The position numbers and the translations under genes were made by a program. From the IMG/VR virus record IMGVR_UViG_3300025372_000014, positions 27,234 through 91,233 of that record: a stretch of DNA of 64,000 bases. One strand, written 5' to 3'. The DNA is from a virus (Duplodnaviria; Caudoviricetes). Under the pieces are notes generated by a model that was not told where the DNA came from, searched no databases, and saw nothing but the letters and a program-made list of their open reading frames with translations. Below, piece by piece: positions 1 through 64,000 of this stretch (position 1 is its first letter; the number at the start of each line of letters is the position of its first letter).

Positions 1-27
1 TTCTTTGAGTGTTTCTTTATCTTTCAT
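1..27 (-). CDS. 5' part of an early leaderless gene (MKDKETLKE...), runs off the window
   Basis: ATG at 27 lies 6 nt below a TTGTAA-N17-TATGCT promoter (62-34). Confidence 0.6.
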
Positions 28-33
28 GCTATG

Positions 34-62
34 AGCATAGCCCCAAACCGAAAAAATTACAA
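34..62 (-). promoter_or_regulatory. sigma70-type promoter TTGTAA-N17-TATGCT
   Basis: 17-nt spacer; ATG 6 nt downstream; A/T tract upstream (UP-element-like). Confidence 0.7.
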
Positions 63-402
63 CAAGTATTTTTCATTTTGATAAACTTTTTTTTGACGAT
101 TTGGCTTGACAGTCAAGCCGCCGACTTGGTGTCTACCTTCATCCGCAGGCAGGGGGGTGTCTGTAGAGCTAGTGTTTATGCGGGTCTACGCTGTAAGACA
201 AGCCGACCGGGCGGGGCCCGGCGCTGTAAGTGCTTGATGTTCAGCTACTTATCGCGTTGCCTTTGCCAGACTCTGGCATAGATGTTATATACGCGCTTTT
301 CATACTCTGGATGTGAGCCTAACTTCACGCCTCGCCGACGCAGTATGTCGGCGAGGTGACGCTTGAGTTGTATCTGTTGGACTATTGTCATACAAGCGAG
401 TA

Positions 403-558
403 CTAGTGATGACGGCGTCCGCTTGTCCCCGCGTGACCGCCCGATACGCCTTTGTGTCCGTATCCAGACAGGCCGCTATGCTTCCATGCGGCTTGAGAGC
501 TAGGGGTGAAGATGGCGAGAGCTAGCACAACGAGGAGGAGGTGTTTGATGTGGTTCAT
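403..558 (-). CDS. 51-aa secreted peptide (signal peptide plus His/Gly/Ser-rich tail)
   Basis: MNHIKHLLLVVLALAIFTPSSQA|AWKHSG...; start chosen at the ATG downstream of promoter 606-578. Confidence 0.65.
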   Translation of the reverse strand: MNHIKHLLLVVLALAIFTPSSQAAWKHSGLSGYGHKGVSGGHAGTSGRRHH

Positions 559-577
559 GTGTGTGGTGTTTAGTGTG

Positions 578-606
578 ATTCTACTTTTTTTTGTATGCGA
601 TTGCAA
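578..606 (-). promoter_or_regulatory. sigma70-type promoter TTGCAA-N17-TAGAAT
   Basis: near-consensus hexamers with 17-nt spacer, 19 nt upstream of ATG 558. Confidence 0.7.
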
Positions 607-640
607 GTGCTACGATTACGGAGGCGATGAGCAATTCCAT
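581..640 (-). CDS. 19-aa hydrophobic micro-protein MELLIASVIVALAIAYKKK
   Basis: TAATG overlap with upstream ORF stop; TM-like segment with basic tail. Confidence 0.5.
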   Translation of the reverse strand: MELLIASVIVALAIAYKKK

Positions 641-729
641 TAGTGGTTACAGATCTGGTCAGCGTAGTAACAGATGCCGCCGAGGACGCAGAGGTTAGCG
701 AAGGCGAGGAGTGCGATGATGTACTTCAT
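640..729 (-). CDS. 29-aa membrane micro-protein MKYIIALLAFANLCVLGGICYYADQICNH
   Basis: starts 1 nt after upstream stop; C-ending codon bias like its neighbours. Confidence 0.6.
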   Translation of the reverse strand: MKYIIALLAFANLCVLGGICYYADQICNH

Positions 730-730
730 A

Positions 731-844
731 TTACTTGGAGAGAACCTCAAGGGCGATGACGATGATGCCAACGGCAGAGAGCGAGAGCAAGCCGAAGGCG
801 AGGAACGAGGCGATGATGAGGACTGATTCGATGTGGTGTTTCAT
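731..844 (-). CDS. 37-aa membrane micro-protein MKHHIESVLIIASFLAFGLLSLSAVGIIVIALEVLSK
   Basis: ATG 7 nt below TTGACA-N17-CACACT; single TM helix. Confidence 0.7.
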   Translation of the reverse strand: MKHHIESVLIIASFLAFGLLSLSAVGIIVIALEVLSK

Positions 845-851
845 TTGTTCT

Positions 852-880
852 AGTGTGTTGTTTGTTGGTGAGTGTGTCAA
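852..880 (-). promoter_or_regulatory. sigma70-type promoter TTGACA-N17-CACACT
   Basis: perfect -35, 17-nt spacer, leaderless geometry. Confidence 0.7.
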
Positions 881-882
881 GG

Positions 883-1029
883 TTAGAGTGACTGAAGGAA
901 AGTCTTCACCTCAAGCAGGGCGTTGCTGATGTAGAAGCAAGCCTTCATGCGAAGCGTGTTCTGCTGTCTGGCATGGTAGCAAGACAGGTTGTAGAAGTTC
1001 TGTGAGAGGTTGAAGATTGTGGTGATCAT
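883..1029 (-). CDS. 48-aa micro-protein MITTIFNLSQNFYNLSCYHARQQNTLRMKACFYISNALLEVKTFLQSL
   Basis: ATG 6 nt below TTGACA-N17-CATACT; fills the space exactly between two promoters. Confidence 0.7.
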   Translation of the reverse strand: MITTIFNLSQNFYNLSCYHARQQNTLRMKACFYISNALLEVKTFLQSL

Positions 1030-1035
1030 GGTTAG

Positions 1036-1064
1036 AGTATGTGTGAATGTAGTGATTGTGTCAA
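1036..1064 (-). promoter_or_regulatory. sigma70-type promoter TTGACA-N17-CATACT
   Basis: perfect -35, 17-nt spacer. Confidence 0.75.
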
Positions 1065-1067
1065 CGA

Positions 1068-1187
1068 TTATTTCTTGGGAATCCAGAAGCCCTCTTCCCA
1101 GAGACCGCGCTTGATCTCGGAGAGTTTCTTGAGTTGAATCCTACGGAGTTCGATGATCCTCTGTTTGGTGGTGTTCTTATTTTTCAT
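1068..1187 (-). CDS. 39-aa basic micro-protein MKNKNTTKQRIIELRRIQLKKLSEIKRGLWEEGFWIPKK
   Basis: ATG 6 nt below TTGCAA-N17-TAGTAT; C-ending codon bias. Confidence 0.7.
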   Translation of the reverse strand: MKNKNTTKQRIIELRRIQLKKLSEIKRGLWEEGFWIPKK

Positions 1188-1193
1188 GTGTTC

Positions 1194-1222
1194 ATACTAC
1201 CACGGAGCCGTGAAGATTGCAA
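1194..1222 (-). promoter_or_regulatory. sigma70-type promoter TTGCAA-N17-TAGTAT with inverted repeat CACGG-AG-CCGTG in the spacer
   Basis: hexamers, spacer length and inverted repeat (1201-1212) read directly. Confidence 0.7.
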
Positions 1223-1825
1223 CACTTTTTTTTATTTTTTTTCGTGTGCTGCCCTGCTTTGCCTCGCGTGACGGCGTAAGACAATTGTATGACAACGCGT
1301 ATCCCCTCCCCTTTTTGGAAAAAAAGCCAGCCGCGCAGCCCGGAAGCGGTCGGGTGGGTGCTACTTCCATCTCCCCCAATAAAATACCTACCTTATTCAG
1401 AAATCTCGCCGCTTTGAATGGTTTTAAATAATAAATAAGCGGCTCGACCGCCGCTCGCTATGCCACGCGAGCGAACTTCCGATACACTGTCGCGGAATTT
1501 TCGGAATAATCCGCGCAAGTTAATTCAATCAACTAATACATAATATATTAAAAACTCTATATTAATGCATTAAATAATCCACGCTCACGTTATGAGCATA
1601 CCACACAAGTATAAAATATACACAAACTATATAAACTGATAATAGTAGGGCGAACCATGCGGGGAAACACTCTATCGTGCGTTTTATAAAGCCTCTCATA
1701 GTATATAATAGGTAACCCCTGCCAATTTATAAAAAATGGAATAAAAACACGTTATTAATAATTAAATCATTTTAAAAATACCGGGGGGATAAATAATAAA
1801 TATATATGACACTAATATAGAGTCA

Positions 1826-1831
1826 GTGTAA
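1826..1831 (+). promoter_or_regulatory. putative late promoter GTGTAA
   Basis: same motif precedes most structural transcription units. Confidence 0.65.
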
Positions 1832-1840
1832 TTACTATAT

Positions 1841-2061
1841 AAGATTACTCAATGGTAAACTTACGCCTATCCAGACTGGTGGAAATGCACTTAAAGCGTT
1901 CCTTCAGGTGCTTCGTTAGATTTCTTATTGGAAATTAATTCAACTTAAGAAAAGCCAGCAATCGCTGCCAGAAGCCCAGTTTAACTGGCGCCGGGGCAAC
2001 CAAACGCTTGCGTGTGCCACAAACGCCACCACAGCACTTACCATTGGTCTTGCTCTTTTTT
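1841..2061 (+). ncRNA. putative ~220-nt structured ncRNA with closing helix and kissing loops
   Basis: 1850-1858 pairs with 2038-2046; 1877-1882 with 2026-2031; five internal hairpins; loop AAGCGTT complementary to loop AACGCTT; late promoter upstream, U-tract downstream. Confidence 0.7.
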
Positions 2062-2117
2062 ATTCCAATCGCGCTCTTTTTATTATTTGTTTTATTTGTC
2101 ATAATAATATTATTATA

Positions 2118-2324
2118 TTAATCCTGATTGATGTTTTCCATATTTTCTTGTTGGAATTCCCTGATAGCCTCTAAGATAAAATCCAGTTCTTTAGTTATGT
2201 CTGGTGTTTTAGGATAGCGCTCTTGCTTGGCCAGTAGTAAGAACTTCTTCTTTAACTGCTCCACAACAAAGTCCTGCGCCTCCCTCTCGGTGGAGGTTTT
2301 TGCCTTTGGAAAGAAATCGTACAC
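2118..2324 (-). CDS. hypothetical helical protein (~68 aa, GTG start uncertain)
   Basis: ORF track 2118..2387; GTG just after the upstream gene stop. Confidence 0.5.
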   Translation of the reverse strand: MYDFFPKAKTSTEREAQDFVVEQLKKKFLLLAKQERYPKTPDITKELDFILEAIREFQQENMENINQD

Positions 2325-2335
2325 GCCGGGCCCTT

Positions 2336-2524
2336 TTAAATTGTTTCTAATTGAAGCCTGTTTCCTTCCTTGACCTCTTTCGCCCAAAATACGTCTATCC
2401 CACTATAGATTTTATAACGGTTGCTATTCTTTATTTCAATAATCTTTCCATAACGCCAGTTGCGACTGCCGCGCTCAAGAAACTCAACATTATCATTTAA
2501 TTTGAAATTAGTTTTCGCATTCAT
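2336..2524 (-). CDS. 62-aa SH3/Tudor-like small protein, leaderless
   Basis: FKLNDNVEF...WRYGKIIEI...YKI pattern; TTGTTT-N17-TATAAT-N7-ATG (2560-2524). Confidence 0.6.
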   Translation of the reverse strand: MNAKTNFKLNDNVEFLERGSRNWRYGKIIEIKNSNRYKIYSGIDVFWAKEVKEGNRLQLETI

Positions 2525-2615
2525 AGTATATATTATATAATATAATGGGCGCAAAAACAATTTTTGTATTAAACACTGCGCTGTTCAGTAATCCGTGTAA
2601 TTAGTTATTGTATAT

Positions 2616-3413
2616 ATGGCATCCGTTGGACTAACAAACTGTTATTTAATAAAGCTCTTAACCATTTCCGTTAATCCGTTTGTGAGTGGCGGCGCCGGGA
2701 CTTTCGATCTATATAACCTTAGAAGCATGACAAACATTACTGCTACTGGTGTGGGCTTGAGTAATATTACAAATTTTGGCGCATGCTCAAAGCTGGCCGT
2801 TGTTAGTGTTAATAATAATGGTTTAAGTGGTGCAATTCCAGATTTTAGATTAAATACCGGATTACGTCAATTCACTGCATACGGAAATAACTATACTGGT
2901 ATAACTCAGAATTACTGGGACGCTAATGCTGGTGCCATGCAGAATTTTTTAATATATAATAATCCAAACTTGAGTGGAACACTACCAGTGGGCATAACAG
3001 GACTGACTGGCATACAAAGTTTTTCGGTAAATGGTTGTAAATTAAGTGGCACCTTGGCGATACCAAGGTCTAGAGTTATGACTGTATATAATGCCTATTC
3101 AAATAATTTTACTGGCACAATTCCAGATATTAGCTACCAAACAGGATTAAAAACATTTGGTCTTAATAATAATAACCTAACTGGTTTTAATGGTGGATTT
3201 CCCACGGGGGTATCTGGACTAAACGCACAGTTCAGTGCTAACAAACTTTCCTTTTCTGGAGTGAGTCAGATACTTCAGGCGGCTGTTAATTCCACCTCCA
3301 CTACTGGTGTTCTCGCTCTTGGCGGAACCAATAATGCCCGTGCCACAGGAACCACGAATGTTAATAACATAAATACCCTAGTAAGCAGAGGATGGACTGT
3401 GACTTATAATTAA
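2616..3413 (+). CDS. leucine-rich repeat protein
   Basis: repeats NNGLSGAIPDF, NPNLSGTLP, NNFTGTIPDI, NNLTG; C-terminal LVSRGWTVTYN; GTGTAA at 2595. Confidence 0.8.
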   Translation: MASVGLTNCYLIKLLTISVNPFVSGGAGTFDLYNLRSMTNITATGVGLSNITNFGACSKLAVVSVNNNGLSGAIPDFRLNTGLRQFTAYGNNYTGITQNYWDANAGAMQNFLIYNNPNLSGTLPVGITGLTGIQSFSVNGCKLSGTLAIPRSRVMTVYNAYSNNFTGTIPDISYQTGLKTFGLNNNNLTGFNGGFPTGVSGLNAQFSANKLSFSGVSQILQAAVNSTSTTGVLALGGTNNARATGTTNVNNINTLVSRGWTVTYN

Positions 3414-3428
3414 TTTATATTTATATAT

Positions 3429-3647
3429 ATGATAACACTAGTACAAGCCCCCGACCATTATGAACTACCAGAGGCGAGTTATGCTTTTTATTTTGATAGT
3501 GGTTCTAATAGTTTATTATGCAGACCATTCGCAGCGCCCGGTACCTGCGCCTCGCCCTACACACTTGCCATCGGAAGTGCCGAGCAAGAATGTCTCGACT
3601 ACATCACCGAAAATAACATTACCGTACCCGAATGGCTGACCGAGTAA
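3429..3647 (+). CDS. small acidic hypothetical protein, possible partner of the LRR protein
   Basis: ORF directly downstream of the LRR gene. Confidence 0.55.
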   Translation: MITLVQAPDHYELPEASYAFYFDSGSNSLLCRPFAAPGTCASPYTLAIGSAEQECLDYITENNITVPEWLTE

Positions 3648-3898
3648 CAAAAACCTGCGGGTTATGCAAGAAAGAACTGGAATTTTTTTGTTTTAGTATT
3701 AATAGGAAATCCAGAGACGGTCTGCATGCTTGGTGCAAACCCTGTTGCCGCAAAGCTGAACAGGAACGCTATAAGATAATTAGGGATGAACGTATTGCCG
3801 AGGTTCGTGAGTGGCAAAAGAATAATTTAGGTAAGGTTAGTGAATATAAAAAAAATTGGCGAGCCAAACATGAGTCTGACCCGCCAACCGAAGGTTAA
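3632..3898 (+). CDS. CxxC...CxxC zinc-finger protein like the N-terminus of phage HNH endonucleases, without HNH domain
   Basis: KTCGLCKKE...F...SRDGLHAWCKPC. Confidence 0.6.
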   Translation: MADRVTKTCGLCKKELEFFCFSINRKSRDGLHAWCKPCCRKAEQERYKIIRDERIAEVREWQKNNLGKVSEYKKNWRAKHESDPPTEG

Positions 3899-3908
3899 AT
3901 ATAAAAAA

Positions 3909-4418
3909 TTACTTAACCGTCTGTACCTTTATTTTTTTCGTCTTTGCGGCGGCGAGTTTTGAAATAGAAATATATAATACTCCATGGTCTAGTTTCGCGT
4001 CTACGGTTTCTACATCTGCATTTTGTGGCAGATTAACGCTATTATAATACTTTAGACTATCCTGTTCAGCCTTAATGTGTAATAGACCGTCTTCAGTGGT
4101 AATATCCAGACTAGAAGCCTTGAATCTTGGTAACTCTGTCTCATAAGTATACTTATCACCCTGCTCTTTCCAAGGGTTTAGCTTTGAGATACTAAACTGC
4201 GGGCTTGCTATGGCTGTAAATGTATCGAATATACCCGGCCATCTATTAGTCCAGTAGTCTATAGGAGCAAAAGGATCTAGGCGTGTACTTCCTATGGTTA
4301 GACTGTCTCCAGTATTGGCTGGATAAGTATCTCCAAACCAACTGGCAGTAGATAGTCCATTTTTAGGTACTAGTGAAATGCTCATTAGAGAGCTTGATGT
4401 TGTATTGTTATTTTTCAT
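3909..4418 (-). CDS. small heat shock protein (Hsp20/alpha-crystallin)
   Basis: YETELPRF..LDIT.EDGLLHIKAE...SVNLP.NAD.E.VDAKLDHGVLYISI and C-terminal IKV (IxI/V motif); start placed at ATG 4418. Confidence 0.85.
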   Translation of the reverse strand: MKNNNTTSSSLMSISLVPKNGLSTASWFGDTYPANTGDSLTIGSTRLDPFAPIDYWTNRWPGIFDTFTAIASPQFSISKLNPWKEQGDKYTYETELPRFKASSLDITTEDGLLHIKAEQDSLKYYNSVNLPQNADVETVDAKLDHGVLYISISKLAAAKTKKIKVQTVK

Positions 4419-4484
4419 AAATTGAATGTTACAATAATGAGACACAACTTTTATTGGAATGTTCAAAAAAAGTTTGTAATATAT

Positions 4485-5165
4485 ATGGTGAAAGAGTACG
4501 AGTACCTGATAGTGTCGGATGTTCATATGACAAGTCTTGTGTGTCAGCATGATAAACTAGAGTGGGTTATTAAGAATGTTAAATCTAAAAATCTTATATT
4601 AAATGGAGATATTATAGATGTTAATCATACTAAAAAATTAACCAAAAAAGACTGGCACCTATTGTCACTACTCAGAAAGCAAACAAAGGAAAGAAACTGT
4701 TATTGGAACGCTGGCAACCATGATGGCGATGTGAGTGGACTACTTGCAGACTTTCTGGGTTATACTCATGGACATGAAGTTAGAACTAATATAAATGGTA
4801 GTAACTTTATTATAACACATGGCGACCAGTTTGATAGTTTTATTGGAGACCATCCTATTATTACTAATATAGCTAGTGGATTATATTACTGGTTACAGGC
4901 AATAGATCCAAAACAGCAAAGAATTCCTAGGTATTTTAAAAAAAGATCAAAGAACTGGATACATGCCACAAAGAGAGTAAAGAACAATGCGATCAAGTGG
5001 GCAAAGAATCAGAATGCTAATAACATTATCTGTTCACACGTTCACCATGCAGAAGTTGACGAAGTAGACGAAGTAGTCTATGCCAATACCGGATGCTTTA
5101 CATATGCCGAATGCTATTATATTACCATAGATAAATTTGGTAAAATAGAGACACATAAGGTGTAA
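4485..5165 (+). CDS. calcineurin-like metallophosphoesterase, LpxH-like (UDP-2,3-diacylglucosamine diphosphatase family)
   Basis: motifs SDVH, GDIID, GNHD, THGD, SHVH, YANTG; start at ATG 4485 or GTG 4488. Confidence 0.8.
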   Translation: MVKEYEYLIVSDVHMTSLVCQHDKLEWVIKNVKSKNLILNGDIIDVNHTKKLTKKDWHLLSLLRKQTKERNCYWNAGNHDGDVSGLLADFLGYTHGHEVRTNINGSNFIITHGDQFDSFIGDHPIITNIASGLYYWLQAIDPKQQRIPRYFKKRSKNWIHATKRVKNNAIKWAKNQNANNIICSHVHHAEVDEVDEVVYANTGCFTYAECYYITIDKFGKIETHKV

Positions 5166-5173
5166 ATATATCT

Positions 5174-5280
5174 GTAGTGAACAGCACTATTGTTCTAGAA
5201 CAAAGCGAGAGAGGGGTAAGATTTTTAATTACCACAGGGATGCCTCGCCACTTTTACCAAAACTTTTAAGGTAAACAATT
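5174..5280 (+). promoter_or_regulatory. structured 5' leader of phoH downstream of GTGTAA (5160-5165)
   Basis: four hairpins; the first begins at the predicted start site. Confidence 0.5.
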
Positions 5281-5289
5281 TTTAATTTT

Positions 5290-6048
5290 ATGAGTCACAA
5301 GAAAAAAACACCTGCTAAACAAGCAACTGTAACTAAAGATACTTCTCCTTATGTAGATAAAAAACGTACAAAAAGTACAATACAACTATCAATTAGAGAA
5401 CTTCCTTGGACAGATAAGCAAAAGAAATTTTTTGAAGTAGCCCTAGATAAAAATACTAAGGTTATGATAGTTAAGGGCGTTGCTGGAACAGCTAAGACAT
5501 TACTGGCGGTATACTGCGCGCTAAAGAAAATTAATGAGAAGAAGTCTGCTGAGATTTATTATAGCCGCGTTCCTGTAGAAAGTTCTATACATGGAATTGG
5601 TTATATTAAAGGTACTACAGATGAGAAAATGTCCCCCTATATACAACCCCTAGTGGATAAGCTACATGAACTACTGCCAGAACCACAAGTTAGAGCATTA
5701 ATGGCAGATGATAGAATCAAGGGTTTACCACTAGGATTCCTACGTGGACTAAACATATCTAATGCCTCGTTTATTATGGATGAGGCACAGAACTGCCGAG
5801 TTGAGGACTTCTTATTAGTCATGAGCCGTATGGCTAATTTTTCTAACCTATTTGTTATAGGTGATGAGCAGCAGTCAGATATCAAACAAAGCGGTTTTAA
5901 TCGTGTTTATAACTCATTTAATACCGAGACGGCAAAAGAGCATGGTATTCATACCTTTGAATTTACCAAAGAAGATATTGTGAGATCAGAAATCCTATCT
6001 TATGTTATCGAGACTTTCGAGAAGATGAGGCTTAAGATCGTGAATTAG
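5290..6048 (+). CDS. phoH: PhoH-family ATPase
   Basis: GVAGTAKT, SRVPVE, FLRGLN, MDEAQN, GDEQQSD, DIVRS. Confidence 0.93.
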   Translation: MSHKKKTPAKQATVTKDTSPYVDKKRTKSTIQLSIRELPWTDKQKKFFEVALDKNTKVMIVKGVAGTAKTLLAVYCALKKINEKKSAEIYYSRVPVESSIHGIGYIKGTTDEKMSPYIQPLVDKLHELLPEPQVRALMADDRIKGLPLGFLRGLNISNASFIMDEAQNCRVEDFLLVMSRMANFSNLFVIGDEQQSDIKQSGFNRVYNSFNTETAKEHGIHTFEFTKEDIVRSEILSYVIETFEKMRLKIVN

Positions 6049-6631
6049 TAAAAATATCATATACGCCCTCCGGGGCTTCCAAGTACTTCAGGTATGACTT
6101 GTGTATCTTATCAGGGCACATGTCTTCACAGTTTTTAAGGTCAGGGTTGCCCTTTGGCCAAAAATGATCTGTATATAAGAATCCATACTTATATAATACT
6201 GCATTAGCTTCTTTTATATAATCGATATCATCAAAAAGCCTATATTTTTTTATTAGTTTAACTACTCTCCTTTCACAGTCTGCCTCTAATCTTAATAATA
6301 ATAGTATTTCTTTTTTAAACTTTTTTGGATTGTTAATTATCTCATCTATATTAAAGTTACATTCTTCGAAATCTTTCCATATTCTACTACCTTCTCTCCA
6401 CTGTAAAAAATGGCAGTATTCATGAATTAATACTCCAAACCATCTTTCATTTGATTTATTTCCTATAGCTACCTTAATAACAGGATTTTCTTTAAAATTA
6501 AATTCAAACATACCGTAGCATCGGTCATTACCCCCACAGTACTCTCCTTTATAGAGTAAAATCTTTCCATCATATGCTTTAAGGTCTTTTTTTATTATAC
6601 CATAAAGTTTGCTTTTTTTAATGGACTGCAT
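6032..6631 (-). CDS. HExxH zincin-like metallopeptidase
   Basis: LIHEYCHFLQW plus downstream LEADCE; GTGTAA on minus strand at 6648-6643. Confidence 0.7.
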   Translation of the reverse strand: MQSIKKSKLYGIIKKDLKAYDGKILLYKGEYCGGNDRCYGMFEFNFKENPVIKVAIGNKSNERWFGVLIHEYCHFLQWREGSRIWKDFEECNFNIDEIINNPKKFKKEILLLLRLEADCERRVVKLIKKYRLFDDIDYIKEANAVLYKYGFLYTDHFWPKGNPDLKNCEDMCPDKIHKSYLKYLEAPEGVYDIFTNSRS

Positions 6632-6727
6632 TTACCCAATAATTACACCGAGGGTCTTATATAATATAAGCCTAAAGAGAAATTAGAATTTTCTGTGTAA
6701 TTAACTAATAATAAGTGTATCAAAACT

Positions 6728-7267
6728 ATGAAACATTTTTGCTCCAAATGTGGTAAACCCACTATATATGCTTTAGCACTACCTAAATTTTGTTCCCAGT
6801 GTGGAAGTGATTTTAGTTTGGTAACAAAGGAAAAAGATAAATCTGTACACGATCAGGCGCTAGAGAAGGCTAAAGAAAAATATGAGGTTAATACCCCTAA
6901 TTTCGTACCGCAGCCCGATCCAAAAATTAAAAGCTATCCTAATCCAGCCAGAGCTTCTATTAAATATAAACTATTAGATGATGATGAACAGACTGAAGAC
7001 GAAGATGGCGATATAGGTTATGAAGACGATAATGTAGCTATTAACCCAGATCTTTTTGCCAAAGTTAAGCCAAAATTTACCCTGCAGCAAACTAGAAACA
7101 CTTCGGAGTCTTTTGAGAATATTGTCACGCAGGGATATGCAAGTAATTACCAACCAATGGATCCAGCCGAAATGAGAACCCTATCCGGTGGTATACAAAA
7201 CTCAACCCCTGATTCTGTTTTAGAGCAATTTAAAAGAGAAGCTGGAAGTATTCGTCAGCGAGATTAA
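6728..7267 (+). CDS. N-terminal double zinc-ribbon protein with acidic tail
   Basis: FCSKCG...PKFCSQCG. Confidence 0.7.
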   Translation: MKHFCSKCGKPTIYALALPKFCSQCGSDFSLVTKEKDKSVHDQALEKAKEKYEVNTPNFVPQPDPKIKSYPNPARASIKYKLLDDDEQTEDEDGDIGYEDDNVAINPDLFAKVKPKFTLQQTRNTSESFENIVTQGYASNYQPMDPAEMRTLSGGIQNSTPDSVLEQFKREAGSIRQRD

Positions 7268-7272
7268 ACTGC

Positions 7273-7971
7273 GTGACAAATCAAACCAGACCAACTTTCG
7301 AACAGTCTATTGATATTATAGATGAAGAAATTAGCAAGCGCAAATCGCGCTGGCATCTTACCGCTATATCTTGGATGGACTTTCAAGATGTATCTCAGCG
7401 TTTACGCATACATATATATAAAAAATGGGATAAGTGGGACAATATACGACCATTAAGGCCGTGGTTAAATCAAGTGATTAATCATCAGATTACTAATATG
7501 CTACGTAATCATTACTCTAACTTTTCCAGACCATGCTTGAAATGTAAGTTTAATACTGGTGAATATGGGTGTTCAGTATATGGAACACAGAACAATGGAT
7601 GTTCAACATATGCAAAATGGGAAAAAACAAAAAAGTCTGCTTATGACATTAAGTTCCCAGTAAGTATAAATAGCCCCAATTCTCAAAATCCAGAAACAAC
7701 ACTTGAATCAGTATTACAGTCAAAAGAGATAGATATTAATATTGAAGATACTATACCAGCTTTTAATGATCTAATGAGAAAGAATTTATCGGTAATAGAA
7801 TGGAGAGTTTATGAGTACATGTTCCTGCAAAATTTTGATGAAGCAGATGTTGCAAAAAAAATGGGATATAAACTCAGTTATAAGGATGGCCGACCTGCCT
7901 ATAGACAGATAAGCAAAATAAAATCTAAAATTTTACAAAAAGCAAGATTACTAGCTAAAGAAGTAGTATGA
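7273..7971 (+). CDS. phage sigma70/ECF-like sigma factor with a 4-Cys insertion
   Basis: region-2-like DFQDVSQRLRIHIYKKWDKWD..RPLRPWLNQVINHQITNMLR; region-4 HTH LSVIEWRVYEYMFLQNFDEADVAKKMG. Confidence 0.75.
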   Translation: MTNQTRPTFEQSIDIIDEEISKRKSRWHLTAISWMDFQDVSQRLRIHIYKKWDKWDNIRPLRPWLNQVINHQITNMLRNHYSNFSRPCLKCKFNTGEYGCSVYGTQNNGCSTYAKWEKTKKSAYDIKFPVSINSPNSQNPETTLESVLQSKEIDINIEDTIPAFNDLMRKNLSVIEWRVYEYMFLQNFDEADVAKKMGYKLSYKDGRPAYRQISKIKSKILQKARLLAKEVV

Positions 7972-9107
7972 ACAAAGAAACAGAAAAAGCAGAGGCTGTT
8001 CTTTATGAAGAGCAGCAGCAAAGAATTCGTGATTGTATAGCATTAAATCCTGATGCTACGCTTACAGAGATTACTTCGTATGCGTATAATGATGAGAAGA
8101 TAGATAGCAGAAGCAAAGAGGGTAGACTAGTAAAGCAGTTTCTACTAGATAATAAAATCGAGTATAAGAACAAGAGCGTTACCCAGAGAGAGAGAATTAC
8201 TCTAACAGATGAGCAAAAAGAGTTTATAAAGAATAACTATAAGGGGCAAAACTATGTTGACCTAGCCAAAACGTTATTTCAAAATGATAGACTAACACAT
8301 GTTACCTTGGAATGTAGAGAAGTAAATAACTATATACAGGAGTTAATAAAGAATGACCCTAATACGCCAAAAGACCAGTTAGACAATACAGTTTATGTAC
8401 CGACTGAGCGTGGCGAGGACTCTACATCCACAACTTATTTTCCCCCAAGGAGAACTGACCAGACAGTATTCAGAATTAATAAATACTTAAATATAGGATG
8501 GTCTGCTGATACACTGAAGGCTTCTCAACAGAAAATGGTTGATATGCTTCAGAGGTATTTGAATACTTTCAGCTTTTGTTATCAGATAAATACTTATAAA
8601 ACCAATAATGACAGACAGTTATTTGAGGACTCATTTATTCGTTATACTTATGACAAGCCAGACCTAAGTCAAGAAGAGCTTGACCAGTTTATTGTTCTTT
8701 GTACTGAGGTAGTAACTGCCGCAACTATCCTACAACAAGTTGAGGATTTAAGAGACATGCTACGTAATAGCACAAGTGACGGAGAGGGTAGAAATATTAA
8801 GATGCAGCTGAATGAAGCTATTAGTAATTTACAGACCGAGTATAACCAGTGCCGCGCTAGACAGCAGAAACTTTATAAATCACTAGTTGATGACCGCTCA
8901 AAAAGAATTGCGCAAAGACAGGATGAGAATGCAACTATTCTTAACTTAGTTCAAGCTTGGAAAGACGAAGAAAGGCGTAAGGGTATTATCATATTGGCCG
9001 AAGCCCAAAAAAAGAACTTACACGAAGAGGCTAAGAAACTATCCTCAATGGACGAGCTTAAGGCGGTTATTCGCGGGATTAATGTAGACGAGATGGTTCA
9101 TGGTTAA
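7968..9107 (+). CDS. hypothetical HTH/coiled-coil protein, candidate terminase small subunit
   Basis: two genes upstream of TerL; helical N-terminus, coiled-coil C-terminus. Confidence 0.4.
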   Translation: MNKETEKAEAVLYEEQQQRIRDCIALNPDATLTEITSYAYNDEKIDSRSKEGRLVKQFLLDNKIEYKNKSVTQRERITLTDEQKEFIKNNYKGQNYVDLAKTLFQNDRLTHVTLECREVNNYIQELIKNDPNTPKDQLDNTVYVPTERGEDSTSTTYFPPRRTDQTVFRINKYLNIGWSADTLKASQQKMVDMLQRYLNTFSFCYQINTYKTNNDRQLFEDSFIRYTYDKPDLSQEELDQFIVLCTEVVTAATILQQVEDLRDMLRNSTSDGEGRNIKMQLNEAISNLQTEYNQCRARQQKLYKSLVDDRSKRIAQRQDENATILNLVQAWKDEERRKGIIILAEAQKKNLHEEAKKLSSMDELKAVIRGINVDEMVHG

Positions 9108-9110
9108 TAT

Positions 9111-10055
9111 ATGCAAGAATATGATAAATATTTAAGATGTAAGATTTGCCGTTCGCAGTTTAACTCGCAGCAGCAAATATTGAGTCATATAAAATCGCAC
9201 CAACAGGCGGCTGAAAAGTATTTCGTACAAAACTTTAATAAAAAAGATCTTCATACTGGAGACCTGATAAAATATAAATCAATAGAACAATACTTTCTTA
9301 CTGACTTTATAGATAAACGTAATATGAAGCTATGGCTTCAGTCAGTAGATAAGCAAACTGCTTGTGAATATTTAAAAAATAAACTTAAAACATATTGCTG
9401 GGTTAAGAGATTAGAAATTGCACCATCGCAGGCCGAACTAAAAACTATAGCCTGCTTACCAAAGGCTGATACGTTTATTTATTGCTGCGAGCAGAGCTTT
9501 GATAAAATATGTGAATCACTCGAATTAAAAAGCAATTTTAATTATAATACTAAACATACTCAAGATAGTTTTAGCAAATATACACATACGGATATTGTTA
9601 TTGATACTAGAGAGCAACAACCACTAAAGTTTAAGGGGCTAAATGTTATTTCTTCAAAGCTTGAATGTGGCGACTATGCCAAGTCGATAGATAGTAAGGT
9701 TGTTGTAGAGCGTAAGAGCTTGGGCGACTTCTATTCTACCTTGAGTACAGGATTTGAAAGATTTAAAAGAGAAATAGAAAGGGCCGCACAAGCAGATACG
9801 TATATAGTTGTAGTTACCGAGTGTCAATTAAAAACAGTACTATATGCAAAGCGTAAATTTGGATTATGCTCTGGAGAATATATAATGCACCATATGAGAC
9901 AACTATGCAGAGAATACGATAATATACAATTTGTATTTGCAGATGGTAAGGCTGAAGCGGCTAAAAAAACTTTATTTATACTAGAAATGAACGATCTTGT
10001 TAGAACCACTGATTTGGAATATTTATTTGAACAGGAGGGATTCTCATGGCTTTAA
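9111..10055 (+). CDS. C2H2 zinc finger plus ERCC4/XPF-family nuclease
   Basis: CKIC...HIKSH; VIDTREQQP, GDY, VERKSLGDF. Confidence 0.85.
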   Translation: MQEYDKYLRCKICRSQFNSQQQILSHIKSHQQAAEKYFVQNFNKKDLHTGDLIKYKSIEQYFLTDFIDKRNMKLWLQSVDKQTACEYLKNKLKTYCWVKRLEIAPSQAELKTIACLPKADTFIYCCEQSFDKICESLELKSNFNYNTKHTQDSFSKYTHTDIVIDTREQQPLKFKGLNVISSKLECGDYAKSIDSKVVVERKSLGDFYSTLSTGFERFKREIERAAQADTYIVVVTECQLKTVLYAKRKFGLCSGEYIMHHMRQLCREYDNIQFVFADGKAEAAKKTLFILEMNDLVRTTDLEYLFEQEGFSWL

Positions 10056-11947
10056 TAGTAGGGGTGCAAAATAGCAAGAACATCGTTGATGTTAATAAAG
10101 AGTTATTAGAACTTAAGGGCGAACTTTCTGATGCAGAGGCAAGAGTCAGCTTGGCAAAATTCTTAAGACATAACTTAGGATTTGCAACTGAACTTGGATT
10201 AGGTGTGACATTAGAATCATATCAAGAATTGACTATTAAGTCATTCTTTAATCGCAACTATTGTATGTTAGTATGGGGCCGTGGTTGCGCAAAGAGCTTT
10301 TGTGCGGCAATTTATTGTATATTGAAATGTATATTCGAGCCGGGTACTAAAATACTTATTGCGTCTATTAACTTTCGTACTGCGCGAAGAATGTTTAATG
10401 AAATTGAAAAGTTCCTAGCCAGTCCAGAGGCGGGATTGTTTAGACAATGCTTTGGTGACAAAATGAAGCGTAATGACCAGTATGAATGGTTGATTAATGG
10501 CGGTAGTATAACTGCCATTCCGTTAACTGGAGAAAAGATTCGTGGTATTCGTGCTAACGTTCTTATTCTTGATGAGTTCTTGCTATTGCCTCCAGATATT
10601 ATTGATAATGTTTTAATGCCATTCTTGAGTTCGCCTAGAGATGTTAGTGACCGTATTAGAACCCGAAGACTGGAAGAAGAACTAATTAAAAAGGGAATGT
10701 TACACCCTGATGATAGACAGATATTTGAAAATACTTCTCAGATGCTAGCACTAAGTTCGGCCAGTTATACCTTTGAGCACTTGTTTCAAGTTCACCAGCA
10801 ATGGGCGCACTTAATTGAGCATCCAGAGGATCAGGAATCAAAAGAGGGAGAGCTACCCGGAACTTACTTTATTTCACAGCTTGGATATGAGGCATTACCA
10901 AACCACATGGTAGATCAGGCAGCAATTCAGTTAGCAAAAAATGGCGGAAGCTCGCATAACTCGTTCCTTCGTGAGTATGCGGCAAGATTCATTGATGGTG
11001 GCGATAGCTATTTCTCGCCAAAAAAGATGCACTTATGTACTATTCCAGATGGTGAGTACCCTACAACAAAAATAGTAGGAGAAGAAGGCAAGAAATACGT
11101 ATTAGCAGTTGACCCTAACTTCTCATCTTCTCGTAGTGCTGACTATTTTGCCATGAGTGTTATCGAGCTTGACGAAGAAAAGAAACAAGGCGTTCTGGTT
11201 CATGGTTACCAAGTTGCAGGTGCGTCCCTACAGGATCATATTAAGTATATGTATTATATATTTAAGAATTTTAATATAGCTTTTATGATTATTGACCATG
11301 CTGGTGCCGATACTTTCATGGATGCTGTTAATAACTCCGAGTTCTTCAAGGGAATGAATAAAAAGATTGGCTTTATTGATTTTGATTCAGATAAGGAAAA
11401 CGAGGACTACATGAATATGTTGAAAGAGTGCGCTAAGCAGTATAATACAGATTTAGGTACTATTTGTATTAAGCAGTATTTCACCTCTGCATTCTTGGGT
11501 AGAGCTAACTCATATTTACAGACCTGTATTGACCATAAAAAGATTTGGTTTGCGTCTAGGGCTAGTAACCATCCAGACATTCTTGAGAATATGTTTACTA
11601 TGAATCTCCCTATGGATTATGTTTACCCTAAAGGTATCGGTGATCGGGCAGATAATGAGTATGAAACCAAAAAGCTTACTGTTCGTGACTTTATCGAACA
11701 ACAGGATTTTATTATTAAAGATACTAAAGACCAGTGCGCCAACGTTGAGGTCACTAGTACGTCCAGAGGAACGCAGAGCTTTGACTTGCCTTCTCACCTA
11801 AGAAAATCTACTAGCGTAAACCGCGCCAGAAAGGATAATTATACAACTTTAATGTTGGGAAACTGGGCAGTTAAATGTTATTTTGATATTATGGCTCCAG
11901 ATAATTTTAAGAAAAAAAACACAGAATTTGTTGCCGTGTTGATTTAA
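10046..11947 (+). CDS. terL: terminase large subunit
   Basis: YQ motif, Walker A GRGCAKS, IRG, Walker B LILDE, LSS coupling motif, RNase H-like LAVDP and KDNYTTL. Confidence 0.9.
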   Translation: MALIVGVQNSKNIVDVNKELLELKGELSDAEARVSLAKFLRHNLGFATELGLGVTLESYQELTIKSFFNRNYCMLVWGRGCAKSFCAAIYCILKCIFEPGTKILIASINFRTARRMFNEIEKFLASPEAGLFRQCFGDKMKRNDQYEWLINGGSITAIPLTGEKIRGIRANVLILDEFLLLPPDIIDNVLMPFLSSPRDVSDRIRTRRLEEELIKKGMLHPDDRQIFENTSQMLALSSASYTFEHLFQVHQQWAHLIEHPEDQESKEGELPGTYFISQLGYEALPNHMVDQAAIQLAKNGGSSHNSFLREYAARFIDGGDSYFSPKKMHLCTIPDGEYPTTKIVGEEGKKYVLAVDPNFSSSRSADYFAMSVIELDEEKKQGVLVHGYQVAGASLQDHIKYMYYIFKNFNIAFMIIDHAGADTFMDAVNNSEFFKGMNKKIGFIDFDSDKENEDYMNMLKECAKQYNTDLGTICIKQYFTSAFLGRANSYLQTCIDHKKIWFASRASNHPDILENMFTMNLPMDYVYPKGIGDRADNEYETKKLTVRDFIEQQDFIIKDTKDQCANVEVTSTSRGTQSFDLPSHLRKSTSVNRARKDNYTTLMLGNWAVKCYFDIMAPDNFKKKNTEFVAVLI

Positions 11948-11983
11948 AACAGATTTAAGTGTAATTAACATTTATAATATCAT

Positions 11984-14038
11984 ATGACACAAAAAGGTAA
12001 AAGTCAGGAGGCTTCAGAGATAAAGGCAAAGGTAACCAAGGAAAAAAAGAAAAAAAATACTTCTTTTGTTTCACCTAGTCTTATCGAGGGGTCTGTTAAA
12101 TTAGATTCGCAGTCTGAGGTTGTTGCTGCTGGATATGGTGATATGGGCGGAGCTAATTCATATGATGATGACTCGCTTGACTATGGGGGGTATGGCGCCC
12201 CTGCGCGCAGAAACAGAACTGCCACTATAACCCGATCTGAAAGATACTCAAATATTGAGGGCGGTGTAGTTCCTTTTATTTATAGTGCATCTAGAGGTAA
12301 ATATACTTCAAATATATCAATTAGAGATGCTATTATTCTTTGCCAAAAATGTTATTACAATTTTTCAGTGTTTCGTAATACAATTGATCTAATGACCGAG
12401 TTTAGTTGCTCTCCAATTTACTTTACTGGTGGAAATGCGCAGTCCAGAAAGTTTTTCGAGGCATGGGCTAATAGAGTAAATCTTTGGAGATTACAAGATG
12501 AGTTTTATCGTGAATACTACAGAAGTGGGAATGTTTTTGTTTACAAGCTAAATGCAATCTTTAAAAGGGAGGATATGGCTGCAATTACTGACGTTGTAAC
12601 TGCTGCTGGTAATAGGGAGGTTCCAATTAGATATATTATATTAAACCCAGCTGATATTCAGTCTATTGGCTCTGCCTCTTTTATATCTCCTCGTTACGTT
12701 AAAGTTCTCAATGACTTTGAAATGCAGGTTTTAACCAATCCAAAAACCGATGAAGAAAAAGATCTTGCAAAAAGAATACAAGAGTTTGGTCAGCTACAAG
12801 AAACTGTAAAAACTGCCCAATCACAGACATATTTAGTTTTCTATTTAGATCCAGATCGCGTGAAGGCTATTTTCTATAAAAAACAACCATATGAACCATT
12901 TGGTGTTCCTATGGGCTTTCCTGTTCTTCAGGACATTAACTGGAAGCAAGAACTAAAAAATATTGATATGGCAATTAGCCGTACAGTTCAACAAGCTATC
13001 CTATTAGTAACCATGGGTAATGACGAGGTTGGAATGCCAACCGCCAAACAAATTACTAATTTAAGAAACATTTTTCAAAATGAGAGTGTTGGCCGTATTC
13101 TTGTTACTGATTATACAACCCAAGCCAAATTTGTTATCCCTGAAATTGATAAGATTCTTGATCCCAAAAAATATCAAATTGTTAATGAAGATATCAAAAA
13201 TGGCTTGAATAATATACTTGTGGGAGATGAAAAATATGCTAATTCTTCTACTAAAGTTGAAATGTTTTTAGCCAGATTAAAGCATGCAAGGGAGGTCTTC
13301 TTTAATGATTTTCTACTGCCAGAAATGAAGTATATTGGTGAGCAATTAGGTTTTAAATCAATTCCTCAGCCGAGATTTAAACAGGCGGACTTCAGAGATG
13401 ATCCTAACCTGTCTAGAATTTATTCCAGACTATTGGAAATTGGTGTACTTACCCCAGAAGAGGGGATTACTGCGCTTGAGACTGGAAGATTACCACTGCC
13501 AGAGGAAAGCATTGAAAACCAGAAGAAGCTTCATGAGTACCATAATGAAGGTTTATATCAACCGCTACTAAATAATCCTAATCTAGTTGTACCTCCCACA
13601 GGAGATGAAAAAGATAAGCAGGGTAAACCAGCGCAACAAAAAACTGCTGGCGGTGGCGGAATGACAGGAAGACCACCGGGCGGTGGGACACCTAAATCTA
13701 TTAATAACGTTGGAAAAATTGGAAGGAAAATTAGCGCACAAGATGTTGCTAATAATATGGCAAGGTTTGACCTATTAGAGGGCAGTATTGAAAACTATCT
13801 AAAGGAAAAATTCAAAAAGAAAAAGCTTGGTAAAGAGCAGAAAGAAATAGTTAAAGAAATAGCTGAAACTATTGCCATTAATGAGCAGCCAGATAAATGG
13901 CTGGAAAGCATAGCAACATATGTTACCCAGCCCGTACAGCTTAGTGAAAAATTAAGCGAAGTACAGGAAATTTCCGAGCAACATGGCGTTGATACTAAAA
14001 CAGCAATACTATTAATGCACAGTCAGATTAACAATTAA
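11984..14038 (+). CDS. portal protein
   Basis: follows TerL; IDLMTEF, YYRSGNVF, GVPMGFPVL; low-complexity GRP-containing tail. Confidence 0.8.
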   Translation: MTQKGKSQEASEIKAKVTKEKKKKNTSFVSPSLIEGSVKLDSQSEVVAAGYGDMGGANSYDDDSLDYGGYGAPARRNRTATITRSERYSNIEGGVVPFIYSASRGKYTSNISIRDAIILCQKCYYNFSVFRNTIDLMTEFSCSPIYFTGGNAQSRKFFEAWANRVNLWRLQDEFYREYYRSGNVFVYKLNAIFKREDMAAITDVVTAAGNREVPIRYIILNPADIQSIGSASFISPRYVKVLNDFEMQVLTNPKTDEEKDLAKRIQEFGQLQETVKTAQSQTYLVFYLDPDRVKAIFYKKQPYEPFGVPMGFPVLQDINWKQELKNIDMAISRTVQQAILLVTMGNDEVGMPTAKQITNLRNIFQNESVGRILVTDYTTQAKFVIPEIDKILDPKKYQIVNEDIKNGLNNILVGDEKYANSSTKVEMFLARLKHAREVFFNDFLLPEMKYIGEQLGFKSIPQPRFKQADFRDDPNLSRIYSRLLEIGVLTPEEGITALETGRLPLPEESIENQKKLHEYHNEGLYQPLLNNPNLVVPPTGDEKDKQGKPAQQKTAGGGGMTGRPPGGGTPKSINNVGKIGRKISAQDVANNMARFDLLEGSIENYLKEKFKKKKLGKEQKEIVKEIAETIAINEQPDKWLESIATYVTQPVQLSEKLSEVQEISEQHGVDTKTAILLMHSQINN

Positions 14039-14048
14039 ATAAAATAAT

Positions 14049-16871
14049 ATGGCAATTAGTCTTATAAGAAAAACACAATTAGCGCCAGATATAGCAGATT
14101 TGATTGCTCAGTATGGTAGTGGTTATTTTCTACCAATTAGTGTTAGCGGACAATTAACGCAGTTTATTGAAGGCGTGGTGAGCCAGCTTTCTGGAGTTAC
14201 TACTCTTGATGGCCTGCAGGGTATATTAAATTTAACAGGAGTTAGTGGTGTGCAGGTTAGTATTTCTGGAGATAACCAGTCATTAATTATAAGTTACACT
14301 GGAACACCTATATTGCCAAACTCTTTATATACTACCGGTGACCAAAATATTAGTGGGAGTAAAAATTTTGTTGGTCAGCTTTTAATTAGTGGTAATCCTG
14401 TATTAACTGGTACTGACTTATCTGCATATATAACTACCGCACAAACTGGTTCTTTTTATTCTTCTAATAATCCCAGCGGTTTTATTACTGGTGTTAACCT
14501 TTCTGCCTATGCTCTGGCACAAAATTTAGTTTTAACTGGTTCTGGACTATCTTCTTCTATAGCTTCTTTAAGTGGTGCTTTAACTGGTAATTATTTACTA
14601 GTGTCACAAACAGGAAATTTTTACCCTATAAGCGGTAATCCTAGTGGTTTTATAAACTCTTCTCAAACTGGTGCGTTCTACCCCAGAAGCGGTAACCCAA
14701 GTGGATTTATTACCTCGTCACAGACTGGTGCTTTTTATCCTAGAACGGGTAACCCTAGTGGCTTCTTGCTTTCCTCTCAAACTGGGGCATTCTACCCTAG
14801 AAGCGGCAATCCTAGTGGGTTTATATTACCATCCCAAACTGGAGCTTTCTATCCTAGAAATGATAACCCTAGTGGTTTTATTACTAGTGGTCAAACCGGA
14901 GTATTTTATACAGCAGATAACCCGAGCGGATTTATTCGAAGCGTAAATCTTTCGCCATATGCAACTACAGGATTCGTTACGAGTGGTTTTGTAAGTAAAA
15001 GCTCCACTGGTATATTTTTGACTAGTGGTAATTCCTATCCAAGTAATAATCCTAGTGGGTTTGTTACAACCGGACAGATGACAGGTTTTGCATTAAAAAG
15101 TCAGACAGGTAATTTTATAACAACCTCTCAAACTGGAATATTTTATACTACTGACAATCCTAGTAATTTTGTTACTGCTTCTCAAACGGGTGCTTTCTAT
15201 GCAGCCAGTAACCCAAATGGTTTTATAACAAGTAATGTTAATGGTAATCTTTATGTAAATGGAACTGGTACATTTGGTGGTATACAGATAACAGGAACAA
15301 GATCGTTAACTTTTAGTGGTGCAGATATTACTGTAGGATCAGGAAATCAGTATATAAATAGCGGCGAATTATTCTTGAATGGATATGCCGTATATGGCGG
15401 CGGACTATCTGGAGTATATTACCCATCAAATAACCCTAGCGGCTATATTACTGGTGTCAATCTTAGCGCATATACTCTAAATGCAAATACAGGATCGTTT
15501 ATAACAACGGCGCAAACTGGTGCTTTCTATGCCGCTAATAATCCGAGCGGCTATATTACTGGTGTCAATCTTAGCGCATATACTCTAAATGCAAATACAG
15601 GATCGTTTATAACAACGGCGCAAACTGGCGGTTTCTATGCGGCTAATAACCCTAGCGGCTATATTACTGGTGGTAGTATTTCAAACTATACTATTACTGG
15701 TGGCGACCTAACTGGTAATTTACTGTCTCCAGCTATATATAAGATTCAAGGTAATCCATTAAGCGCGCAAGCACCGAGTAATGGTCAGACATTACAATGG
15801 AATGGTTCAGCTTGGGTACCGGGTGCGGTTGCAGCTGGTGGGAATGGTGGCGGTGGGTTGGTTTATTATTTTGATTTTGGTAATAGCAGCGGCATATCTC
15901 CATCTGGCGGATTACCAGCTACCGGATTAACTCCTGTTTCTTTACTAGGAACTCAGTATGGCGTGGGTAGTGGAAGTTTTACGAGTCCAGACCTTGCTCC
16001 ACAGGGTAAAGATATATTAGTTGCTAGTTTTGTAACTGCTAGTGGAAATCCCGGTGTTACAAATATTCCCGCTGGACTTTGGGACTTTAATATCTGGGCG
16101 GACACAAGTAGTACAAGTGCTACACAAACTGCAATGAAGGTAGTGGTTAATATATATAATCCAGTTACTTCTGGCTATAGAATACTTGGATCAAGCGATG
16201 AGATTTACCTATACGATACTACTACGACGGCTCAGTATATATTAAATGTAACAGTACCACAAACTGGTATCGCATCAAACGAACGAATTTATATTCAACT
16301 ATTTGCTTCTAAATATACAAACCCATCTAGAACAATAACTTTTTATTTTGATAGTTATCGTCCATCTCACGTTCATACCACGCTACCATCGGTAGCTGGA
16401 AACGGAGTGGTTAAAGTTATTAATGGAATAATGCAATCTCCTGCTACTGGAATTTTTGATAGCGATGTCGACGCTAACGCCGCCATTCAGCAGGGTAAAA
16501 TTTTAGGATTAACATCCTCACTATCTGCTCTATATCCAAATACAAATCCAAGTGGTTACGTGCCTTCTTCTGGTGCATCTTTTATTACCTTACCAACTGT
16601 AAATGGTACGGGAGTTTTATTGAGCGGACAGGCGGCGGCACTTCCAAGTGGAATCCTTTATAATACTGGTGATCAGAATATATCGGGTTTAAAAACTTTT
16701 AGTAATGCGCTTACGTTATCTAGTAATATAACTGTCAGTGGTACTGGTGTGATGAATGGTGGCAATATTATTACAGGAAATTCTAGTGTGACTTCAATAA
16801 TAACACTAAGTCAGGCGCAATTTAATGGTATAGTTCCAAACGCTAACACGGTATACTTAATCGTAGGATAA
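14049..16871 (+). CDS. fibre-like virion protein with NPSG repeats
   Basis: many QTGxFY..NPSG(F/Y)IT repeats, GDQNISGxKxF twice, APSNGQTLQWNGSAWVP, C-terminal TLSQAQFNGIVPNANTVYLIVG. Confidence 0.7.
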   Translation: MAISLIRKTQLAPDIADLIAQYGSGYFLPISVSGQLTQFIEGVVSQLSGVTTLDGLQGILNLTGVSGVQVSISGDNQSLIISYTGTPILPNSLYTTGDQNISGSKNFVGQLLISGNPVLTGTDLSAYITTAQTGSFYSSNNPSGFITGVNLSAYALAQNLVLTGSGLSSSIASLSGALTGNYLLVSQTGNFYPISGNPSGFINSSQTGAFYPRSGNPSGFITSSQTGAFYPRTGNPSGFLLSSQTGAFYPRSGNPSGFILPSQTGAFYPRNDNPSGFITSGQTGVFYTADNPSGFIRSVNLSPYATTGFVTSGFVSKSSTGIFLTSGNSYPSNNPSGFVTTGQMTGFALKSQTGNFITTSQTGIFYTTDNPSNFVTASQTGAFYAASNPNGFITSNVNGNLYVNGTGTFGGIQITGTRSLTFSGADITVGSGNQYINSGELFLNGYAVYGGGLSGVYYPSNNPSGYITGVNLSAYTLNANTGSFITTAQTGAFYAANNPSGYITGVNLSAYTLNANTGSFITTAQTGGFYAANNPSGYITGGSISNYTITGGDLTGNLLSPAIYKIQGNPLSAQAPSNGQTLQWNGSAWVPGAVAAGGNGGGGLVYYFDFGNSSGISPSGGLPATGLTPVSLLGTQYGVGSGSFTSPDLAPQGKDILVASFVTASGNPGVTNIPAGLWDFNIWADTSSTSATQTAMKVVVNIYNPVTSGYRILGSSDEIYLYDTTTTAQYILNVTVPQTGIASNERIYIQLFASKYTNPSRTITFYFDSYRPSHVHTTLPSVAGNGVVKVINGIMQSPATGIFDSDVDANAAIQQGKILGLTSSLSALYPNTNPSGYVPSSGASFITLPTVNGTGVLLSGQAAALPSGILYNTGDQNISGLKTFSNALTLSSNITVSGTGVMNGGNIITGNSSVTSIITLSQAQFNGIVPNANTVYLIVG
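14607..14940 (+). repeat. 57-bp (19-aa) tandem repeat, ~6 copies
   Basis: QTG codons at 14607, 14664, 14721, 14778, 14835, 14892. Confidence 0.9.
15429..15672 (+). repeat. 108-bp (36-aa) near-identical tandem duplication, ~2.2 copies
   Basis: AGCGGCTATATTACTGG at 15438, 15546, 15654. Confidence 0.9.
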
Positions 16872-17137
16872 TGATATCAAGCGCAATTAACTCAGTATTT
16901 GTTGGATCTGCCACTGGATCTGCTATATATTATGGTGCCAATTTGGTTTGGCCGCCACCAAGTAATAGTGGTACAATATGGTCGGGTTTTACTGGAGATT
17001 CATGTGTTACGTTTACAATTAGTGCATACAATAAACTAAACGATAGTGCTATAATATGGAATGACGGGTCTTCATCTCAAATTACTTCTGCGAACAGTAC
17101 TTCATATCCACATAACTATGGTACTGGAATATGCTAG
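16871..17137 (+). CDS. small fibre-associated protein
   Basis: AIYYGANLVWP motif; TAATG overlap with the fibre gene. Confidence 0.55.
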   Translation: MISSAINSVFVGSATGSAIYYGANLVWPPPSNSGTIWSGFTGDSCVTFTISAYNKLNDSAIIWNDGSSSQITSANSTSYPHNYGTGIC

Positions 17138-17247
17138 TATAATGTGATACTTTGAATAGTTAATTTACTTTATTTTAAAATAATTCAGAAATTGCCAAAG
17201 CTGTGTAATTTATAGTATCGACGGCATAAGGAAAATAAAATTAATAT

Positions 17248-20200
17248 ATGGCAATTAATATTCAATATATATCTACGACGGGACTAGATTCTAATAACGG
17301 TCTTAGCCTGTCTTCTGCCAAAAGAACTTTTTCTGGTGCTTTTACGGGGCTTAATCCTCAGCCAACTGGATATTATATAATATTTGAAAAAGATGCTCTG
17401 AGCAATTCTAGCTACAATAATTTCGTGTCTACTTATGGGCCGATGGGTACTGGACAGGTAGCGTCAGGTAAATTTGTGCTACAAATACCAGATCTGTCTG
17501 TGGGTAGCACTGGATGGCTAGCATCGGGACAATATTTTTCCGGTTTAAATAATTATTTAGTAAAATCTAATAGTAGCAATAATGCTAATATCAAGAACCT
17601 CATGTCATCACCGCTATCTTCTGGCGGGTACGGCTGGTGGCCATATAATAGTGCAGATGCGACTGCATGGACTGGTGCGCAGTATATACCTATTTATTTA
17701 CCAAATTCTGGTAATAAGGGTACATATTTTACTGGCGGCTTTTCTACTCCTTTAAATTCTGGAGGATCTGGTGCTTTTAGTACAGGGTCTAGCCCGATTC
17801 CTAAATATTATACTGGAGGATTTTTTGATATTACCTTTTCTGGTAGTACTACTGATTTAAATACAAAAACATTATGGAAATTTAACTCTGGTAGTGGTAA
17901 TCAGTCTTTTAGTGGGCCATTTAATGGTAATTATTTTAAAAGCGGTATATTGAATACTGATTTTTTTGGTACTGGTTCAGATGGTGCTTGTTATTCTCAC
18001 GGTGTTCGTTCAAGTGGAATTATGTGCAGTGGTGTGCCAATTTATGTAAGAACGAATGGCGATGATAATAATGGAGATGGAACCATCGATAACCCATTAG
18101 CTACTGCACAAGCGGCTTTCGAATTGGCATATACAGGTTACGGTGGAACCGGTGGATATTATATTTTAGATTTTGGAGTTGGGGGTTTTGCTGGAATAGT
18201 TGTTAATTCTTATAACGATTTTTCGAGTCTGGCTAGAAATTATAGAGAATGGCCTTCTAGAATAGCGGTACGTGGAGCAGGTAGTGGAGCAAGTTTTATA
18301 GGTGGTATTTCAAATGATGCTTATGATTTTAATACAATTGGTGATATAAATATTACCAGTGATAGTAGTGTTAATTTAGGTGCAATTAATTGTAACCCAT
18401 CAAGTAATAACACTGCGGTAGGAAGTATAACTTTAATAGATTGCGTTGCTGGGAGTATAGTAAATTCTGTTCTTACAAATGATGTTTCCTATTCTATAAA
18501 CCCATCAAACGGGGGAAATGTTACACTAATTGGGGGTCAGTGTGGTGATATAAATGTTTCCGCTCAAAATGTTGCAGGATATTTAATATGTTACAACTTA
18601 GCAAGACCACATCCTGGCGGTGTGACTTTACTGACCGATCAAAATGGTGTATTTCCAACACATGGTATTATAACTGCAAACGAATCTAATGTGTGCGCAA
18701 ATGGCTGTGACAACTGCGGTAGCTGCGGGCCAACATACGGATGTACATATCAAGATGCATGTTATAACTATAACAGTTGCGCAAATGTAGATGATGAATC
18801 TTGTGGATATAGTTGTGAGGACAGGAACGCAAGAAACTATCATGACGGTTGCAATAGTTGCTGGTATACGGACTGTTATGATGATAGGGCTATTAATTAC
18901 GATAGTAATTCTTTTGGTAATAGTGAGTGCATTTTTCTTGACTGCGCGGGAAATATATACTATACCGGCGATAGTGTCTTTATAGACTCTAATGGTACAA
19001 GTTGTATTTATTTAAGTGTTACCAGAGATAGTCTAACATGTTGTGGCGATGGTACATACTCATGTGGTTGGGACATAAATGGCCCGCTGTTTTTTGATGA
19101 CTGTTGGAATTGTGGTTATGGTAACATGTATGATAATCTTGGTAATTATAATGGCTGCTGTCATGGTAAGATAGACGAATGTCATGATTGTAATGGTGAT
19201 TGTATTTGTAGTAATTCTTGTGGTTGTAATACTGAATATGACACTTGTGACAATTGCGTAACAGTAGGCACTGGTTGTTATGCCTCTTATTGTTACTACG
19301 GAATTTGCGGATGTTCAGATGATTACGGATGTGGATGTAATTCGAATGGAAATAGTATTAGCCCTGATTATTGTAGAGATTGTTCTGGGAACTGTACTTG
19401 CACTATTGATGATTGTGGGAATTGTGGTGGTAATTGTGGGGCTGGTTCTTGTCAGGATGGAATATGCGGATGTTCAAATGATTACGGCTGCGGATGTAAT
19501 TCAGACGGGAGTAGTATTAGCCCTGATTATTGTAGAGATTGTTCTGGGAACTGTACTTGCACTATTGATGATTGTGGGAATTGTTATGGTAGTTGTGGGG
19601 CTGGTTCTTGTCAGTATGGAATTTGCGGATGTTCTGATTATTACGGCTGTGGATGTAATTCAGATGGGAGTAGTATTGCTGGAGATACTTGTGGTAACTG
19701 CGGGGGCAACTGTAATACCGATTGCTACTATGGAATATGCGGATGTACAGATGATTACGGCTGTGGTTGTAATTCAGACGCGAGTAGTATTACTAGAGAC
19801 GCTTTAGGGTATTGCAGGGGTACATGTCAAGATGCCCTAGCCTGCAGTGAAGACCATTATGGTTGCATGTTTATAGACCCTAATACTGGGCTGTGTACAA
19901 GCAGAACAAACCATTATTTTGGTAGAATCGTTACCTCTTCTGGATTGGGGGTTATAAAATCAATAAAGGGATCTGGAAAAGTTTATTCTGATAATTCCTT
20001 ACCATTAATAAATGCTGGATTCGTTGGCTGGGTGAATGGATTATCAAATTATAAATATATGATACGTTTTGATTGGGATAACTGCCCAATGAGTGCGGCA
20101 GCCATTCTTTCTTATGACTCTATTATTGCCGATGGTATAAGATATGAAAGTGACCCCAATTTTCATCAAATAGATGGCCTTAGTGTTTGGCGGGCGAATG

Positions 20201-20457
20201 GGGATGGTACAGCAACGTGTGTATATGCCAGTGGAAACTATACTAATTCAAATAATAATAATTTTAGCATATCAATAGGTAGTGTTTTTACTATATCTTA
20301 TTTAATAAGTATACAGCTTGGCACTCATGTCTTAAATGATAGTGTAATGCTGGGATGCCTAACTGAAGGAGAAAGCTCTTGCTGTACAGGCTTAACACTA
20401 AATAGACCTTTACAAACAGCTGTTCTTTGCAATAGCTGGTTTGCGGCTAAATATTAA
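17248..20457 (+). CDS. adhesin-like protein: two DUF1565-like starts, beta-helix-like region and a long Cys-rich repeat region
   Basis: YISTTGLDSNNG..SAKRTF and YVRTNGDDNNGDGTIDNPLATAQAA; GCT..DA.NY...A..DD.SC and DDCGNCGG motifs; GTGTAA at 17203. Confidence 0.65.
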   Translation: MAINIQYISTTGLDSNNGLSLSSAKRTFSGAFTGLNPQPTGYYIIFEKDALSNSSYNNFVSTYGPMGTGQVASGKFVLQIPDLSVGSTGWLASGQYFSGLNNYLVKSNSSNNANIKNLMSSPLSSGGYGWWPYNSADATAWTGAQYIPIYLPNSGNKGTYFTGGFSTPLNSGGSGAFSTGSSPIPKYYTGGFFDITFSGSTTDLNTKTLWKFNSGSGNQSFSGPFNGNYFKSGILNTDFFGTGSDGACYSHGVRSSGIMCSGVPIYVRTNGDDNNGDGTIDNPLATAQAAFELAYTGYGGTGGYYILDFGVGGFAGIVVNSYNDFSSLARNYREWPSRIAVRGAGSGASFIGGISNDAYDFNTIGDINITSDSSVNLGAINCNPSSNNTAVGSITLIDCVAGSIVNSVLTNDVSYSINPSNGGNVTLIGGQCGDINVSAQNVAGYLICYNLARPHPGGVTLLTDQNGVFPTHGIITANESNVCANGCDNCGSCGPTYGCTYQDACYNYNSCANVDDESCGYSCEDRNARNYHDGCNSCWYTDCYDDRAINYDSNSFGNSECIFLDCAGNIYYTGDSVFIDSNGTSCIYLSVTRDSLTCCGDGTYSCGWDINGPLFFDDCWNCGYGNMYDNLGNYNGCCHGKIDECHDCNGDCICSNSCGCNTEYDTCDNCVTVGTGCYASYCYYGICGCSDDYGCGCNSNGNSISPDYCRDCSGNCTCTIDDCGNCGGNCGAGSCQDGICGCSNDYGCGCNSDGSSISPDYCRDCSGNCTCTIDDCGNCYGSCGAGSCQYGICGCSDYYGCGCNSDGSSIAGDTCGNCGGNCNTDCYYGICGCTDDYGCGCNSDASSITRDALGYCRGTCQDALACSEDHYGCMFIDPNTGLCTSRTNHYFGRIVTSSGLGVIKSIKGSGKVYSDNSLPLINAGFVGWVNGLSNYKYMIRFDWDNCPMSAAAILSYDSIIADGIRYESDPNFHQIDGLSVWRANGDGTATCVYASGNYTNSNNNNFSISIGSVFTISYLISIQLGTHVLNDSVMLGCLTEGESSCCTGLTLNRPLQTAVLCNSWFAAKY
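19300..19794 (+). repeat. Cys-rich tandem repeat (159, 159, 114 bp plus a partial unit)
   Basis: GGAAT(T/A)TGCGGATGT unit starts at 19300, 19459, 19618, 19732. Confidence 0.9.
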
Positions 20458-20511
20458 TTTAATTAAATTTTATAATTAAGACAAATATTATAGTGCGGTG
20501 TAATAAATAAT

Positions 20512-21102
20512 ATGAGAGCAAGCGTGTTACTATTTTTTTCTTTATTATTCTTTTTCAGTGGCTGCACTGTTTATACAGAAAAGCAGTCTGAGGCTGTTAG
20601 TCAAAACGTTTACGCAACAAATGATTCAATTTCTAAAGCAAGGATAGATTTAGCGCAATTTTATTCTAATGAGGCAACGCGTTTTATTAAGCCGCCGAAA
20701 CACCCAATCAAAATCAATGCCGTTTATGAAGCCGGTCAAGTTGTAAAGAATGGCGAAAAAGCCGATAGAACTCGTGTTGTTATTGTTCCCGATCAGTATA
20801 AAAATGATAAGGTTGTGGTCGTTGGATCTAAAGATTACGATCAATTATTACAAGATAGCGCAATTAAGAAGCAGCTAGAAGAAGACAATAAAATTAAAGA
20901 TAAGCAGTTAAATGATAATAACATGGAGCTAACAAAGCAAAAAGAAATGTCAGATAAAATGGTTAAGGATCTTAACTATTATCAGAAAGAAGTTTATAAG
21001 CTAAGATTATCTGGATTGTGGAAAGATATTATAATAGTAGGATTACTACTAGTAATTGGTACATTTATTTATATAAGAGTATCTGCTCCAAAATTTTTAT
21101 AA
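20512..21102 (+). CDS. unimolecular-spanin-like lipoprotein
   Basis: lipobox FFSG|C after a hydrophobic signal; coiled coil; C-terminal TM; in the lysis cluster. Confidence 0.65.
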   Translation: MRASVLLFFSLLFFFSGCTVYTEKQSEAVSQNVYATNDSISKARIDLAQFYSNEATRFIKPPKHPIKINAVYEAGQVVKNGEKADRTRVVIVPDQYKNDKVVVVGSKDYDQLLQDSAIKKQLEEDNKIKDKQLNDNNMELTKQKEMSDKMVKDLNYYQKEVYKLRLSGLWKDIIIVGLLLVIGTFIYIRVSAPKFL

Positions 21103-21103
21103 T

Positions 21104-21220
21104 ATGAATAAACTAACATCAATAATTGCTAACTTAAGTTCTTGGATAAAATCTAATCCAGTTAAAGCTGCGTTTGCATTAGGTTTCATTTTTGGTTTTA
21201 TTTTGGGAACAATAATTTAA
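21104..21220 (+). CDS. 38-aa membrane peptide MNKLTSIIANLSSWIKSNPVKAAFALGFIFGFILGTII
   Basis: fills the gap between spanin and holin; NP plus GxxxGxxxG TM (ElaB/DUF883-like tail); not in ORF track. Confidence 0.6.
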   Translation: MNKLTSIIANLSSWIKSNPVKAAFALGFIFGFILGTII

Positions 21221-21224
21221 TTTT

Positions 21225-21683
21225 ATGTTAGATGGCGTTATCAAAATAGCGCAGACAGCTGCGGCATTCCTTACTAATGGTAAGGCACCGCCAGATACGC
21301 CCCCACGCTTAGAAAAGCAAATGGAAGATACGAATCATCTTGCCTCCAAGAAGTTTTTTATTATAATGACTTCTTTACTAATTATTGTTAGTATGTTTTT
21401 TGTAGCAGTTGGTATACTGTTTTTTATCCCCAAAGATCATGATATAGTAATAACAACTTATGCAACAATTTTCACAAAGATAATGGAACAAATTGCACTA
21501 GTTATCTCTGTTTATTTGGGTGCGCAGGGGCTGGTAGATTTAAGGTATAATAGCTCATCTAGTGCAAGTGTTGAGGGAACTGCGCAGAGCACTACCGAGA
21601 ATAAAAATGTTAATTTAAACGAGAGTATATTAAGTAATAATGCCAAAGAAGATGACTATAATATATCCGAGGTAGACGTATGA
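21225..21683 (+). CDS. holin
   Basis: SKKF then two TM segments, YLGAQGLVD; ATGA overlap with endolysin. Confidence 0.65.
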   Translation: MLDGVIKIAQTAAAFLTNGKAPPDTPPRLEKQMEDTNHLASKKFFIIMTSLLIIVSMFFVAVGILFFIPKDHDIVITTYATIFTKIMEQIALVISVYLGAQGLVDLRYNSSSSASVEGTAQSTTENKNVNLNESILSNNAKEDDYNISEVDV

Positions 21684-22294
21684 AAAACCCATCTGCAAAA
21701 GCACTATCTTTAATTCTTGAGTATGAGGTTGGTGGCGGCCAATCTTATTACGAAAAGTATTTAAGTGGCCCAACATGGCCCGGTGGCGCAAGTGGCATGA
21801 CATTAGCTATAGGTATAGATTGTGGATACTATACACCTAATGAACTACAGCAGATTTTTAGCTTTTTACCTTCTGACCAACTTAAAGCAGTACAGGGTGC
21901 CAGTGGAAAAACTGGTCAGGCTGGAAAAGAATATACACAGTCTGTAAAAAATTTAAACATAAAAGTAACATGGAAACAGGCAATTGAAATCTTTGATAAA
22001 TATACTTGGCCCAAGTTTGCAAGACTTGCTGAGAGAGCTTTTCCCAATTTGGATCAGTTATGCGATAATGCGTATGGTGCTATTGTTTCCTTGGTATTTA
22101 ATCGCGGGACTAGTTTGGTGGGCGATAGTCGTAGGGAAATGAGAGAGATTAAAGATTTGGTAGTTAAAAAAGACTATAGAAGTATAGCTATAGAATTTCA
22201 AAAGATGAAAAGGGTTTGGAAGGGCAAGGGTCTTGATGGTTTATTAGCAAGGCGAGATGCAGAGGCCGCATTAGTTCTTTCCTGTGTAAATTAA
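21680..22294 (+). CDS. endolysin, lysozyme-like (GH24/pesticin-type)
   Basis: LILEYE..WPGGASGMTLAIGIDCG, AIVSLVFNRG, GLLARRDAEA. Confidence 0.85.
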   Translation: MKNPSAKALSLILEYEVGGGQSYYEKYLSGPTWPGGASGMTLAIGIDCGYYTPNELQQIFSFLPSDQLKAVQGASGKTGQAGKEYTQSVKNLNIKVTWKQAIEIFDKYTWPKFARLAERAFPNLDQLCDNAYGAIVSLVFNRGTSLVGDSRREMREIKDLVVKKDYRSIAIEFQKMKRVWKGKGLDGLLARRDAEAALVLSCVN

Positions 22295-22330
22295 TTTGTT
22301 TTCTGTGTATAATTATATTACTATAATAAT

Positions 22331-24217
22331 ATGATTATCGAAGACTCTCAAGCGCCCGGTTTTGATCTTAACAATTTAGAATACAGCCCCGGAAAGAATG
22401 TTAATATTTGCGCTTTTGAGCTAATAAAGAGCGAAGACAATAAGGTTATTGTAAATCGTGCATTAAAAAATATTGCCCCAATATCTAATGAGGGTGTAAA
22501 ATTTAACATGGATAAATTTAAGTATCATGCTCGTTTTGATGGCATTATAGTTCAGGCTAAAGTTGCAAAAGAAGAAGATAAGTATCTGGCAACAGCCTCT
22601 ATTAATCAGTTAAAAGATTTTTTACCAAACCATGTTGATCTAGATGTTAATAAAGATCTATTGGGGGTTGCCTTTGATGCATTTGTTGTAAATCGTGGTA
22701 ATAAGAATGGTCACATGATTGGAACTGATAATGCCCTTGCAATGGTAAGTAATTTTGTCAATAAGCCTTTTAATATTGAGCACAACCGTAAAACAATAGT
22801 TGGATTTTGTACTGGTTATGGTTTTAGCGAGTTTGGTTCTAGTAAGCCACTAACACTTGAAGAGGTAAAAGCTAGCGATACCCCATTTAATGTTGTTCTT
22901 TCTGGTTTTGTTTGGAAAATAGCTAACCCAGAATTTGCAGAAGAGCTTGTAAGCAGCAGCGATCCAAGTTCTTCCGATTACCTATCCGTTAGTGCAAGCT
23001 GGGAGCTTGGGTTTAACGAGTTCAATATTGCCGAGGGCAGCAAGAACCTGAATGAGGCCACAATTATAGAGGACGAAGAAGAAATACTAAAACACAAAGA
23101 TGATCTAAAGGTATTTGGTGGGAGTGGTATTTCTACAATATCTGGAAAACAAATTTTCTTAAATTTACAGGGTAACATTTTACCATTAGGAATTGGATTT
23201 ACTAATAATCCTGCTGCCGAAGTTAAGGGTGTAGCAATTACCCATGACAAAAAAGAGGACACTAAAAATGAAAAAGAAGACAATGAAATGAATAAAAAAA
23301 GTGTCTCTTCGGAAATTAAAGATGTAAAAAACATTATGCAAATCAATCAGATCGAAGATATTACTGACGATGTAATGAAGGAAGTTTCCGCAAGTGCGGT
23401 TCGTGAGTTCATTTCCAACAAAATCACTGAGCTAGCAAAAGATTGGACAGCAAAGGCCGAAGAGAAAGAAAACGCTCTTAAGGTTGCCCAAGAAGAACTA
23501 GCAAGTCTAAAGACAGACCTTGAAGCAATCAAGGCAGACAGCGAAAAGGTTAAGGCCGATTTCGCAGAGGTTCAGGAGAATATCCGCAAGCAAGAGATCG
23601 AGGCAACATTCCAGCGTAGAATGTCCCTAATTGATGACGAATTTAATCTAACTGATGCAGATCGCACTATCGTAGCTGAAGATCTACAGGCGATTGCTGA
23701 TGAAGAGAGTTTTGAAAAGTGGTACAATAAGTTTGCCACATTAGCGGAAGCGAAGAAAAAGGCAGTAAAGAAAGATGAGCCAAAGGACGGAATGGAGAGA
23801 GAAGCTGATGTTGATGATACCGGAATGTCTGGTGGAACATCTTTTAGCTCCAAGAAAGACGACAAGAAGAAAGACGACAAGAAGAAAGATGACGAGAAAG
23901 AAGAGAAGTCTGAAAAGAAAGACGATAAGGAAGAGGAAGAGGCCGAGGCCGATGACGAGTCTGCAATGGCCGGAGTTCCAACTCCAGCCGGAGAAAAGCT
24001 AAAGGTTGAGGACTATTCTCACAGTGTTCTAAAGACAAACGATGCTTCTCGCAAGCAAGAGGTTGAGATCAAGCTACCAAAGACAATCGAGCAGGTTGTT
24101 GATGCGGCTGTAGAAGAAACTCCTCTAATCCCAAATGCTGCGGCTCCAAATGACCTATCACTAATGGAAAAAATTAGTGCCGCTTTCAATAAATCAAGTG
24201 TAAGGATTAAAAGATAA
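22331..24217 (+). CDS. prohead protease-scaffold fusion
   Basis: NKNG, PFNIEH, GFVWK, SASWE, GIGFTNNPA (herpes/HK97-type protease pattern), then acidic coiled coil. Confidence 0.8.
   Translation: MIIEDSQAPGFDLNNLEYSPGKNVNICAFELIKSEDNKVIVNRALKNIAPISNEGVKFNMDKFKYHARFDGIIVQAKVAKEEDKYLATASINQLKDFLPNHVDLDVNKDLLGVAFDAFVVNRGNKNGHMIGTDNALAMVSNFVNKPFNIEHNRKTIVGFCTGYGFSEFGSSKPLTLEEVKASDTPFNVVLSGFVWKIANPEFAEELVSSSDPSSSDYLSVSASWELGFNEFNIAEGSKNLNEATIIEDEEEILKHKDDLKVFGGSGISTISGKQIFLNLQGNILPLGIGFTNNPAAEVKGVAITHDKKEDTKNEKEDNEMNKKSVSSEIKDVKNIMQINQIEDITDDVMKEVSASAVREFISNKITELAKDWTAKAEEKENALKVAQEELASLKTDLEAIKADSEKVKADFAEVQENIRKQEIEATFQRRMSLIDDEFNLTDADRTIVAEDLQAIADEESFEKWYNKFATLAEAKKKAVKKDEPKDGMEREADVDDTGMSGGTSFSSKKDDKKKDDKKKDDEKEEKSEKKDDKEEEEAEADDESAMAGVPTPAGEKLKVEDYSHSVLKTNDASRKQEVEIKLPKTIEQVVDAAVEETPLIPNAAAPNDLSLMEKISAAFNKSSVRIKR
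23336..24217 (+). CDS. putative nested in-frame scaffold protein (293 aa)
   Basis: ATGTAA (23322-23327), 8 nt, then in-frame ATG; codon usage changes here. Confidence 0.5.
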   Translation: MQINQIEDITDDVMKEVSASAVREFISNKITELAKDWTAKAEEKENALKVAQEELASLKTDLEAIKADSEKVKADFAEVQENIRKQEIEATFQRRMSLIDDEFNLTDADRTIVAEDLQAIADEESFEKWYNKFATLAEAKKKAVKKDEPKDGMEREADVDDTGMSGGTSFSSKKDDKKKDDKKKDDEKEEKSEKKDDKEEEEAEADDESAMAGVPTPAGEKLKVEDYSHSVLKTNDASRKQEVEIKLPKTIEQVVDAAVEETPLIPNAAAPNDLSLMEKISAAFNKSSVRIKR

Positions 24218-24251
24218 TCTTTATCTAAAACAAATTTAACTAAACAATCAT

Positions 24252-24788
24252 ATGCCAACACTAAGACCATACAATGATCATAGCGAACATGAGGTTATCA
24301 ACCTGTTCACTGTTACTGGCGACCTTCCTCGCGGAACGTTCGTCACAGCAGCGGATGCCGGTGTAAACCTTTCTGACGCTAGCACAATCGGACAGCTTTC
24401 CCCATTCGGGAATACTGTATCTGCCGTAATCTCCGTTCCTTGGAACGCCGTTGCTGCCCCATCGGGAACAGCAAAGGCTGCCGTTATCGGAGCAACCCTA
24501 AAAGACTTCCGTACATTCGACGAAAACGGTGAGCGCCTAGTTCTACACCCTCGTAAGGCTGCAGAAATGGACGTTGTTATCACTGGACAGGCTGTTCCTG
24601 TTCTAACTCGTGGTATCGTACTATACAGTGGTATCGCAGGTACCCCTGGTTACGGAAGTGGCGCAGCAGTTTCTGACGCTGGAGACGGCGGAGTTAAGGT
24701 TGTCGCTTACAATGCATCCACTTGCGTAGGCAAGTTCCTAGGCCCTAAAAATGCCTATGGACACGCTCTACTAAAGATCGAGCTATAA
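24252..24788 (+). CDS. capsid decoration/cement protein
   Basis: small Gly/Ala/Val beta-rich protein just before the MCP; high-expression codon bias. Confidence 0.7.
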   Translation: MPTLRPYNDHSEHEVINLFTVTGDLPRGTFVTAADAGVNLSDASTIGQLSPFGNTVSAVISVPWNAVAAPSGTAKAAVIGATLKDFRTFDENGERLVLHPRKAAEMDVVITGQAVPVLTRGIVLYSGIAGTPGYGSGAAVSDAGDGGVKVVAYNASTCVGKFLGPKNAYGHALLKIEL

Positions 24789-24814
24789 TCTAACCAATAA
24801 CAATTTTTAATAAC

Positions 24815-25951
24815 ATGAAAATTCAATTCGAAAAAAACCCAGAGCAGATCGAGCTAATCAAGGCCCTTGCATCGGAAAATAAGACCGTTGCAATGCAGGC
24901 ACAAGAGGCTTTCGCTGCATTCATCAGTGACGTAGTTCTTCAGGTATTACTACAGGCCTCCACAGCAGGTCTAGTATATCGTGATATCGAGTTCGACGAA
25001 GACGATCAGCCTTCCATCCCACTTGACCTATACTATGGTCAGACCGAGGGAACTATCTCCGTATGGAGCCAGACAGTCGGTGGTGGACTACCAAGTAGTT
25101 TCGTTCAGGGAATGAACGAGATGAAGGTTAACACATATCGCCTAGATAGTGCTATCTCCATGGAGAAGCGTTATGTCCGCCGCGCACGTCTTGACGTTGT
25201 TGCTGCCGGTCTAGAGCGTATGGCTAACGAGCTTCTTGTTAAGCAAGAGCGTAATGCATGGGCAGTTGTTCTAAAGGCACTAGCAGAAGCACAGACCTTC
25301 GGTAAGGATCACGTTCAGCGTGTTCAGACCAACGGTGTGTTCCAGCTAGACGACATGAACAAGCTATGGACTCTAATCCGTAGAATCAATGCCGCTTACA
25401 CAGGTGGTACTCCAAGTAACCTACAGTTCCGTGGTCTAACTGACATCTTCGTCAGTCCAGAGATCAAGGAGCAGATCCGTGGGTTTGCTTATCAGCCAAT
25501 GAACACACGCGCTGGTTCCCTAAACGGAACAAGTAGTGCTGGTTATGCTGCAACAGCAATCGGTCTTCCTGACGCAGTTCGTGAGGAAATCTATCGCGGA
25601 GCAGGAACACAGGAGATCTTCGGTGTAACAATTCACGAGCTACTAGAGCTTGGAACAAGCCGCAAGTACAATGACCTATTCGGTGCTTTCAGTAGCAAGT
25701 CCTTCACAGACTACGCTGGTAGCCAGAGTGGAGCATTCTCCAGTGGTAGTGACGATCTAATCGTCGGTATCGATTCCACACGTAATGCATTCCTACGCCC
25801 AGTCGCTATCCAGAGCGAGAGCCGTGGACAGGTCAAGGTTCTTCCTGATGACCAGTTCCTAGCTCGCAGTCAGAAGGTCGGCTTCTACAGTTATGTTGAA
25901 GAGGGCCGCGTAGTAACTGATGCTCGTGCAGTTGTCGGACTACTAGTCTAA
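24815..25951 (+). CDS. major capsid protein (HK97 fold)
   Basis: size, synteny, strongest codon bias, strong terminator downstream. Confidence 0.85.
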   Translation: MKIQFEKNPEQIELIKALASENKTVAMQAQEAFAAFISDVVLQVLLQASTAGLVYRDIEFDEDDQPSIPLDLYYGQTEGTISVWSQTVGGGLPSSFVQGMNEMKVNTYRLDSAISMEKRYVRRARLDVVAAGLERMANELLVKQERNAWAVVLKALAEAQTFGKDHVQRVQTNGVFQLDDMNKLWTLIRRINAAYTGGTPSNLQFRGLTDIFVSPEIKEQIRGFAYQPMNTRAGSLNGTSSAGYAATAIGLPDAVREEIYRGAGTQEIFGVTIHELLELGTSRKYNDLFGAFSSKSFTDYAGSQSGAFSSGSDDLIVGIDSTRNAFLRPVAIQSESRGQVKVLPDDQFLARSQKVGFYSYVEEGRVVTDARAVVGLLV

Positions 25952-25971
25952 TACTAACGAAAAGTTAATCA

Positions 25972-26007
25972 AGAAACCCCCTCTGGAAACAGAGGGGTTT
26001 TTCTTTT
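25972..26007 (+). terminator. intrinsic terminator after the MCP
   Basis: CCCCTCTG-GAAA-CAGAGGGG stem-loop followed by TTTTTCTTTT. Confidence 0.9.
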
Positions 26008-26058
26008 GTATTTATTAAATAAAATTTTAATTATATACCTTTCACGTTTATAATAAGT

Positions 26059-26433
26059 ATGGCAAACAAAAAGAAGACAACTGTTACTCTAGAAGCATCG
26101 GCTCAACTTGATGGCAAGGCACAGGGAAACCCGCCCGAACACTTATATGGATCGCTAGACCAGATCTTAGGAGAAAATATCTCAGTATATAAGACCTCAA
26201 ATGTTGAAGAGTATAAGCAGCAAATAGCTGAAATGAATCAGACTGATTTACAGTCACATGCTCTTAAGGTTGGGCTTATTCCAATTGAGGATCGTCGGGT
26301 TTTGGTTGGCCGCCTTGTTCAAGAGTTTGAGAGATGGAGTTCCAGAATGATGCCGCAAGGTAATATTAAGGGAGCAAAAAAGATAGAAGATATTGATGAA
26401 AAAGTTAGAAAGATTCTGAGAGAAGGCGCGTAA
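26059..26433 (+). CDS. hypothetical protein in the head-completion region
   Basis: ORF; TATAAT 4 nt upstream of ATG. Confidence 0.6.
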   Translation: MANKKKTTVTLEASAQLDGKAQGNPPEHLYGSLDQILGENISVYKTSNVEEYKQQIAEMNQTDLQSHALKVGLIPIEDRRVLVGRLVQEFERWSSRMMPQGNIKGAKKIEDIDEKVRKILREGA

Positions 26434-26460
26434 GTTTACCAAATCAGTGTAAATTATTAT

Positions 26461-27003
26461 GTGAGCGACTTCGATAATTTCGTCAATAATATTTATACAG
26501 AGCTAGACCAGCCAGCCGACTATTCGCCCGCAAGAATAAGTGGTTGGTTTCTAGATCAGTCAAATGTTGGTCAACTAAATAACTTAATAGGTACTTGTTA
26601 TAAACCTGCCGCATTTTATGACGGATCTGGAAATATGACCGGATTCGGAATTGTTCCTACAGTTAGTGGAAATGAGCTTGGTATCTTCAAGCTACTATTT
26701 GAATATAACTATTATTATAGGTTATCTAGATATACTGCAACTAGTATTATGACTGTTGGTCAGGACTGGATTAATCTACAAGAAGGTGATAGTAAAATTA
26801 CCAGAATTAACTATAATGAAGTTAGTAAAAATTTAAGAGGGCTCGCCAAAGACGCTAAAGAGACTCTTGATAAGGCAGTAAAGATGTACTTGAAGTATGG
26901 GGCTATACCACAACAAATCGCAGGAGATGATACAATTGGTATTAGTAATTATATTGCCACTTCAGAGGATCGCGGTATAACTAATGATAATTTCTTATAC
27001 TAA
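26461..27003 (+). CDS. head-tail adaptor (putative), leaderless GTG
   Basis: synteny; helical then LQEGDSKITR beta motif; GTGTAA + 8 nt + GTG. Confidence 0.55.
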   Translation: MSDFDNFVNNIYTELDQPADYSPARISGWFLDQSNVGQLNNLIGTCYKPAAFYDGSGNMTGFGIVPTVSGNELGIFKLLFEYNYYYRLSRYTATSIMTVGQDWINLQEGDSKITRINYNEVSKNLRGLAKDAKETLDKAVKMYLKYGAIPQQIAGDDTIGISNYIATSEDRGITNDNFLY

Positions 27004-27437
27004 TGAACTATTTCAATAACGCGCAGAAAACAGCTTACAGTAAGCCATTTTATGACATACATGATACTTTCTCGCGCAATATTGTAGTTTTTCAGCACCC
27101 ACAGGCAGTTCTTATATCTAGCCAGCCAGAATACAATTTTTTATACTCGCAGCAAACTGATGACACGGTAGTATATACTCCAGTAAGCGGCGTATTTCCA
27201 GCCACAATAAAGTGGGAACATGCTTATAAAATTAATGATGCTAGAGATATTCGCCCTACTATTTTCGGAAACTATTGCCGTTTAAAGGTAAAGGCAGATG
27301 CGCTTGCATTTATAAGTGGCGCGCGTGGACAAAGAATTGAAGTAGACGGGAGAGCAGTAAATTGGATTGGTAGTAGTGAAGTTCACGGTTTATTTACTGG
27401 AGATTTCTATCATATATATTTAAGGGAGGGAGAGTAA
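27003..27437 (+). CDS. head closure/stopper (putative)
   Basis: synteny; beta-rich, RIEVDG motif. Confidence 0.5.
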   Translation: MNYFNNAQKTAYSKPFYDIHDTFSRNIVVFQHPQAVLISSQPEYNFLYSQQTDDTVVYTPVSGVFPATIKWEHAYKINDARDIRPTIFGNYCRLKVKADALAFISGARGQRIEVDGRAVNWIGSSEVHGLFTGDFYHIYLREGE

Positions 27438-27438
27438 T

Positions 27439-28017
27439 ATGGGTAGTAGTTTGGAACAAATACGCTTGGAAATATTAAATAATCCGGGCCTAGAAAAAGA
27501 AGTCCGTATTGTTGCTGAAGAAATTTTTGAAAAAAGCAAGCAGCAATTAATACAAGAGTTTGAGAATCATCCTGTAACAAAAGAGATTCAAGCCGGGCCT
27601 GATGCATCAAATGAGTCTGGTACTTTGGGTGGTAGAGGAAATTTATTTTCATTTATAGGATTTAATGATGGCACTGATCCAATTACCCCTATAAAAGAGC
27701 TATTACAGGGAATAGAATTTTCATCTTCAAAGGGCAGGAGATTTGGTTCGGGATTTCAGTTTAAAGTAAACATGCCAGATCAAGGTGAACTAGAAAATGC
27801 AAGCAAAATGCCTTGGGAAACAGGACGTAGTTGGTTATATGATATAGAACGCGCTATATCTGGATTGGGGCAATATTTATACGGTCAATTTAAAAATTCA
27901 AGAAGTGGTACTGGAATGCAATTAGAAAAAAATGTTACTACAAATACGTTTATGCCTGTAAAATATTTTGGTACAATGCTAGAAAAATTTAAAAACAAAC
28001 TTAAGGGAATAGAATGA
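27439..28017 (+). CDS. neck/tail completion protein (putative)
   Basis: synteny. Confidence 0.45.
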   Translation: MGSSLEQIRLEILNNPGLEKEVRIVAEEIFEKSKQQLIQEFENHPVTKEIQAGPDASNESGTLGGRGNLFSFIGFNDGTDPITPIKELLQGIEFSSSKGRRFGSGFQFKVNMPDQGELENASKMPWETGRSWLYDIERAISGLGQYLYGQFKNSRSGTGMQLEKNVTTNTFMPVKYFGTMLEKFKNKLKGIE

Positions 28018-28883
28018 ATCCATCATATACAACTAATTTAATGTCAAGTTTTTATTTGTGGCTAGACCATGAGTTAGCGCATGTTGGTCAGGGGTTTGTT
28101 AATACCAGTGGGCAATTATTTCCAGTTAATGACCCTACTTGTGCGGGATATAATGTTTATAGCTCGCCATTCAGACAGTGGATTTCAGATAGTAATATTG
28201 CAAATGCCGTAGTTCCAAGCGGTGTTTATTGTGATGGTAACTTACTCACTAGGGATAGTGGTGTTATATTAAATTTTAATAAAGGACAGGTTTTATTGCC
28301 AAGTAATGTAAAACCAAATTTGGTCACTACTCAGTATTCTAAAAAAGACTTTAATCTTTACTATACAGACGAAAGAGAGGAAACTTTATTATTTGAAAAC
28401 GCACATGCTTTGCAGTCTAAATTTAGAAATATTACCGGTGGTTTAAATGGTGATGACCAGCCATTTCCTTGTATATTTATTAAAAATACTGCTTACCAAA
28501 ATGTGCCTTATGCCTTGGGTGGTCAAGAACAAACCAAAACAACAGTAAGATGTATTATTCTTTCTGATAATATGTACTTATTAGATGGCGCCATATCTGT
28601 AATGACCGATAGCGTGAGAAAGGTTTTTCCTGTAGTTGAGCCTTCTAAATTACCATATAATTACTATGGAGATTTTAAATCAGGAACAAGCTATGAGTAT
28701 GTGCAAATGGCAAATGATGCAAGCTTAAATGCTAGCAACTTAATATATATTGACAGAGTTACTGTTTCTAGATTAGATGAAATTAGGAATAAACATATTA
28801 ACTTAAAAGTTGTCGCCGCGATGGTTGACTTCGACCTATGGCAGGCAAGATATCCAAGAATATACAATCCAACTGGTGTATAA
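28014..28883 (+). CDS. tail terminator (putative)
   Basis: precedes tail tube; PFPCIFI motif. Confidence 0.5.
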   Translation: MNPSYTTNLMSSFYLWLDHELAHVGQGFVNTSGQLFPVNDPTCAGYNVYSSPFRQWISDSNIANAVVPSGVYCDGNLLTRDSGVILNFNKGQVLLPSNVKPNLVTTQYSKKDFNLYYTDEREETLLFENAHALQSKFRNITGGLNGDDQPFPCIFIKNTAYQNVPYALGGQEQTKTTVRCIILSDNMYLLDGAISVMTDSVRKVFPVVEPSKLPYNYYGDFKSGTSYEYVQMANDASLNASNLIYIDRVTVSRLDEIRNKHINLKVVAAMVDFDLWQARYPRIYNPTGV

Positions 28884-28958
28884 TGATAAATAATTTAATC
28901 TTTTCAGAGTGTCTATAATGACCCCTTTAATGTAATTAAATAAAGAACTTCCAAAACT

Positions 28959-30068
28959 ATGTCAAGAAATCGCATCATTTATAACGTTTTATCCCTATAC
29001 GCTGGACAGAATAACGCTGTTAGCGGTAGTCACTCTAACGCTGGAGATATTCGCCAGCTAACACGTGTACAATCTTTTGATGAAGATTTTGCAAGAAATC
29101 TTACAAATGTTGAACAATATGGTAACCTTGCGGCAATAGATCGTATTGAGCTTGAGGCCCCAACAGTTAAGTCCAGTTTTTCTTACTATCTAACAGATGG
29201 TAGTAATGAACACTATCTTGGATTAAATGTTTCGACTGGAAATCAACCATTACTTTCCTGTGTTTCTGGGTATCTAACAAAACAGACCGATCAGAGAAAC
29301 ATGTTCTTAATGATTGCCGACGAGGGTCATGATGCTGTAGACTATTCTTATACAAGAACTGGTGTAATTGGGCTTGGAAATGCCTTCTTAACATCTTATG
29401 ATATAGAGGCGAATGTTGGAAGTATACCAAAGGCAATGGTAAATATGGAAGCTCTAAATGTTGCCGTATACTCTTCTGTAGATGGAACAAATAATATTCC
29501 TGCAGTTAATCCAACTAATGGAATACCAGTAAATGGAATTCCTTTTGTCCTACCACAGTCTACTCTAAGTGATAACAATAGTCAGGTAACTGCATTACAA
29601 CCTGGAGATCTATCCCTATCGGTAAATGGAACACTTGGGGTAAATATTGCAGATCTTAAGATTCAAGGCTTTAAGATGGCACTGCCTTTATCGCGTCAAC
29701 CAATTCGTCGCCTTGGTAACAAGTTTGCATTCACACGCGAAATTCAGTGGCCAGTTAAGGCAACTTTCTCGATTGATGCAGAACTTGGCGATTTGAATGA
29801 TGGCGATCAATATGGTGGCAATCTAGCAAATATCCTTTGTGATACTGGGGTTTATACTATGAATCTTCAGTTCAGAAAGCCAAACTGTCAGGGAACAGGT
29901 GCTGCGGCCCTATTATATCAATTCCGTGGAGCTAAGCTTCTAAACCAGAAAGTAACAACTTCTATTGGTGCAAATGCGAAGTTCACAGCAGAATTTGAGG
30001 CGCAAATCGGTGCCCCAGAAGATACAGTACATGGTATCTTTATCTCTGGAACATATACAAATTACTAA
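28959..30068 (+). CDS. major tail tube protein
   Basis: beta-rich, RVQS, LSRQPIRRLG; own promoter and terminator; upstream of chaperones and TMP. Confidence 0.7.
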   Translation: MSRNRIIYNVLSLYAGQNNAVSGSHSNAGDIRQLTRVQSFDEDFARNLTNVEQYGNLAAIDRIELEAPTVKSSFSYYLTDGSNEHYLGLNVSTGNQPLLSCVSGYLTKQTDQRNMFLMIADEGHDAVDYSYTRTGVIGLGNAFLTSYDIEANVGSIPKAMVNMEALNVAVYSSVDGTNNIPAVNPTNGIPVNGIPFVLPQSTLSDNNSQVTALQPGDLSLSVNGTLGVNIADLKIQGFKMALPLSRQPIRRLGNKFAFTREIQWPVKATFSIDAELGDLNDGDQYGGNLANILCDTGVYTMNLQFRKPNCQGTGAAALLYQFRGAKLLNQKVTTSIGANAKFTAEFEAQIGAPEDTVHGIFISGTYTNY

Positions 30069-30093
30069 GATATAGATCAATAATAAATAAGTA

Positions 30094-30124
30094 GTGGGCA
30101 CCTTCGGGTGCCCATTATTTTTTT
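30094..30124 (+). terminator. intrinsic terminator after the tail tube
   Basis: TGGGCACC-TTCG-GGTGCCCA (cUUCGg loop) plus T-tract. Confidence 0.9.
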
Positions 30125-30174
30125 ATGGGTGTAATATAAGTTGGTATAATAAGGTAAATAAAGGAAAAAGGTTT

Positions 30175-30414
30175 ATGACTGAATTTGATATCAATGGTTT
30201 TGTTACTTCCGCTATTGTGCGTGAAGTTAAGAAGTTGTACTTATCCTTCCTGTATACAACTGAAGATCTTGCTAATAATAACAAGTTATCAGAAGAAGAT
30301 TTCGCGTATCTTAGAAAAAGAATCCTTGACTATGGGAATAATACTGTTAGAAATTTAGAGGAACAGTTAGATAATTTTGATTTTACGTTTAAAAATAAAG
30401 AAAATAATAAATAA
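30175..30414 (+). CDS. 79-aa hypothetical protein
   Basis: start moved to ATG 30175 because the upstream part is terminator/promoter; GTGTAA at 30129. Confidence 0.6.
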   Translation: MTEFDINGFVTSAIVREVKKLYLSFLYTTEDLANNNKLSEEDFAYLRKRILDYGNNTVRNLEEQLDNFDFTFKNKENNK

Positions 30415-30416
30415 TC

Positions 30417-31205
30417 ATGAGTAGCACAAACACAAACAAATGGTATTACGAATTTTCGGTAACTGATAAAACCGGAGCACAAACAAAAAAGTATGCCATA
30501 TTAAAACCTAATAGGAAAATTAGAGAAGATGGTGAACTGTTTTTCGCCAGTGAAACTTCTAGATTTGCTAAGGCCGGGGTATTGCCACGTGCAGCTTGGA
30601 ATACCATTCTTTCAAATGGCGGGGGTACTATTAGCGACTCAGAAAGAGAAAGTTATGGAAAGCTTCTTGCAGATTATAGAACAAATAGTTTTGAGTTACA
30701 GTCTATCCTGATTAAGAGCGATGGCTCTAGGTCTGAAGATGAAAATAAGAGGATCGAGGAGCTTCTAGTTAAGATAGAAGAAATCAAACGTAATATACAA
30801 TCTTTTGAGTCTGAACAAATTAATATTTTTGAAAATACCGCAGAAGCTAAGGCTCGTAACCGTACCATTTTATGGTGGATGCTTCAACTATCATTCGTAG
30901 AGAATAGCGGTAGTTATGTTCCAGTGTTTGATGGAGAGTCATTTTATGACAAGCTAGATAAATATGATGAAATAAATGATTCTGATAATGAGGAACTATC
31001 TTTTACAGTTCAGCGTCTAACATATTTAGTTACGCTGTGGTTCTTGGGTAGAGCAGAAAAAACCGAGGACTTTGTATCTCTTGATCAAGAGTTCTCCTCA
31101 AGTAAAAAAGAAGAGAATGCTGAAGTTAAGCCAGAGGAAGATGCGGTTGTGACACCTGATGCTACGGTTGCGCCTGCTACGCCAGAGACTTCTGCGCAGG
31201 CATAA
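30417..31205 (+). CDS. tail assembly chaperone (putative)
   Basis: between tube and TMP; coiled coil. Confidence 0.5.
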   Translation: MSSTNTNKWYYEFSVTDKTGAQTKKYAILKPNRKIREDGELFFASETSRFAKAGVLPRAAWNTILSNGGGTISDSERESYGKLLADYRTNSFELQSILIKSDGSRSEDENKRIEELLVKIEEIKRNIQSFESEQINIFENTAEAKARNRTILWWMLQLSFVENSGSYVPVFDGESFYDKLDKYDEINDSDNEELSFTVQRLTYLVTLWFLGRAEKTEDFVSLDQEFSSSKKEENAEVKPEEDAVVTPDATVAPATPETSAQA

Positions 31206-31211
31206 TAAAAT

Positions 31212-32243
31212 GTGCAAAATAGTACCGTAAAATACGGAAATGTTTTTACAGAAATAGCTGTCGGGCTTTCACAGAAAGCCATAGAGGGTAGAACTTATTA
31301 TTTTAAGCACCCAACACAGGCCGAGCATTTTGAAATTTATGGTAAGTATTATTTAATATTTGAAGATGCAAAAAAGCGCGGCCTACTCTCGGAAGAGGAA
31401 AAAATAGAAGACGCCCTTAAAAATGGTTGGTGGACTAAACAAAAAGAAGTGAGATTTAATCAGTTAAATGATAATATTAAAAATCTTAAAATAACAAGAA
31501 ATAACTTATTATTACCATCACAAAAGCAACAGATAGATAAAGAGATACAAAGAAATATTTATATTCTTTCAACGTTCGAGAAGGAAAGAAATGAAATAAT
31601 TGGATATACGGCAGAAAAGTACGCCAATGAGAGGCTATACGATGAAATGCTTCTGTCTTTAACTTATAAAAATAGTAATCTAACCGAAAGGCTATTCACT
31701 GATAGTCAAGAATATTACTATTTGTCTGATAGCATAGTAGAGAGCATAAGAGAGGGGTTCTTCTCGTCTATGGCTATCTTGTCGCCAGATAGTATAAAAA
31801 AAGTGGCTGCATGTACATTTTTTCAAAATATGTTGTATGTAACTTCTGAATGTGATGTTATGAGTTTTTGGGGCAAGTCAGCAACTCAGTGTACAAAATA
31901 CCAAATAGATTTACTTATTAATGGTAAGGTTTTTAAAAATGCAATTAAAAATGAAATGCAGCAAGGTGGAAGTATTTCAGATGATGTTCTTTCAGATCCT
32001 GAGAAATTTGTGTTATGGTATGACTCACAGACTAATAATGCTACAACTAATAGTACAACTAGCTCTAATTTTTCCGGATCAAATAATGCAGTATCTAGTT
32101 TTGTAGGCGCAACAAAAGAAGACTTAAAGCAGATGGGTGTCAAAATAGAAAAAATCAAGGGTAAGAGCCTATTACAGCTAGCAGAAGAAAAGGGTGGTGT
32201 TTTACAAAAACATGAATATCTGAATGCGCGAGAAGGTAGCTAA
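31212..32243 (+). CDS. second tail assembly chaperone (putative)
   Basis: directly upstream of TMP. Confidence 0.5.
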   Translation: MQNSTVKYGNVFTEIAVGLSQKAIEGRTYYFKHPTQAEHFEIYGKYYLIFEDAKKRGLLSEEEKIEDALKNGWWTKQKEVRFNQLNDNIKNLKITRNNLLLPSQKQQIDKEIQRNIYILSTFEKERNEIIGYTAEKYANERLYDEMLLSLTYKNSNLTERLFTDSQEYYYLSDSIVESIREGFFSSMAILSPDSIKKVAACTFFQNMLYVTSECDVMSFWGKSATQCTKYQIDLLINGKVFKNAIKNEMQQGGSISDDVLSDPEKFVLWYDSQTNNATTNSTTSSNFSGSNNAVSSFVGATKEDLKQMGVKIEKIKGKSLLQLAEEKGGVLQKHEYLNAREGS

Positions 32244-32288
32244 AGTGTAAATATCATAGAGTATAACCCTCATACTCGGAAAAAGGAT

Positions 32289-35200
32289 ATGCCACTAGAA
32301 ACAATTGTAAATGTATCAGCGAATACCAGACCAGCCGAGCAGCAAATTAATCAGCTTACTGGTAAAAATTACGCAATTAATCTTAATATTAATTCTCAGC
32401 CTCTGGGCAGAATTACTGGGCAGTTAAGCGAATTTAATAAATCAATTGATGCGGCAAATGCCCGTGTTATAGCTTTCGGTGCTAGTGCTGGCGCTATTTC
32501 CATTCTAGAGAAATCTTTCCATGCACTGATTGATTCTACTATAGAAGTGCAAAAAGCCATGAATGGCATTCAGGTTATTCTTGGTGCATCTGAGGGGGTG
32601 ATGACTAAGTTTGGTAAAAACTTATTTGACATTGCAAAAAATACTGGCCAAAGCTTTGATGTTGTTGCTGAGGCGGCTACGAATCTTTCTCGTCAGGGCT
32701 TGGGCGTAGAAGAAACATTAAAAAGAACCAATGATGCGCTTGTGCTTTCTCGTATTACTGGTATGGGTGCTGCAGAAAGTGTTCGCGCACTGACTGCGGC
32801 AGTAAACTCTTTTACAAGTCAGGCTGTAACTGCCACAGAGGTTGTTAATAAATTTGCAACTGTAGATTCCTCATTTGCTATTGGTGCAAAAGATTTGCCA
32901 GAAGCTATTAGTCGTGTTGGTAGTGCCGCCGCTCAAGCGGGTGTTAGCTTGGATGAGCTTATTGCGCTGGTTACATCTGCACAGGTGGCAACAGCCCGTG
33001 GCGGTAGTGTAATTGGTAACTCGTTTAAGACAATCTTTACAAGACTTGAGCGTGGAAAAACACAAGACTTATTAGAGAGTATTGGTGTTAGCACAAAAGA
33101 TTCCGAAGGAAAATTAAAGTCTACAATTGACATGCTAAAAGATTTGGCTACTGTTTACGGAAGCCTAAGTCAAGGTCAGCAGGCGAATGTGGCCGAAAAG
33201 GTTGGTGGAGTTTTCCAGATTAACATTTTAAAAGCTGCTTTGGCAGATTTAGGTAAAGAAAATTCTGTATATAACGCTGCTCTAAAAACATCCATATCTT
33301 CAACGGATGAAGCAACAAAACGTAATGAAAAATTAAATGAAACATATGCCGCTCAAATCAATAGACTAAAACAAAGCGCTACAGAGTTAGCTGCAAACGC
33401 TGGTAAGCAGGTTTTTGGGCCAAGCATGGATAGAATTATTGGCGGTGGGAATAATATATTAGATTCTTTAAATAATATAGATTCGAATAGCATCGGCGCT
33501 AAATTAGGTAAGGGAATTCTTGACGGTATTGGTCAGGTTTTAGCCGGTCCCGGATTGGTATTAATTGGTGGGGTTGTTATAAAGTTACTGGGCGATTTAG
33601 CTAAATTCTCGTCTGGTAGTGTTAAGGAACTATTAGGTTTAAATGCTGCAACAAAACAGCGTGAAGATATACAGAAAAGTGTTCTTGAGATTTTACAAAA
33701 AGAGCCAGATGTTTTAGCAAAAATTAACGCTGCAGGAAAAGACACGACCTCATCTGCAAAAATATTATTAAGCTTCCTAGAGAAACAGACAGCGCAGATG
33801 GAAATGCAGGCAAAGTGGGCCGGTGAGGTTGCTGGAAAGTTATATGGTGGTGGTGTGAGAATGGGTGGTGGTGTACCAGTAACAAAAAAATCTGCAGGTT
33901 ATATTCCAGACTTTGCAAGTGAAGAGATACAAGCAAAAATGCTTGGCGCAAAAAATCCACGCGCAATGTGGAGCGATGGGACAATTGGTGGTAAAAAATT
34001 TATTAAGAATAGTGAGGAGACTGAGATAGTTGGGTATGGGCGTAATGGAGATTCTGCTGTTATACCAATGTATGCCAGTGGATATGTACCTAATTTTGCT
34101 GGAGAGGGCTCAAGAGTTCAGGCTCTATCTGAATGGAATAGATTTAATCTAATTGATGATAATGGTAAAATAATACTTGCGAATAAACCCTCAAAAGATT
34201 TAAGAAACTGGTCCCGCAACAACTCTGGAATATTGTCAGAAGAGGATATATTAAAAATAAAACAGCCAGAACCGCTGACAAAAAGAGAAAAACCAATAAC
34301 CTCCGTAGAGGATATAAGTGTATCTGGAAGGGGCTCTAATAAAATAGTAAATCTGGGTAATCTTGATTTATCGACTTTAGATCCTAGTATCGCTAATAAA
34401 TATGGAGTATTTTTTCCGAACTTGGGTGGCGAGGTTCTGCCAATTTCTCAGTCGGTAAATGATATTAGCGCGTTAAAAAGTAAAAATGTAAATGGAAACA
34501 TTTCTGCTAAATTAAAAACTGCATCTGTTTTTCCTTTAAATTCAAAAGAAAGCGATTTTGATAAAATTCTAGAAGACCTATTTTTACCGCCTTTTAGGAA
34601 TTTATCAGATAGAATTGCATCTACATTTTTATCTAAAGATAGTAGTATTGCAGGCGAATTGGGAGTGGATAGTGTACTCACCCCTTCTGTGAAGGGTAGT
34701 ATATTTGAAAAAGCTTTGGGGGCGGCTTCTGTTATTTCTAAGAAAAAATTTGAAAAAGATAGTCAAGAAGATCAACGTTCTTTTGATTATGCACCGCTTG
34801 GTGATTATCCGTCTCTTATGGATAAGATAAAGTTATCTTCTGATGGCGCAGCTGAAGCAAAAAAATCTAAAGATGCGGCTCATAACTTACCATCAAAAAT
34901 TTTAACACATGACTCTGGTTTATTAGTTCAATTACAAAACAAAATTAAAGAAAAACTAGAGCCAAAAATTAAAACTGCGGCAACTGGTTATATACCTAAT
35001 TTTGCAGATGCGCTACATGCATCTATTGCGCGCGAAATTGGTGCTGGCGCGCCAGCTGGTGATATTTATGTTAAAAAATATGGACAATTAACAAGTGCAA
35101 ATAATCCCGATGGGTATGGTGTTTTTAATAAGAGGGATGAGGGCACGATGTCGAGCGAGATGCGAGCTATGCGCAAAAAGGGATATGCTCGTGGTTATAT

Positions 35201-38200
35201 TCCAAATTTTGCTGATGATGGTGGAGGATTTGGCGCTGCTGGTGGTGCTAGCGCCGGGCTTGATTTATTAATGGCGTTACAGTTAATCAAATCTTCTAAT
35301 AAAGAAAAATCTGAAGAAGAAAAAAAGGCCGCAGAAGCTACCAAAGAGGCATCTACTGGAATAAAGCAATTAACTAGTAATATTAAAGCACTTTCACAGA
35401 TAGATAAAGAAATTGCATCTGTTTCTAATTTAAAAAAAGCCGCTACTTCTGCTATAAGTAAAATAAGATCAAATGAACTTCCATTAGATTTAATGGGCGA
35501 AGCCGTTAGTACTGTCAAGCAAAGTGGAGCCGAAGAAGCAAGGTTAAAAAAACAAAAAAAAGATATTCTTGCCGAAGGGAGAGCTTCGGGGGCTTTTAAC
35601 GCGAAAATTCTAGGTGTAGATGTTGGTAATGTAGAAAGTATGTCAACCTTTACTGGTTCTTTGAAACAACAGGCTGGATCTTTACTGGGTAAAGCTGGCA
35701 AAATGGCTTCAAACCCAATGCTTGGAATAGCTGCGCCATTAATTGCTGGACAAATTTCAGAATTAATACCCAAAGAAAATACCGGTGCAAAACAGGCGGT
35801 ATCTAGTCTAGGAAATGTGGCATCAATGGCTAGTACTGGTGCAATGTTAGGTGGGCCAATTGGTGCAGTAGCTGGCGCGGCGGTTGGCGCAATAGGTGAA
35901 ATACCTAATATAGCACGAGCTTTTAATTCTAGTTTACCAAAACTTACCGAAGAGGCAGATAAGGCAAAAGATGGGTTTACAGAATTTCATTCTACTTCTC
36001 AAAGTTATCTACAGTCACTACAAACACTAGAAGATGCTGTAAATAATGGTACTGCTAGTGAGACAGAGTTGAGAAAAATGAAACAACAAGTTTCTCAGGC
36101 ATATGCAAAATTTTCTCCAGATGATTTAAAAGTTATAAAAGAAGCTCGACAAACTGGTGGAGCAAAGGGTGAGCGAGAGGCTATTCAAGACTTGGATCAG
36201 CGTAAAAAAGAAGACGCGGAAAAGAAAGCTAGTGATTTAGCGTTAACAAAAAATGCGGAAGATTTAAGGTATTCATTCTCTGGAATGATGATACCAGGAT
36301 GGGCTGGCGGAGGTGTTGGTGCTCAGGACACTTCAAAAGTATCTGATATGGCTGTTTCTGTATTGACACAGGGACTTACTGGTAAAGAGAAACTTGATAA
36401 GTTATCAGGTGTTAATATTGGCGGCTTACTAGAAGCTGGTAATAAGAAAGATGCGAGCGCAGTTCAGGGTCAGTTGATGGCAGCTGGTTATAGTGAGCAA
36501 GAGGCAAAGGCCGAGGTTGCCAATCTTAAAGCAAGTAAAGATTTTAGCGCTGCTACTGCAGAACTTGCAGAAAAACTCGTAAAAGCAAGAGTCGCAACAT
36601 TAGCACAGAAGAAAGCCGAAGATGAGATAATAGAAGTAAGACAGAGAGATAGGGACATGACCATGCAAAATGTCGGAATCATACAAGAAGAGATTGCGGC
36701 TTTAAAAGTAAACATACAGGCTCAATATGAAACAGAAAGAGCTAAAATTAAAACAGAAGAAAGAAAACAAAAATCTGCTACAGAAATGGCGGGTGTTCGT
36801 TCGCAAGGATCAATTAATGTTGCAGCTGCTATAGCTGGAGAAGAGAGTCCAGATGTTATAGCAATGAAAAGGGCAAAAGAATATTCAGATATTGAGTTAA
36901 ATCTTAACAATGGAATTGCTGATTTAAAGCGTAATAGCAAACTATCCGAGTTTAATTCTGGAGAAAAAATTCAAATCAGTCGTCTGGATGAAACTGGCAA
37001 TAAAGCAAAAGCTGCAAAAAATGCCCGCCCATATGAAACGAATGTGGGTGAAGCATCCCAGACTGGCTTAGAGGGATATTTCCAAAAAATAGATCTAACG
37101 AAAGGTGGACAACAATCACAAATTGAAGCACTATCTCAGAATATACTAACTAACAATAATAACTATATTAAGGGAATTTCAAAATATAATGGAAAAAGTG
37201 CGATGTTTGAGCAGGACAGTCTTTTATATGGCGAAATGGGCAAGCCAGAACAAATCACGCAAAAGGGCCAACAAGATGCTAAAAGTGTCGCATTACAGAG
37301 AGGAATCCAAGAGCTGAATGAAACAGCAAAAGATCAAAAAAAGATACTTGATGAAAGGTTGCATTTTGAAGAATTGGCTGCAAATATTAAATCATTACAG
37401 TCCTCGTTTGGTGGCGGTAATGCGTTTGTTAATGGCAAAGATGTTACTGGTGATCTTATATCGCAATTCTTACAGGGTAGCGCGCTAAAGAAACCAATTG
37501 ATACGACTCAGTCACTAATTAGAAATGGGCTGGAGCTAAAGAGTGCGGGAATAGATGTTAACAAACCACTTTCTGAACAAAAAACTAATGCCGGATCATT
37601 ATCACAGGCCGCCGAACTTGGCAGAAACTATTATAAAACAAATCGTAGTTTAAAAGATATTTTTGGTGGTGAAATTTCAGGCGGACCGGGAGACAAATTT
37701 CAGAAAACAATGGAAGTTGGTAGGCAAGCAGATTTAATGAGACAGTATAAGGATCTTGAAACTGCAGCTAAAACTGGAACACCAGAACAGAAGGAAGCTT
37801 TTTCAAGATATTCTCAAAGCTTTATGTCAAAAACAGGTAAGTCAAATATGACGGATGCTTTTGGTTATAAGGCTCAATTAGAAGCTTCTATGGAAACTGG
37901 TCATCTTACGGATCAACAAAAAGTAATGGCTGATAAATTTGGCTATAATAAGGGTGGCAACGCGGTAACTGATTTACTAGGATATAACTATAAGGAAGTT
38001 GCACCAATTTTTGACAAAAAGGGCAAACGAGATACCGTTGCTGAACAGAAAAAAAGCGATGAAATAAATCAGGGTATAAATAATGTTTTAGGAAAAGACT
38101 TTAAACTAAATTCAGTTGGAAAGGATGAGAGTGTAGTAGCGCTTAATGCCGGTTTGAGAATACAGACTGCCATATTACAGGAAGTCCAAAAAATAGGTGA

Positions 38201-38471
38201 CACATTTAACGGTAAAAATACCTCAAGTGGCAGTGGTGGGGCTGGCGGTATGAGCGTGAATGTAAACGTTAATGGTGCTGCTGGTGGTGGTCAGGGAGGC
38301 ATTAGAGACGAGTTACAGCAGGCTATTCAGACCGCTATAGATGGTGTAATGCAGGCTTTTGGTGATAGATTCCAAAAAACAGAATATAAAGCAAATACTG
38401 GAAATAATCCTCCTCCATCAACAAGCAATCAAGGTGATATAGCTAATGTATATGCCAATCAGAGAAGGTAA
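32289..38471 (+). CDS. tape measure protein with inserted cargo cassette
   Basis: TP901-like TMP core (LFDIAKNTGQSF, LSRQG, VIGNSFKTIFTRL); Gly-rich TM-like segments; four GY(I/V)P(N/D)FA motifs. Confidence 0.9.
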   Translation: MPLETIVNVSANTRPAEQQINQLTGKNYAINLNINSQPLGRITGQLSEFNKSIDAANARVIAFGASAGAISILEKSFHALIDSTIEVQKAMNGIQVILGASEGVMTKFGKNLFDIAKNTGQSFDVVAEAATNLSRQGLGVEETLKRTNDALVLSRITGMGAAESVRALTAAVNSFTSQAVTATEVVNKFATVDSSFAIGAKDLPEAISRVGSAAAQAGVSLDELIALVTSAQVATARGGSVIGNSFKTIFTRLERGKTQDLLESIGVSTKDSEGKLKSTIDMLKDLATVYGSLSQGQQANVAEKVGGVFQINILKAALADLGKENSVYNAALKTSISSTDEATKRNEKLNETYAAQINRLKQSATELAANAGKQVFGPSMDRIIGGGNNILDSLNNIDSNSIGAKLGKGILDGIGQVLAGPGLVLIGGVVIKLLGDLAKFSSGSVKELLGLNAATKQREDIQKSVLEILQKEPDVLAKINAAGKDTTSSAKILLSFLEKQTAQMEMQAKWAGEVAGKLYGGGVRMGGGVPVTKKSAGYIPDFASEEIQAKMLGAKNPRAMWSDGTIGGKKFIKNSEETEIVGYGRNGDSAVIPMYASGYVPNFAGEGSRVQALSEWNRFNLIDDNGKIILANKPSKDLRNWSRNNSGILSEEDILKIKQPEPLTKREKPITSVEDISVSGRGSNKIVNLGNLDLSTLDPSIANKYGVFFPNLGGEVLPISQSVNDISALKSKNVNGNISAKLKTASVFPLNSKESDFDKILEDLFLPPFRNLSDRIASTFLSKDSSIAGELGVDSVLTPSVKGSIFEKALGAASVISKKKFEKDSQEDQRSFDYAPLGDYPSLMDKIKLSSDGAAEAKKSKDAAHNLPSKILTHDSGLLVQLQNKIKEKLEPKIKTAATGYIPNFADALHASIAREIGAGAPAGDIYVKKYGQLTSANNPDGYGVFNKRDEGTMSSEMRAMRKKGYARGYIPNFADDGGGFGAAGGASAGLDLLMALQLIKSSNKEKSEEEKKAAEATKEASTGIKQLTSNIKALSQIDKEIASVSNLKKAATSAISKIRSNELPLDLMGEAVSTVKQSGAEEARLKKQKKDILAEGRASGAFNAKILGVDVGNVESMSTFTGSLKQQAGSLLGKAGKMASNPMLGIAAPLIAGQISELIPKENTGAKQAVSSLGNVASMASTGAMLGGPIGAVAGAAVGAIGEIPNIARAFNSSLPKLTEEADKAKDGFTEFHSTSQSYLQSLQTLEDAVNNGTASETELRKMKQQVSQAYAKFSPDDLKVIKEARQTGGAKGEREAIQDLDQRKKEDAEKKASDLALTKNAEDLRYSFSGMMIPGWAGGGVGAQDTSKVSDMAVSVLTQGLTGKEKLDKLSGVNIGGLLEAGNKKDASAVQGQLMAAGYSEQEAKAEVANLKASKDFSAATAELAEKLVKARVATLAQKKAEDEIIEVRQRDRDMTMQNVGIIQEEIAALKVNIQAQYETERAKIKTEERKQKSATEMAGVRSQGSINVAAAIAGEESPDVIAMKRAKEYSDIELNLNNGIADLKRNSKLSEFNSGEKIQISRLDETGNKAKAAKNARPYETNVGEASQTGLEGYFQKIDLTKGGQQSQIEALSQNILTNNNNYIKGISKYNGKSAMFEQDSLLYGEMGKPEQITQKGQQDAKSVALQRGIQELNETAKDQKKILDERLHFEELAANIKSLQSSFGGGNAFVNGKDVTGDLISQFLQGSALKKPIDTTQSLIRNGLELKSAGIDVNKPLSEQKTNAGSLSQAAELGRNYYKTNRSLKDIFGGEISGGPGDKFQKTMEVGRQADLMRQYKDLETAAKTGTPEQKEAFSRYSQSFMSKTGKSNMTDAFGYKAQLEASMETGHLTDQQKVMADKFGYNKGGNAVTDLLGYNYKEVAPIFDKKGKRDTVAEQKKSDEINQGINNVLGKDFKLNSVGKDESVVALNAGLRIQTAILQEVQKIGDTFNGKNTSSGSGGAGGMSVNVNVNGAAGGGQGGIRDELQQAIQTAIDGVMQAFGDRFQKTEYKANTGNNPPPSTSNQGDIANVYANQRR

Positions 38472-38476
38472 TAAAA

Positions 38477-40018
38477 ATGAACTTTGCTAATGCTACTATA
38501 TTATCTGTCAGCAGAAAATCTGAGTTTTTATCTAATACTGTTAGATACCGTTCTACTTTACAATTAAATGTAGAAGGGTTATTACTGGAATTGACAAATT
38601 CTAGTGGGGTGGCCTATATTATATCTGACCTTTTAGATTTGCAGTCGCAATCTGACAACTGGCAAGATATTAATATTAATGGATATAATTTTGGGCAGGG
38701 TATTATTTCTTCCATTAGTTTTTCAGAGGGGAATGATGTTAGAACAAAAAAATATAATGTCAATATTACTGTCCCACAAGATGGAGATCTTTCTAGTGTA
38801 GTTGGAGAGGACTATACAGGTTTAGCTTATCAAAATATTAAATATATAGAAGGTTTTTCTGAGTCTAGTGCATATGATAAGCAGGTAAAAAAAGAAACAT
38901 ATTCTCAGTCAATTAAGTTTTCAATTCGTGGCCCCTACTCTCTAAATGCCGTCGGTGCCGCACAGTCATTGGCCGCTGATTTTTTTGCGCATAATGACTT
39001 AATAAATACTGTTGGAAATAAATATTCTGATAGTATCATATATAGAAAGTTTTATAATGAGAGCTATGATAGTATTAATAATAGGTATGAGTTTTCTAGA
39101 AATTATGAAACTAGTACGGATTCAAATGGTCAATATTCAGTTTTTAGATCTCACGGGCTAACTTTTGATCAGGCTGGAATTGCGAATGTAAAGGAAAAGG
39201 CTGAATATATTGGGCATACTAGTGTACCATTTGATACTGTATCCCAGCAGGCAAATTCGGATATACAGGGTGCATTAGGTAGGTGCCAAGCGGTATTTTC
39301 TGCTTATTTAGATGAAACAAATGCCTCGCTATTAAGTACGCCTATTACAAAGTCTTTTGCTTCCTTACCTTTTGATGGTAAGATAAATTATGAAGTAACC
39401 TTTACTAATTCTAACCGTGTCAAAGATACATATTTTTGGAACTATGAGATTAGTATGGAAAAAACTTTGGGTGGAAATTATATAGCTACTGAGCATGGAG
39501 AAGTAGTTGGTTTTGGCCACATAATTGAAGCTAAATACAACAATGCCCTTGGCGCATGGAATACTAGCATTCAATCTGGAATACAGTCTCGTGTTAGCAG
39601 TTATTATACTGGCGGTTCTAGTTTAAAACTCACAACAGAAAGTACCACCCTACAGAAAGTGCAGGGAAAAATTGCCTATTCTAATAAATATACTGATAGT
39701 GACTCTATAAGAGACTCTACTGATATAAGAAAGGTTGTCGCAACGATTAGTAAACAGGCCAGCAGGCATTTGGTGAGTTATTTTAATATTATTAATGTTA
39801 AAGAGATTGCGCAGATTCAACCTAATACATTACCTGTAGAAACATCTTTTTCTGTAGATATGAATGGTAGCGCGCGCGCTGTTTTGGATGATTATTTAAG
39901 TATTGCAAAGGGGTACGTTCAGGCCCCCTCACCGGGGTTTATTGCAGATGCCAACTATTCGTTTGATCCATCGGCAAGATCATTCAAATTATCCGTTTCT
40001 ACTCTTTCATTCGAGTAA
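38477..40018 (+). CDS. tail tip/distal tail protein (putative)
   Basis: follows TMP; repeated beta-strand modules. Confidence 0.5.
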   Translation: MNFANATILSVSRKSEFLSNTVRYRSTLQLNVEGLLLELTNSSGVAYIISDLLDLQSQSDNWQDININGYNFGQGIISSISFSEGNDVRTKKYNVNITVPQDGDLSSVVGEDYTGLAYQNIKYIEGFSESSAYDKQVKKETYSQSIKFSIRGPYSLNAVGAAQSLAADFFAHNDLINTVGNKYSDSIIYRKFYNESYDSINNRYEFSRNYETSTDSNGQYSVFRSHGLTFDQAGIANVKEKAEYIGHTSVPFDTVSQQANSDIQGALGRCQAVFSAYLDETNASLLSTPITKSFASLPFDGKINYEVTFTNSNRVKDTYFWNYEISMEKTLGGNYIATEHGEVVGFGHIIEAKYNNALGAWNTSIQSGIQSRVSSYYTGGSSLKLTTESTTLQKVQGKIAYSNKYTDSDSIRDSTDIRKVVATISKQASRHLVSYFNIINVKEIAQIQPNTLPVETSFSVDMNGSARAVLDDYLSIAKGYVQAPSPGFIADANYSFDPSARSFKLSVSTLSFE

Positions 40019-40052
40019 TATATCTAAAAAAGTGTAAATAAATTAGGTATTT

Positions 40053-41633
40053 ATGGTCAAGGTATATTATAACGGAAGCAATCCATTTTTGGGCATTTCT
40101 CCAACACCCTTTGTTGCGATAAATGACGATATGGTCAATTATGGCCAAAGATGGGGTGCAGTACAAAAAATCACTCTAAAAGGCATGCTAACTGGTGCCT
40201 GTAATCCGAGCCTTGGAAATAATCAGTTATTGGAAAATCAACAGTCTTTATTTAATAGCTTTTCCACTGATTTTAAAAAATTAGAAATTATAGATTCTAA
40301 TTCTACTGTATTTAGTGCGGACTATGCAAAAATTGATAGTATAGATTTTGATGCATCTTCTTACGTAGCTGGTGTGCCATTTAAAGTAAATATTACGGCA
40401 TTTCCATCTAATATGTTTAATGGCGTTTATGGCGTATTGGATCCTGTGTCGGTAATTAGGTACTCTCAGCAGAACAATGGTATTGTTAATATAAGCAGAA
40501 ATATATCTGCTAAGGGTTTTAATACATCAAATACATCAAATAATGCCCTAGATAACGCTAGAAATTATGTTCAATCTTTAACTGGTACGGCGATAATACC
40601 TCCACATTTTATATCTTTAACTCCAAATTTATGCCCAAGAAAGGTTGTTGAGAATATTAATAGAATGGAAGGCACATATGGCGTTGATATAGATTATACA
40701 CAAAGAATTAATTCTTCATCTTCCGTATTGCTATCATATAGTGTCGATATTTCTTACGAAGAAGAGCGCGGAATTTATAATGTAGCATTAAAAGGTAATT
40801 TGAATGGAGGAGATTGTAGGCAGATGTCTGAGCTAAGAAATAGTTATACAAGTTTTCAACCTTATAATATAGCTAGTACTAACCTATATAAACAGGCGAC
40901 AAATGTGGTATTAAATCCAGAGCCAGATAATTTTTCAATTGAAGAGGACGAGGCAAGTAATACTATAAATTTTAGCTATGCCTATACAACTGATCCGCAG
41001 CAGGTTAAATTTGATTATTCAGTAGATGTCCAAAATGAATATCTATCCGATAAAGCAACTGTTACATTAAATGGTAGTTTTGTTGCCAGAGGGCCACAGA
41101 CAACTAGAATGGGCAAAGCAGAATCTGCGCTTGCCAGTTTTAAGCCACTACCCATATGTGAAGCAGCATATCAAAACAATATCTCTGCACGATCAGTCCC
41201 TCTTAATCCAAATTTTAAGAGTTACAATATAACTAGAGACCTAACATCTAATATAATTAAGGTGCAGGCAAGTTTTGATAATTCAATTACTCTTGCTGGT
41301 GCAAAGGTATTTAATTATAATATATCTATAACACCCAGCCTAAATGCGTTTGGGCCGGTACAGTTTTTAGACGGCTCAAATGGTTTTTTTGATTTAAAGT
41401 ATTTTAAAAGGGGGAAAATGAGTATACAGGGATCCGCATTATATAGTGAATCTTCAGACCAGACCGATATGGTAAGATCAACTGCGAATGGATTGCTGAT
41501 AAAATACTTAGGGCAAAATTCAGTACTAACTGAAAGCAAGGTAGAAAGAAAATTACAGTCCGAAGATAATGGATATGTATATAGTTTTAATATAGCATAT
41601 ACATGTGAAACACCAGTATTCTCCATACAATGA
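40053..41633 (+). CDS. tail tip protein, likely paralogue of 38477..40018
   Basis: similar size and motifs (I.SISF / IDSIDF, F.V.IT); GTGTAA at 40032. Confidence 0.5.
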   Translation: MVKVYYNGSNPFLGISPTPFVAINDDMVNYGQRWGAVQKITLKGMLTGACNPSLGNNQLLENQQSLFNSFSTDFKKLEIIDSNSTVFSADYAKIDSIDFDASSYVAGVPFKVNITAFPSNMFNGVYGVLDPVSVIRYSQQNNGIVNISRNISAKGFNTSNTSNNALDNARNYVQSLTGTAIIPPHFISLTPNLCPRKVVENINRMEGTYGVDIDYTQRINSSSSVLLSYSVDISYEEERGIYNVALKGNLNGGDCRQMSELRNSYTSFQPYNIASTNLYKQATNVVLNPEPDNFSIEEDEASNTINFSYAYTTDPQQVKFDYSVDVQNEYLSDKATVTLNGSFVARGPQTTRMGKAESALASFKPLPICEAAYQNNISARSVPLNPNFKSYNITRDLTSNIIKVQASFDNSITLAGAKVFNYNISITPSLNAFGPVQFLDGSNGFFDLKYFKRGKMSIQGSALYSESSDQTDMVRSTANGLLIKYLGQNSVLTESKVERKLQSEDNGYVYSFNIAYTCETPVFSIQ

Positions 41634-43423
41634 AAAATGCCATACAATACTATTTAAACCTTTTTAATAGCGTTGCGAATAAAAATGCTGCGGTATATTT
41701 TGACTTTACTACCAGTGGTAGTGGTATTGTAAATAATATCACCGGAACCAGTGGTTATTTAAATGGTAATATAATTAATTATGCTGATAATTTTTGGAAT
41801 ACAAGTGGTTCTGGATTTTTAAATAATAGTTATATAACAATTAGTACAACTGGTGATATAGATCTGAATTATGGAACATATTCCATGATTTATCAGAAAA
41901 CTTCTCCCGGTGGTGCAACGTTAATATCTACAATCGATACTGGTTATGATAGTGTTTCGGGTTTTTATAATAAGGGCTATGAGTTCGGCGTTACAGCAAA
42001 TAATAAATTATATTTTGAATATTATTCTCAGGATGGCCCAACTGTACTAATATCTGATTATATAGTCTCAGATAAATCTTCCGTATTTTTAAACCTTGAT
42101 AATGATGCGGTATCTTTTGGATATTATGATTTTTTTAGATCTAAATTAAACTCTAATATTTTCTCTATTAATAATTCTTACTTATTTAACACAACAGGAA
42201 TAAATATTGGTTATAATCCAAGGGCTTCTGGCGGTTATTCTTATAATAAACAGTTTACTGGATTTATTGATCAGTTTTTTCTCTTTAGTCCCCCAATTTA
42301 TACTTTTGATATTATAAATTTAAATAGTGGCTATGCAAATAGTTATAACTCTGGTACCTCATATGTAACATATTTACCAGTAACTGGGGTCACTGGATAT
42401 TCTACTGGTATAACTGGATTTTATACTACTGTAACAGGATATACAACTGTAGCTACTGGTGTAATTTATGATGATTTTGGCAATCAGTTTAGCGGTTTTG
42501 CAACGTCACCATTAACTGGTACATATTATGGTACCGGAATAATACCATTAACAGGCGTTTCTATTGTACCGTTTACTGGAATAAATACAGGGGATTATCT
42601 TGTTTATAATTCAGGATATATAGCAGAATTTGGAAAAAGAAATATTTCTATATTAAAAAAATTAGATAGCTCTGATTTTATAGAGGTAAGTGTTCCAGAT
42701 CATAATTATAATCCAATTTATCAAAATAATTTAGTCACCAAGTACGATTATGTACAAAACTCCTTTTTTAATAGCTATATAAAACAGAATCCCAGTATGA
42801 ATTTTATTGTTTTTGTTAATGGCGTAGCCCAGAACTCTGGAACATACATTTCATCTGGAAGCGTATATTCTTCAGTCAATATACAAAAAAATGACTACAT
42901 TGTTACAAACAATAATGAAATATCATTTAATATATTATTTGACCCTTCTGATAATATATCAGTAGATATGGTTTCAGGAATTTATAATACTGGATTTTAT
43001 ATAGAAAATTTCTATTATAATCCTTTATTGTCTTCCATATCATTGCCTTGGCCAACAAATTATAATGTATTTTTCAATGGACAGAAACTCACTAGCGGCC
43101 AAGATTCGCAAATAGGTGTTAATGCGCAGTATGGTGTTAATTCTACTGGTATTTACTTTAAATATATAAATATATTTTCTGGAGTTAGTGGACAGCTTTT
43201 CGCGCTGCCTAAAAATTTTAATATTACATCTACTGGCCTAGGTACCCATTTAGTTACATTTGACCAAACATTTTATGATAATTATTCTGAGGTGTATATG
43301 AATGGTGTAAGATTATCGCCAAATAATGATTATTTGGAACTACCTATAATAGATTCAAATGCCGGTACTGGTATTTTTGATATTAAAACTGGAATATTAT
43401 ATAATAATAATCAATCTTTTTAA
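41630..43423 (+). CDS. LamG/concanavalin-A-like domain tail protein with a TG-rich stalk
   Basis: VYFDF...; FTGFIDQFFLFSPPI; VF.NG repeats. Confidence 0.65.
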   Translation: MKNAIQYYLNLFNSVANKNAAVYFDFTTSGSGIVNNITGTSGYLNGNIINYADNFWNTSGSGFLNNSYITISTTGDIDLNYGTYSMIYQKTSPGGATLISTIDTGYDSVSGFYNKGYEFGVTANNKLYFEYYSQDGPTVLISDYIVSDKSSVFLNLDNDAVSFGYYDFFRSKLNSNIFSINNSYLFNTTGINIGYNPRASGGYSYNKQFTGFIDQFFLFSPPIYTFDIINLNSGYANSYNSGTSYVTYLPVTGVTGYSTGITGFYTTVTGYTTVATGVIYDDFGNQFSGFATSPLTGTYYGTGIIPLTGVSIVPFTGINTGDYLVYNSGYIAEFGKRNISILKKLDSSDFIEVSVPDHNYNPIYQNNLVTKYDYVQNSFFNSYIKQNPSMNFIVFVNGVAQNSGTYISSGSVYSSVNIQKNDYIVTNNNEISFNILFDPSDNISVDMVSGIYNTGFYIENFYYNPLLSSISLPWPTNYNVFFNGQKLTSGQDSQIGVNAQYGVNSTGIYFKYINIFSGVSGQLFALPKNFNITSTGLGTHLVTFDQTFYDNYSEVYMNGVRLSPNNDYLELPIIDSNAGTGIFDIKTGILYNNNQSF

Positions 43424-43425
43424 AA

Positions 43426-45987
43426 ATGAGTCAGAATAAGATATTAGATGTTGGCAAAATAGAAGGAAATTTTTATGGTGGACTACCATATGATGCCAGC
43501 TGGAATTTTAATGATGGCAACTCACCATCTACGTTAAAGATAAGCGTGGTAAATGCTGAAGGAAAATATCCAGATTTAGATCGGGAGCTTTCTTACACGA
43601 AGACAGTTACTGTTAAGCTAGGGCAATTTTCATTTCAAGGGTATTTAGTTTCATATGAAATTGATAAAACACCGCAACAGAAATTATTGCATTTAAATTA
43701 TGTTGACATGAGTGTTGCACTAGATCAGTATTATGTTGGTCTATATAAAAGACATGGAGGAACTGGCGCTCCCGCAAAAAATTTAATAATAGTAGGTAAA
43801 GAATACCATCCTTGTGATAAAAATAAAGATTCAACTGTTAGTACGCTAGAAACTAAAGCAATAATAGATCCATGTGATCCATGTCCATATATGCCAAATG
43901 ATAAATATAAGAGTTCTTGTGATCCAGTTAGAAGTGATTTTCAAATATGGGAAGTATTTTATACATTTAATGATCTTTTAGCCCAACTACCAGTTTCATC
44001 TGATCATAGTAATGCCAAAGATACCAATTATAAAGCACAGCATACAGGGAGTTTGAAAAGTGTTCTTGGAGCATGGTGTTCAGATTTAGGTTTAGCATAT
44101 TATTGGGATCCATTTAAAAGCAAATTATTTTTTGTTGATAGAAGTAAACCTTTAGAAGTACCAAGTGATTTGGATTCAATTCCGAATATTATAGAATATA
44201 AATCAGGTGCAAGTAAACAAAATACATTTGCAAGAGGCTTTATTGGTTATTTTGGGAAACAAGGGGAAATTAAACAGTATACATGCACTCTTGATCCAAC
44301 TAATAGTTTTCAAACGCTTCAGCCACTTACAGTAGCTGATCTATATAATCAGAATAACTACCCAAGAGAAGGCGAGATTGCTGCAAAAGAAATATGCTCG
44401 GTTTTTTCTAGATATGGTAAGCCATTAAGAGATGCTTATCTTTGGTATGGTTTTTACAAGCTTAATACTGCAAAAGATACCGAAAAGGTTACATATGCTA
44501 ATCGTCCTGGGGGTAGCAGTGGCGGTAGCCCTGACAATATTTTAAACCAGTTTGGAGGAATGAAAATTTTGGGAGTGTATAGCCAAACAGCCCAAAAACC
44601 CGAAAATCAGGCGGCACATGCATCGCTAGCTCAATTTATAAAAAATGATAATAATGATCCTACAGAGAAAACAAATCCAACTTATTATTTTTTAGCAGAT
44701 GTTAATGATGAAGTAGTATCTACCCAGTTTCAATCAGAACAGAATATAGCGCAAAATTTTCTTGGTAGATATTGGTATAAACCATACAATACACTTATTC
44801 CGGGCGCAGATAATGCACATACACAATATACAGCAGAGGCACCAGATGGTGCTCAAGTGCAATGGTATATTGCCAGAAAAGATGTTTCAGCGGTACCTAT
44901 TTTTGGTTTTGGGCATGAAGATGGCTCGCCTATTGGTAAGCTATACGAAAATATACAAAAAGATGCGCAGGCAAATGAAAATCCTTACAAAAATAGCGCG
45001 GCAGGCTCTGGTCAAGGAAAAGCGGCTGTTAGCGCTTTTTTATTAATGGATAGGGCATCTAAATTTTCGCCTAATGAAAGTGAAACAAAATATTATCAAT
45101 CACTTTTCGACTGGTATGAAAAGTATGTACCGAGTCCAGTGGTAGGGCTTGATAATTCTGTTTTATCTTCACTTCCTGGTTATGATGCTAATTTTAAAAA
45201 TTTAAAACTATTTAAAGTTAGGGAGTACAGTGACTTTAAGACGGATCTTCAATCCGCATCTAACCCTTTGGAGCCTGCCTCCATGACAATGAAAACGCAA
45301 ACTACTCAAAATTCACTTGGAAATCCAGTGGTTACAAATATAGGTCAATACGGTTTAGTATCAAACCAGTCGGCACAAATTAGGGTCGGTAGTAGCCAAA
45401 AGGTAGATATGGTTATATATACGCCCCCACAGTCGATACAAGCGTTATTCGGCGGATCTAGTAGTTCCTCTGCGGCTGGCTATAAAGTATATGTACAACC
45501 CTCTGCTACATTCCCTAAAATAATACCAAAGGTTCAGTATACTTACTCTGTTAATGCGGGCAGTGCAGATGTCGCAAAATTGGATTATAACTACAAGGAG
45601 ATACAAGAAGATAATATTAATCTTATTAATGGTCAGAAATGTGTTATTGCAGATTCAAGCATTAAAGATTATGTGAAAGGAATTAGCCAAAAATCTGCAT
45701 ATTTTCAAGACAAACCATTAAAAACTATTACTATAAAATTACCAGGTATTGTTCCTAAGATATATAGCGTTGATCAGGCACTTAATTCTATACAAATAAA
45801 TATCACTGAAAATGGGAGTTTTACCACTTATTCATTTGAAGATAAAGTAATACAGCCACCAAGTGATGATTATATAACACAACAATATCTTTTAGATAGG
45901 TCTAAGCCGCAAAAATCTGTTGGGGGCAATAGCATTACGGCTGGAGAGATAACTAATATAAAAGCAGGAATGAGTAGCACTAATTAA
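43426..45987 (+). CDS. baseplate hub/central tail protein (putative)
   Basis: PSTLKISVV, FQGYLVSY, WCSDLGLAYYWD hub-like pattern. Confidence 0.55.
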   Translation: MSQNKILDVGKIEGNFYGGLPYDASWNFNDGNSPSTLKISVVNAEGKYPDLDRELSYTKTVTVKLGQFSFQGYLVSYEIDKTPQQKLLHLNYVDMSVALDQYYVGLYKRHGGTGAPAKNLIIVGKEYHPCDKNKDSTVSTLETKAIIDPCDPCPYMPNDKYKSSCDPVRSDFQIWEVFYTFNDLLAQLPVSSDHSNAKDTNYKAQHTGSLKSVLGAWCSDLGLAYYWDPFKSKLFFVDRSKPLEVPSDLDSIPNIIEYKSGASKQNTFARGFIGYFGKQGEIKQYTCTLDPTNSFQTLQPLTVADLYNQNNYPREGEIAAKEICSVFSRYGKPLRDAYLWYGFYKLNTAKDTEKVTYANRPGGSSGGSPDNILNQFGGMKILGVYSQTAQKPENQAAHASLAQFIKNDNNDPTEKTNPTYYFLADVNDEVVSTQFQSEQNIAQNFLGRYWYKPYNTLIPGADNAHTQYTAEAPDGAQVQWYIARKDVSAVPIFGFGHEDGSPIGKLYENIQKDAQANENPYKNSAAGSGQGKAAVSAFLLMDRASKFSPNESETKYYQSLFDWYEKYVPSPVVGLDNSVLSSLPGYDANFKNLKLFKVREYSDFKTDLQSASNPLEPASMTMKTQTTQNSLGNPVVTNIGQYGLVSNQSAQIRVGSSQKVDMVIYTPPQSIQALFGGSSSSSAAGYKVYVQPSATFPKIIPKVQYTYSVNAGSADVAKLDYNYKEIQEDNINLINGQKCVIADSSIKDYVKGISQKSAYFQDKPLKTITIKLPGIVPKIYSVDQALNSIQINITENGSFTTYSFEDKVIQPPSDDYITQQYLLDRSKPQKSVGGNSITAGEITNIKAGMSSTN

Positions 45988-45991
45988 TATT

Positions 45992-48900
45992 ATGTTTATA
46001 AGTGGAACCAATTATAGAAGTATATACCAACAAACTGGATTGAGTTGGCAGTTTTCTTTTTCTTTGCCATATACTACTGGTGATTTTGTTTTTTCATTTT
46101 CTGGACAATCTGGAAACTGCCCTATTTTTGAAACAAAAAATGGTAAAATTTTTGATCCATATGGTTCATTGGTAGCATCTTATACAGCCAATAATTTATT
46201 GTCATTATCTGGAAATATATCACCAAATAAGATTGACCTATACCAGAATTATAGTCCATTATATTTAGGACTGAATAGGCCAAGTGCTGGGGCTATATCT
46301 TCTATAGTTTTAGATATAAAAAATAATTCTTATATAGATTTTAATTCACTTACTGTTTATGGTGATATTCCTAATCAGGTACTTGGAACTACAGTGCCGA
46401 GTGGGTATGAACCATTTTTATCTTTTGCTTCTGGGGATGTGATTCGGTATCCAATTGTTAATACCACTAGCAGTAATGTGATTATTACATCCGGTCAATC
46501 ACAAAATAATAATTTTGCCATAAGCGGAATTGACCCATCTACTGGAATTCTTATTCCGCCATATTCTACTGGATATATTTATATAGCAAATACCTCCAAT
46601 TCTATTATTGAATACAATCAAGATATTCCAATCAGTTTATCTACAAGTGCTGGAAATCAAACTATAAATATAAATGTTTCTGGATTACCAATTATAAATA
46701 ACGACTACTATGTGGTCATAGGCCCAAATAATACTCAAATAAATAATGGTGGCTCCAATTTTTATAATATACTTTTAAAGAACCCAGTTGGAACTAATCT
46801 TAGTATAAATATGGATTATGTAAGTGGTGTTACTGGAGCATACAGTATACCGGTGTTTTCTAGCGGGTATTTTTCTGGTTTAGCTTCTAGTGGTTTTATA
46901 TCGGGAAGTGGATATACAAGCTCTGTATCTACTGGTCTAATTTCTGGATACAATGCTTTATTATCTGCCTATGAATTTGGAACTGGTAGTGGTATAGTTA
47001 GCCAATTTAAAATTGCTGATAATCAAGTTATAACTGGTACTTATAGAATACCAGCAACTGGAATAGGTAGTGTTAATACAATAGGAACTGTATTAGGTAC
47101 TGGATATAATACTGGAATTTTTTATACTGGATATATTAGCTATATTGGAGGAAATATAGTTGGCAGCGCATCGGGGTTGGGTACTGGTTTTATTAATGAA
47201 CAGCAGGTAACGGGAACTATAAATACCGGTGTGTCTAATATTTTTGTTCCATATACTGGAAAAATAACTGGGAATTTTAGTTCTGGACAATATACGAATG
47301 TTAATTTAAGTAGTGGGCCGCTTTATATAACTGGAAATTTTTCAAAACCAATGCACTTGGTTGGATATGGTATGGCGACTGGTGGCGTAACTAGTGGGAT
47401 ATTTGGAGGAGATTTGGGATATGTATATGATCCGGGACTTTATACTTTTTATGCAGATTATACTGGACTTTATAGCGGGAAGGCGCTCCCCATAACAGGA
47501 TTTGATCCTGTAGACTTAGGAAATAATTCTGGTGATATATCTGGTTTGCTAGTTATACATAATATACAAACCGTTGTTACTGGAGACACGTGTTATGTAG
47601 ATTTTGATAAAATAGAATTTTCAAGCACGGGTTTTATAGATACATTTTATGCTTTTGGTGACGATAAGCAACCATTTACTGGATTTAACACCTTCCCATT
47701 GGTTCCTATTAACTATTCTGGAGAATTTGAGTTTGAAAACTCTACTGGCTCGGCATATACAGGATTTGGTTATCAGTTACCCAGAACACAAATTTCTAGA
47801 TCTACGCCTACAATTAGCGGATCTGGAATGTTTAATAATGTATTTCAGCCGCCTAATTTTGATCCATTAGGGAATTCTGGCGATCAATATTCAGGATATA
47901 ATAGTGGAGACTTTATTGGATGGACAGAAACTATGGGGACGGCAATAACTCGTGATATGGTTTATACGGGAACCACGCCAGGTTTAAATTATGTATCAGG
48001 TGATTTTGACTTGAGTGATTTATTTATTACGAATGAAGATGGATATTCAGTGAGTAATTATGCGCAGATGAATTTGAGTATTACTGGAAAAGACAGTTAT
48101 CCTCTTAATTTGACAGTTGATATACCACAAGAAAGGAAAATGCTTTATTTAAATGTATATAAAACAAACTACTCTAGTGGCTATGGATATTACAATAGTT
48201 TTGTACGCTCTGTTAGTGGTGGATATCATTATACTACAAGTGGCCAAGATGGGTGCGCTGATATTTTAGTTCAATGTGGAGATAGAATGTTTACTGATAA
48301 TTATTCGTACACTAGTGGAGATTATATTCTAATAGTTTCGGGGAAAACAATTCCTGTAACTTATAAGGACTCTTGGGTATCTTTAGGTAATTCTTCGTAT
48401 TTAGGAAGAAAAGGTGGTGTCATGGGTTTTGATATAATTAGAACTGGATATTTGAATTATCCCCTATCCGGTATCGCAACTGCCAATATAACCTCTCAAA
48501 ATTATCCTATTCAGTTAGATCCCTCTATCCCTATTACTTGGGATATATACATGAATCCAGGCGAGTCATTGCAAACATATGGTTTTGGTATATATCCAGA
48601 TGCGGCACTTCAACAGGACTGGGGTGGAACAATAAATATACAATTTTTTAATCCGGCCTGTTCTTGCGGTAATGACCCATTTGTTTCGCCTAACATAATA
48701 AATACAAACAGTATTACTTCTTGTAATTTTTTAGTGCAGGATATGGTCGAGCACGAGATAGCAAATCGTCATGCTATTTATCGATTAACAAGTGGATGTG
48801 CATGTGGTTTTATAACACCAATTAAAATAACTGATTATTTTACACAGTGTGGTAAACTTCATATTTCTGGATATACAAGTCCAAGTGCCAATTGTTTAAT

Positions 48901-49933
48901 TTCACTAAGTAATAATGAAAGTACATCTGTAATATCTGACCCATTGGGAGGTTGGAACTGTCAGTTTGATGGAAATGGAGAATTAAAATACTATACTTAT
49001 ATATCAATTACTGGATACTCTTCTGGGTATTATGATTATAAATCTAATCCTGCAGAGCTTACTTGTCATCAGCCAAAATGTCCGAGTGGCGTTGTGCAAA
49101 GACCTATTTCTGGTTGCGCCCCTAATCCGCAACCCACGCCGTCACCGTCTCCATCGCCGTCTCCATCGCCGTCTCCATCGCCGTCTCCATCGCCGTCTCC
49201 ATCGCCGTCACCGTCTCCATCGCCCTCTTCATGGCCAATTCCTTCGCCATCATTTGGCACCCCTTCTTCAACTACTACTGCCCCAGTAAATTATAATAAA
49301 TGGCCTATTAAAATGACTCTATGTGGCATGGCTAGCAGCGAGACTACTCCAGCTTGCGTGGACACACTAAGGACTAGTTTTGGAAAAGTACGAATTTTTG
49401 CAACATTAACACTTGATGATAAAGGCAGTCTTTCAGATAATGGTATTTTACGTGTAGGTATAAAATGGCAGTTGAAAGATGCCGGTAGCTATGATTTTAC
49501 TCAAAATGGTGATAAAGCGGGTATAAGTCCCACATCAATTCTTGCTCACCCTGATAGTGTTATCCAACCAATTTTTAGTTTTTTTGGAAATACAAACAAT
49601 GAGGGAGATACATTACAGGTTATAGTAGATACAACTAGTTATCCAATAGTTGGGCCACCTGCCTGCTTTAATTGTGATTCACTAACTTATGTTAATCATT
49701 GGTATTATCAAGTTAAAGAGGGGGGTTGTCAGCAGCCATATTGCGCACAAACAAAATTACCATATAAAGTATACTATGCTGGAGATCCTAGCGTAGGTAT
49801 TTTATACGATTGCTATTCTTGTAGTTATAGCAATAACTGTCATCACAGTACATTTAATTATAATTATCCAGATAGTCCTCTTACAACTCTTCATCTGGGT
49901 AGTAATAATAATTCTTGTTCGCCTTCTAATTAG
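45992..49933 (+). CDS. large tail/adhesin protein with an (SP)n linker and Cys-containing C-terminal domain
   Basis: SG/TG-rich beta composition; SP repeat. Confidence 0.6.
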   Translation: MFISGTNYRSIYQQTGLSWQFSFSLPYTTGDFVFSFSGQSGNCPIFETKNGKIFDPYGSLVASYTANNLLSLSGNISPNKIDLYQNYSPLYLGLNRPSAGAISSIVLDIKNNSYIDFNSLTVYGDIPNQVLGTTVPSGYEPFLSFASGDVIRYPIVNTTSSNVIITSGQSQNNNFAISGIDPSTGILIPPYSTGYIYIANTSNSIIEYNQDIPISLSTSAGNQTININVSGLPIINNDYYVVIGPNNTQINNGGSNFYNILLKNPVGTNLSINMDYVSGVTGAYSIPVFSSGYFSGLASSGFISGSGYTSSVSTGLISGYNALLSAYEFGTGSGIVSQFKIADNQVITGTYRIPATGIGSVNTIGTVLGTGYNTGIFYTGYISYIGGNIVGSASGLGTGFINEQQVTGTINTGVSNIFVPYTGKITGNFSSGQYTNVNLSSGPLYITGNFSKPMHLVGYGMATGGVTSGIFGGDLGYVYDPGLYTFYADYTGLYSGKALPITGFDPVDLGNNSGDISGLLVIHNIQTVVTGDTCYVDFDKIEFSSTGFIDTFYAFGDDKQPFTGFNTFPLVPINYSGEFEFENSTGSAYTGFGYQLPRTQISRSTPTISGSGMFNNVFQPPNFDPLGNSGDQYSGYNSGDFIGWTETMGTAITRDMVYTGTTPGLNYVSGDFDLSDLFITNEDGYSVSNYAQMNLSITGKDSYPLNLTVDIPQERKMLYLNVYKTNYSSGYGYYNSFVRSVSGGYHYTTSGQDGCADILVQCGDRMFTDNYSYTSGDYILIVSGKTIPVTYKDSWVSLGNSSYLGRKGGVMGFDIIRTGYLNYPLSGIATANITSQNYPIQLDPSIPITWDIYMNPGESLQTYGFGIYPDAALQQDWGGTINIQFFNPACSCGNDPFVSPNIINTNSITSCNFLVQDMVEHEIANRHAIYRLTSGCACGFITPIKITDYFTQCGKLHISGYTSPSANCLISLSNNESTSVISDPLGGWNCQFDGNGELKYYTYISITGYSSGYYDYKSNPAELTCHQPKCPSGVVQRPISGCAPNPQPTPSPSPSPSPSPSPSPSPSPSPSPSPSPSPSSWPIPSPSFGTPSSTTTAPVNYNKWPIKMTLCGMASSETTPACVDTLRTSFGKVRIFATLTLDDKGSLSDNGILRVGIKWQLKDAGSYDFTQNGDKAGISPTSILAHPDSVIQPIFSFFGNTNNEGDTLQVIVDTTSYPIVGPPACFNCDSLTYVNHWYYQVKEGGCQQPYCAQTKLPYKVYYAGDPSVGILYDCYSCSYSNNCHHSTFNYNYPDSPLTTLHLGSNNNSCSPSN
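49139..49228 (+). repeat. 12-bp TCGCCGTCTCCA tandem repeat encoding (Ser-Pro)n
   Basis: read directly; GC-rich island in an AT-rich gene. Confidence 0.95.
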
Positions 49934-49946
49934 TTTTTTTAAAAAA

Positions 49947-49975
49947 TTGAATTTATAGTTAAATATAGCTATAAT
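49947..49975 (+). promoter_or_regulatory. sigma70-type promoter TTGAAT-N17-TATAAT for the GT gene
   Basis: near-consensus hexamers; ATG 4 nt downstream. Confidence 0.55.
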
Positions 49976-49979
49976 AAAA

Positions 49980-50912
49980 ATGAATATTTGGGCTGTATGT
50001 ACTTATTTTAATTTTACAAAATGCAAGTATAGGCTAAAAAACTATCAAATATTTAAAAAAAATATAAAAGATCATGATATAAAACTGTTATGTGTAGAAT
50101 TTTCTCCTAATGGGGATTTTGTTCTTGAGGATAATGATGCAGATGTTTTAATAAGATTGGGTGGTGGCGACATAATGTGGCAAAAAGAAAGAATGCTTAA
50201 TATTGGTATAGATATGCTACCGCAAAATACGGATATAGTCATCATTGCGGATACAGATATAATTTTTTCATCTAAGAATTTAGTGCCATTTCTACAGTAT
50301 GAAATGAGCCGCTATCATGCTGTACAGTGTTTTTCTACAGTGTCACATTTTAAGCCATTTGTGGATATAGATTTAATGAATGCAGATTTTTCTTCTATCA
50401 ATATAACAGATGATAATATTTTTATGTTAGATAGACAGCCGGGCTGTATGTTTGCATATGAAACTGTAGCAAATTTTCAACAGGGGGTAAGTGGGTACGC
50501 TTGGGCATTTAGGTATAAAACAATAAAAGATATCAAGCTTTTTGAGTATAATATTATAGGCGGAGGCGATAGAATCACTGCGTCTGCCTTTATGGGGCTG
50601 CCGGTTGCCTCTCCATTTGTTGCCGGTATAAATAGTAATATATATTTTAATTATTTAAAAAAAATAAAAGATTATGGGTTGACTAGAAATGATATTAGCT
50701 TTATAGATCAGGTATATATTTACGATCTTTTTCATGGGTTTCATAAAAATAGGGACTATGAAAATAGGCATAAAATATTAAAAAAACACAATTTTGATGC
50801 AGAAAAAGACCTAATAGGTATTCCTGAACAGCCATTTAGGTTTGCAGACCATGTGAATAACGATTTAAAATTAGAAATTATAAATTATTTTTATTCTAGA
50901 AATGGATTTTAG
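49980..50912 (+). CDS. GT-A fold glycosyltransferase
   Basis: MWQKERMLNIG, ADTD (DxD), GYAWA, IIGGGD, FHG. Confidence 0.7.
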   Translation: MNIWAVCTYFNFTKCKYRLKNYQIFKKNIKDHDIKLLCVEFSPNGDFVLEDNDADVLIRLGGGDIMWQKERMLNIGIDMLPQNTDIVIIADTDIIFSSKNLVPFLQYEMSRYHAVQCFSTVSHFKPFVDIDLMNADFSSINITDDNIFMLDRQPGCMFAYETVANFQQGVSGYAWAFRYKTIKDIKLFEYNIIGGGDRITASAFMGLPVASPFVAGINSNIYFNYLKKIKDYGLTRNDISFIDQVYIYDLFHGFHKNRDYENRHKILKKHNFDAEKDLIGIPEQPFRFADHVNNDLKLEIINYFYSRNGF

Positions 50913-50955
50913 ACTGTCAAAATCAGTGTAATATAGTATATTAAATGCGAATATA

Positions 50956-52074
50956 ATGCCTGATTGTACACAAGTAATAATAGTTGTAAATAGTTTAAGT
51001 AGTCCATACACCAGATTACCTAATCCTATTGGTGTTTTTACATATCCAGTACCGAATGCGCCTTTAAATATTACGTACAATGGAAATACTGGTATACCTA
51101 TTAATACGGGAACTTATTTGGTGTCCATTTCCGTTACTGGTTCACAATATTGTGCGTCTGTTTTTACTGGTAATTATTCTATAGTAGGTAAAATTAAAAC
51201 TGAAAATTTTGCTTTAGGATGGGGTAATGATATTGCGCATAATGTAGAAATTCCAAGATCATATAACTCATCTCCAACTGGCTTACCTGATGTGAAAAAA
51301 TTAGTTGGTGGGCGTGATTTTTCTGTTGCTCTAATGTCTGATAATTCAGTTATTACATGGGGCACAGGAAATCAGTATGGGCAGCAGTCTATTCCGTATG
51401 TTCCTAACTATATCAAAGATATATATGCATCTAATAATACTACTTTTATATTAGATTATTTAGGCAATGTAACTGGGTGCGGCTATCTATTTAATACGAA
51501 TGGTAGTGGTTATGCATATGATTATTATTTTAGTCAATATTCTAATGTGCCAGCAAGTATTCAATACCTAACAAATATATCTGAATTATCGGTATCAGAT
51601 TATTATGTACTAGGTATATCAAATGACGCAACGGCTAGCATCACGGGCTGGGGAGAAATTAGAAAATCACTTTTTGATTATAGAGCCACTTTTGGGTGTA
51701 CGGGTATTTCTGATATTTCTACTTCTAATGTGGGGTGTGTTCTATTATCTGGAGATAAAGTCCGCTCATTTGGATCGAATTTTTTTAAGCAGTTTTCTTG
51801 GTTAGATGCAGATAATAATAATATAAAAAAAATTAGTTGTTCAGATTATTCTACTGTTTTATTATATAATGATAAAACTGTAACTGGATTTGGAATGTTT
51901 GGGGACGAACGTAGCAACAGTTTAGTCCCATGGGAACTACCTGATCCATCCATTCAGGGGCATGTTTTGGATATATCAAATGCAAACAAACAGACGCTAT
52001 TTATTTTAGATACAGTAATTCCTCAGCCGCATAAAAAGATACCCGCATGTACTAGTGGTATTATTTACGCATAA
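50956..52074 (+). CDS. MBG-like domain plus RCC1/BLIP-II beta-propeller
   Basis: ITYNG...PINTGTYLVSI; GGRDFSVALMSDNSVITWG..QYGQ; GTGTAA at 50926. Confidence 0.7.
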   Translation: MPDCTQVIIVVNSLSSPYTRLPNPIGVFTYPVPNAPLNITYNGNTGIPINTGTYLVSISVTGSQYCASVFTGNYSIVGKIKTENFALGWGNDIAHNVEIPRSYNSSPTGLPDVKKLVGGRDFSVALMSDNSVITWGTGNQYGQQSIPYVPNYIKDIYASNNTTFILDYLGNVTGCGYLFNTNGSGYAYDYYFSQYSNVPASIQYLTNISELSVSDYYVLGISNDATASITGWGEIRKSLFDYRATFGCTGISDISTSNVGCVLLSGDKVRSFGSNFFKQFSWLDADNNNIKKISCSDYSTVLLYNDKTVTGFGMFGDERSNSLVPWELPDPSIQGHVLDISNANKQTLFILDTVIPQPHKKIPACTSGIIYA

Positions 52075-52079
52075 TAATT

Positions 52080-55000
52080 ATGACTTTACCCATTCCAGTT
52101 TTACCATCCTCATTTCCACTGAGCAGGAGAAGAATATCTGCTGGCTGGTATGATTCGGCAATAGTCAGAACAGATGGTACTGTTACTGGATGGGGAGGTG
52201 GAGTAATACCAAATATTACTGGGGCAGTTGATATTAGTTATGGTGAAAGTGCAGCATTAGTGTTATTAATAAATGGAACTGTTACTGGATTTAATGGTGA
52301 TTATAATAGAGCATTTACAGATAGTCTTTCTTCAATTGTACAGGTATCATCCGGACCTGGACAGTTTTTAGCTTTAAAAAATGATGGAACTGCAGTCGGC
52401 TGGGGATATAACTATCTTGGACAAGCTGATGTTCCAAATGGTTTAAATAATGTAGTACAAGTATGTGCTGGACAGGATTTCTCATTGGCACTAAAAAATG
52501 ATGGAACTGTAGTCGGCTGGGGGTATAACTATGATGGTGTATTAGATATACCAAATAATTTAACAGATGTAACAAAAATTGCTGCCAGCCCTGTAAGTAC
52601 ATTTTGGGTGGCTTTAAGGAGTAATGGTACAATAACGGGAATTGGAAACAATAGTTATGGACAAATAGATTTTCCTATAAATTTAGGCGGTATTACTAAT
52701 GTAGCAGCTGGCGACAGGTTTACCTTGGCATTAAAAAGTGATGGTACTATTACTGGATGGGGCAATAATGACTATGGGCAAGTAAGTGCCCAATTAGGAC
52801 TTCACAATGTTGTTGATATTGCCGCTGGGATTGACTGGGCATTCGCATTATTATCAAATGGTGAAATAACTGGATGGGGCAATGGACAAGGTAGTTTTGA
52901 TAAACTTGTACAAACACCACTAACACCATTTTCAAATAGTTTAACATTAGATAAACCAATTATAGCTGCACCATTTTATGTTAATAGTCCGGTATCGGAT
53001 CAGGGGTTTCCCGTTACCTTAAGTATCCAGAGCGGCCCTGCAACAATTAATCAAAATTTATTAACTTTGAATGGCACAACTGGTACTGTTGTTTTAAATG
53101 CTACGGCGCAGGGGAATGCTGACTACGCCGCACAAAATATAACAACTAGTTTTAATGTTATAAAAAATTATTCAGTAGGTGCCACTGTAAATAATTTGCT
53201 TTTATATAACTTTGGTAGTATTGTTAATAATAACCTGATTTCTTCCGGTTTACCCGCAAATTTTTCAGTTAATTTACGAAATTTAGATTATAATACTCAA
53301 AATCTAGTTATTAGCGGAATTTCTCAAGTTACGGGTTCATTTAATGGGTATATATTTACATCTGGCAGCAACCCAATGGGAGATAATGCTTTAAATGTTA
53401 ATTTAAATATATTACCATTATCAAATACGGGGTATCTTTATGCTTTTGGCGGCTATGCTAATTATAATGAGGATGTAGTTCCAAGAAATTTTTTAAAAAC
53501 AATTGTTAGTAAAATATCCGCAATTCAGGGCTATAATCTTGGTGTAGCTATACATGATGTCTATATTCCGCCAGACCCTGTGGTCGTGCCTCCCGTGCAA
53601 CCTGAAAAACCTTGTTACACTCGCCCTAATTTGTATAGTTTTAAATTAAAAAATAACTCTCAAGTAGATTGTATTGATAATTTTATTTTTAATTCTACAG
53701 TTCTGTCGGATTGTAGTGGGCGTATAGATAAAAACTTAGTTTTTTATTATACGGGTGGTTCTCCTGGTGCATATAGTACACAGGGTATAGTGTGTACTGG
53801 AACTGTGGCTAGCAATCTTGTACCTACAGGAGATGTATATTTTGCCGGGCCGGTTGATTTTTCTTCAAGATCAGGAGTGGGCACAAGATTAAACATTATA
53901 AAAAATAATCAAGTTTTAGCTGAGAGCGATTCTTGGTCTCGTGATTATTATTCTGCTTTTACTGGACATGGATTTACAGGGACACAAAATGACGCGGGTG
54001 TGGTTTTAAGTACTTATGGAAATCAGCAAAATTTATATAAATTAAAATATGGAGTGGTTTCAACTGGAGCGCCAAGTGGATATTTGGGCACTTATAGATC
54101 CAGTATCTCACTAACGAGTTTTGATAAACAAAATTTAATACCATACCAACAAATAGATGCTAACCCACAAACTCAAGCATGGGCGGTATATAATACATAT
54201 ACAGGATCGGGAATATTGAATAACAGTAGTAATGTATTTAGTTATGCAATAGAGTTAGTACAAAAAATTACTTATAACTATTCAATTTCGGCTACCGGTT
54301 TATTAAAAAGCGGTACGACGATTGCTATTAATACGCCGCCGCCATATGTTTTATATTATACTGGGAATTTATTAAAACAACTTGAATGCCCCATTTTTGG
54401 TCAATGTAAGCAAGACGATGGGCCAGAAGACATGCCCGTAGAGCTATGTTGGTCTGGTTCTGATATCACTGGCAAAGAATTTCAAAATTATATAAGTGGA
54501 GTTAAGAAAATGGCTTATGATTATAACCATGGTAATGGACATTTGGCTTATGATCCAAAAACTTATCAAAGTGGTTCGACGGCCAGTCTTGTGGTTTCGG
54601 CAAGTGGTGCACCAATTACTTCTGGAATGTTTAATTATATTACTGGTAATATAGTGTGTGAGCCATTTGCTACTGGAGACTCTTTAAATTTTAATCTTTA
54701 TAGTTTTGACTATACTGGATTATACCAAAAATATCATAATAGTTTTCCATTATATCCCACAACAGGATTTACTTTAACATGTCCACAAGATTTTACTACT
54801 GCACAAGATTTAACAAATGTATTAAATTCAAGATTAAACAATATTTCTTATCCTGTATGGTATCCATATGATTTTCTTCAAGGTATGCCTTTTGGTTTTT
54901 ATAAAACGGGATCATTAATGTCTTTCTCTTTGACTAACCCAACTGGAAAAATACCTATTATTTCATATATATCCAATAGAAATTATACTAGTGGTTTTAC

Positions 55001-57374
55001 CATAGAAATTAAAACTGGTAATAGAGAAAATATTAAAGTTACAGATGATACTTATACAACATATCAAAAAAGTAAAATTAGTGGTTATTCCCTATTGGTT
55101 CCAGATCAAATAGATCTTCAGGCATATGATCCAGATTTAGATGCTTGGATAGTTCTAGATAGGCAACTAAATCTTTATAACAAGATAACGGGAATGAGTG
55201 GCAAAGAGTTTCGGGTTACTGGGTATAATTACGATTTGCCGGATTTAAATACTGGAGTGCTGAGTGGTACTATAGATACAAGTAAGGCTATTACTGGGGT
55301 GCCTCTTAATACTGGAAGTACGGTAGAAGTATTTGCTACTGGAATACCTTGGTGGATAGATCAGGGGAAATTATGCCCGCCATTTCAGGGTACGCATGAG
55401 ATCAAGGTTACATGGCAAAGCGGTGCCGCTTCTGGCATTAATCCATGTCCATCAACTGGAGATATGCTAGGAGAATGTGATTATTGTTGTCAGTGGTTGG
55501 CGCAACAACGGGCCGTGCTTTTGCAGTCGGGTATTAGTGGTAGCGGTAGCGGAATTGTAGATTTACCGCTCCAACTAATTAGTGATATGGATGTTGGCAA
55601 TACACAATGCAATTGTTTAAAGCCTTATGTTATATTAGATGAGGGTACCTGTTGGAGATGCGTTGATGATGCTGAATGTCCAGATGGAATAAAGCCACCA
55701 CCAGTTGTTCGTGCTAATTACATTAGAACTGGGTGGACATTAGATCCTGATTCTCCATATTTAACTTGTCTTCTAAATAATACTAAAGATTTAACACAAA
55801 TAAATTTTCCTATGTATAGAGTGGTATTGGGCGGGTTAAAAGGCATGCCTGTTGTCAGTGATGCAAACACAAGTTTGTTGCAAACAAGTTCCTTTAATGT
55901 TAAGGCTATAAATTTATTTTCCGCACAAAATGTTTTTCAAAGTGGAAGGATTGTAACTGGAAACCTCACTGGAAATGCGGCATTACAGCAGATATATGGA
56001 AAGCCATATACGGCACAAATACAGGGTGTAGCTAGACTTCCATTTACAGGGGATTTTAATTATAGTATTACTAATACGGGACAAAAGGGGCAATATGTCG
56101 CAAGTAACGAAATTATGTTGCATGTACCAACTGGAGACGAAATAAATGTTAAATTTATGCATTCTTCTGGTAAATTAATTACTAATCTAACTGGTTTAGT
56201 TAATGGAACATTTAGTGGGAGTGGAATTGTATCAAAAACATTTGATAGCTATTATTTTTACGATACTCAAACTAATGAGATTAGTTTTGAAAAAACTGTT
56301 AGTGGTACCGGAATTGTATTAGCTTCTGGAGTAGTGTCTACCCAAGCTAGTGTTTTAACGCCAGCAACGGTAAATAAGGCTTTAGCGATAGGTGGATTTT
56401 TAACAAACGCATCATTTTATACGGAATTAACTACGGGCGGTCTTTACTCTGGAAATATGCCAAATGTACCATTCTTTTTTAATAATGTCACTGGACTATG
56501 CTATTTAACTGGATCGGTAACTGGAATGTCTAATAGTGGGTATTTAACATATAACTCATTAATAACCGGATCTCCAACTGGATTTGCTATTTTAGATTCT
56601 CCATATTATCCATTCGCTACTGGGTATATTAATTCTACTGCAAGCATTCTATTTAACTTTAATAATATTAATGCTAATGATGTATTATCTATTAATAATA
56701 AAACAATATTATTCAATGCTGATACCGTCAATTATCCTGCGCCTAATTTTTTCTCAGATATACCGACACTAATAAACAGTATTAATTCAAATCTACTACA
56801 ATTTAATTGTTCTGCATATTCTGGAAGCGGAAATAATGTGTATCTTACAAGTATTTTATCTGGTGACTTAGGTAACTCTATTACTATATTTTCCAATAGT
56901 AGCGGAATGGTTCCTAGTTCCCAATTTTTTACTGGAGGACAAACATTTTATCCGCCATTCAACATAAACAGTGGGAATGTCTTTTCTGGATTTTTAAATA
57001 AATCGTATGCTGTAACTGGATATTATACATCTAATAATTCTACTGGATACCTATATGGAAATATTCCTACATACCAAGGATTTAGAAATTTTACTGGTGT
57101 ATGGAATGTTGCTACAGGTACAAATAATAGCTTCTATAATTTAACTCCTGTTTTGGATGTTAATAATAATCTGATTGGATATTCTGGAGCAATTATATCA
57201 AATACACTTGGAGTTTCTGCTGCTTCTATCATACAGTTAAGGGTTGATTATAATAACTATTTAAATGTTAATACTAGTTTATATCCTTCTGATTTTATTA
57301 ATCTAAGAATTTCTGGACTGAATTTTGGCCCTAGTGGTAGTGGCATTCAACTTGGAATAAGTGGCTCGGTATAA
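52080..57374 (+). CDS. giant tail adhesin: RCC1/BLIP-II propeller, Ig-like domains, SG/TG-rich body
   Basis: about seven AG.DF.LALK.DGTV.GWG.N.YGQ repeats. Confidence 0.75.
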   Translation: MTLPIPVLPSSFPLSRRRISAGWYDSAIVRTDGTVTGWGGGVIPNITGAVDISYGESAALVLLINGTVTGFNGDYNRAFTDSLSSIVQVSSGPGQFLALKNDGTAVGWGYNYLGQADVPNGLNNVVQVCAGQDFSLALKNDGTVVGWGYNYDGVLDIPNNLTDVTKIAASPVSTFWVALRSNGTITGIGNNSYGQIDFPINLGGITNVAAGDRFTLALKSDGTITGWGNNDYGQVSAQLGLHNVVDIAAGIDWAFALLSNGEITGWGNGQGSFDKLVQTPLTPFSNSLTLDKPIIAAPFYVNSPVSDQGFPVTLSIQSGPATINQNLLTLNGTTGTVVLNATAQGNADYAAQNITTSFNVIKNYSVGATVNNLLLYNFGSIVNNNLISSGLPANFSVNLRNLDYNTQNLVISGISQVTGSFNGYIFTSGSNPMGDNALNVNLNILPLSNTGYLYAFGGYANYNEDVVPRNFLKTIVSKISAIQGYNLGVAIHDVYIPPDPVVVPPVQPEKPCYTRPNLYSFKLKNNSQVDCIDNFIFNSTVLSDCSGRIDKNLVFYYTGGSPGAYSTQGIVCTGTVASNLVPTGDVYFAGPVDFSSRSGVGTRLNIIKNNQVLAESDSWSRDYYSAFTGHGFTGTQNDAGVVLSTYGNQQNLYKLKYGVVSTGAPSGYLGTYRSSISLTSFDKQNLIPYQQIDANPQTQAWAVYNTYTGSGILNNSSNVFSYAIELVQKITYNYSISATGLLKSGTTIAINTPPPYVLYYTGNLLKQLECPIFGQCKQDDGPEDMPVELCWSGSDITGKEFQNYISGVKKMAYDYNHGNGHLAYDPKTYQSGSTASLVVSASGAPITSGMFNYITGNIVCEPFATGDSLNFNLYSFDYTGLYQKYHNSFPLYPTTGFTLTCPQDFTTAQDLTNVLNSRLNNISYPVWYPYDFLQGMPFGFYKTGSLMSFSLTNPTGKIPIISYISNRNYTSGFTIEIKTGNRENIKVTDDTYTTYQKSKISGYSLLVPDQIDLQAYDPDLDAWIVLDRQLNLYNKITGMSGKEFRVTGYNYDLPDLNTGVLSGTIDTSKAITGVPLNTGSTVEVFATGIPWWIDQGKLCPPFQGTHEIKVTWQSGAASGINPCPSTGDMLGECDYCCQWLAQQRAVLLQSGISGSGSGIVDLPLQLISDMDVGNTQCNCLKPYVILDEGTCWRCVDDAECPDGIKPPPVVRANYIRTGWTLDPDSPYLTCLLNNTKDLTQINFPMYRVVLGGLKGMPVVSDANTSLLQTSSFNVKAINLFSAQNVFQSGRIVTGNLTGNAALQQIYGKPYTAQIQGVARLPFTGDFNYSITNTGQKGQYVASNEIMLHVPTGDEINVKFMHSSGKLITNLTGLVNGTFSGSGIVSKTFDSYYFYDTQTNEISFEKTVSGTGIVLASGVVSTQASVLTPATVNKALAIGGFLTNASFYTELTTGGLYSGNMPNVPFFFNNVTGLCYLTGSVTGMSNSGYLTYNSLITGSPTGFAILDSPYYPFATGYINSTASILFNFNNINANDVLSINNKTILFNADTVNYPAPNFFSDIPTLINSINSNLLQFNCSAYSGSGNNVYLTSILSGDLGNSITIFSNSSGMVPSSQFFTGGQTFYPPFNINSGNVFSGFLNKSYAVTGYYTSNNSTGYLYGNIPTYQGFRNFTGVWNVATGTNNSFYNLTPVLDVNNNLIGYSGAIISNTLGVSAASIIQLRVDYNNYLNVNTSLYPSDFINLRISGLNFGPSGSGIQLGISGSV

Positions 57375-57385
57375 TTATAATATAT

Positions 57386-57970
57386 ATGGCATATTATAGA
57401 CCAACATACGTATCTTATACAGATATCTCTCCATTCAAGGTAGTCGCTTGGACTGGACAAGGATCTGGGTATATGATCCAGAATGGCACGTGTATGTCTA
57501 CTTTTAGCTATGATACTGGAACCTTTATTCCTTTGAAAGGATTAAACTCTCAACTGCAATTTGATAAAGATCAGAAAATTTATATAGAATTTGCTATTTC
57601 TCCAAACTTGCAAGTAAGCGGTGCATCTATAAAATGTACAACTGTTAATACTAAAGATAATTGGAATGGATATCCTAATATGATAGAAATCTCACCATCA
57701 GATATAACAAATCAAGATGGTACAATTAAAACAGTTGTGGATGGTAAAAGGCAGGTTAAATGTTATGCGCTAATTGCTTATAGACAAGATGATACGAGTA
57801 AAAATGGCCCTAACTCTCCCGCGCCAAAATCTATTTCTAACTCTCCAGTTCAAATTTTAAATAATGACATTATTATGATGGCGAGTATTATGAGCGGAGT
57901 TCCAGTAGTTTTTCCTTGCCCATTTTATGGCGCAAATTCACATATGAGAGCAATACAGAAGGATCTTTAG
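57386..57970 (+). CDS. hypothetical virion protein
   Basis: ORF at the end of the tail operon. Confidence 0.55.
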   Translation: MAYYRPTYVSYTDISPFKVVAWTGQGSGYMIQNGTCMSTFSYDTGTFIPLKGLNSQLQFDKDQKIYIEFAISPNLQVSGASIKCTTVNTKDNWNGYPNMIEISPSDITNQDGTIKTVVDGKRQVKCYALIAYRQDDTSKNGPNSPAPKSISNSPVQILNNDIIMMASIMSGVPVVFPCPFYGANSHMRAIQKDL

Positions 57971-57972
57971 CG

Positions 57973-58833
57973 ATGTCTTTTAATATAAATTTCTTTGGGC
58001 ATATTCCATATAATCCGGAAATATTTCCAGAGCAAAAAAAAGCATATGGACAATTTACTCAGCGCCCTGTGGGTCTCACGTTATCGCAGATGTGCGAACT
58101 ATATTGGACTGTAAGAAGTTTTAATGTTTCAATAGGTGCCCAATCAATAAATACTATATCTCAACTAGACCAGTTTTTAATGGGTGGAGGAGCAAGTGCC
58201 ACAATTGCGGGATCATTAGCCGGTTTAGCTTCTGTTAACCAGTCAATGAATCAGGGGGCGACGGGAAGGGTAAATGGAAATACTAAAATATTAGAAGTTA
58301 CTACTGAAAAAAATAGAAAACAACCAAGTGCGGTAATTGATGGAAAATTACAGACAGATTTTACGCTAAGCAAGGAACTTCCAAATGTTTTTAAATCAAG
58401 AAATCCAGAGGTATCTGAAGGTGCCATTTGTGCTGCCGGGCCTATACATACTATATCTGATCCAAGTGGAGGGTCAGTTACAATAGATTTTTCAGATATT
58501 TTTTTCAATAAAAGATTATATTGGCCTAGGATTTTAATAAGTATAAATAGTCAATCTGCATCACTTAGTTCAGATGGATCTTCCATGGCTGCAAATGTGA
58601 ATGTGCTAGGGGGCATAACTTTTGCTAATTATGGAATAATTAGTCTTGTGGGCGCAAGCTCTATAGTGCCTGCTCCAATTGTTCAGGTTGAGGGTAAGAT
58701 ATCTATAGGAACAAGGTGTTCAGATAGATTCTATTGGGATGGATCAGATAGAAAAGAAGTTTGTGGAGAAAAAGAATATAAAACTACTGTTAGTAGTTTA
58801 ACTATTAATCAGGGTAGTTCGTCGGCTGTATAG
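57973..58833 (+). CDS. hypothetical virion protein
   Basis: start moved to ATG 57973, 2 nt after the upstream stop. Confidence 0.55.
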   Translation: MSFNINFFGHIPYNPEIFPEQKKAYGQFTQRPVGLTLSQMCELYWTVRSFNVSIGAQSINTISQLDQFLMGGGASATIAGSLAGLASVNQSMNQGATGRVNGNTKILEVTTEKNRKQPSAVIDGKLQTDFTLSKELPNVFKSRNPEVSEGAICAAGPIHTISDPSGGSVTIDFSDIFFNKRLYWPRILISINSQSASLSSDGSSMAANVNVLGGITFANYGIISLVGASSIVPAPIVQVEGKISIGTRCSDRFYWDGSDRKEVCGEKEYKTTVSSLTINQGSSSAV

Positions 58834-59038
58834 CAGATATAAAATCCATACAATCTTTGCAGTCTACCGAGAAAGATACTGGAAATATATTTTTCTTATG
58901 ACATAAGAAACCTGATACAGCAGAGCTAGAGCAGCAAGATGGCTTATTTATAATATTTTCTGAACGGAACTTGCAGGATTCAAGTTTTAATATGGCTTCG
59001 TCTAGATTTTCATTATGATTTTCAAAATGAATGTCCAT
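58805..59038 (-). CDS. small Cys-rich protein
   Basis: C..CC..C..CxxC; TAATG coupling. Confidence 0.55.
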   Translation of the reverse strand: MDIHFENHNENLDEAILKLESCKFRSENIINKPSCCSSSAVSGFLCHKKNIFPVSFSVDCKDCMDFISAIQPTNYPD

Positions 59039-59856
59039 TATTTTTTATTTTTATTTTTTATACCACTAACAATTGTAAAAACAGACAATGGTGGAATATC
59101 GTCTACAGACTGCCAAGATTGGGCACCTTCTATATTTTTCTTTATAGCACCATCTTTAATTTGCTGGAAGGTTATCCCGTAATCTTGCATGGTCTTATCT
59201 AGCAGTGAAGAAGGTGTGGAATTGCCACTAATTTCCGAAGAATTATCTATTAGTGAGGATGTATTTTTACCGCCCATTTCATCGCTTCCAACAATATGAA
59301 TTTTTAAGAAACTTCTAACACAACGTACAAACGCTCTATTTTCTGCGATAGCCATTAAAAAATTCTTTGCAAAATTATGGGTATTATCCCAGTGAGCGTC
59401 GGCTAGAGATGAAAAGCTTACAGATTTATTTCCTGTTTCATAGCTAGGCATAAACTCAACCGTACATTTTACAGCCACATAATCTGGCCGTGACTCTATA
59501 ACATCATAAGATACTGATTTAAAACCCCTTATTTGGGCTAACTCTTTAATACCCGCCAATAAAATTAATAGTTTATTATCTGGCAATGTGGTAACATCTA
59601 TCTCTTTTAGGTTAATATTTAAATCTTTAAAAGAGTCCCTATTTGGAACCAGATGCTCTGGTTTTATCATTGCTCGCCAATTAATTGTATTATCATCATT
59701 AAAGATGTAATCAACACCATTCAAGAATCCATTTCTATCCCTAGAAAAACCTATTACCTTATCTAAGTATCTAGATGGATCGGGCGTCTGGCACGACTCA
59801 CTTGCCGTTTCGGGAGTATTTTGATCAGAAATTTCTTGAAGTTTCTTTTTTGACAT
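59038..59856 (-). CDS. single-strand annealing protein (Rad52/RecT superfamily), leaderless
   Basis: LAGIKELA..RG, AIAENRAFVRCVRSFLKI..GSDE; TTGACT-N17-GATGAT-N6-ATG (59891-59856). Confidence 0.65.
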   Translation of the reverse strand: MSKKKLQEISDQNTPETASESCQTPDPSRYLDKVIGFSRDRNGFLNGVDYIFNDDNTINWRAMIKPEHLVPNRDSFKDLNINLKEIDVTTLPDNKLLILLAGIKELAQIRGFKSVSYDVIESRPDYVAVKCTVEFMPSYETGNKSVSFSSLADAHWDNTHNFAKNFLMAIAENRAFVRCVRSFLKIHIVGSDEMGGKNTSSLIDNSSEISGNSTPSSLLDKTMQDYGITFQQIKDGAIKKNIEGAQSWQSVDDIPPLSVFTIVSGIKNKNKK

Positions 59857-59893
59857 AGAGCCATCATCTGATACTTTTAATAAAAAGTCAATA

Positions 59894-61084
59894 CTAATTC
59901 TTATAGAGAATACAGTAATCTAAATCTTCCACAAATTTGGTCTTATCACGTATATCACTTACTTTTACTGGTGACAGTCCATTATTGTTTAAATTGATAT
60001 CTTCTAGACATGCGGCATAGGAATTATATAGTTTATTATTAGATATAATAATTCTATTAGATTTATACAGAACGTCCATATCATTTAATTTATTTGTATC
60101 AAAATCTTTTGGTATTAAATCAAATTCTTCGACTCCACAGTATTCTATCAAATCTGTTTTTCTTGCAAATAAATCTTCTGCGCTGCCCTTTCCAGTATTA
60201 AAACAACATACATATGTTATACCAAGCATTTCTAACTGTTTGATAAAGTCGATATTTAAATTATTAGTTATATCATAAATAACTAAACTAATATTTGGTT
60301 TTAAATTTTGTACAGGAGTTAAGTCTACCGGCTTATCTGTTACTATGCAGCACTGCCTAATACTTATATTTTGATAGATGATATTATAGTCTAAATTATC
60401 TGTATAGTCACATCTAATATTTAAAACAGAACCTTTAAAAAATTCTGGAGCAACAACAGAGTTCGGTATACATTCTATAATTGTCTCTGTAAATCTTTTT
60501 CCAATATAAAAGGTTTCCGTATCTAATTTTTCATGGTTATCGAAAAGTAATTTCAAGCATGAATTGATAATTTCTTCTGGTTTGATTTTATTAATTCTTT
60601 TTGGTGATTCATTTGGGTTAAAGCTAGGTTTTTGATTATCGGGGTATAAACAAATACTTAAGGCTTCTTTATCAAAATATGGCCCAGCTATTTCGGGGAG
60701 GGTTATACTATAAAGGCCTACAGTTTTTACGCCTAGAGCATTTGCCATATGTATAGCAAAGCTATCGTTACCTAGGTGCAATAGCGAGTTACTTAATAAA
60801 TGTGCAGTTTGATGTATATTCGTTGCGCCCTGTAGGTTTTCAACATTTTGAAGTGGCTGATCACCTTTACCGCCTATCTGAACTATACCAATACCATATT
60901 TAGATAAAGTTGGTATTAATATGTCTATGACATGTTGAAAATAGTCATAACACTTTCCCGGCATACCGCTGCTATTTTGAATGGTTATATATTTGGAGTT
61001 CTGTACAGGAAAGAATTTTTTTAAAATAAACGGTTTTCCTATCTTGCTGCCTGTAGATAGTGCGTATGTTTCTAGCAAGTGCAT
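59894..61084 (-). CDS. GT9-family C-terminal Rossmann half plus unknown domain, leaderless
   Basis: starts at linker MHLLETY; VQIGG, LQGATNIHQTAHLL, GNDSFAIHMANALG; TAGACA-N17-TATAAT-N6-ATG (61119-61084). Confidence 0.75.
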   Translation of the reverse strand: MHLLETYALSTGSKIGKPFILKKFFPVQNSKYITIQNSSGMPGKCYDYFQHVIDILIPTLSKYGIGIVQIGGKGDQPLQNVENLQGATNIHQTAHLLSNSLLHLGNDSFAIHMANALGVKTVGLYSITLPEIAGPYFDKEALSICLYPDNQKPSFNPNESPKRINKIKPEEIINSCLKLLFDNHEKLDTETFYIGKRFTETIIECIPNSVVAPEFFKGSVLNIRCDYTDNLDYNIIYQNISIRQCCIVTDKPVDLTPVQNLKPNISLVIYDITNNLNIDFIKQLEMLGITYVCCFNTGKGSAEDLFARKTDLIEYCGVEEFDLIPKDFDTNKLNDMDVLYKSNRIIISNNKLYNSYAACLEDINLNNNGLSPVKVSDIRDKTKFVEDLDYCILYKN

Positions 61085-61099
61085 ATTTTTATTATACCA

Positions 61100-63028
61100 T
61101 TACTTGAGGTTAATGTCTATTTTATCAACTCCATTATGAGTGTAATCAAGCAGCCTTTGTGTGGAAAAATATGGATGATAGACTATATCGCATAGCCCTT
61201 TATTTTCACCCGCGCCCTCCATTTGTAGCGCCGAATCCATTACTGGATGATATGGTATCCATTTATCTATATATGGATTGCCGTCAATGATCTCTCTATA
61301 TTCTGGCTTGGTTGCAAAATAAATATCATAAGTTTCTTTTGGGTATCTATTTCTTAAGCTCTCAAATAGGGCGGTAATTAAAAAGACATCACCTAAACTT
61401 TCTGGTTGAACTAAAAGCACTATTTTTTTATCGTTTTTTTCGAAAAGGTCTTCCAATGAAACGGGTTTCTCTTTTGAGATTTCGTTTTGGGCAACTTGTC
61501 TAAAGTAATTTTCAACCTGTTCTTTTGGGGTTCCGTTAGATAGTTGATGCTCCCAATGCCTGACACCCTCATCTTCATCAGTTACTTCAGAATCTAGTAT
61601 ATTTTTATATAAACACTTTATCCACTCTTTAGTGTCATCGCTTGGTGGTATGACTGCAGATGGATTATGTTTTTTTTGTGTTTGCTTAAATTCGAAAACA
61701 GACTCATCTTCTATGACTGGAAGGCTATCTATAAATTTTTCTATTTTCTCTCCATTTACTTTGATAGAGTAGTTTTCTAGCGCCCATTCTCTTGATAGTT
61801 TTTCCATTTTTTGTCTCTTGTCTGGAGACATGTCGTATACTTTTTTAAATATTTGGGAAATAGAAGAAGCAGATGGCTGGGATTTTAAGAACTGTGTTCC
61901 GTGTTCAGTATAAAATGCAAACTTCATTGGAATACTTCCTTGATTCTTCTCTATGATATCTTCTCCAAACGAATACGCACAAGTCGTCACTATTTTTTCA
62001 GTTAGTGCTGCTTCAACGCATGGTAGTTCGCATGCGCCAGATGTGGCTGGATGAGAATATAAACTAAATATATTATATATTTCATTTAACTGATCATCAC
62101 TTACCCCTAGTCCAACATTTGTAGTTATTAATGTTTTATTTTTAGTGATAGGATTTTCTATATCTTGCCCCCGATATGGTAGTATAAAATATTGTCTTGT
62201 TTCTTTGCAGATATAAGTACATAAAACTTCTTCTTTATTTACGCCATATTGCTCACATAGTCTTTGAATATCCCATCCCTCTCCATAGTGCGTATGTGTA
62301 TATAAAAAAGTATTTTTTATTTCAGGGTTTACTCTTTTAAATTGTGCGTAAGCTTCAATCTGGGTATTGATAAGCTTTCTTAGCTGATTCCTAAAAACAA
62401 AACCGATAATAAAACTATCTTGCGGCAAGTTATGCGTAGCTAGGATTTCATTAATTTTTTGTTGTGGTAGTTTGTAAAAGCTATCTGTATTTACCAACGG
62501 ATACTGATTGCTGGCATTCGTATGTCCTAATTTATGTAACTCTTTCCGTGCGAAATCACTCCATGTCCAATAGTGTTTTATTTTTGGTGCATTTTTTACT
62601 GTATCAGGAAGTAATGGTAGTGAATCAAAAGTATTCCAACAAACTGTGGGAATATGCTCAAAGAAGTTTTTATTTATTACAAACTGTGACCCCCATGTAT
62701 CATTTACAGAGAAAATTACATCTGGTTTAAATTCTTTTACTAGAGATTCTATTTCGGAGTCTCCATATGCAGCCATTCTGCCTAGGTTTGGGTCTTGATT
62801 TATTTGAGCTATTTTATTTGGGTCATCTGGTAAAACACCTAATGTTTTCCAAGGGAAGCGTTTTTCATGTGCGCCTCTTTTTGGCATGCCCTGTGCGGCA
62901 TTGAGTATTTCATACTTACCTGTAGAGTTTAAGTACTTTAAAAGAAGTTTCGTATTTTTACCGAATCCGGTAAAAGCTCCTGCGAAGTCGCTAAGATATA
63001 GGACTCTTTTTTTTCTATTAGTAGACAT
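61100..63028 (-). CDS. GT4-like glycosyltransferase + DUF4214-like domain + GT9 N-terminal half
   Basis: TGFG, RNQLRK, GACELPCVEA; LYKNIL....EGVRHW...L; QPESLGDVF...LRNRYP...GNPYID. Confidence 0.75.
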   Translation of the reverse strand: MSTNRKKRVLYLSDFAGAFTGFGKNTKLLLKYLNSTGKYEILNAAQGMPKRGAHEKRFPWKTLGVLPDDPNKIAQINQDPNLGRMAAYGDSEIESLVKEFKPDVIFSVNDTWGSQFVINKNFFEHIPTVCWNTFDSLPLLPDTVKNAPKIKHYWTWSDFARKELHKLGHTNASNQYPLVNTDSFYKLPQQKINEILATHNLPQDSFIIGFVFRNQLRKLINTQIEAYAQFKRVNPEIKNTFLYTHTHYGEGWDIQRLCEQYGVNKEEVLCTYICKETRQYFILPYRGQDIENPITKNKTLITTNVGLGVSDDQLNEIYNIFSLYSHPATSGACELPCVEAALTEKIVTTCAYSFGEDIIEKNQGSIPMKFAFYTEHGTQFLKSQPSASSISQIFKKVYDMSPDKRQKMEKLSREWALENYSIKVNGEKIEKFIDSLPVIEDESVFEFKQTQKKHNPSAVIPPSDDTKEWIKCLYKNILDSEVTDEDEGVRHWEHQLSNGTPKEQVENYFRQVAQNEISKEKPVSLEDLFEKNDKKIVLLVQPESLGDVFLITALFESLRNRYPKETYDIYFATKPEYREIIDGNPYIDKWIPYHPVMDSALQMEGAGENKGLCDIVYHPYFSTQRLLDYTHNGVDKIDINLK

Positions 63029-63034
63029 ATAAAA

Positions 63035-63478
63035 TTAAGAATAAAGATTTGAAAGTGATAGCTTCAAATATTCTCTCAATTTTATTGATTCGACAAGATT
63101 AAAAGCAATTCCTACACCATCTATTTTTAGTAGATGACCAATAAATGCCCCATCTTTTATATATGGCTCAAAAAATATTGGCGTATTTTTTTCTCCATTT
63201 CTATGTACAGTAGAAAACTTCTTTTCAGAATTTGACTCTATAACATAGATGAAATTACATACCTCTAAATCTGTTAGCTTGATCTTCTTATGTTTGTCTG
63301 GTTGATTTACATTTTCCTTAAATGAGCCAGTTTTACTGGAATCATCCCAAGAGTGCTGCTTTAATAGGTTAACATAAAACCCATTTTTCTTAGGGTCTTC
63401 TAGTGAAGTATTGCACTCAAAGGTTGCACAAGTTCCATTGCCAGATTTTTGTGGCTTGTAGAATTCTATTCTTTTCAT
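63035..63478 (-). CDS. putative ssDNA-binding protein (PC4/Whirly-like)
   Basis: duplicated beta-sheet + helix pattern; aromatic KQHSWD...GSF. Confidence 0.4.
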   Translation of the reverse strand: MKRIEFYKPQKSGNGTCATFECNTSLEDPKKNGFYVNLLKQHSWDDSSKTGSFKENVNQPDKHKKIKLTDLEVCNFIYVIESNSEKKFSTVHRNGEKNTPIFFEPYIKDGAFIGHLLKIDGVGIAFNLVESIKLREYLKLSLSNLYS

Positions 63479-63496
63479 TTACTATAATCAGTCAAA

Positions 63497-63892
63497 TTAA
63501 TGGACTTTTAAAAAAAAGTTTAATAAAGAATCTATACCCCTAATTAGCACGAAAAGAATACCGGTATAAAAAATATTTCCCAAAATTAGGCATGATATAA
63601 TAGATACCCAAGTTGTTAAACATAGTGGGCAAGATATTAATTTTAAAATAAACACCTCAAGAAAATTGCTAGAAAAGCTTCTTTTTGAGAAAAAATATTC
63701 AATATAAGAATTGTATATAAAATCTTGAGGGGGCCTAATAAAATACTCATCGACCATCATATATAGAAAAATTTTTTTTGGTATAAGTTTTCTTACTGCC
63801 TTGGCGTAAAAGGCAAAAAAGTCAGTTTTAAACCAGATATGGTTAAACAGCGATACCATACATGCCACCTGTAATAAAATTAATATTGACAT
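63497..63892 (-). CDS. membrane protein, DUF1360-like
   Basis: LISCPLCLTTWVS motif between TM segments. Confidence 0.55.
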   Translation of the reverse strand: MSILILLQVACMVSLFNHIWFKTDFFAFYAKAVRKLIPKKIFLYMMVDEYFIRPPQDFIYNSYIEYFFSKRSFSSNFLEVFILKLISCPLCLTTWVSIISCLILGNIFYTGILFVLIRGIDSLLNFFLKVH

Positions 63893-64000
63893 ACGATAAA
63901 AAATACGATCATAATTGCTACAAGCAGCTTCGCTTTTTTATTTATCCTCGCTTTGCTCGGCTAAATATTTATTCGCTTTGCTCATAAATTATATTTATAT

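Follow-up and report, generated by a model that had tools for sequence, protein, structure and literature searches.

A nonapeptide-joined cassette of modules in the tape measure proteins of a large metagenomic phage family

The tape measure protein (TMP) of an uncultured aquatic siphophage-like virus carries a cassette in which an opening mini-domain (A), an inner insert (N) and a closing mini-domain (B) are fenced by copies of one nonapeptide. The three modules fold independently, and comparison with relatives shows that the A-N-B cassette is the defining trait of a very large TMP family known from metagenomes. TMPs are commonly seen as rulers and channel formers; a few bear wall hydrolases, and one is known to bear an RNA polymerase. 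The best explanation overall, which we hold tentatively and at somewhat less than an even chance, is a 'polyvalent' TMP whose modules are processed at the motif. The gene lies in a stretch of 64,000 nucleotides, here called the window, and its features, all on the plus strand, are as follows.

32289..38471 (+): TMP gene P0001, 2060 aa, from the ORF list and translation
32634..33209 (+): TP901-type TMP core domain, aa 116-307 (PF10145)
33510..33614 (+): hydrophobic Gly-rich segment, aa 408-442, 5' of the cassette (Kyte-Doolittle window maximum 2.06)
33891..33917 (+): junction motif 1, SAGYIPDFA, aa 535-543, the cassette-opening copy, with Asp for Asn
33918..34073 (+): mini-domain A, aa 544-595, 52 aa (family of 103 members)
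34074..34100 (+): junction motif 2, ASGYVPNFA, aa 596-604 (pLDDT <50 in the AF2 model)
34101..34979 (+): insert N, aa 605-897, 293 aa (AF2 models; family c4 alignment)
34605..34979 (+): conserved N core, aa 773-897, with G803, F806, E807, D833, E856 and K858 (alignment A5)
34980..35006 (+): junction motif 3, ATGYIPNFA, aa 898-906 (pLDDT <50 in the AF2 model)
35007..35186 (+): mini-domain B, closing the cassette, aa 907-966, 60 aa (family of 106 members)
35187..35213 (+): junction motif 4, ARGYIPNFA, aa 967-975
35229..35915 (+): region 3' of the cassette with more hydrophobic Gly-rich segments, aa 981-1000 and 1143-1209 (hydropathy scan)

Judged by its profile matches, the ORF at 32289-38471 is a TP901-type tail tape measure protein. 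Residues 116-307 match PF10145 PhageMin_Tail (E 1.8e-30; 106.8 bits against a Pfam cut-off of 33.2), and 11 PHROG TMP families match P0001, 10 of them covering the N-terminal ~460 aa; the match to phrog_167 extends to aa 881. P0001 is a very long ORF inside a run of same-strand ORFs, and the family search of neighbouring ORFs gave no matches except for an RCC1-like ORF at 50956-52074. The cassette begins ~100 aa past the first hydrophobic segment.

All four GY(I/V)P(N/D)FA motifs listed in a preliminary description of this DNA were recovered in the translation, as was the division of the cassette into mini-domains of ~50 and ~60 aa flanking a ~290-aa insert, the stretches between motifs being 52, 60 and 293 aa. 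The copies in P0001 follow the consensus A-x-G-Y-[IV]-P-[ND]-F-A, and the family form is A-x-G-[YF]-[IV]-P-N-F-A; G[YF][IV]PNF occurs 504 times in 120 homologous TMPs, against 0.011 occurrences expected from composition. The Asn is present at the opening copy in 116 of 144 homologues, where D, E, A, S or Q is also accepted, and at 723 of 743 later copies. Because the four copies in the window differ in DNA at synonymous sites, selection acts on the peptide, and a role at the DNA level, for example as a recombination site, was rejected on the same ground. The TMP alone carries the motif, both in the 64-kb window and the 91-kb record and in 86 loci that span up to ~22 kb each, and its absence from all other ORFs led to the rejection of a general virion targeting signal. 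Its spacing in the family ranges from 19 to ~1000 aa with no periodicity, and the same consensus stands at each module boundary, whichever module family adjoins. In the AF2 model of the cassette (ma89c3a5b5320) all four copies have pLDDT <50 and form disordered linkers between confidently folded modules, which supports the view of the motifs as module boundaries. A literature search did not find 'IPNFA' or TMP cassettes of this motif-fenced kind, and the four papers in which YIPNF, YVPNF, FIPNF or FVPNF did turn up were all outside phage work.

The TMP family is purely metagenomic and numbers at least 308 contigs in IMG/VR and 632 clusters formed at 50% identity. The IMG/VR relatives were recovered by a profile scan, a single-sequence scan having found none, and neither tblastn with aa 471-1037 nor megablast with 20 kb matched a cultured relative among the INPHARED phages. 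Across the family, the cassette starts with A and ends with B, N is the inner module met most often and the motif stands at the joins; a comparison of architectures shows that gain, loss and reshuffling of modules all take place precisely at the motif. The suggestion that the cargo is exchangeable holds for the relatives, which swap or add modules at the motif, and fails for the insert in the window. In hhalign, its family (c4) matches the commonest insert family (c2) with a probability of 97.3% and an E-value of 2.4e-11, and its core returns 632 clusters at E <=1e-3 in a library of 1.84 billion proteins; by sequence comparison, the N core is the commonest inner module of the family and near-universal. 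Short matches to the N domain include P0127, P0208 and P0217, which may be stand-alone genes.

When homologous TMPs were checked for variable cargo, as had been proposed, GNAT, PcfJ-like and HExxH modules were indeed found placed at the same motif, together with many modules that have no assignment. The GNAT acetyltransferase module, which occurs in 3 of 15 giant TMPs, scores 29.8 bits against a Pfam cut-off of 20.7, and the PcfJ-like domain (in L051) scores 30.8 bits against a cut-off of 25. The HExxH zincin-like module, identified by its motif and with no Pfam match, occurs in a minority of relatives; one TMP (P0005) has a second cassette of the form A - HExxH module - B, and another (L060) combines GNAT, an HExxH module, N and modules without assignment. 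As a lead only, 18% of the members of one protein-atlas neighbour of the HExxH module carry LPD23, a domain of polyvalent proteins. With these additions at the motif, the family looks like a TMP into which injected proteins of the 'polyvalent' type have been built.

Phages and conjugative elements encode polyvalent proteins, which combine several unrelated effector-type domains in one very large polypeptide presumed to enter the host together with the DNA; they include GNAT, and an embedded zincin peptidase has been proposed to process them into units (Iyer, Burroughs, Anand, de Souza and Aravind 2017; PMC5512222). Relatives of P0001 similarly bear GNAT, PcfJ-like and HExxH modules, with at least two unrelated effector or enzymatic domains per TMP in L060 and L051. 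The differences are that the carrier here is a TMP (the word 'tape' is absent from PMC5512222) and that the fencing by a nonapeptide and the opening A and closing B modules are undescribed in that paper. P0001 itself also differs, having only A, N and B, all of no assigned function, with a single inner module and no peptidase motif.

Judging by what is known of TMP ejection, the modules may be delivered into the recipient cell along with the DNA. A, N and B would ride in the tail lumen within the TMP and exit before the DNA, the TMP doubling as a carrier of ready-made proteins. The nonapeptide would then be the common recognition signal at all junctions and would be processed to free the modules, much like the junctions of viral polyproteins. 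The motif is exposed and flexible and has the same consensus at every boundary, as a polyprotein-type junction should, and cleavage is the likeliest role for it, although we place that role a little short of even. Less probable, and as a whole unlikely, is the more specific proposal that the nonapeptide is the dedicated junction signal of polyprotein-like TMP delivery, with modules freed during or after ejection and the near-universal N acting as a metal-dependent nuclease of new fold or as a site-specific junction-processing enzyme.

Several observations count against processing: no natural gene boundary falls at the motif in the 86 loci, the opening copy is lax at Asn, the INPHARED searches gave no cultured relative, no candidate protease is visible in P0001, and motifs have degenerated in some TMPs that keep the modules. 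The gene split at the motif in L004 was only apparent, being a masked N run. Asn-dependent self-cleavage, whether at N-F in the motif or at the N-P that is invariant in module B, found no support, because the motifs are disordered, the opening copy accepts D, E or A, and NPxG reads as an ordinary beta-turn. Two TMPs (P0151 and P0234) retain A and N with degenerated motifs, which implies that N can function without intact motifs.

An alternative to cleavage, possible but on the unlikely side, is that the nonapeptide serves in assembly or docking. Each copy would bind to the tail assembly chaperone, to the lumen of the tube or to an adjacent TMP chain, perhaps through strand addition, such that bulky modules are kept ordered or unfolded in the tail and are still attached to the TMP after ejection. 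Confinement of the motif to the TMP agrees with docking, as does its disorder in the monomer model, which is what would be expected of a peptide bound in trans. Mini-domain A, moreover, often has an internal IPNF-like strand within its fold (alignment A6), indicating that the motif sequence can act as a beta-strand. P0001 has no HExxH anywhere, and its cassette lacks Cys as well as any conserved His or Ser, so that no candidate protease is visible there, a further point in favor of docking. Set against these points, a regular tube lattice can hardly accommodate a non-periodic spacing of 19 to ~1000 aa, the motifs mark the boundaries exactly, irrespective of module family, and cytoplasm-type enzymes such as GNAT, placed between hydrophobic segments, would benefit from release. 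If the motif is either a processing or a docking signal, it would represent a general means by which long-tailed phages put proteins into the tail and deliver them, and a simple sequence handle for cargo discovery in metagenomes.

A precedent that bears on both docking and cleavage is gp96 of Thermus phage P23-45, in which the TMP and a virion RNA polymerase form one protein; the polymerase was shown by experiment to be active and virion-borne and is proposed to traverse the tail channel (PMC10770324). The text of that paper describes gp96 as a fusion, mentions cleavage once and proteolysis never, which is in line with docking. Like gp96, some TMPs of the present family carry cytoplasm-type enzymes, here in the modules of the relatives; unlike the motif-fenced cassettes, gp96 is a single N-terminal fusion with an identified enzyme, whereas N is unassigned, and gp96 has no reported PNFA motif and no sequence relation to P0001.

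TMPs of the type found in mycobacteriophage TM4 reportedly hold a non-structural functional domain that would be active in infection. In TM4 itself the TMP has an embedded cell-wall hydrolase motif (PMC1796659). The likeness is that a non-structural module sits within the TMP; the differences are that inserts of the TM4 type are readily recognised as peptidoglycan hydrolase motifs, whereas no cassette module here matches a wall hydrolase, and that the junction motif and the A/B frame have no counterpart there.

The preliminary description had proposed another mechanism, in which the insert acts as an effector nuclease of the PD-(D/E)xK type, the motifs are cut, perhaps by the mini-domains themselves, and the nuclease is injected. 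This is very doubtful as a whole. In AF2 models, mini-domain A has one helix and four strands (pLDDT 84-90), and mini-domain B has a helix, two strands and two helices (pLDDT ~80). The alignments show E, G, A, G, N and E to be invariant in A (A6) and R, E, G, N, P, G, N and E in B (A7), with no conserved Ser, Cys or His in either; mini-domains of ~55 aa each without such a nucleophile lend no support to self-cutting. Nor could the claim that the two are related be confirmed, since hhalign of bare A against B gives a probability of 0.6%, and with the flanking motifs included the alignment is limited to the motif and first helix (22 columns). Searches of Pfam and the PDB returned no relatives of A or B.

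The string KGSIFE...SFDY...AEAK is present at nt 34692-34862 and supplies E807, D833, E856 and K858, and in the alignment of 36 diverse core sequences (A5) G, F, D and K are invariant, E is kept in >=90% and [DE]xK is retained, which places E/D/[DE]xK among the few invariant or near-invariant columns of a deep family. As in PD-(D/E)xK nucleases, these residues come in order in a conserved core of suitable size (~100-125 aa), and the model of N (m9dd36c57d191; pLDDT 85.4, pTM 0.79), in which the first ~60-70 aa are flexible and a four-stranded sheet and long helix lead up to the conserved core, places E within a helix and ExK within a strand. A helix-hairpin-helix, a DNA-binding motif, in one giant relative also agrees with a nuclease, although it falls marginally below the Pfam cut-off. 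The acidic/lysine set E807, D833 and E856-x-K858 would suit a metal-dependent hydrolase, a nuclease for example, but the fold modelled for N resembles none that is known.

Canonical PD-(D/E)xK folds have an alpha-beta-beta-beta-alpha-beta core, with D opening strand 2 and a beta-hairpin between D and the (D/E)xK of strand 3, whereas in the model of N a helix intervenes. Pfam returned no families for N at E up to 10, the protein atlas gave no usable match to the N domain, and no nuclease was matched by Foldseek or VIA-align with two AlphaFold models or by Pfam and PDB profiles, leaving a nuclease fold unconfirmed. The PDB, searched by phmmer and with the A5 profile, yielded hemopexin-type lectins alone; a lectin identity (E 0.004 with A5) was rejected as spurious because the aligned 'GtvFE' repeat is a beta-strand in those structures. 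Conservation of the insert likewise argues against an exchangeable nuclease effector. N would represent a new domain family with a catalytic-like residue set.

The last explanation, that the motif is a conserved flexible linker with no role of its own and that modules spread by duplication or recombination together with one flanking copy, would account for module gain, loss and reordering precisely at the motif and for lineages in which motifs have decayed and A and N are kept, but its chances are slim, since nine positions conserved at 77-100% beside modules of 10-25% identity, with synonymous sites free to vary, point to purifying selection far stronger than a passive linker predicts.

The polyprotein-like reading, were it true, would mean that aquatic siphophages have a widespread and so far undescribed way of injecting ready-made proteins. 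The layout of the family is both regular and extensible, with opening, inner and closing modules joined by one near-invariant peptide, and the inner modules of some phages include recognisable host-modifying enzymes. The hosts of the family are probably aquatic Bacteroidota, to go by MAG bin labels alone. The ORFs at 30417-31205 and 31212-32243 are candidates for tail assembly chaperones.

The window ORF that the preliminary description had called a tape measure protein (TMP) is the following.

32289-38471, + strand, P0001, translated ORF of 2060 aa

By sequence similarity P0001 is indeed a TMP: residues 116-307 match Pfam PF10145 (E 1.8e-30), and it matches 11 PHROG TMP families, 10 of them confined to the N-terminal ~460 aa and one (phrog_167) extending to aa 881. 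The IMG/VR virus record is 91,233 bases long and ~60% complete. No relative was found in INPHARED, and a genome-collection scan gave matches only in aquatic MAG contigs, with bin labels of Flavobacteriales and others. The 16 large same-strand ORFs flanking the TMP (22331-32243 and 38477-50912, +) gave no match at the thresholds used when the 10 upstream were compared with PHROGs (3 of them also with Pfam) and the 6 downstream with Pfam alone; this phage's structural module is highly divergent. Further downstream, a 372-aa ORF (50956-52074, +) with a weak MBG domain and RCC1-like repeats (PF13540, E 7.9e-14) probably encodes a tail fibre or a component that binds the receptor.

P0001 carries four copies of the nonapeptide A-x-G-Y-[IV]-P-[ND]-F-A (aa 535-543, 596-604, 898-906 and 967-975), at exactly the nucleotide positions first described for them, and these delimit a cassette of mini-domain A, insert N and mini-domain B (52, 293 and 60 aa). 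With aa 500-1010 as query, 208 proteins were retrieved from a set of 5.8 billion; the 120 homologues listed, the window's own TMP included, are 1.3-3.2 kaa long, and all 120 contain 1 to 10 copies of [AS]xG[YFHW][IV]PNF. Strict copies in these listed homologues number 504, against 0.011 expected by composition, and the motif is highly non-random and real. Its logo reads A (83%)-x-G (100%)-Y/F (94%)-I/V (98%)-P (100%)-N (93%)-F (100%)-A (83%), with basic residues preceding it and acidic residues following. In IMG/VR, profile scanning recovered at least 308 relatives, carried on contigs of 6-200 kb, and in 86 of these relatives' loci, as in the window and the full record, no ORF other than the TMP contains the motif. 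First copies have N at the Asn position in 116 of 144 cases and later copies in 723 of 743; constraint at this position is looser in the cassette-opening motif, and the window's Asp fits that pattern. Some TMPs of ~1.4-1.5 kaa (P0151, P0201, P0234, P0241 and P0257) have the N domain but, by the pattern applied, lack a PNF motif. A few TMPs, P0151 and P0234 among them, retain both A and N although their motifs have degenerated: on inspection, P0151 shows decayed forms such as GHVPKLA, and P0234 shows IPRFN. Some lineages can do without the motif. No paper on this motif was found in the literature, its five-residue forms occurring in only four papers, all unrelated to phages.

When TMPs were split at the motifs and the pieces clustered, the resulting families were mini-domain B (106 members), mini-domain A (103), a common insert, c2 (88), the window's insert, c4 (11), and many small families. 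By hhalign, c4 is homologous to c2 over ~110 columns at the C-terminal end (probability 97.3%, E 2.4e-11), which places the window's insert in the dominant module family, N, rather than among exchangeable cargo. Thus, of the proposed modular cassette with exchangeable cargo, the modularity stands and cargo does vary among relatives, but the window's own insert is conserved. In an alignment of 36 diverse N cores (A5), G, F, D and K are invariant, at least 90% of the sequences have the E, and D or E lies two positions before the K; the P0001 residues are G803, F806, E807, D833, E856 and K858. The A5 profile matched 632 clusters among 1.84 billion representative proteins (E <= 1e-3), nearly all of them near residues 700-1100 of proteins the size of a TMP, and the short matches look like gene fragments.

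The pattern KGSIFE...SFDY...AEAK, present at nt 34692-34862, had been read as that of a PD-(D/E)xK nuclease. The E...D...[DE]xK residues are conserved across the 36 cores, but the nuclease fold was not confirmed: searches for relatives of N in Pfam (E up to 10) and in the PDB by phmmer and profile were empty or spurious, which leaves the residue pattern as the basis of the nuclease reading, and a structure search of the N model, which also matched no nuclease, barely tested the portions outside its long helix. AlphaFold2 modelled aa 525-985 (35 sequences) with mean pLDDT 75.8, below 50 at all four motifs and 88-96 in the N core, and aa 664-896 (44 sequences) with pLDDT 85.4 and pTM 0.79. The latter model runs from a four-stranded sheet through a long helix and the helix bearing E807 to a beta-bridge adjoining D833, and then through a helix, the strand of E856 and K858, and two helices. 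The canonical PD-(D/E)xK fold has a hairpin between the D and the ExK, which the modelled helix does not fit.

No Pfam or PDB relatives of the mini-domains were found. Mini-domain A is modelled as one helix and four strands (pLDDT 84-90), often with an internal IPNF-like strand, and B as a helix, two strands and two helices (about 80). Their supposed relatedness was not upheld, as hhalign gives a probability of 0.6% without flanks, and with flanks aligns the motif and first helix only. The invariant columns of A are E, G, A, G, N and E, and those of B are R, E, G, N, P, G, N and E. The P0001 cassette lacks Cys and any conserved His or Ser, and there is no sign that A or B is a protease, contrary to the suggestion that they might cut the motifs.

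The IMG/VR relatives vary in architecture from A-N-B up to arrays of at least 8 modules, and 56 representative extra modules and 15 giant TMPs were scanned with Pfam. One relative's locus, L051 (IMGVR_UViG_3300020204_004643), has within its TMP a motif-fenced module of 636 aa with a PcfJ-like domain (PF14284; 12860-14767, 30.8 bits versus a cut-off of 25), whose family is known elsewhere from conjugative plasmids. GNAT acetyltransferase domains occur in 3 of the 15 giant TMPs, and the 4611-aa TMP P0148 has a borderline helix-hairpin-helix DNA-binding motif at residues 2701-2751 (PF12836, E 5.2e-6, 26.9 bits versus a cut-off of 27). A ~190-aa family with a conserved zincin-like TLxHExxH, for which no Pfam match was found, lies between motifs in the locus L060 and in five homologous TMPs (P0080, P0121, P0176, P0177 and P0254). 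P0005, which is 46% identical to P0001, has a second cassette in which A and B enclose an HExxH module, so that the general unit is A, inner module(s), B. In L060 (IMGVR_UViG_3300027728_000006), a GNAT module (8483-9007, 29.8 bits versus a cut-off of 20.7) is followed directly by an HExxH module (9035-9616), each motif-fenced.

This layout has its parallel in the polyvalent proteins described by Iyer et al. 2017 (PMC5512222), multi-domain injected proteins, GNATs included, for which processing by an embedded zincin peptidase was proposed; tape measure proteins are unmentioned there, whereas here the carrier is a TMP. The L060 pair is what one would expect of a polyvalent protein that brings along its processing peptidase, and P23-45 gp96 demonstrates that a TMP can bear a working cytoplasmic enzyme (PMC10770324). 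The TMP may double as a carrier for pre-made modules, with the nonapeptide as a junction signal recognised in trans, and we tentatively favour a putative processing site as its most likely role. Hydrophobic segments of P0001 (aa 408-442 and aa 981-1209) bracket the cassette, a position from which any soluble enzyme would benefit by being released. Counted against cleavage are that no protease is visible in P0001, that no gene boundary was found at a motif in the 86 loci, and that motifs have decayed in some lineages; the main rival, a docking or assembly signal, is a possible but less probable role. The effector model first proposed, a PD-(D/E)xK nuclease freed by self-cutting mini-domains, is improbable given the unconfirmed fold and mini-domains that are neither demonstrably related to each other nor protease-like, and the preliminary interpretation is right in part and unsupported in part. 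Least probable is a passive linker: the window's four copies use different synonymous codons, so constraint acts on the peptide.

Near the C-terminus of P0001 lies an uncharged Gly/Ser/Asn-rich tract (SSGSGGAGG...NVNVNGAAGGGQGG; aa 1977-2005, window 38217-38303).
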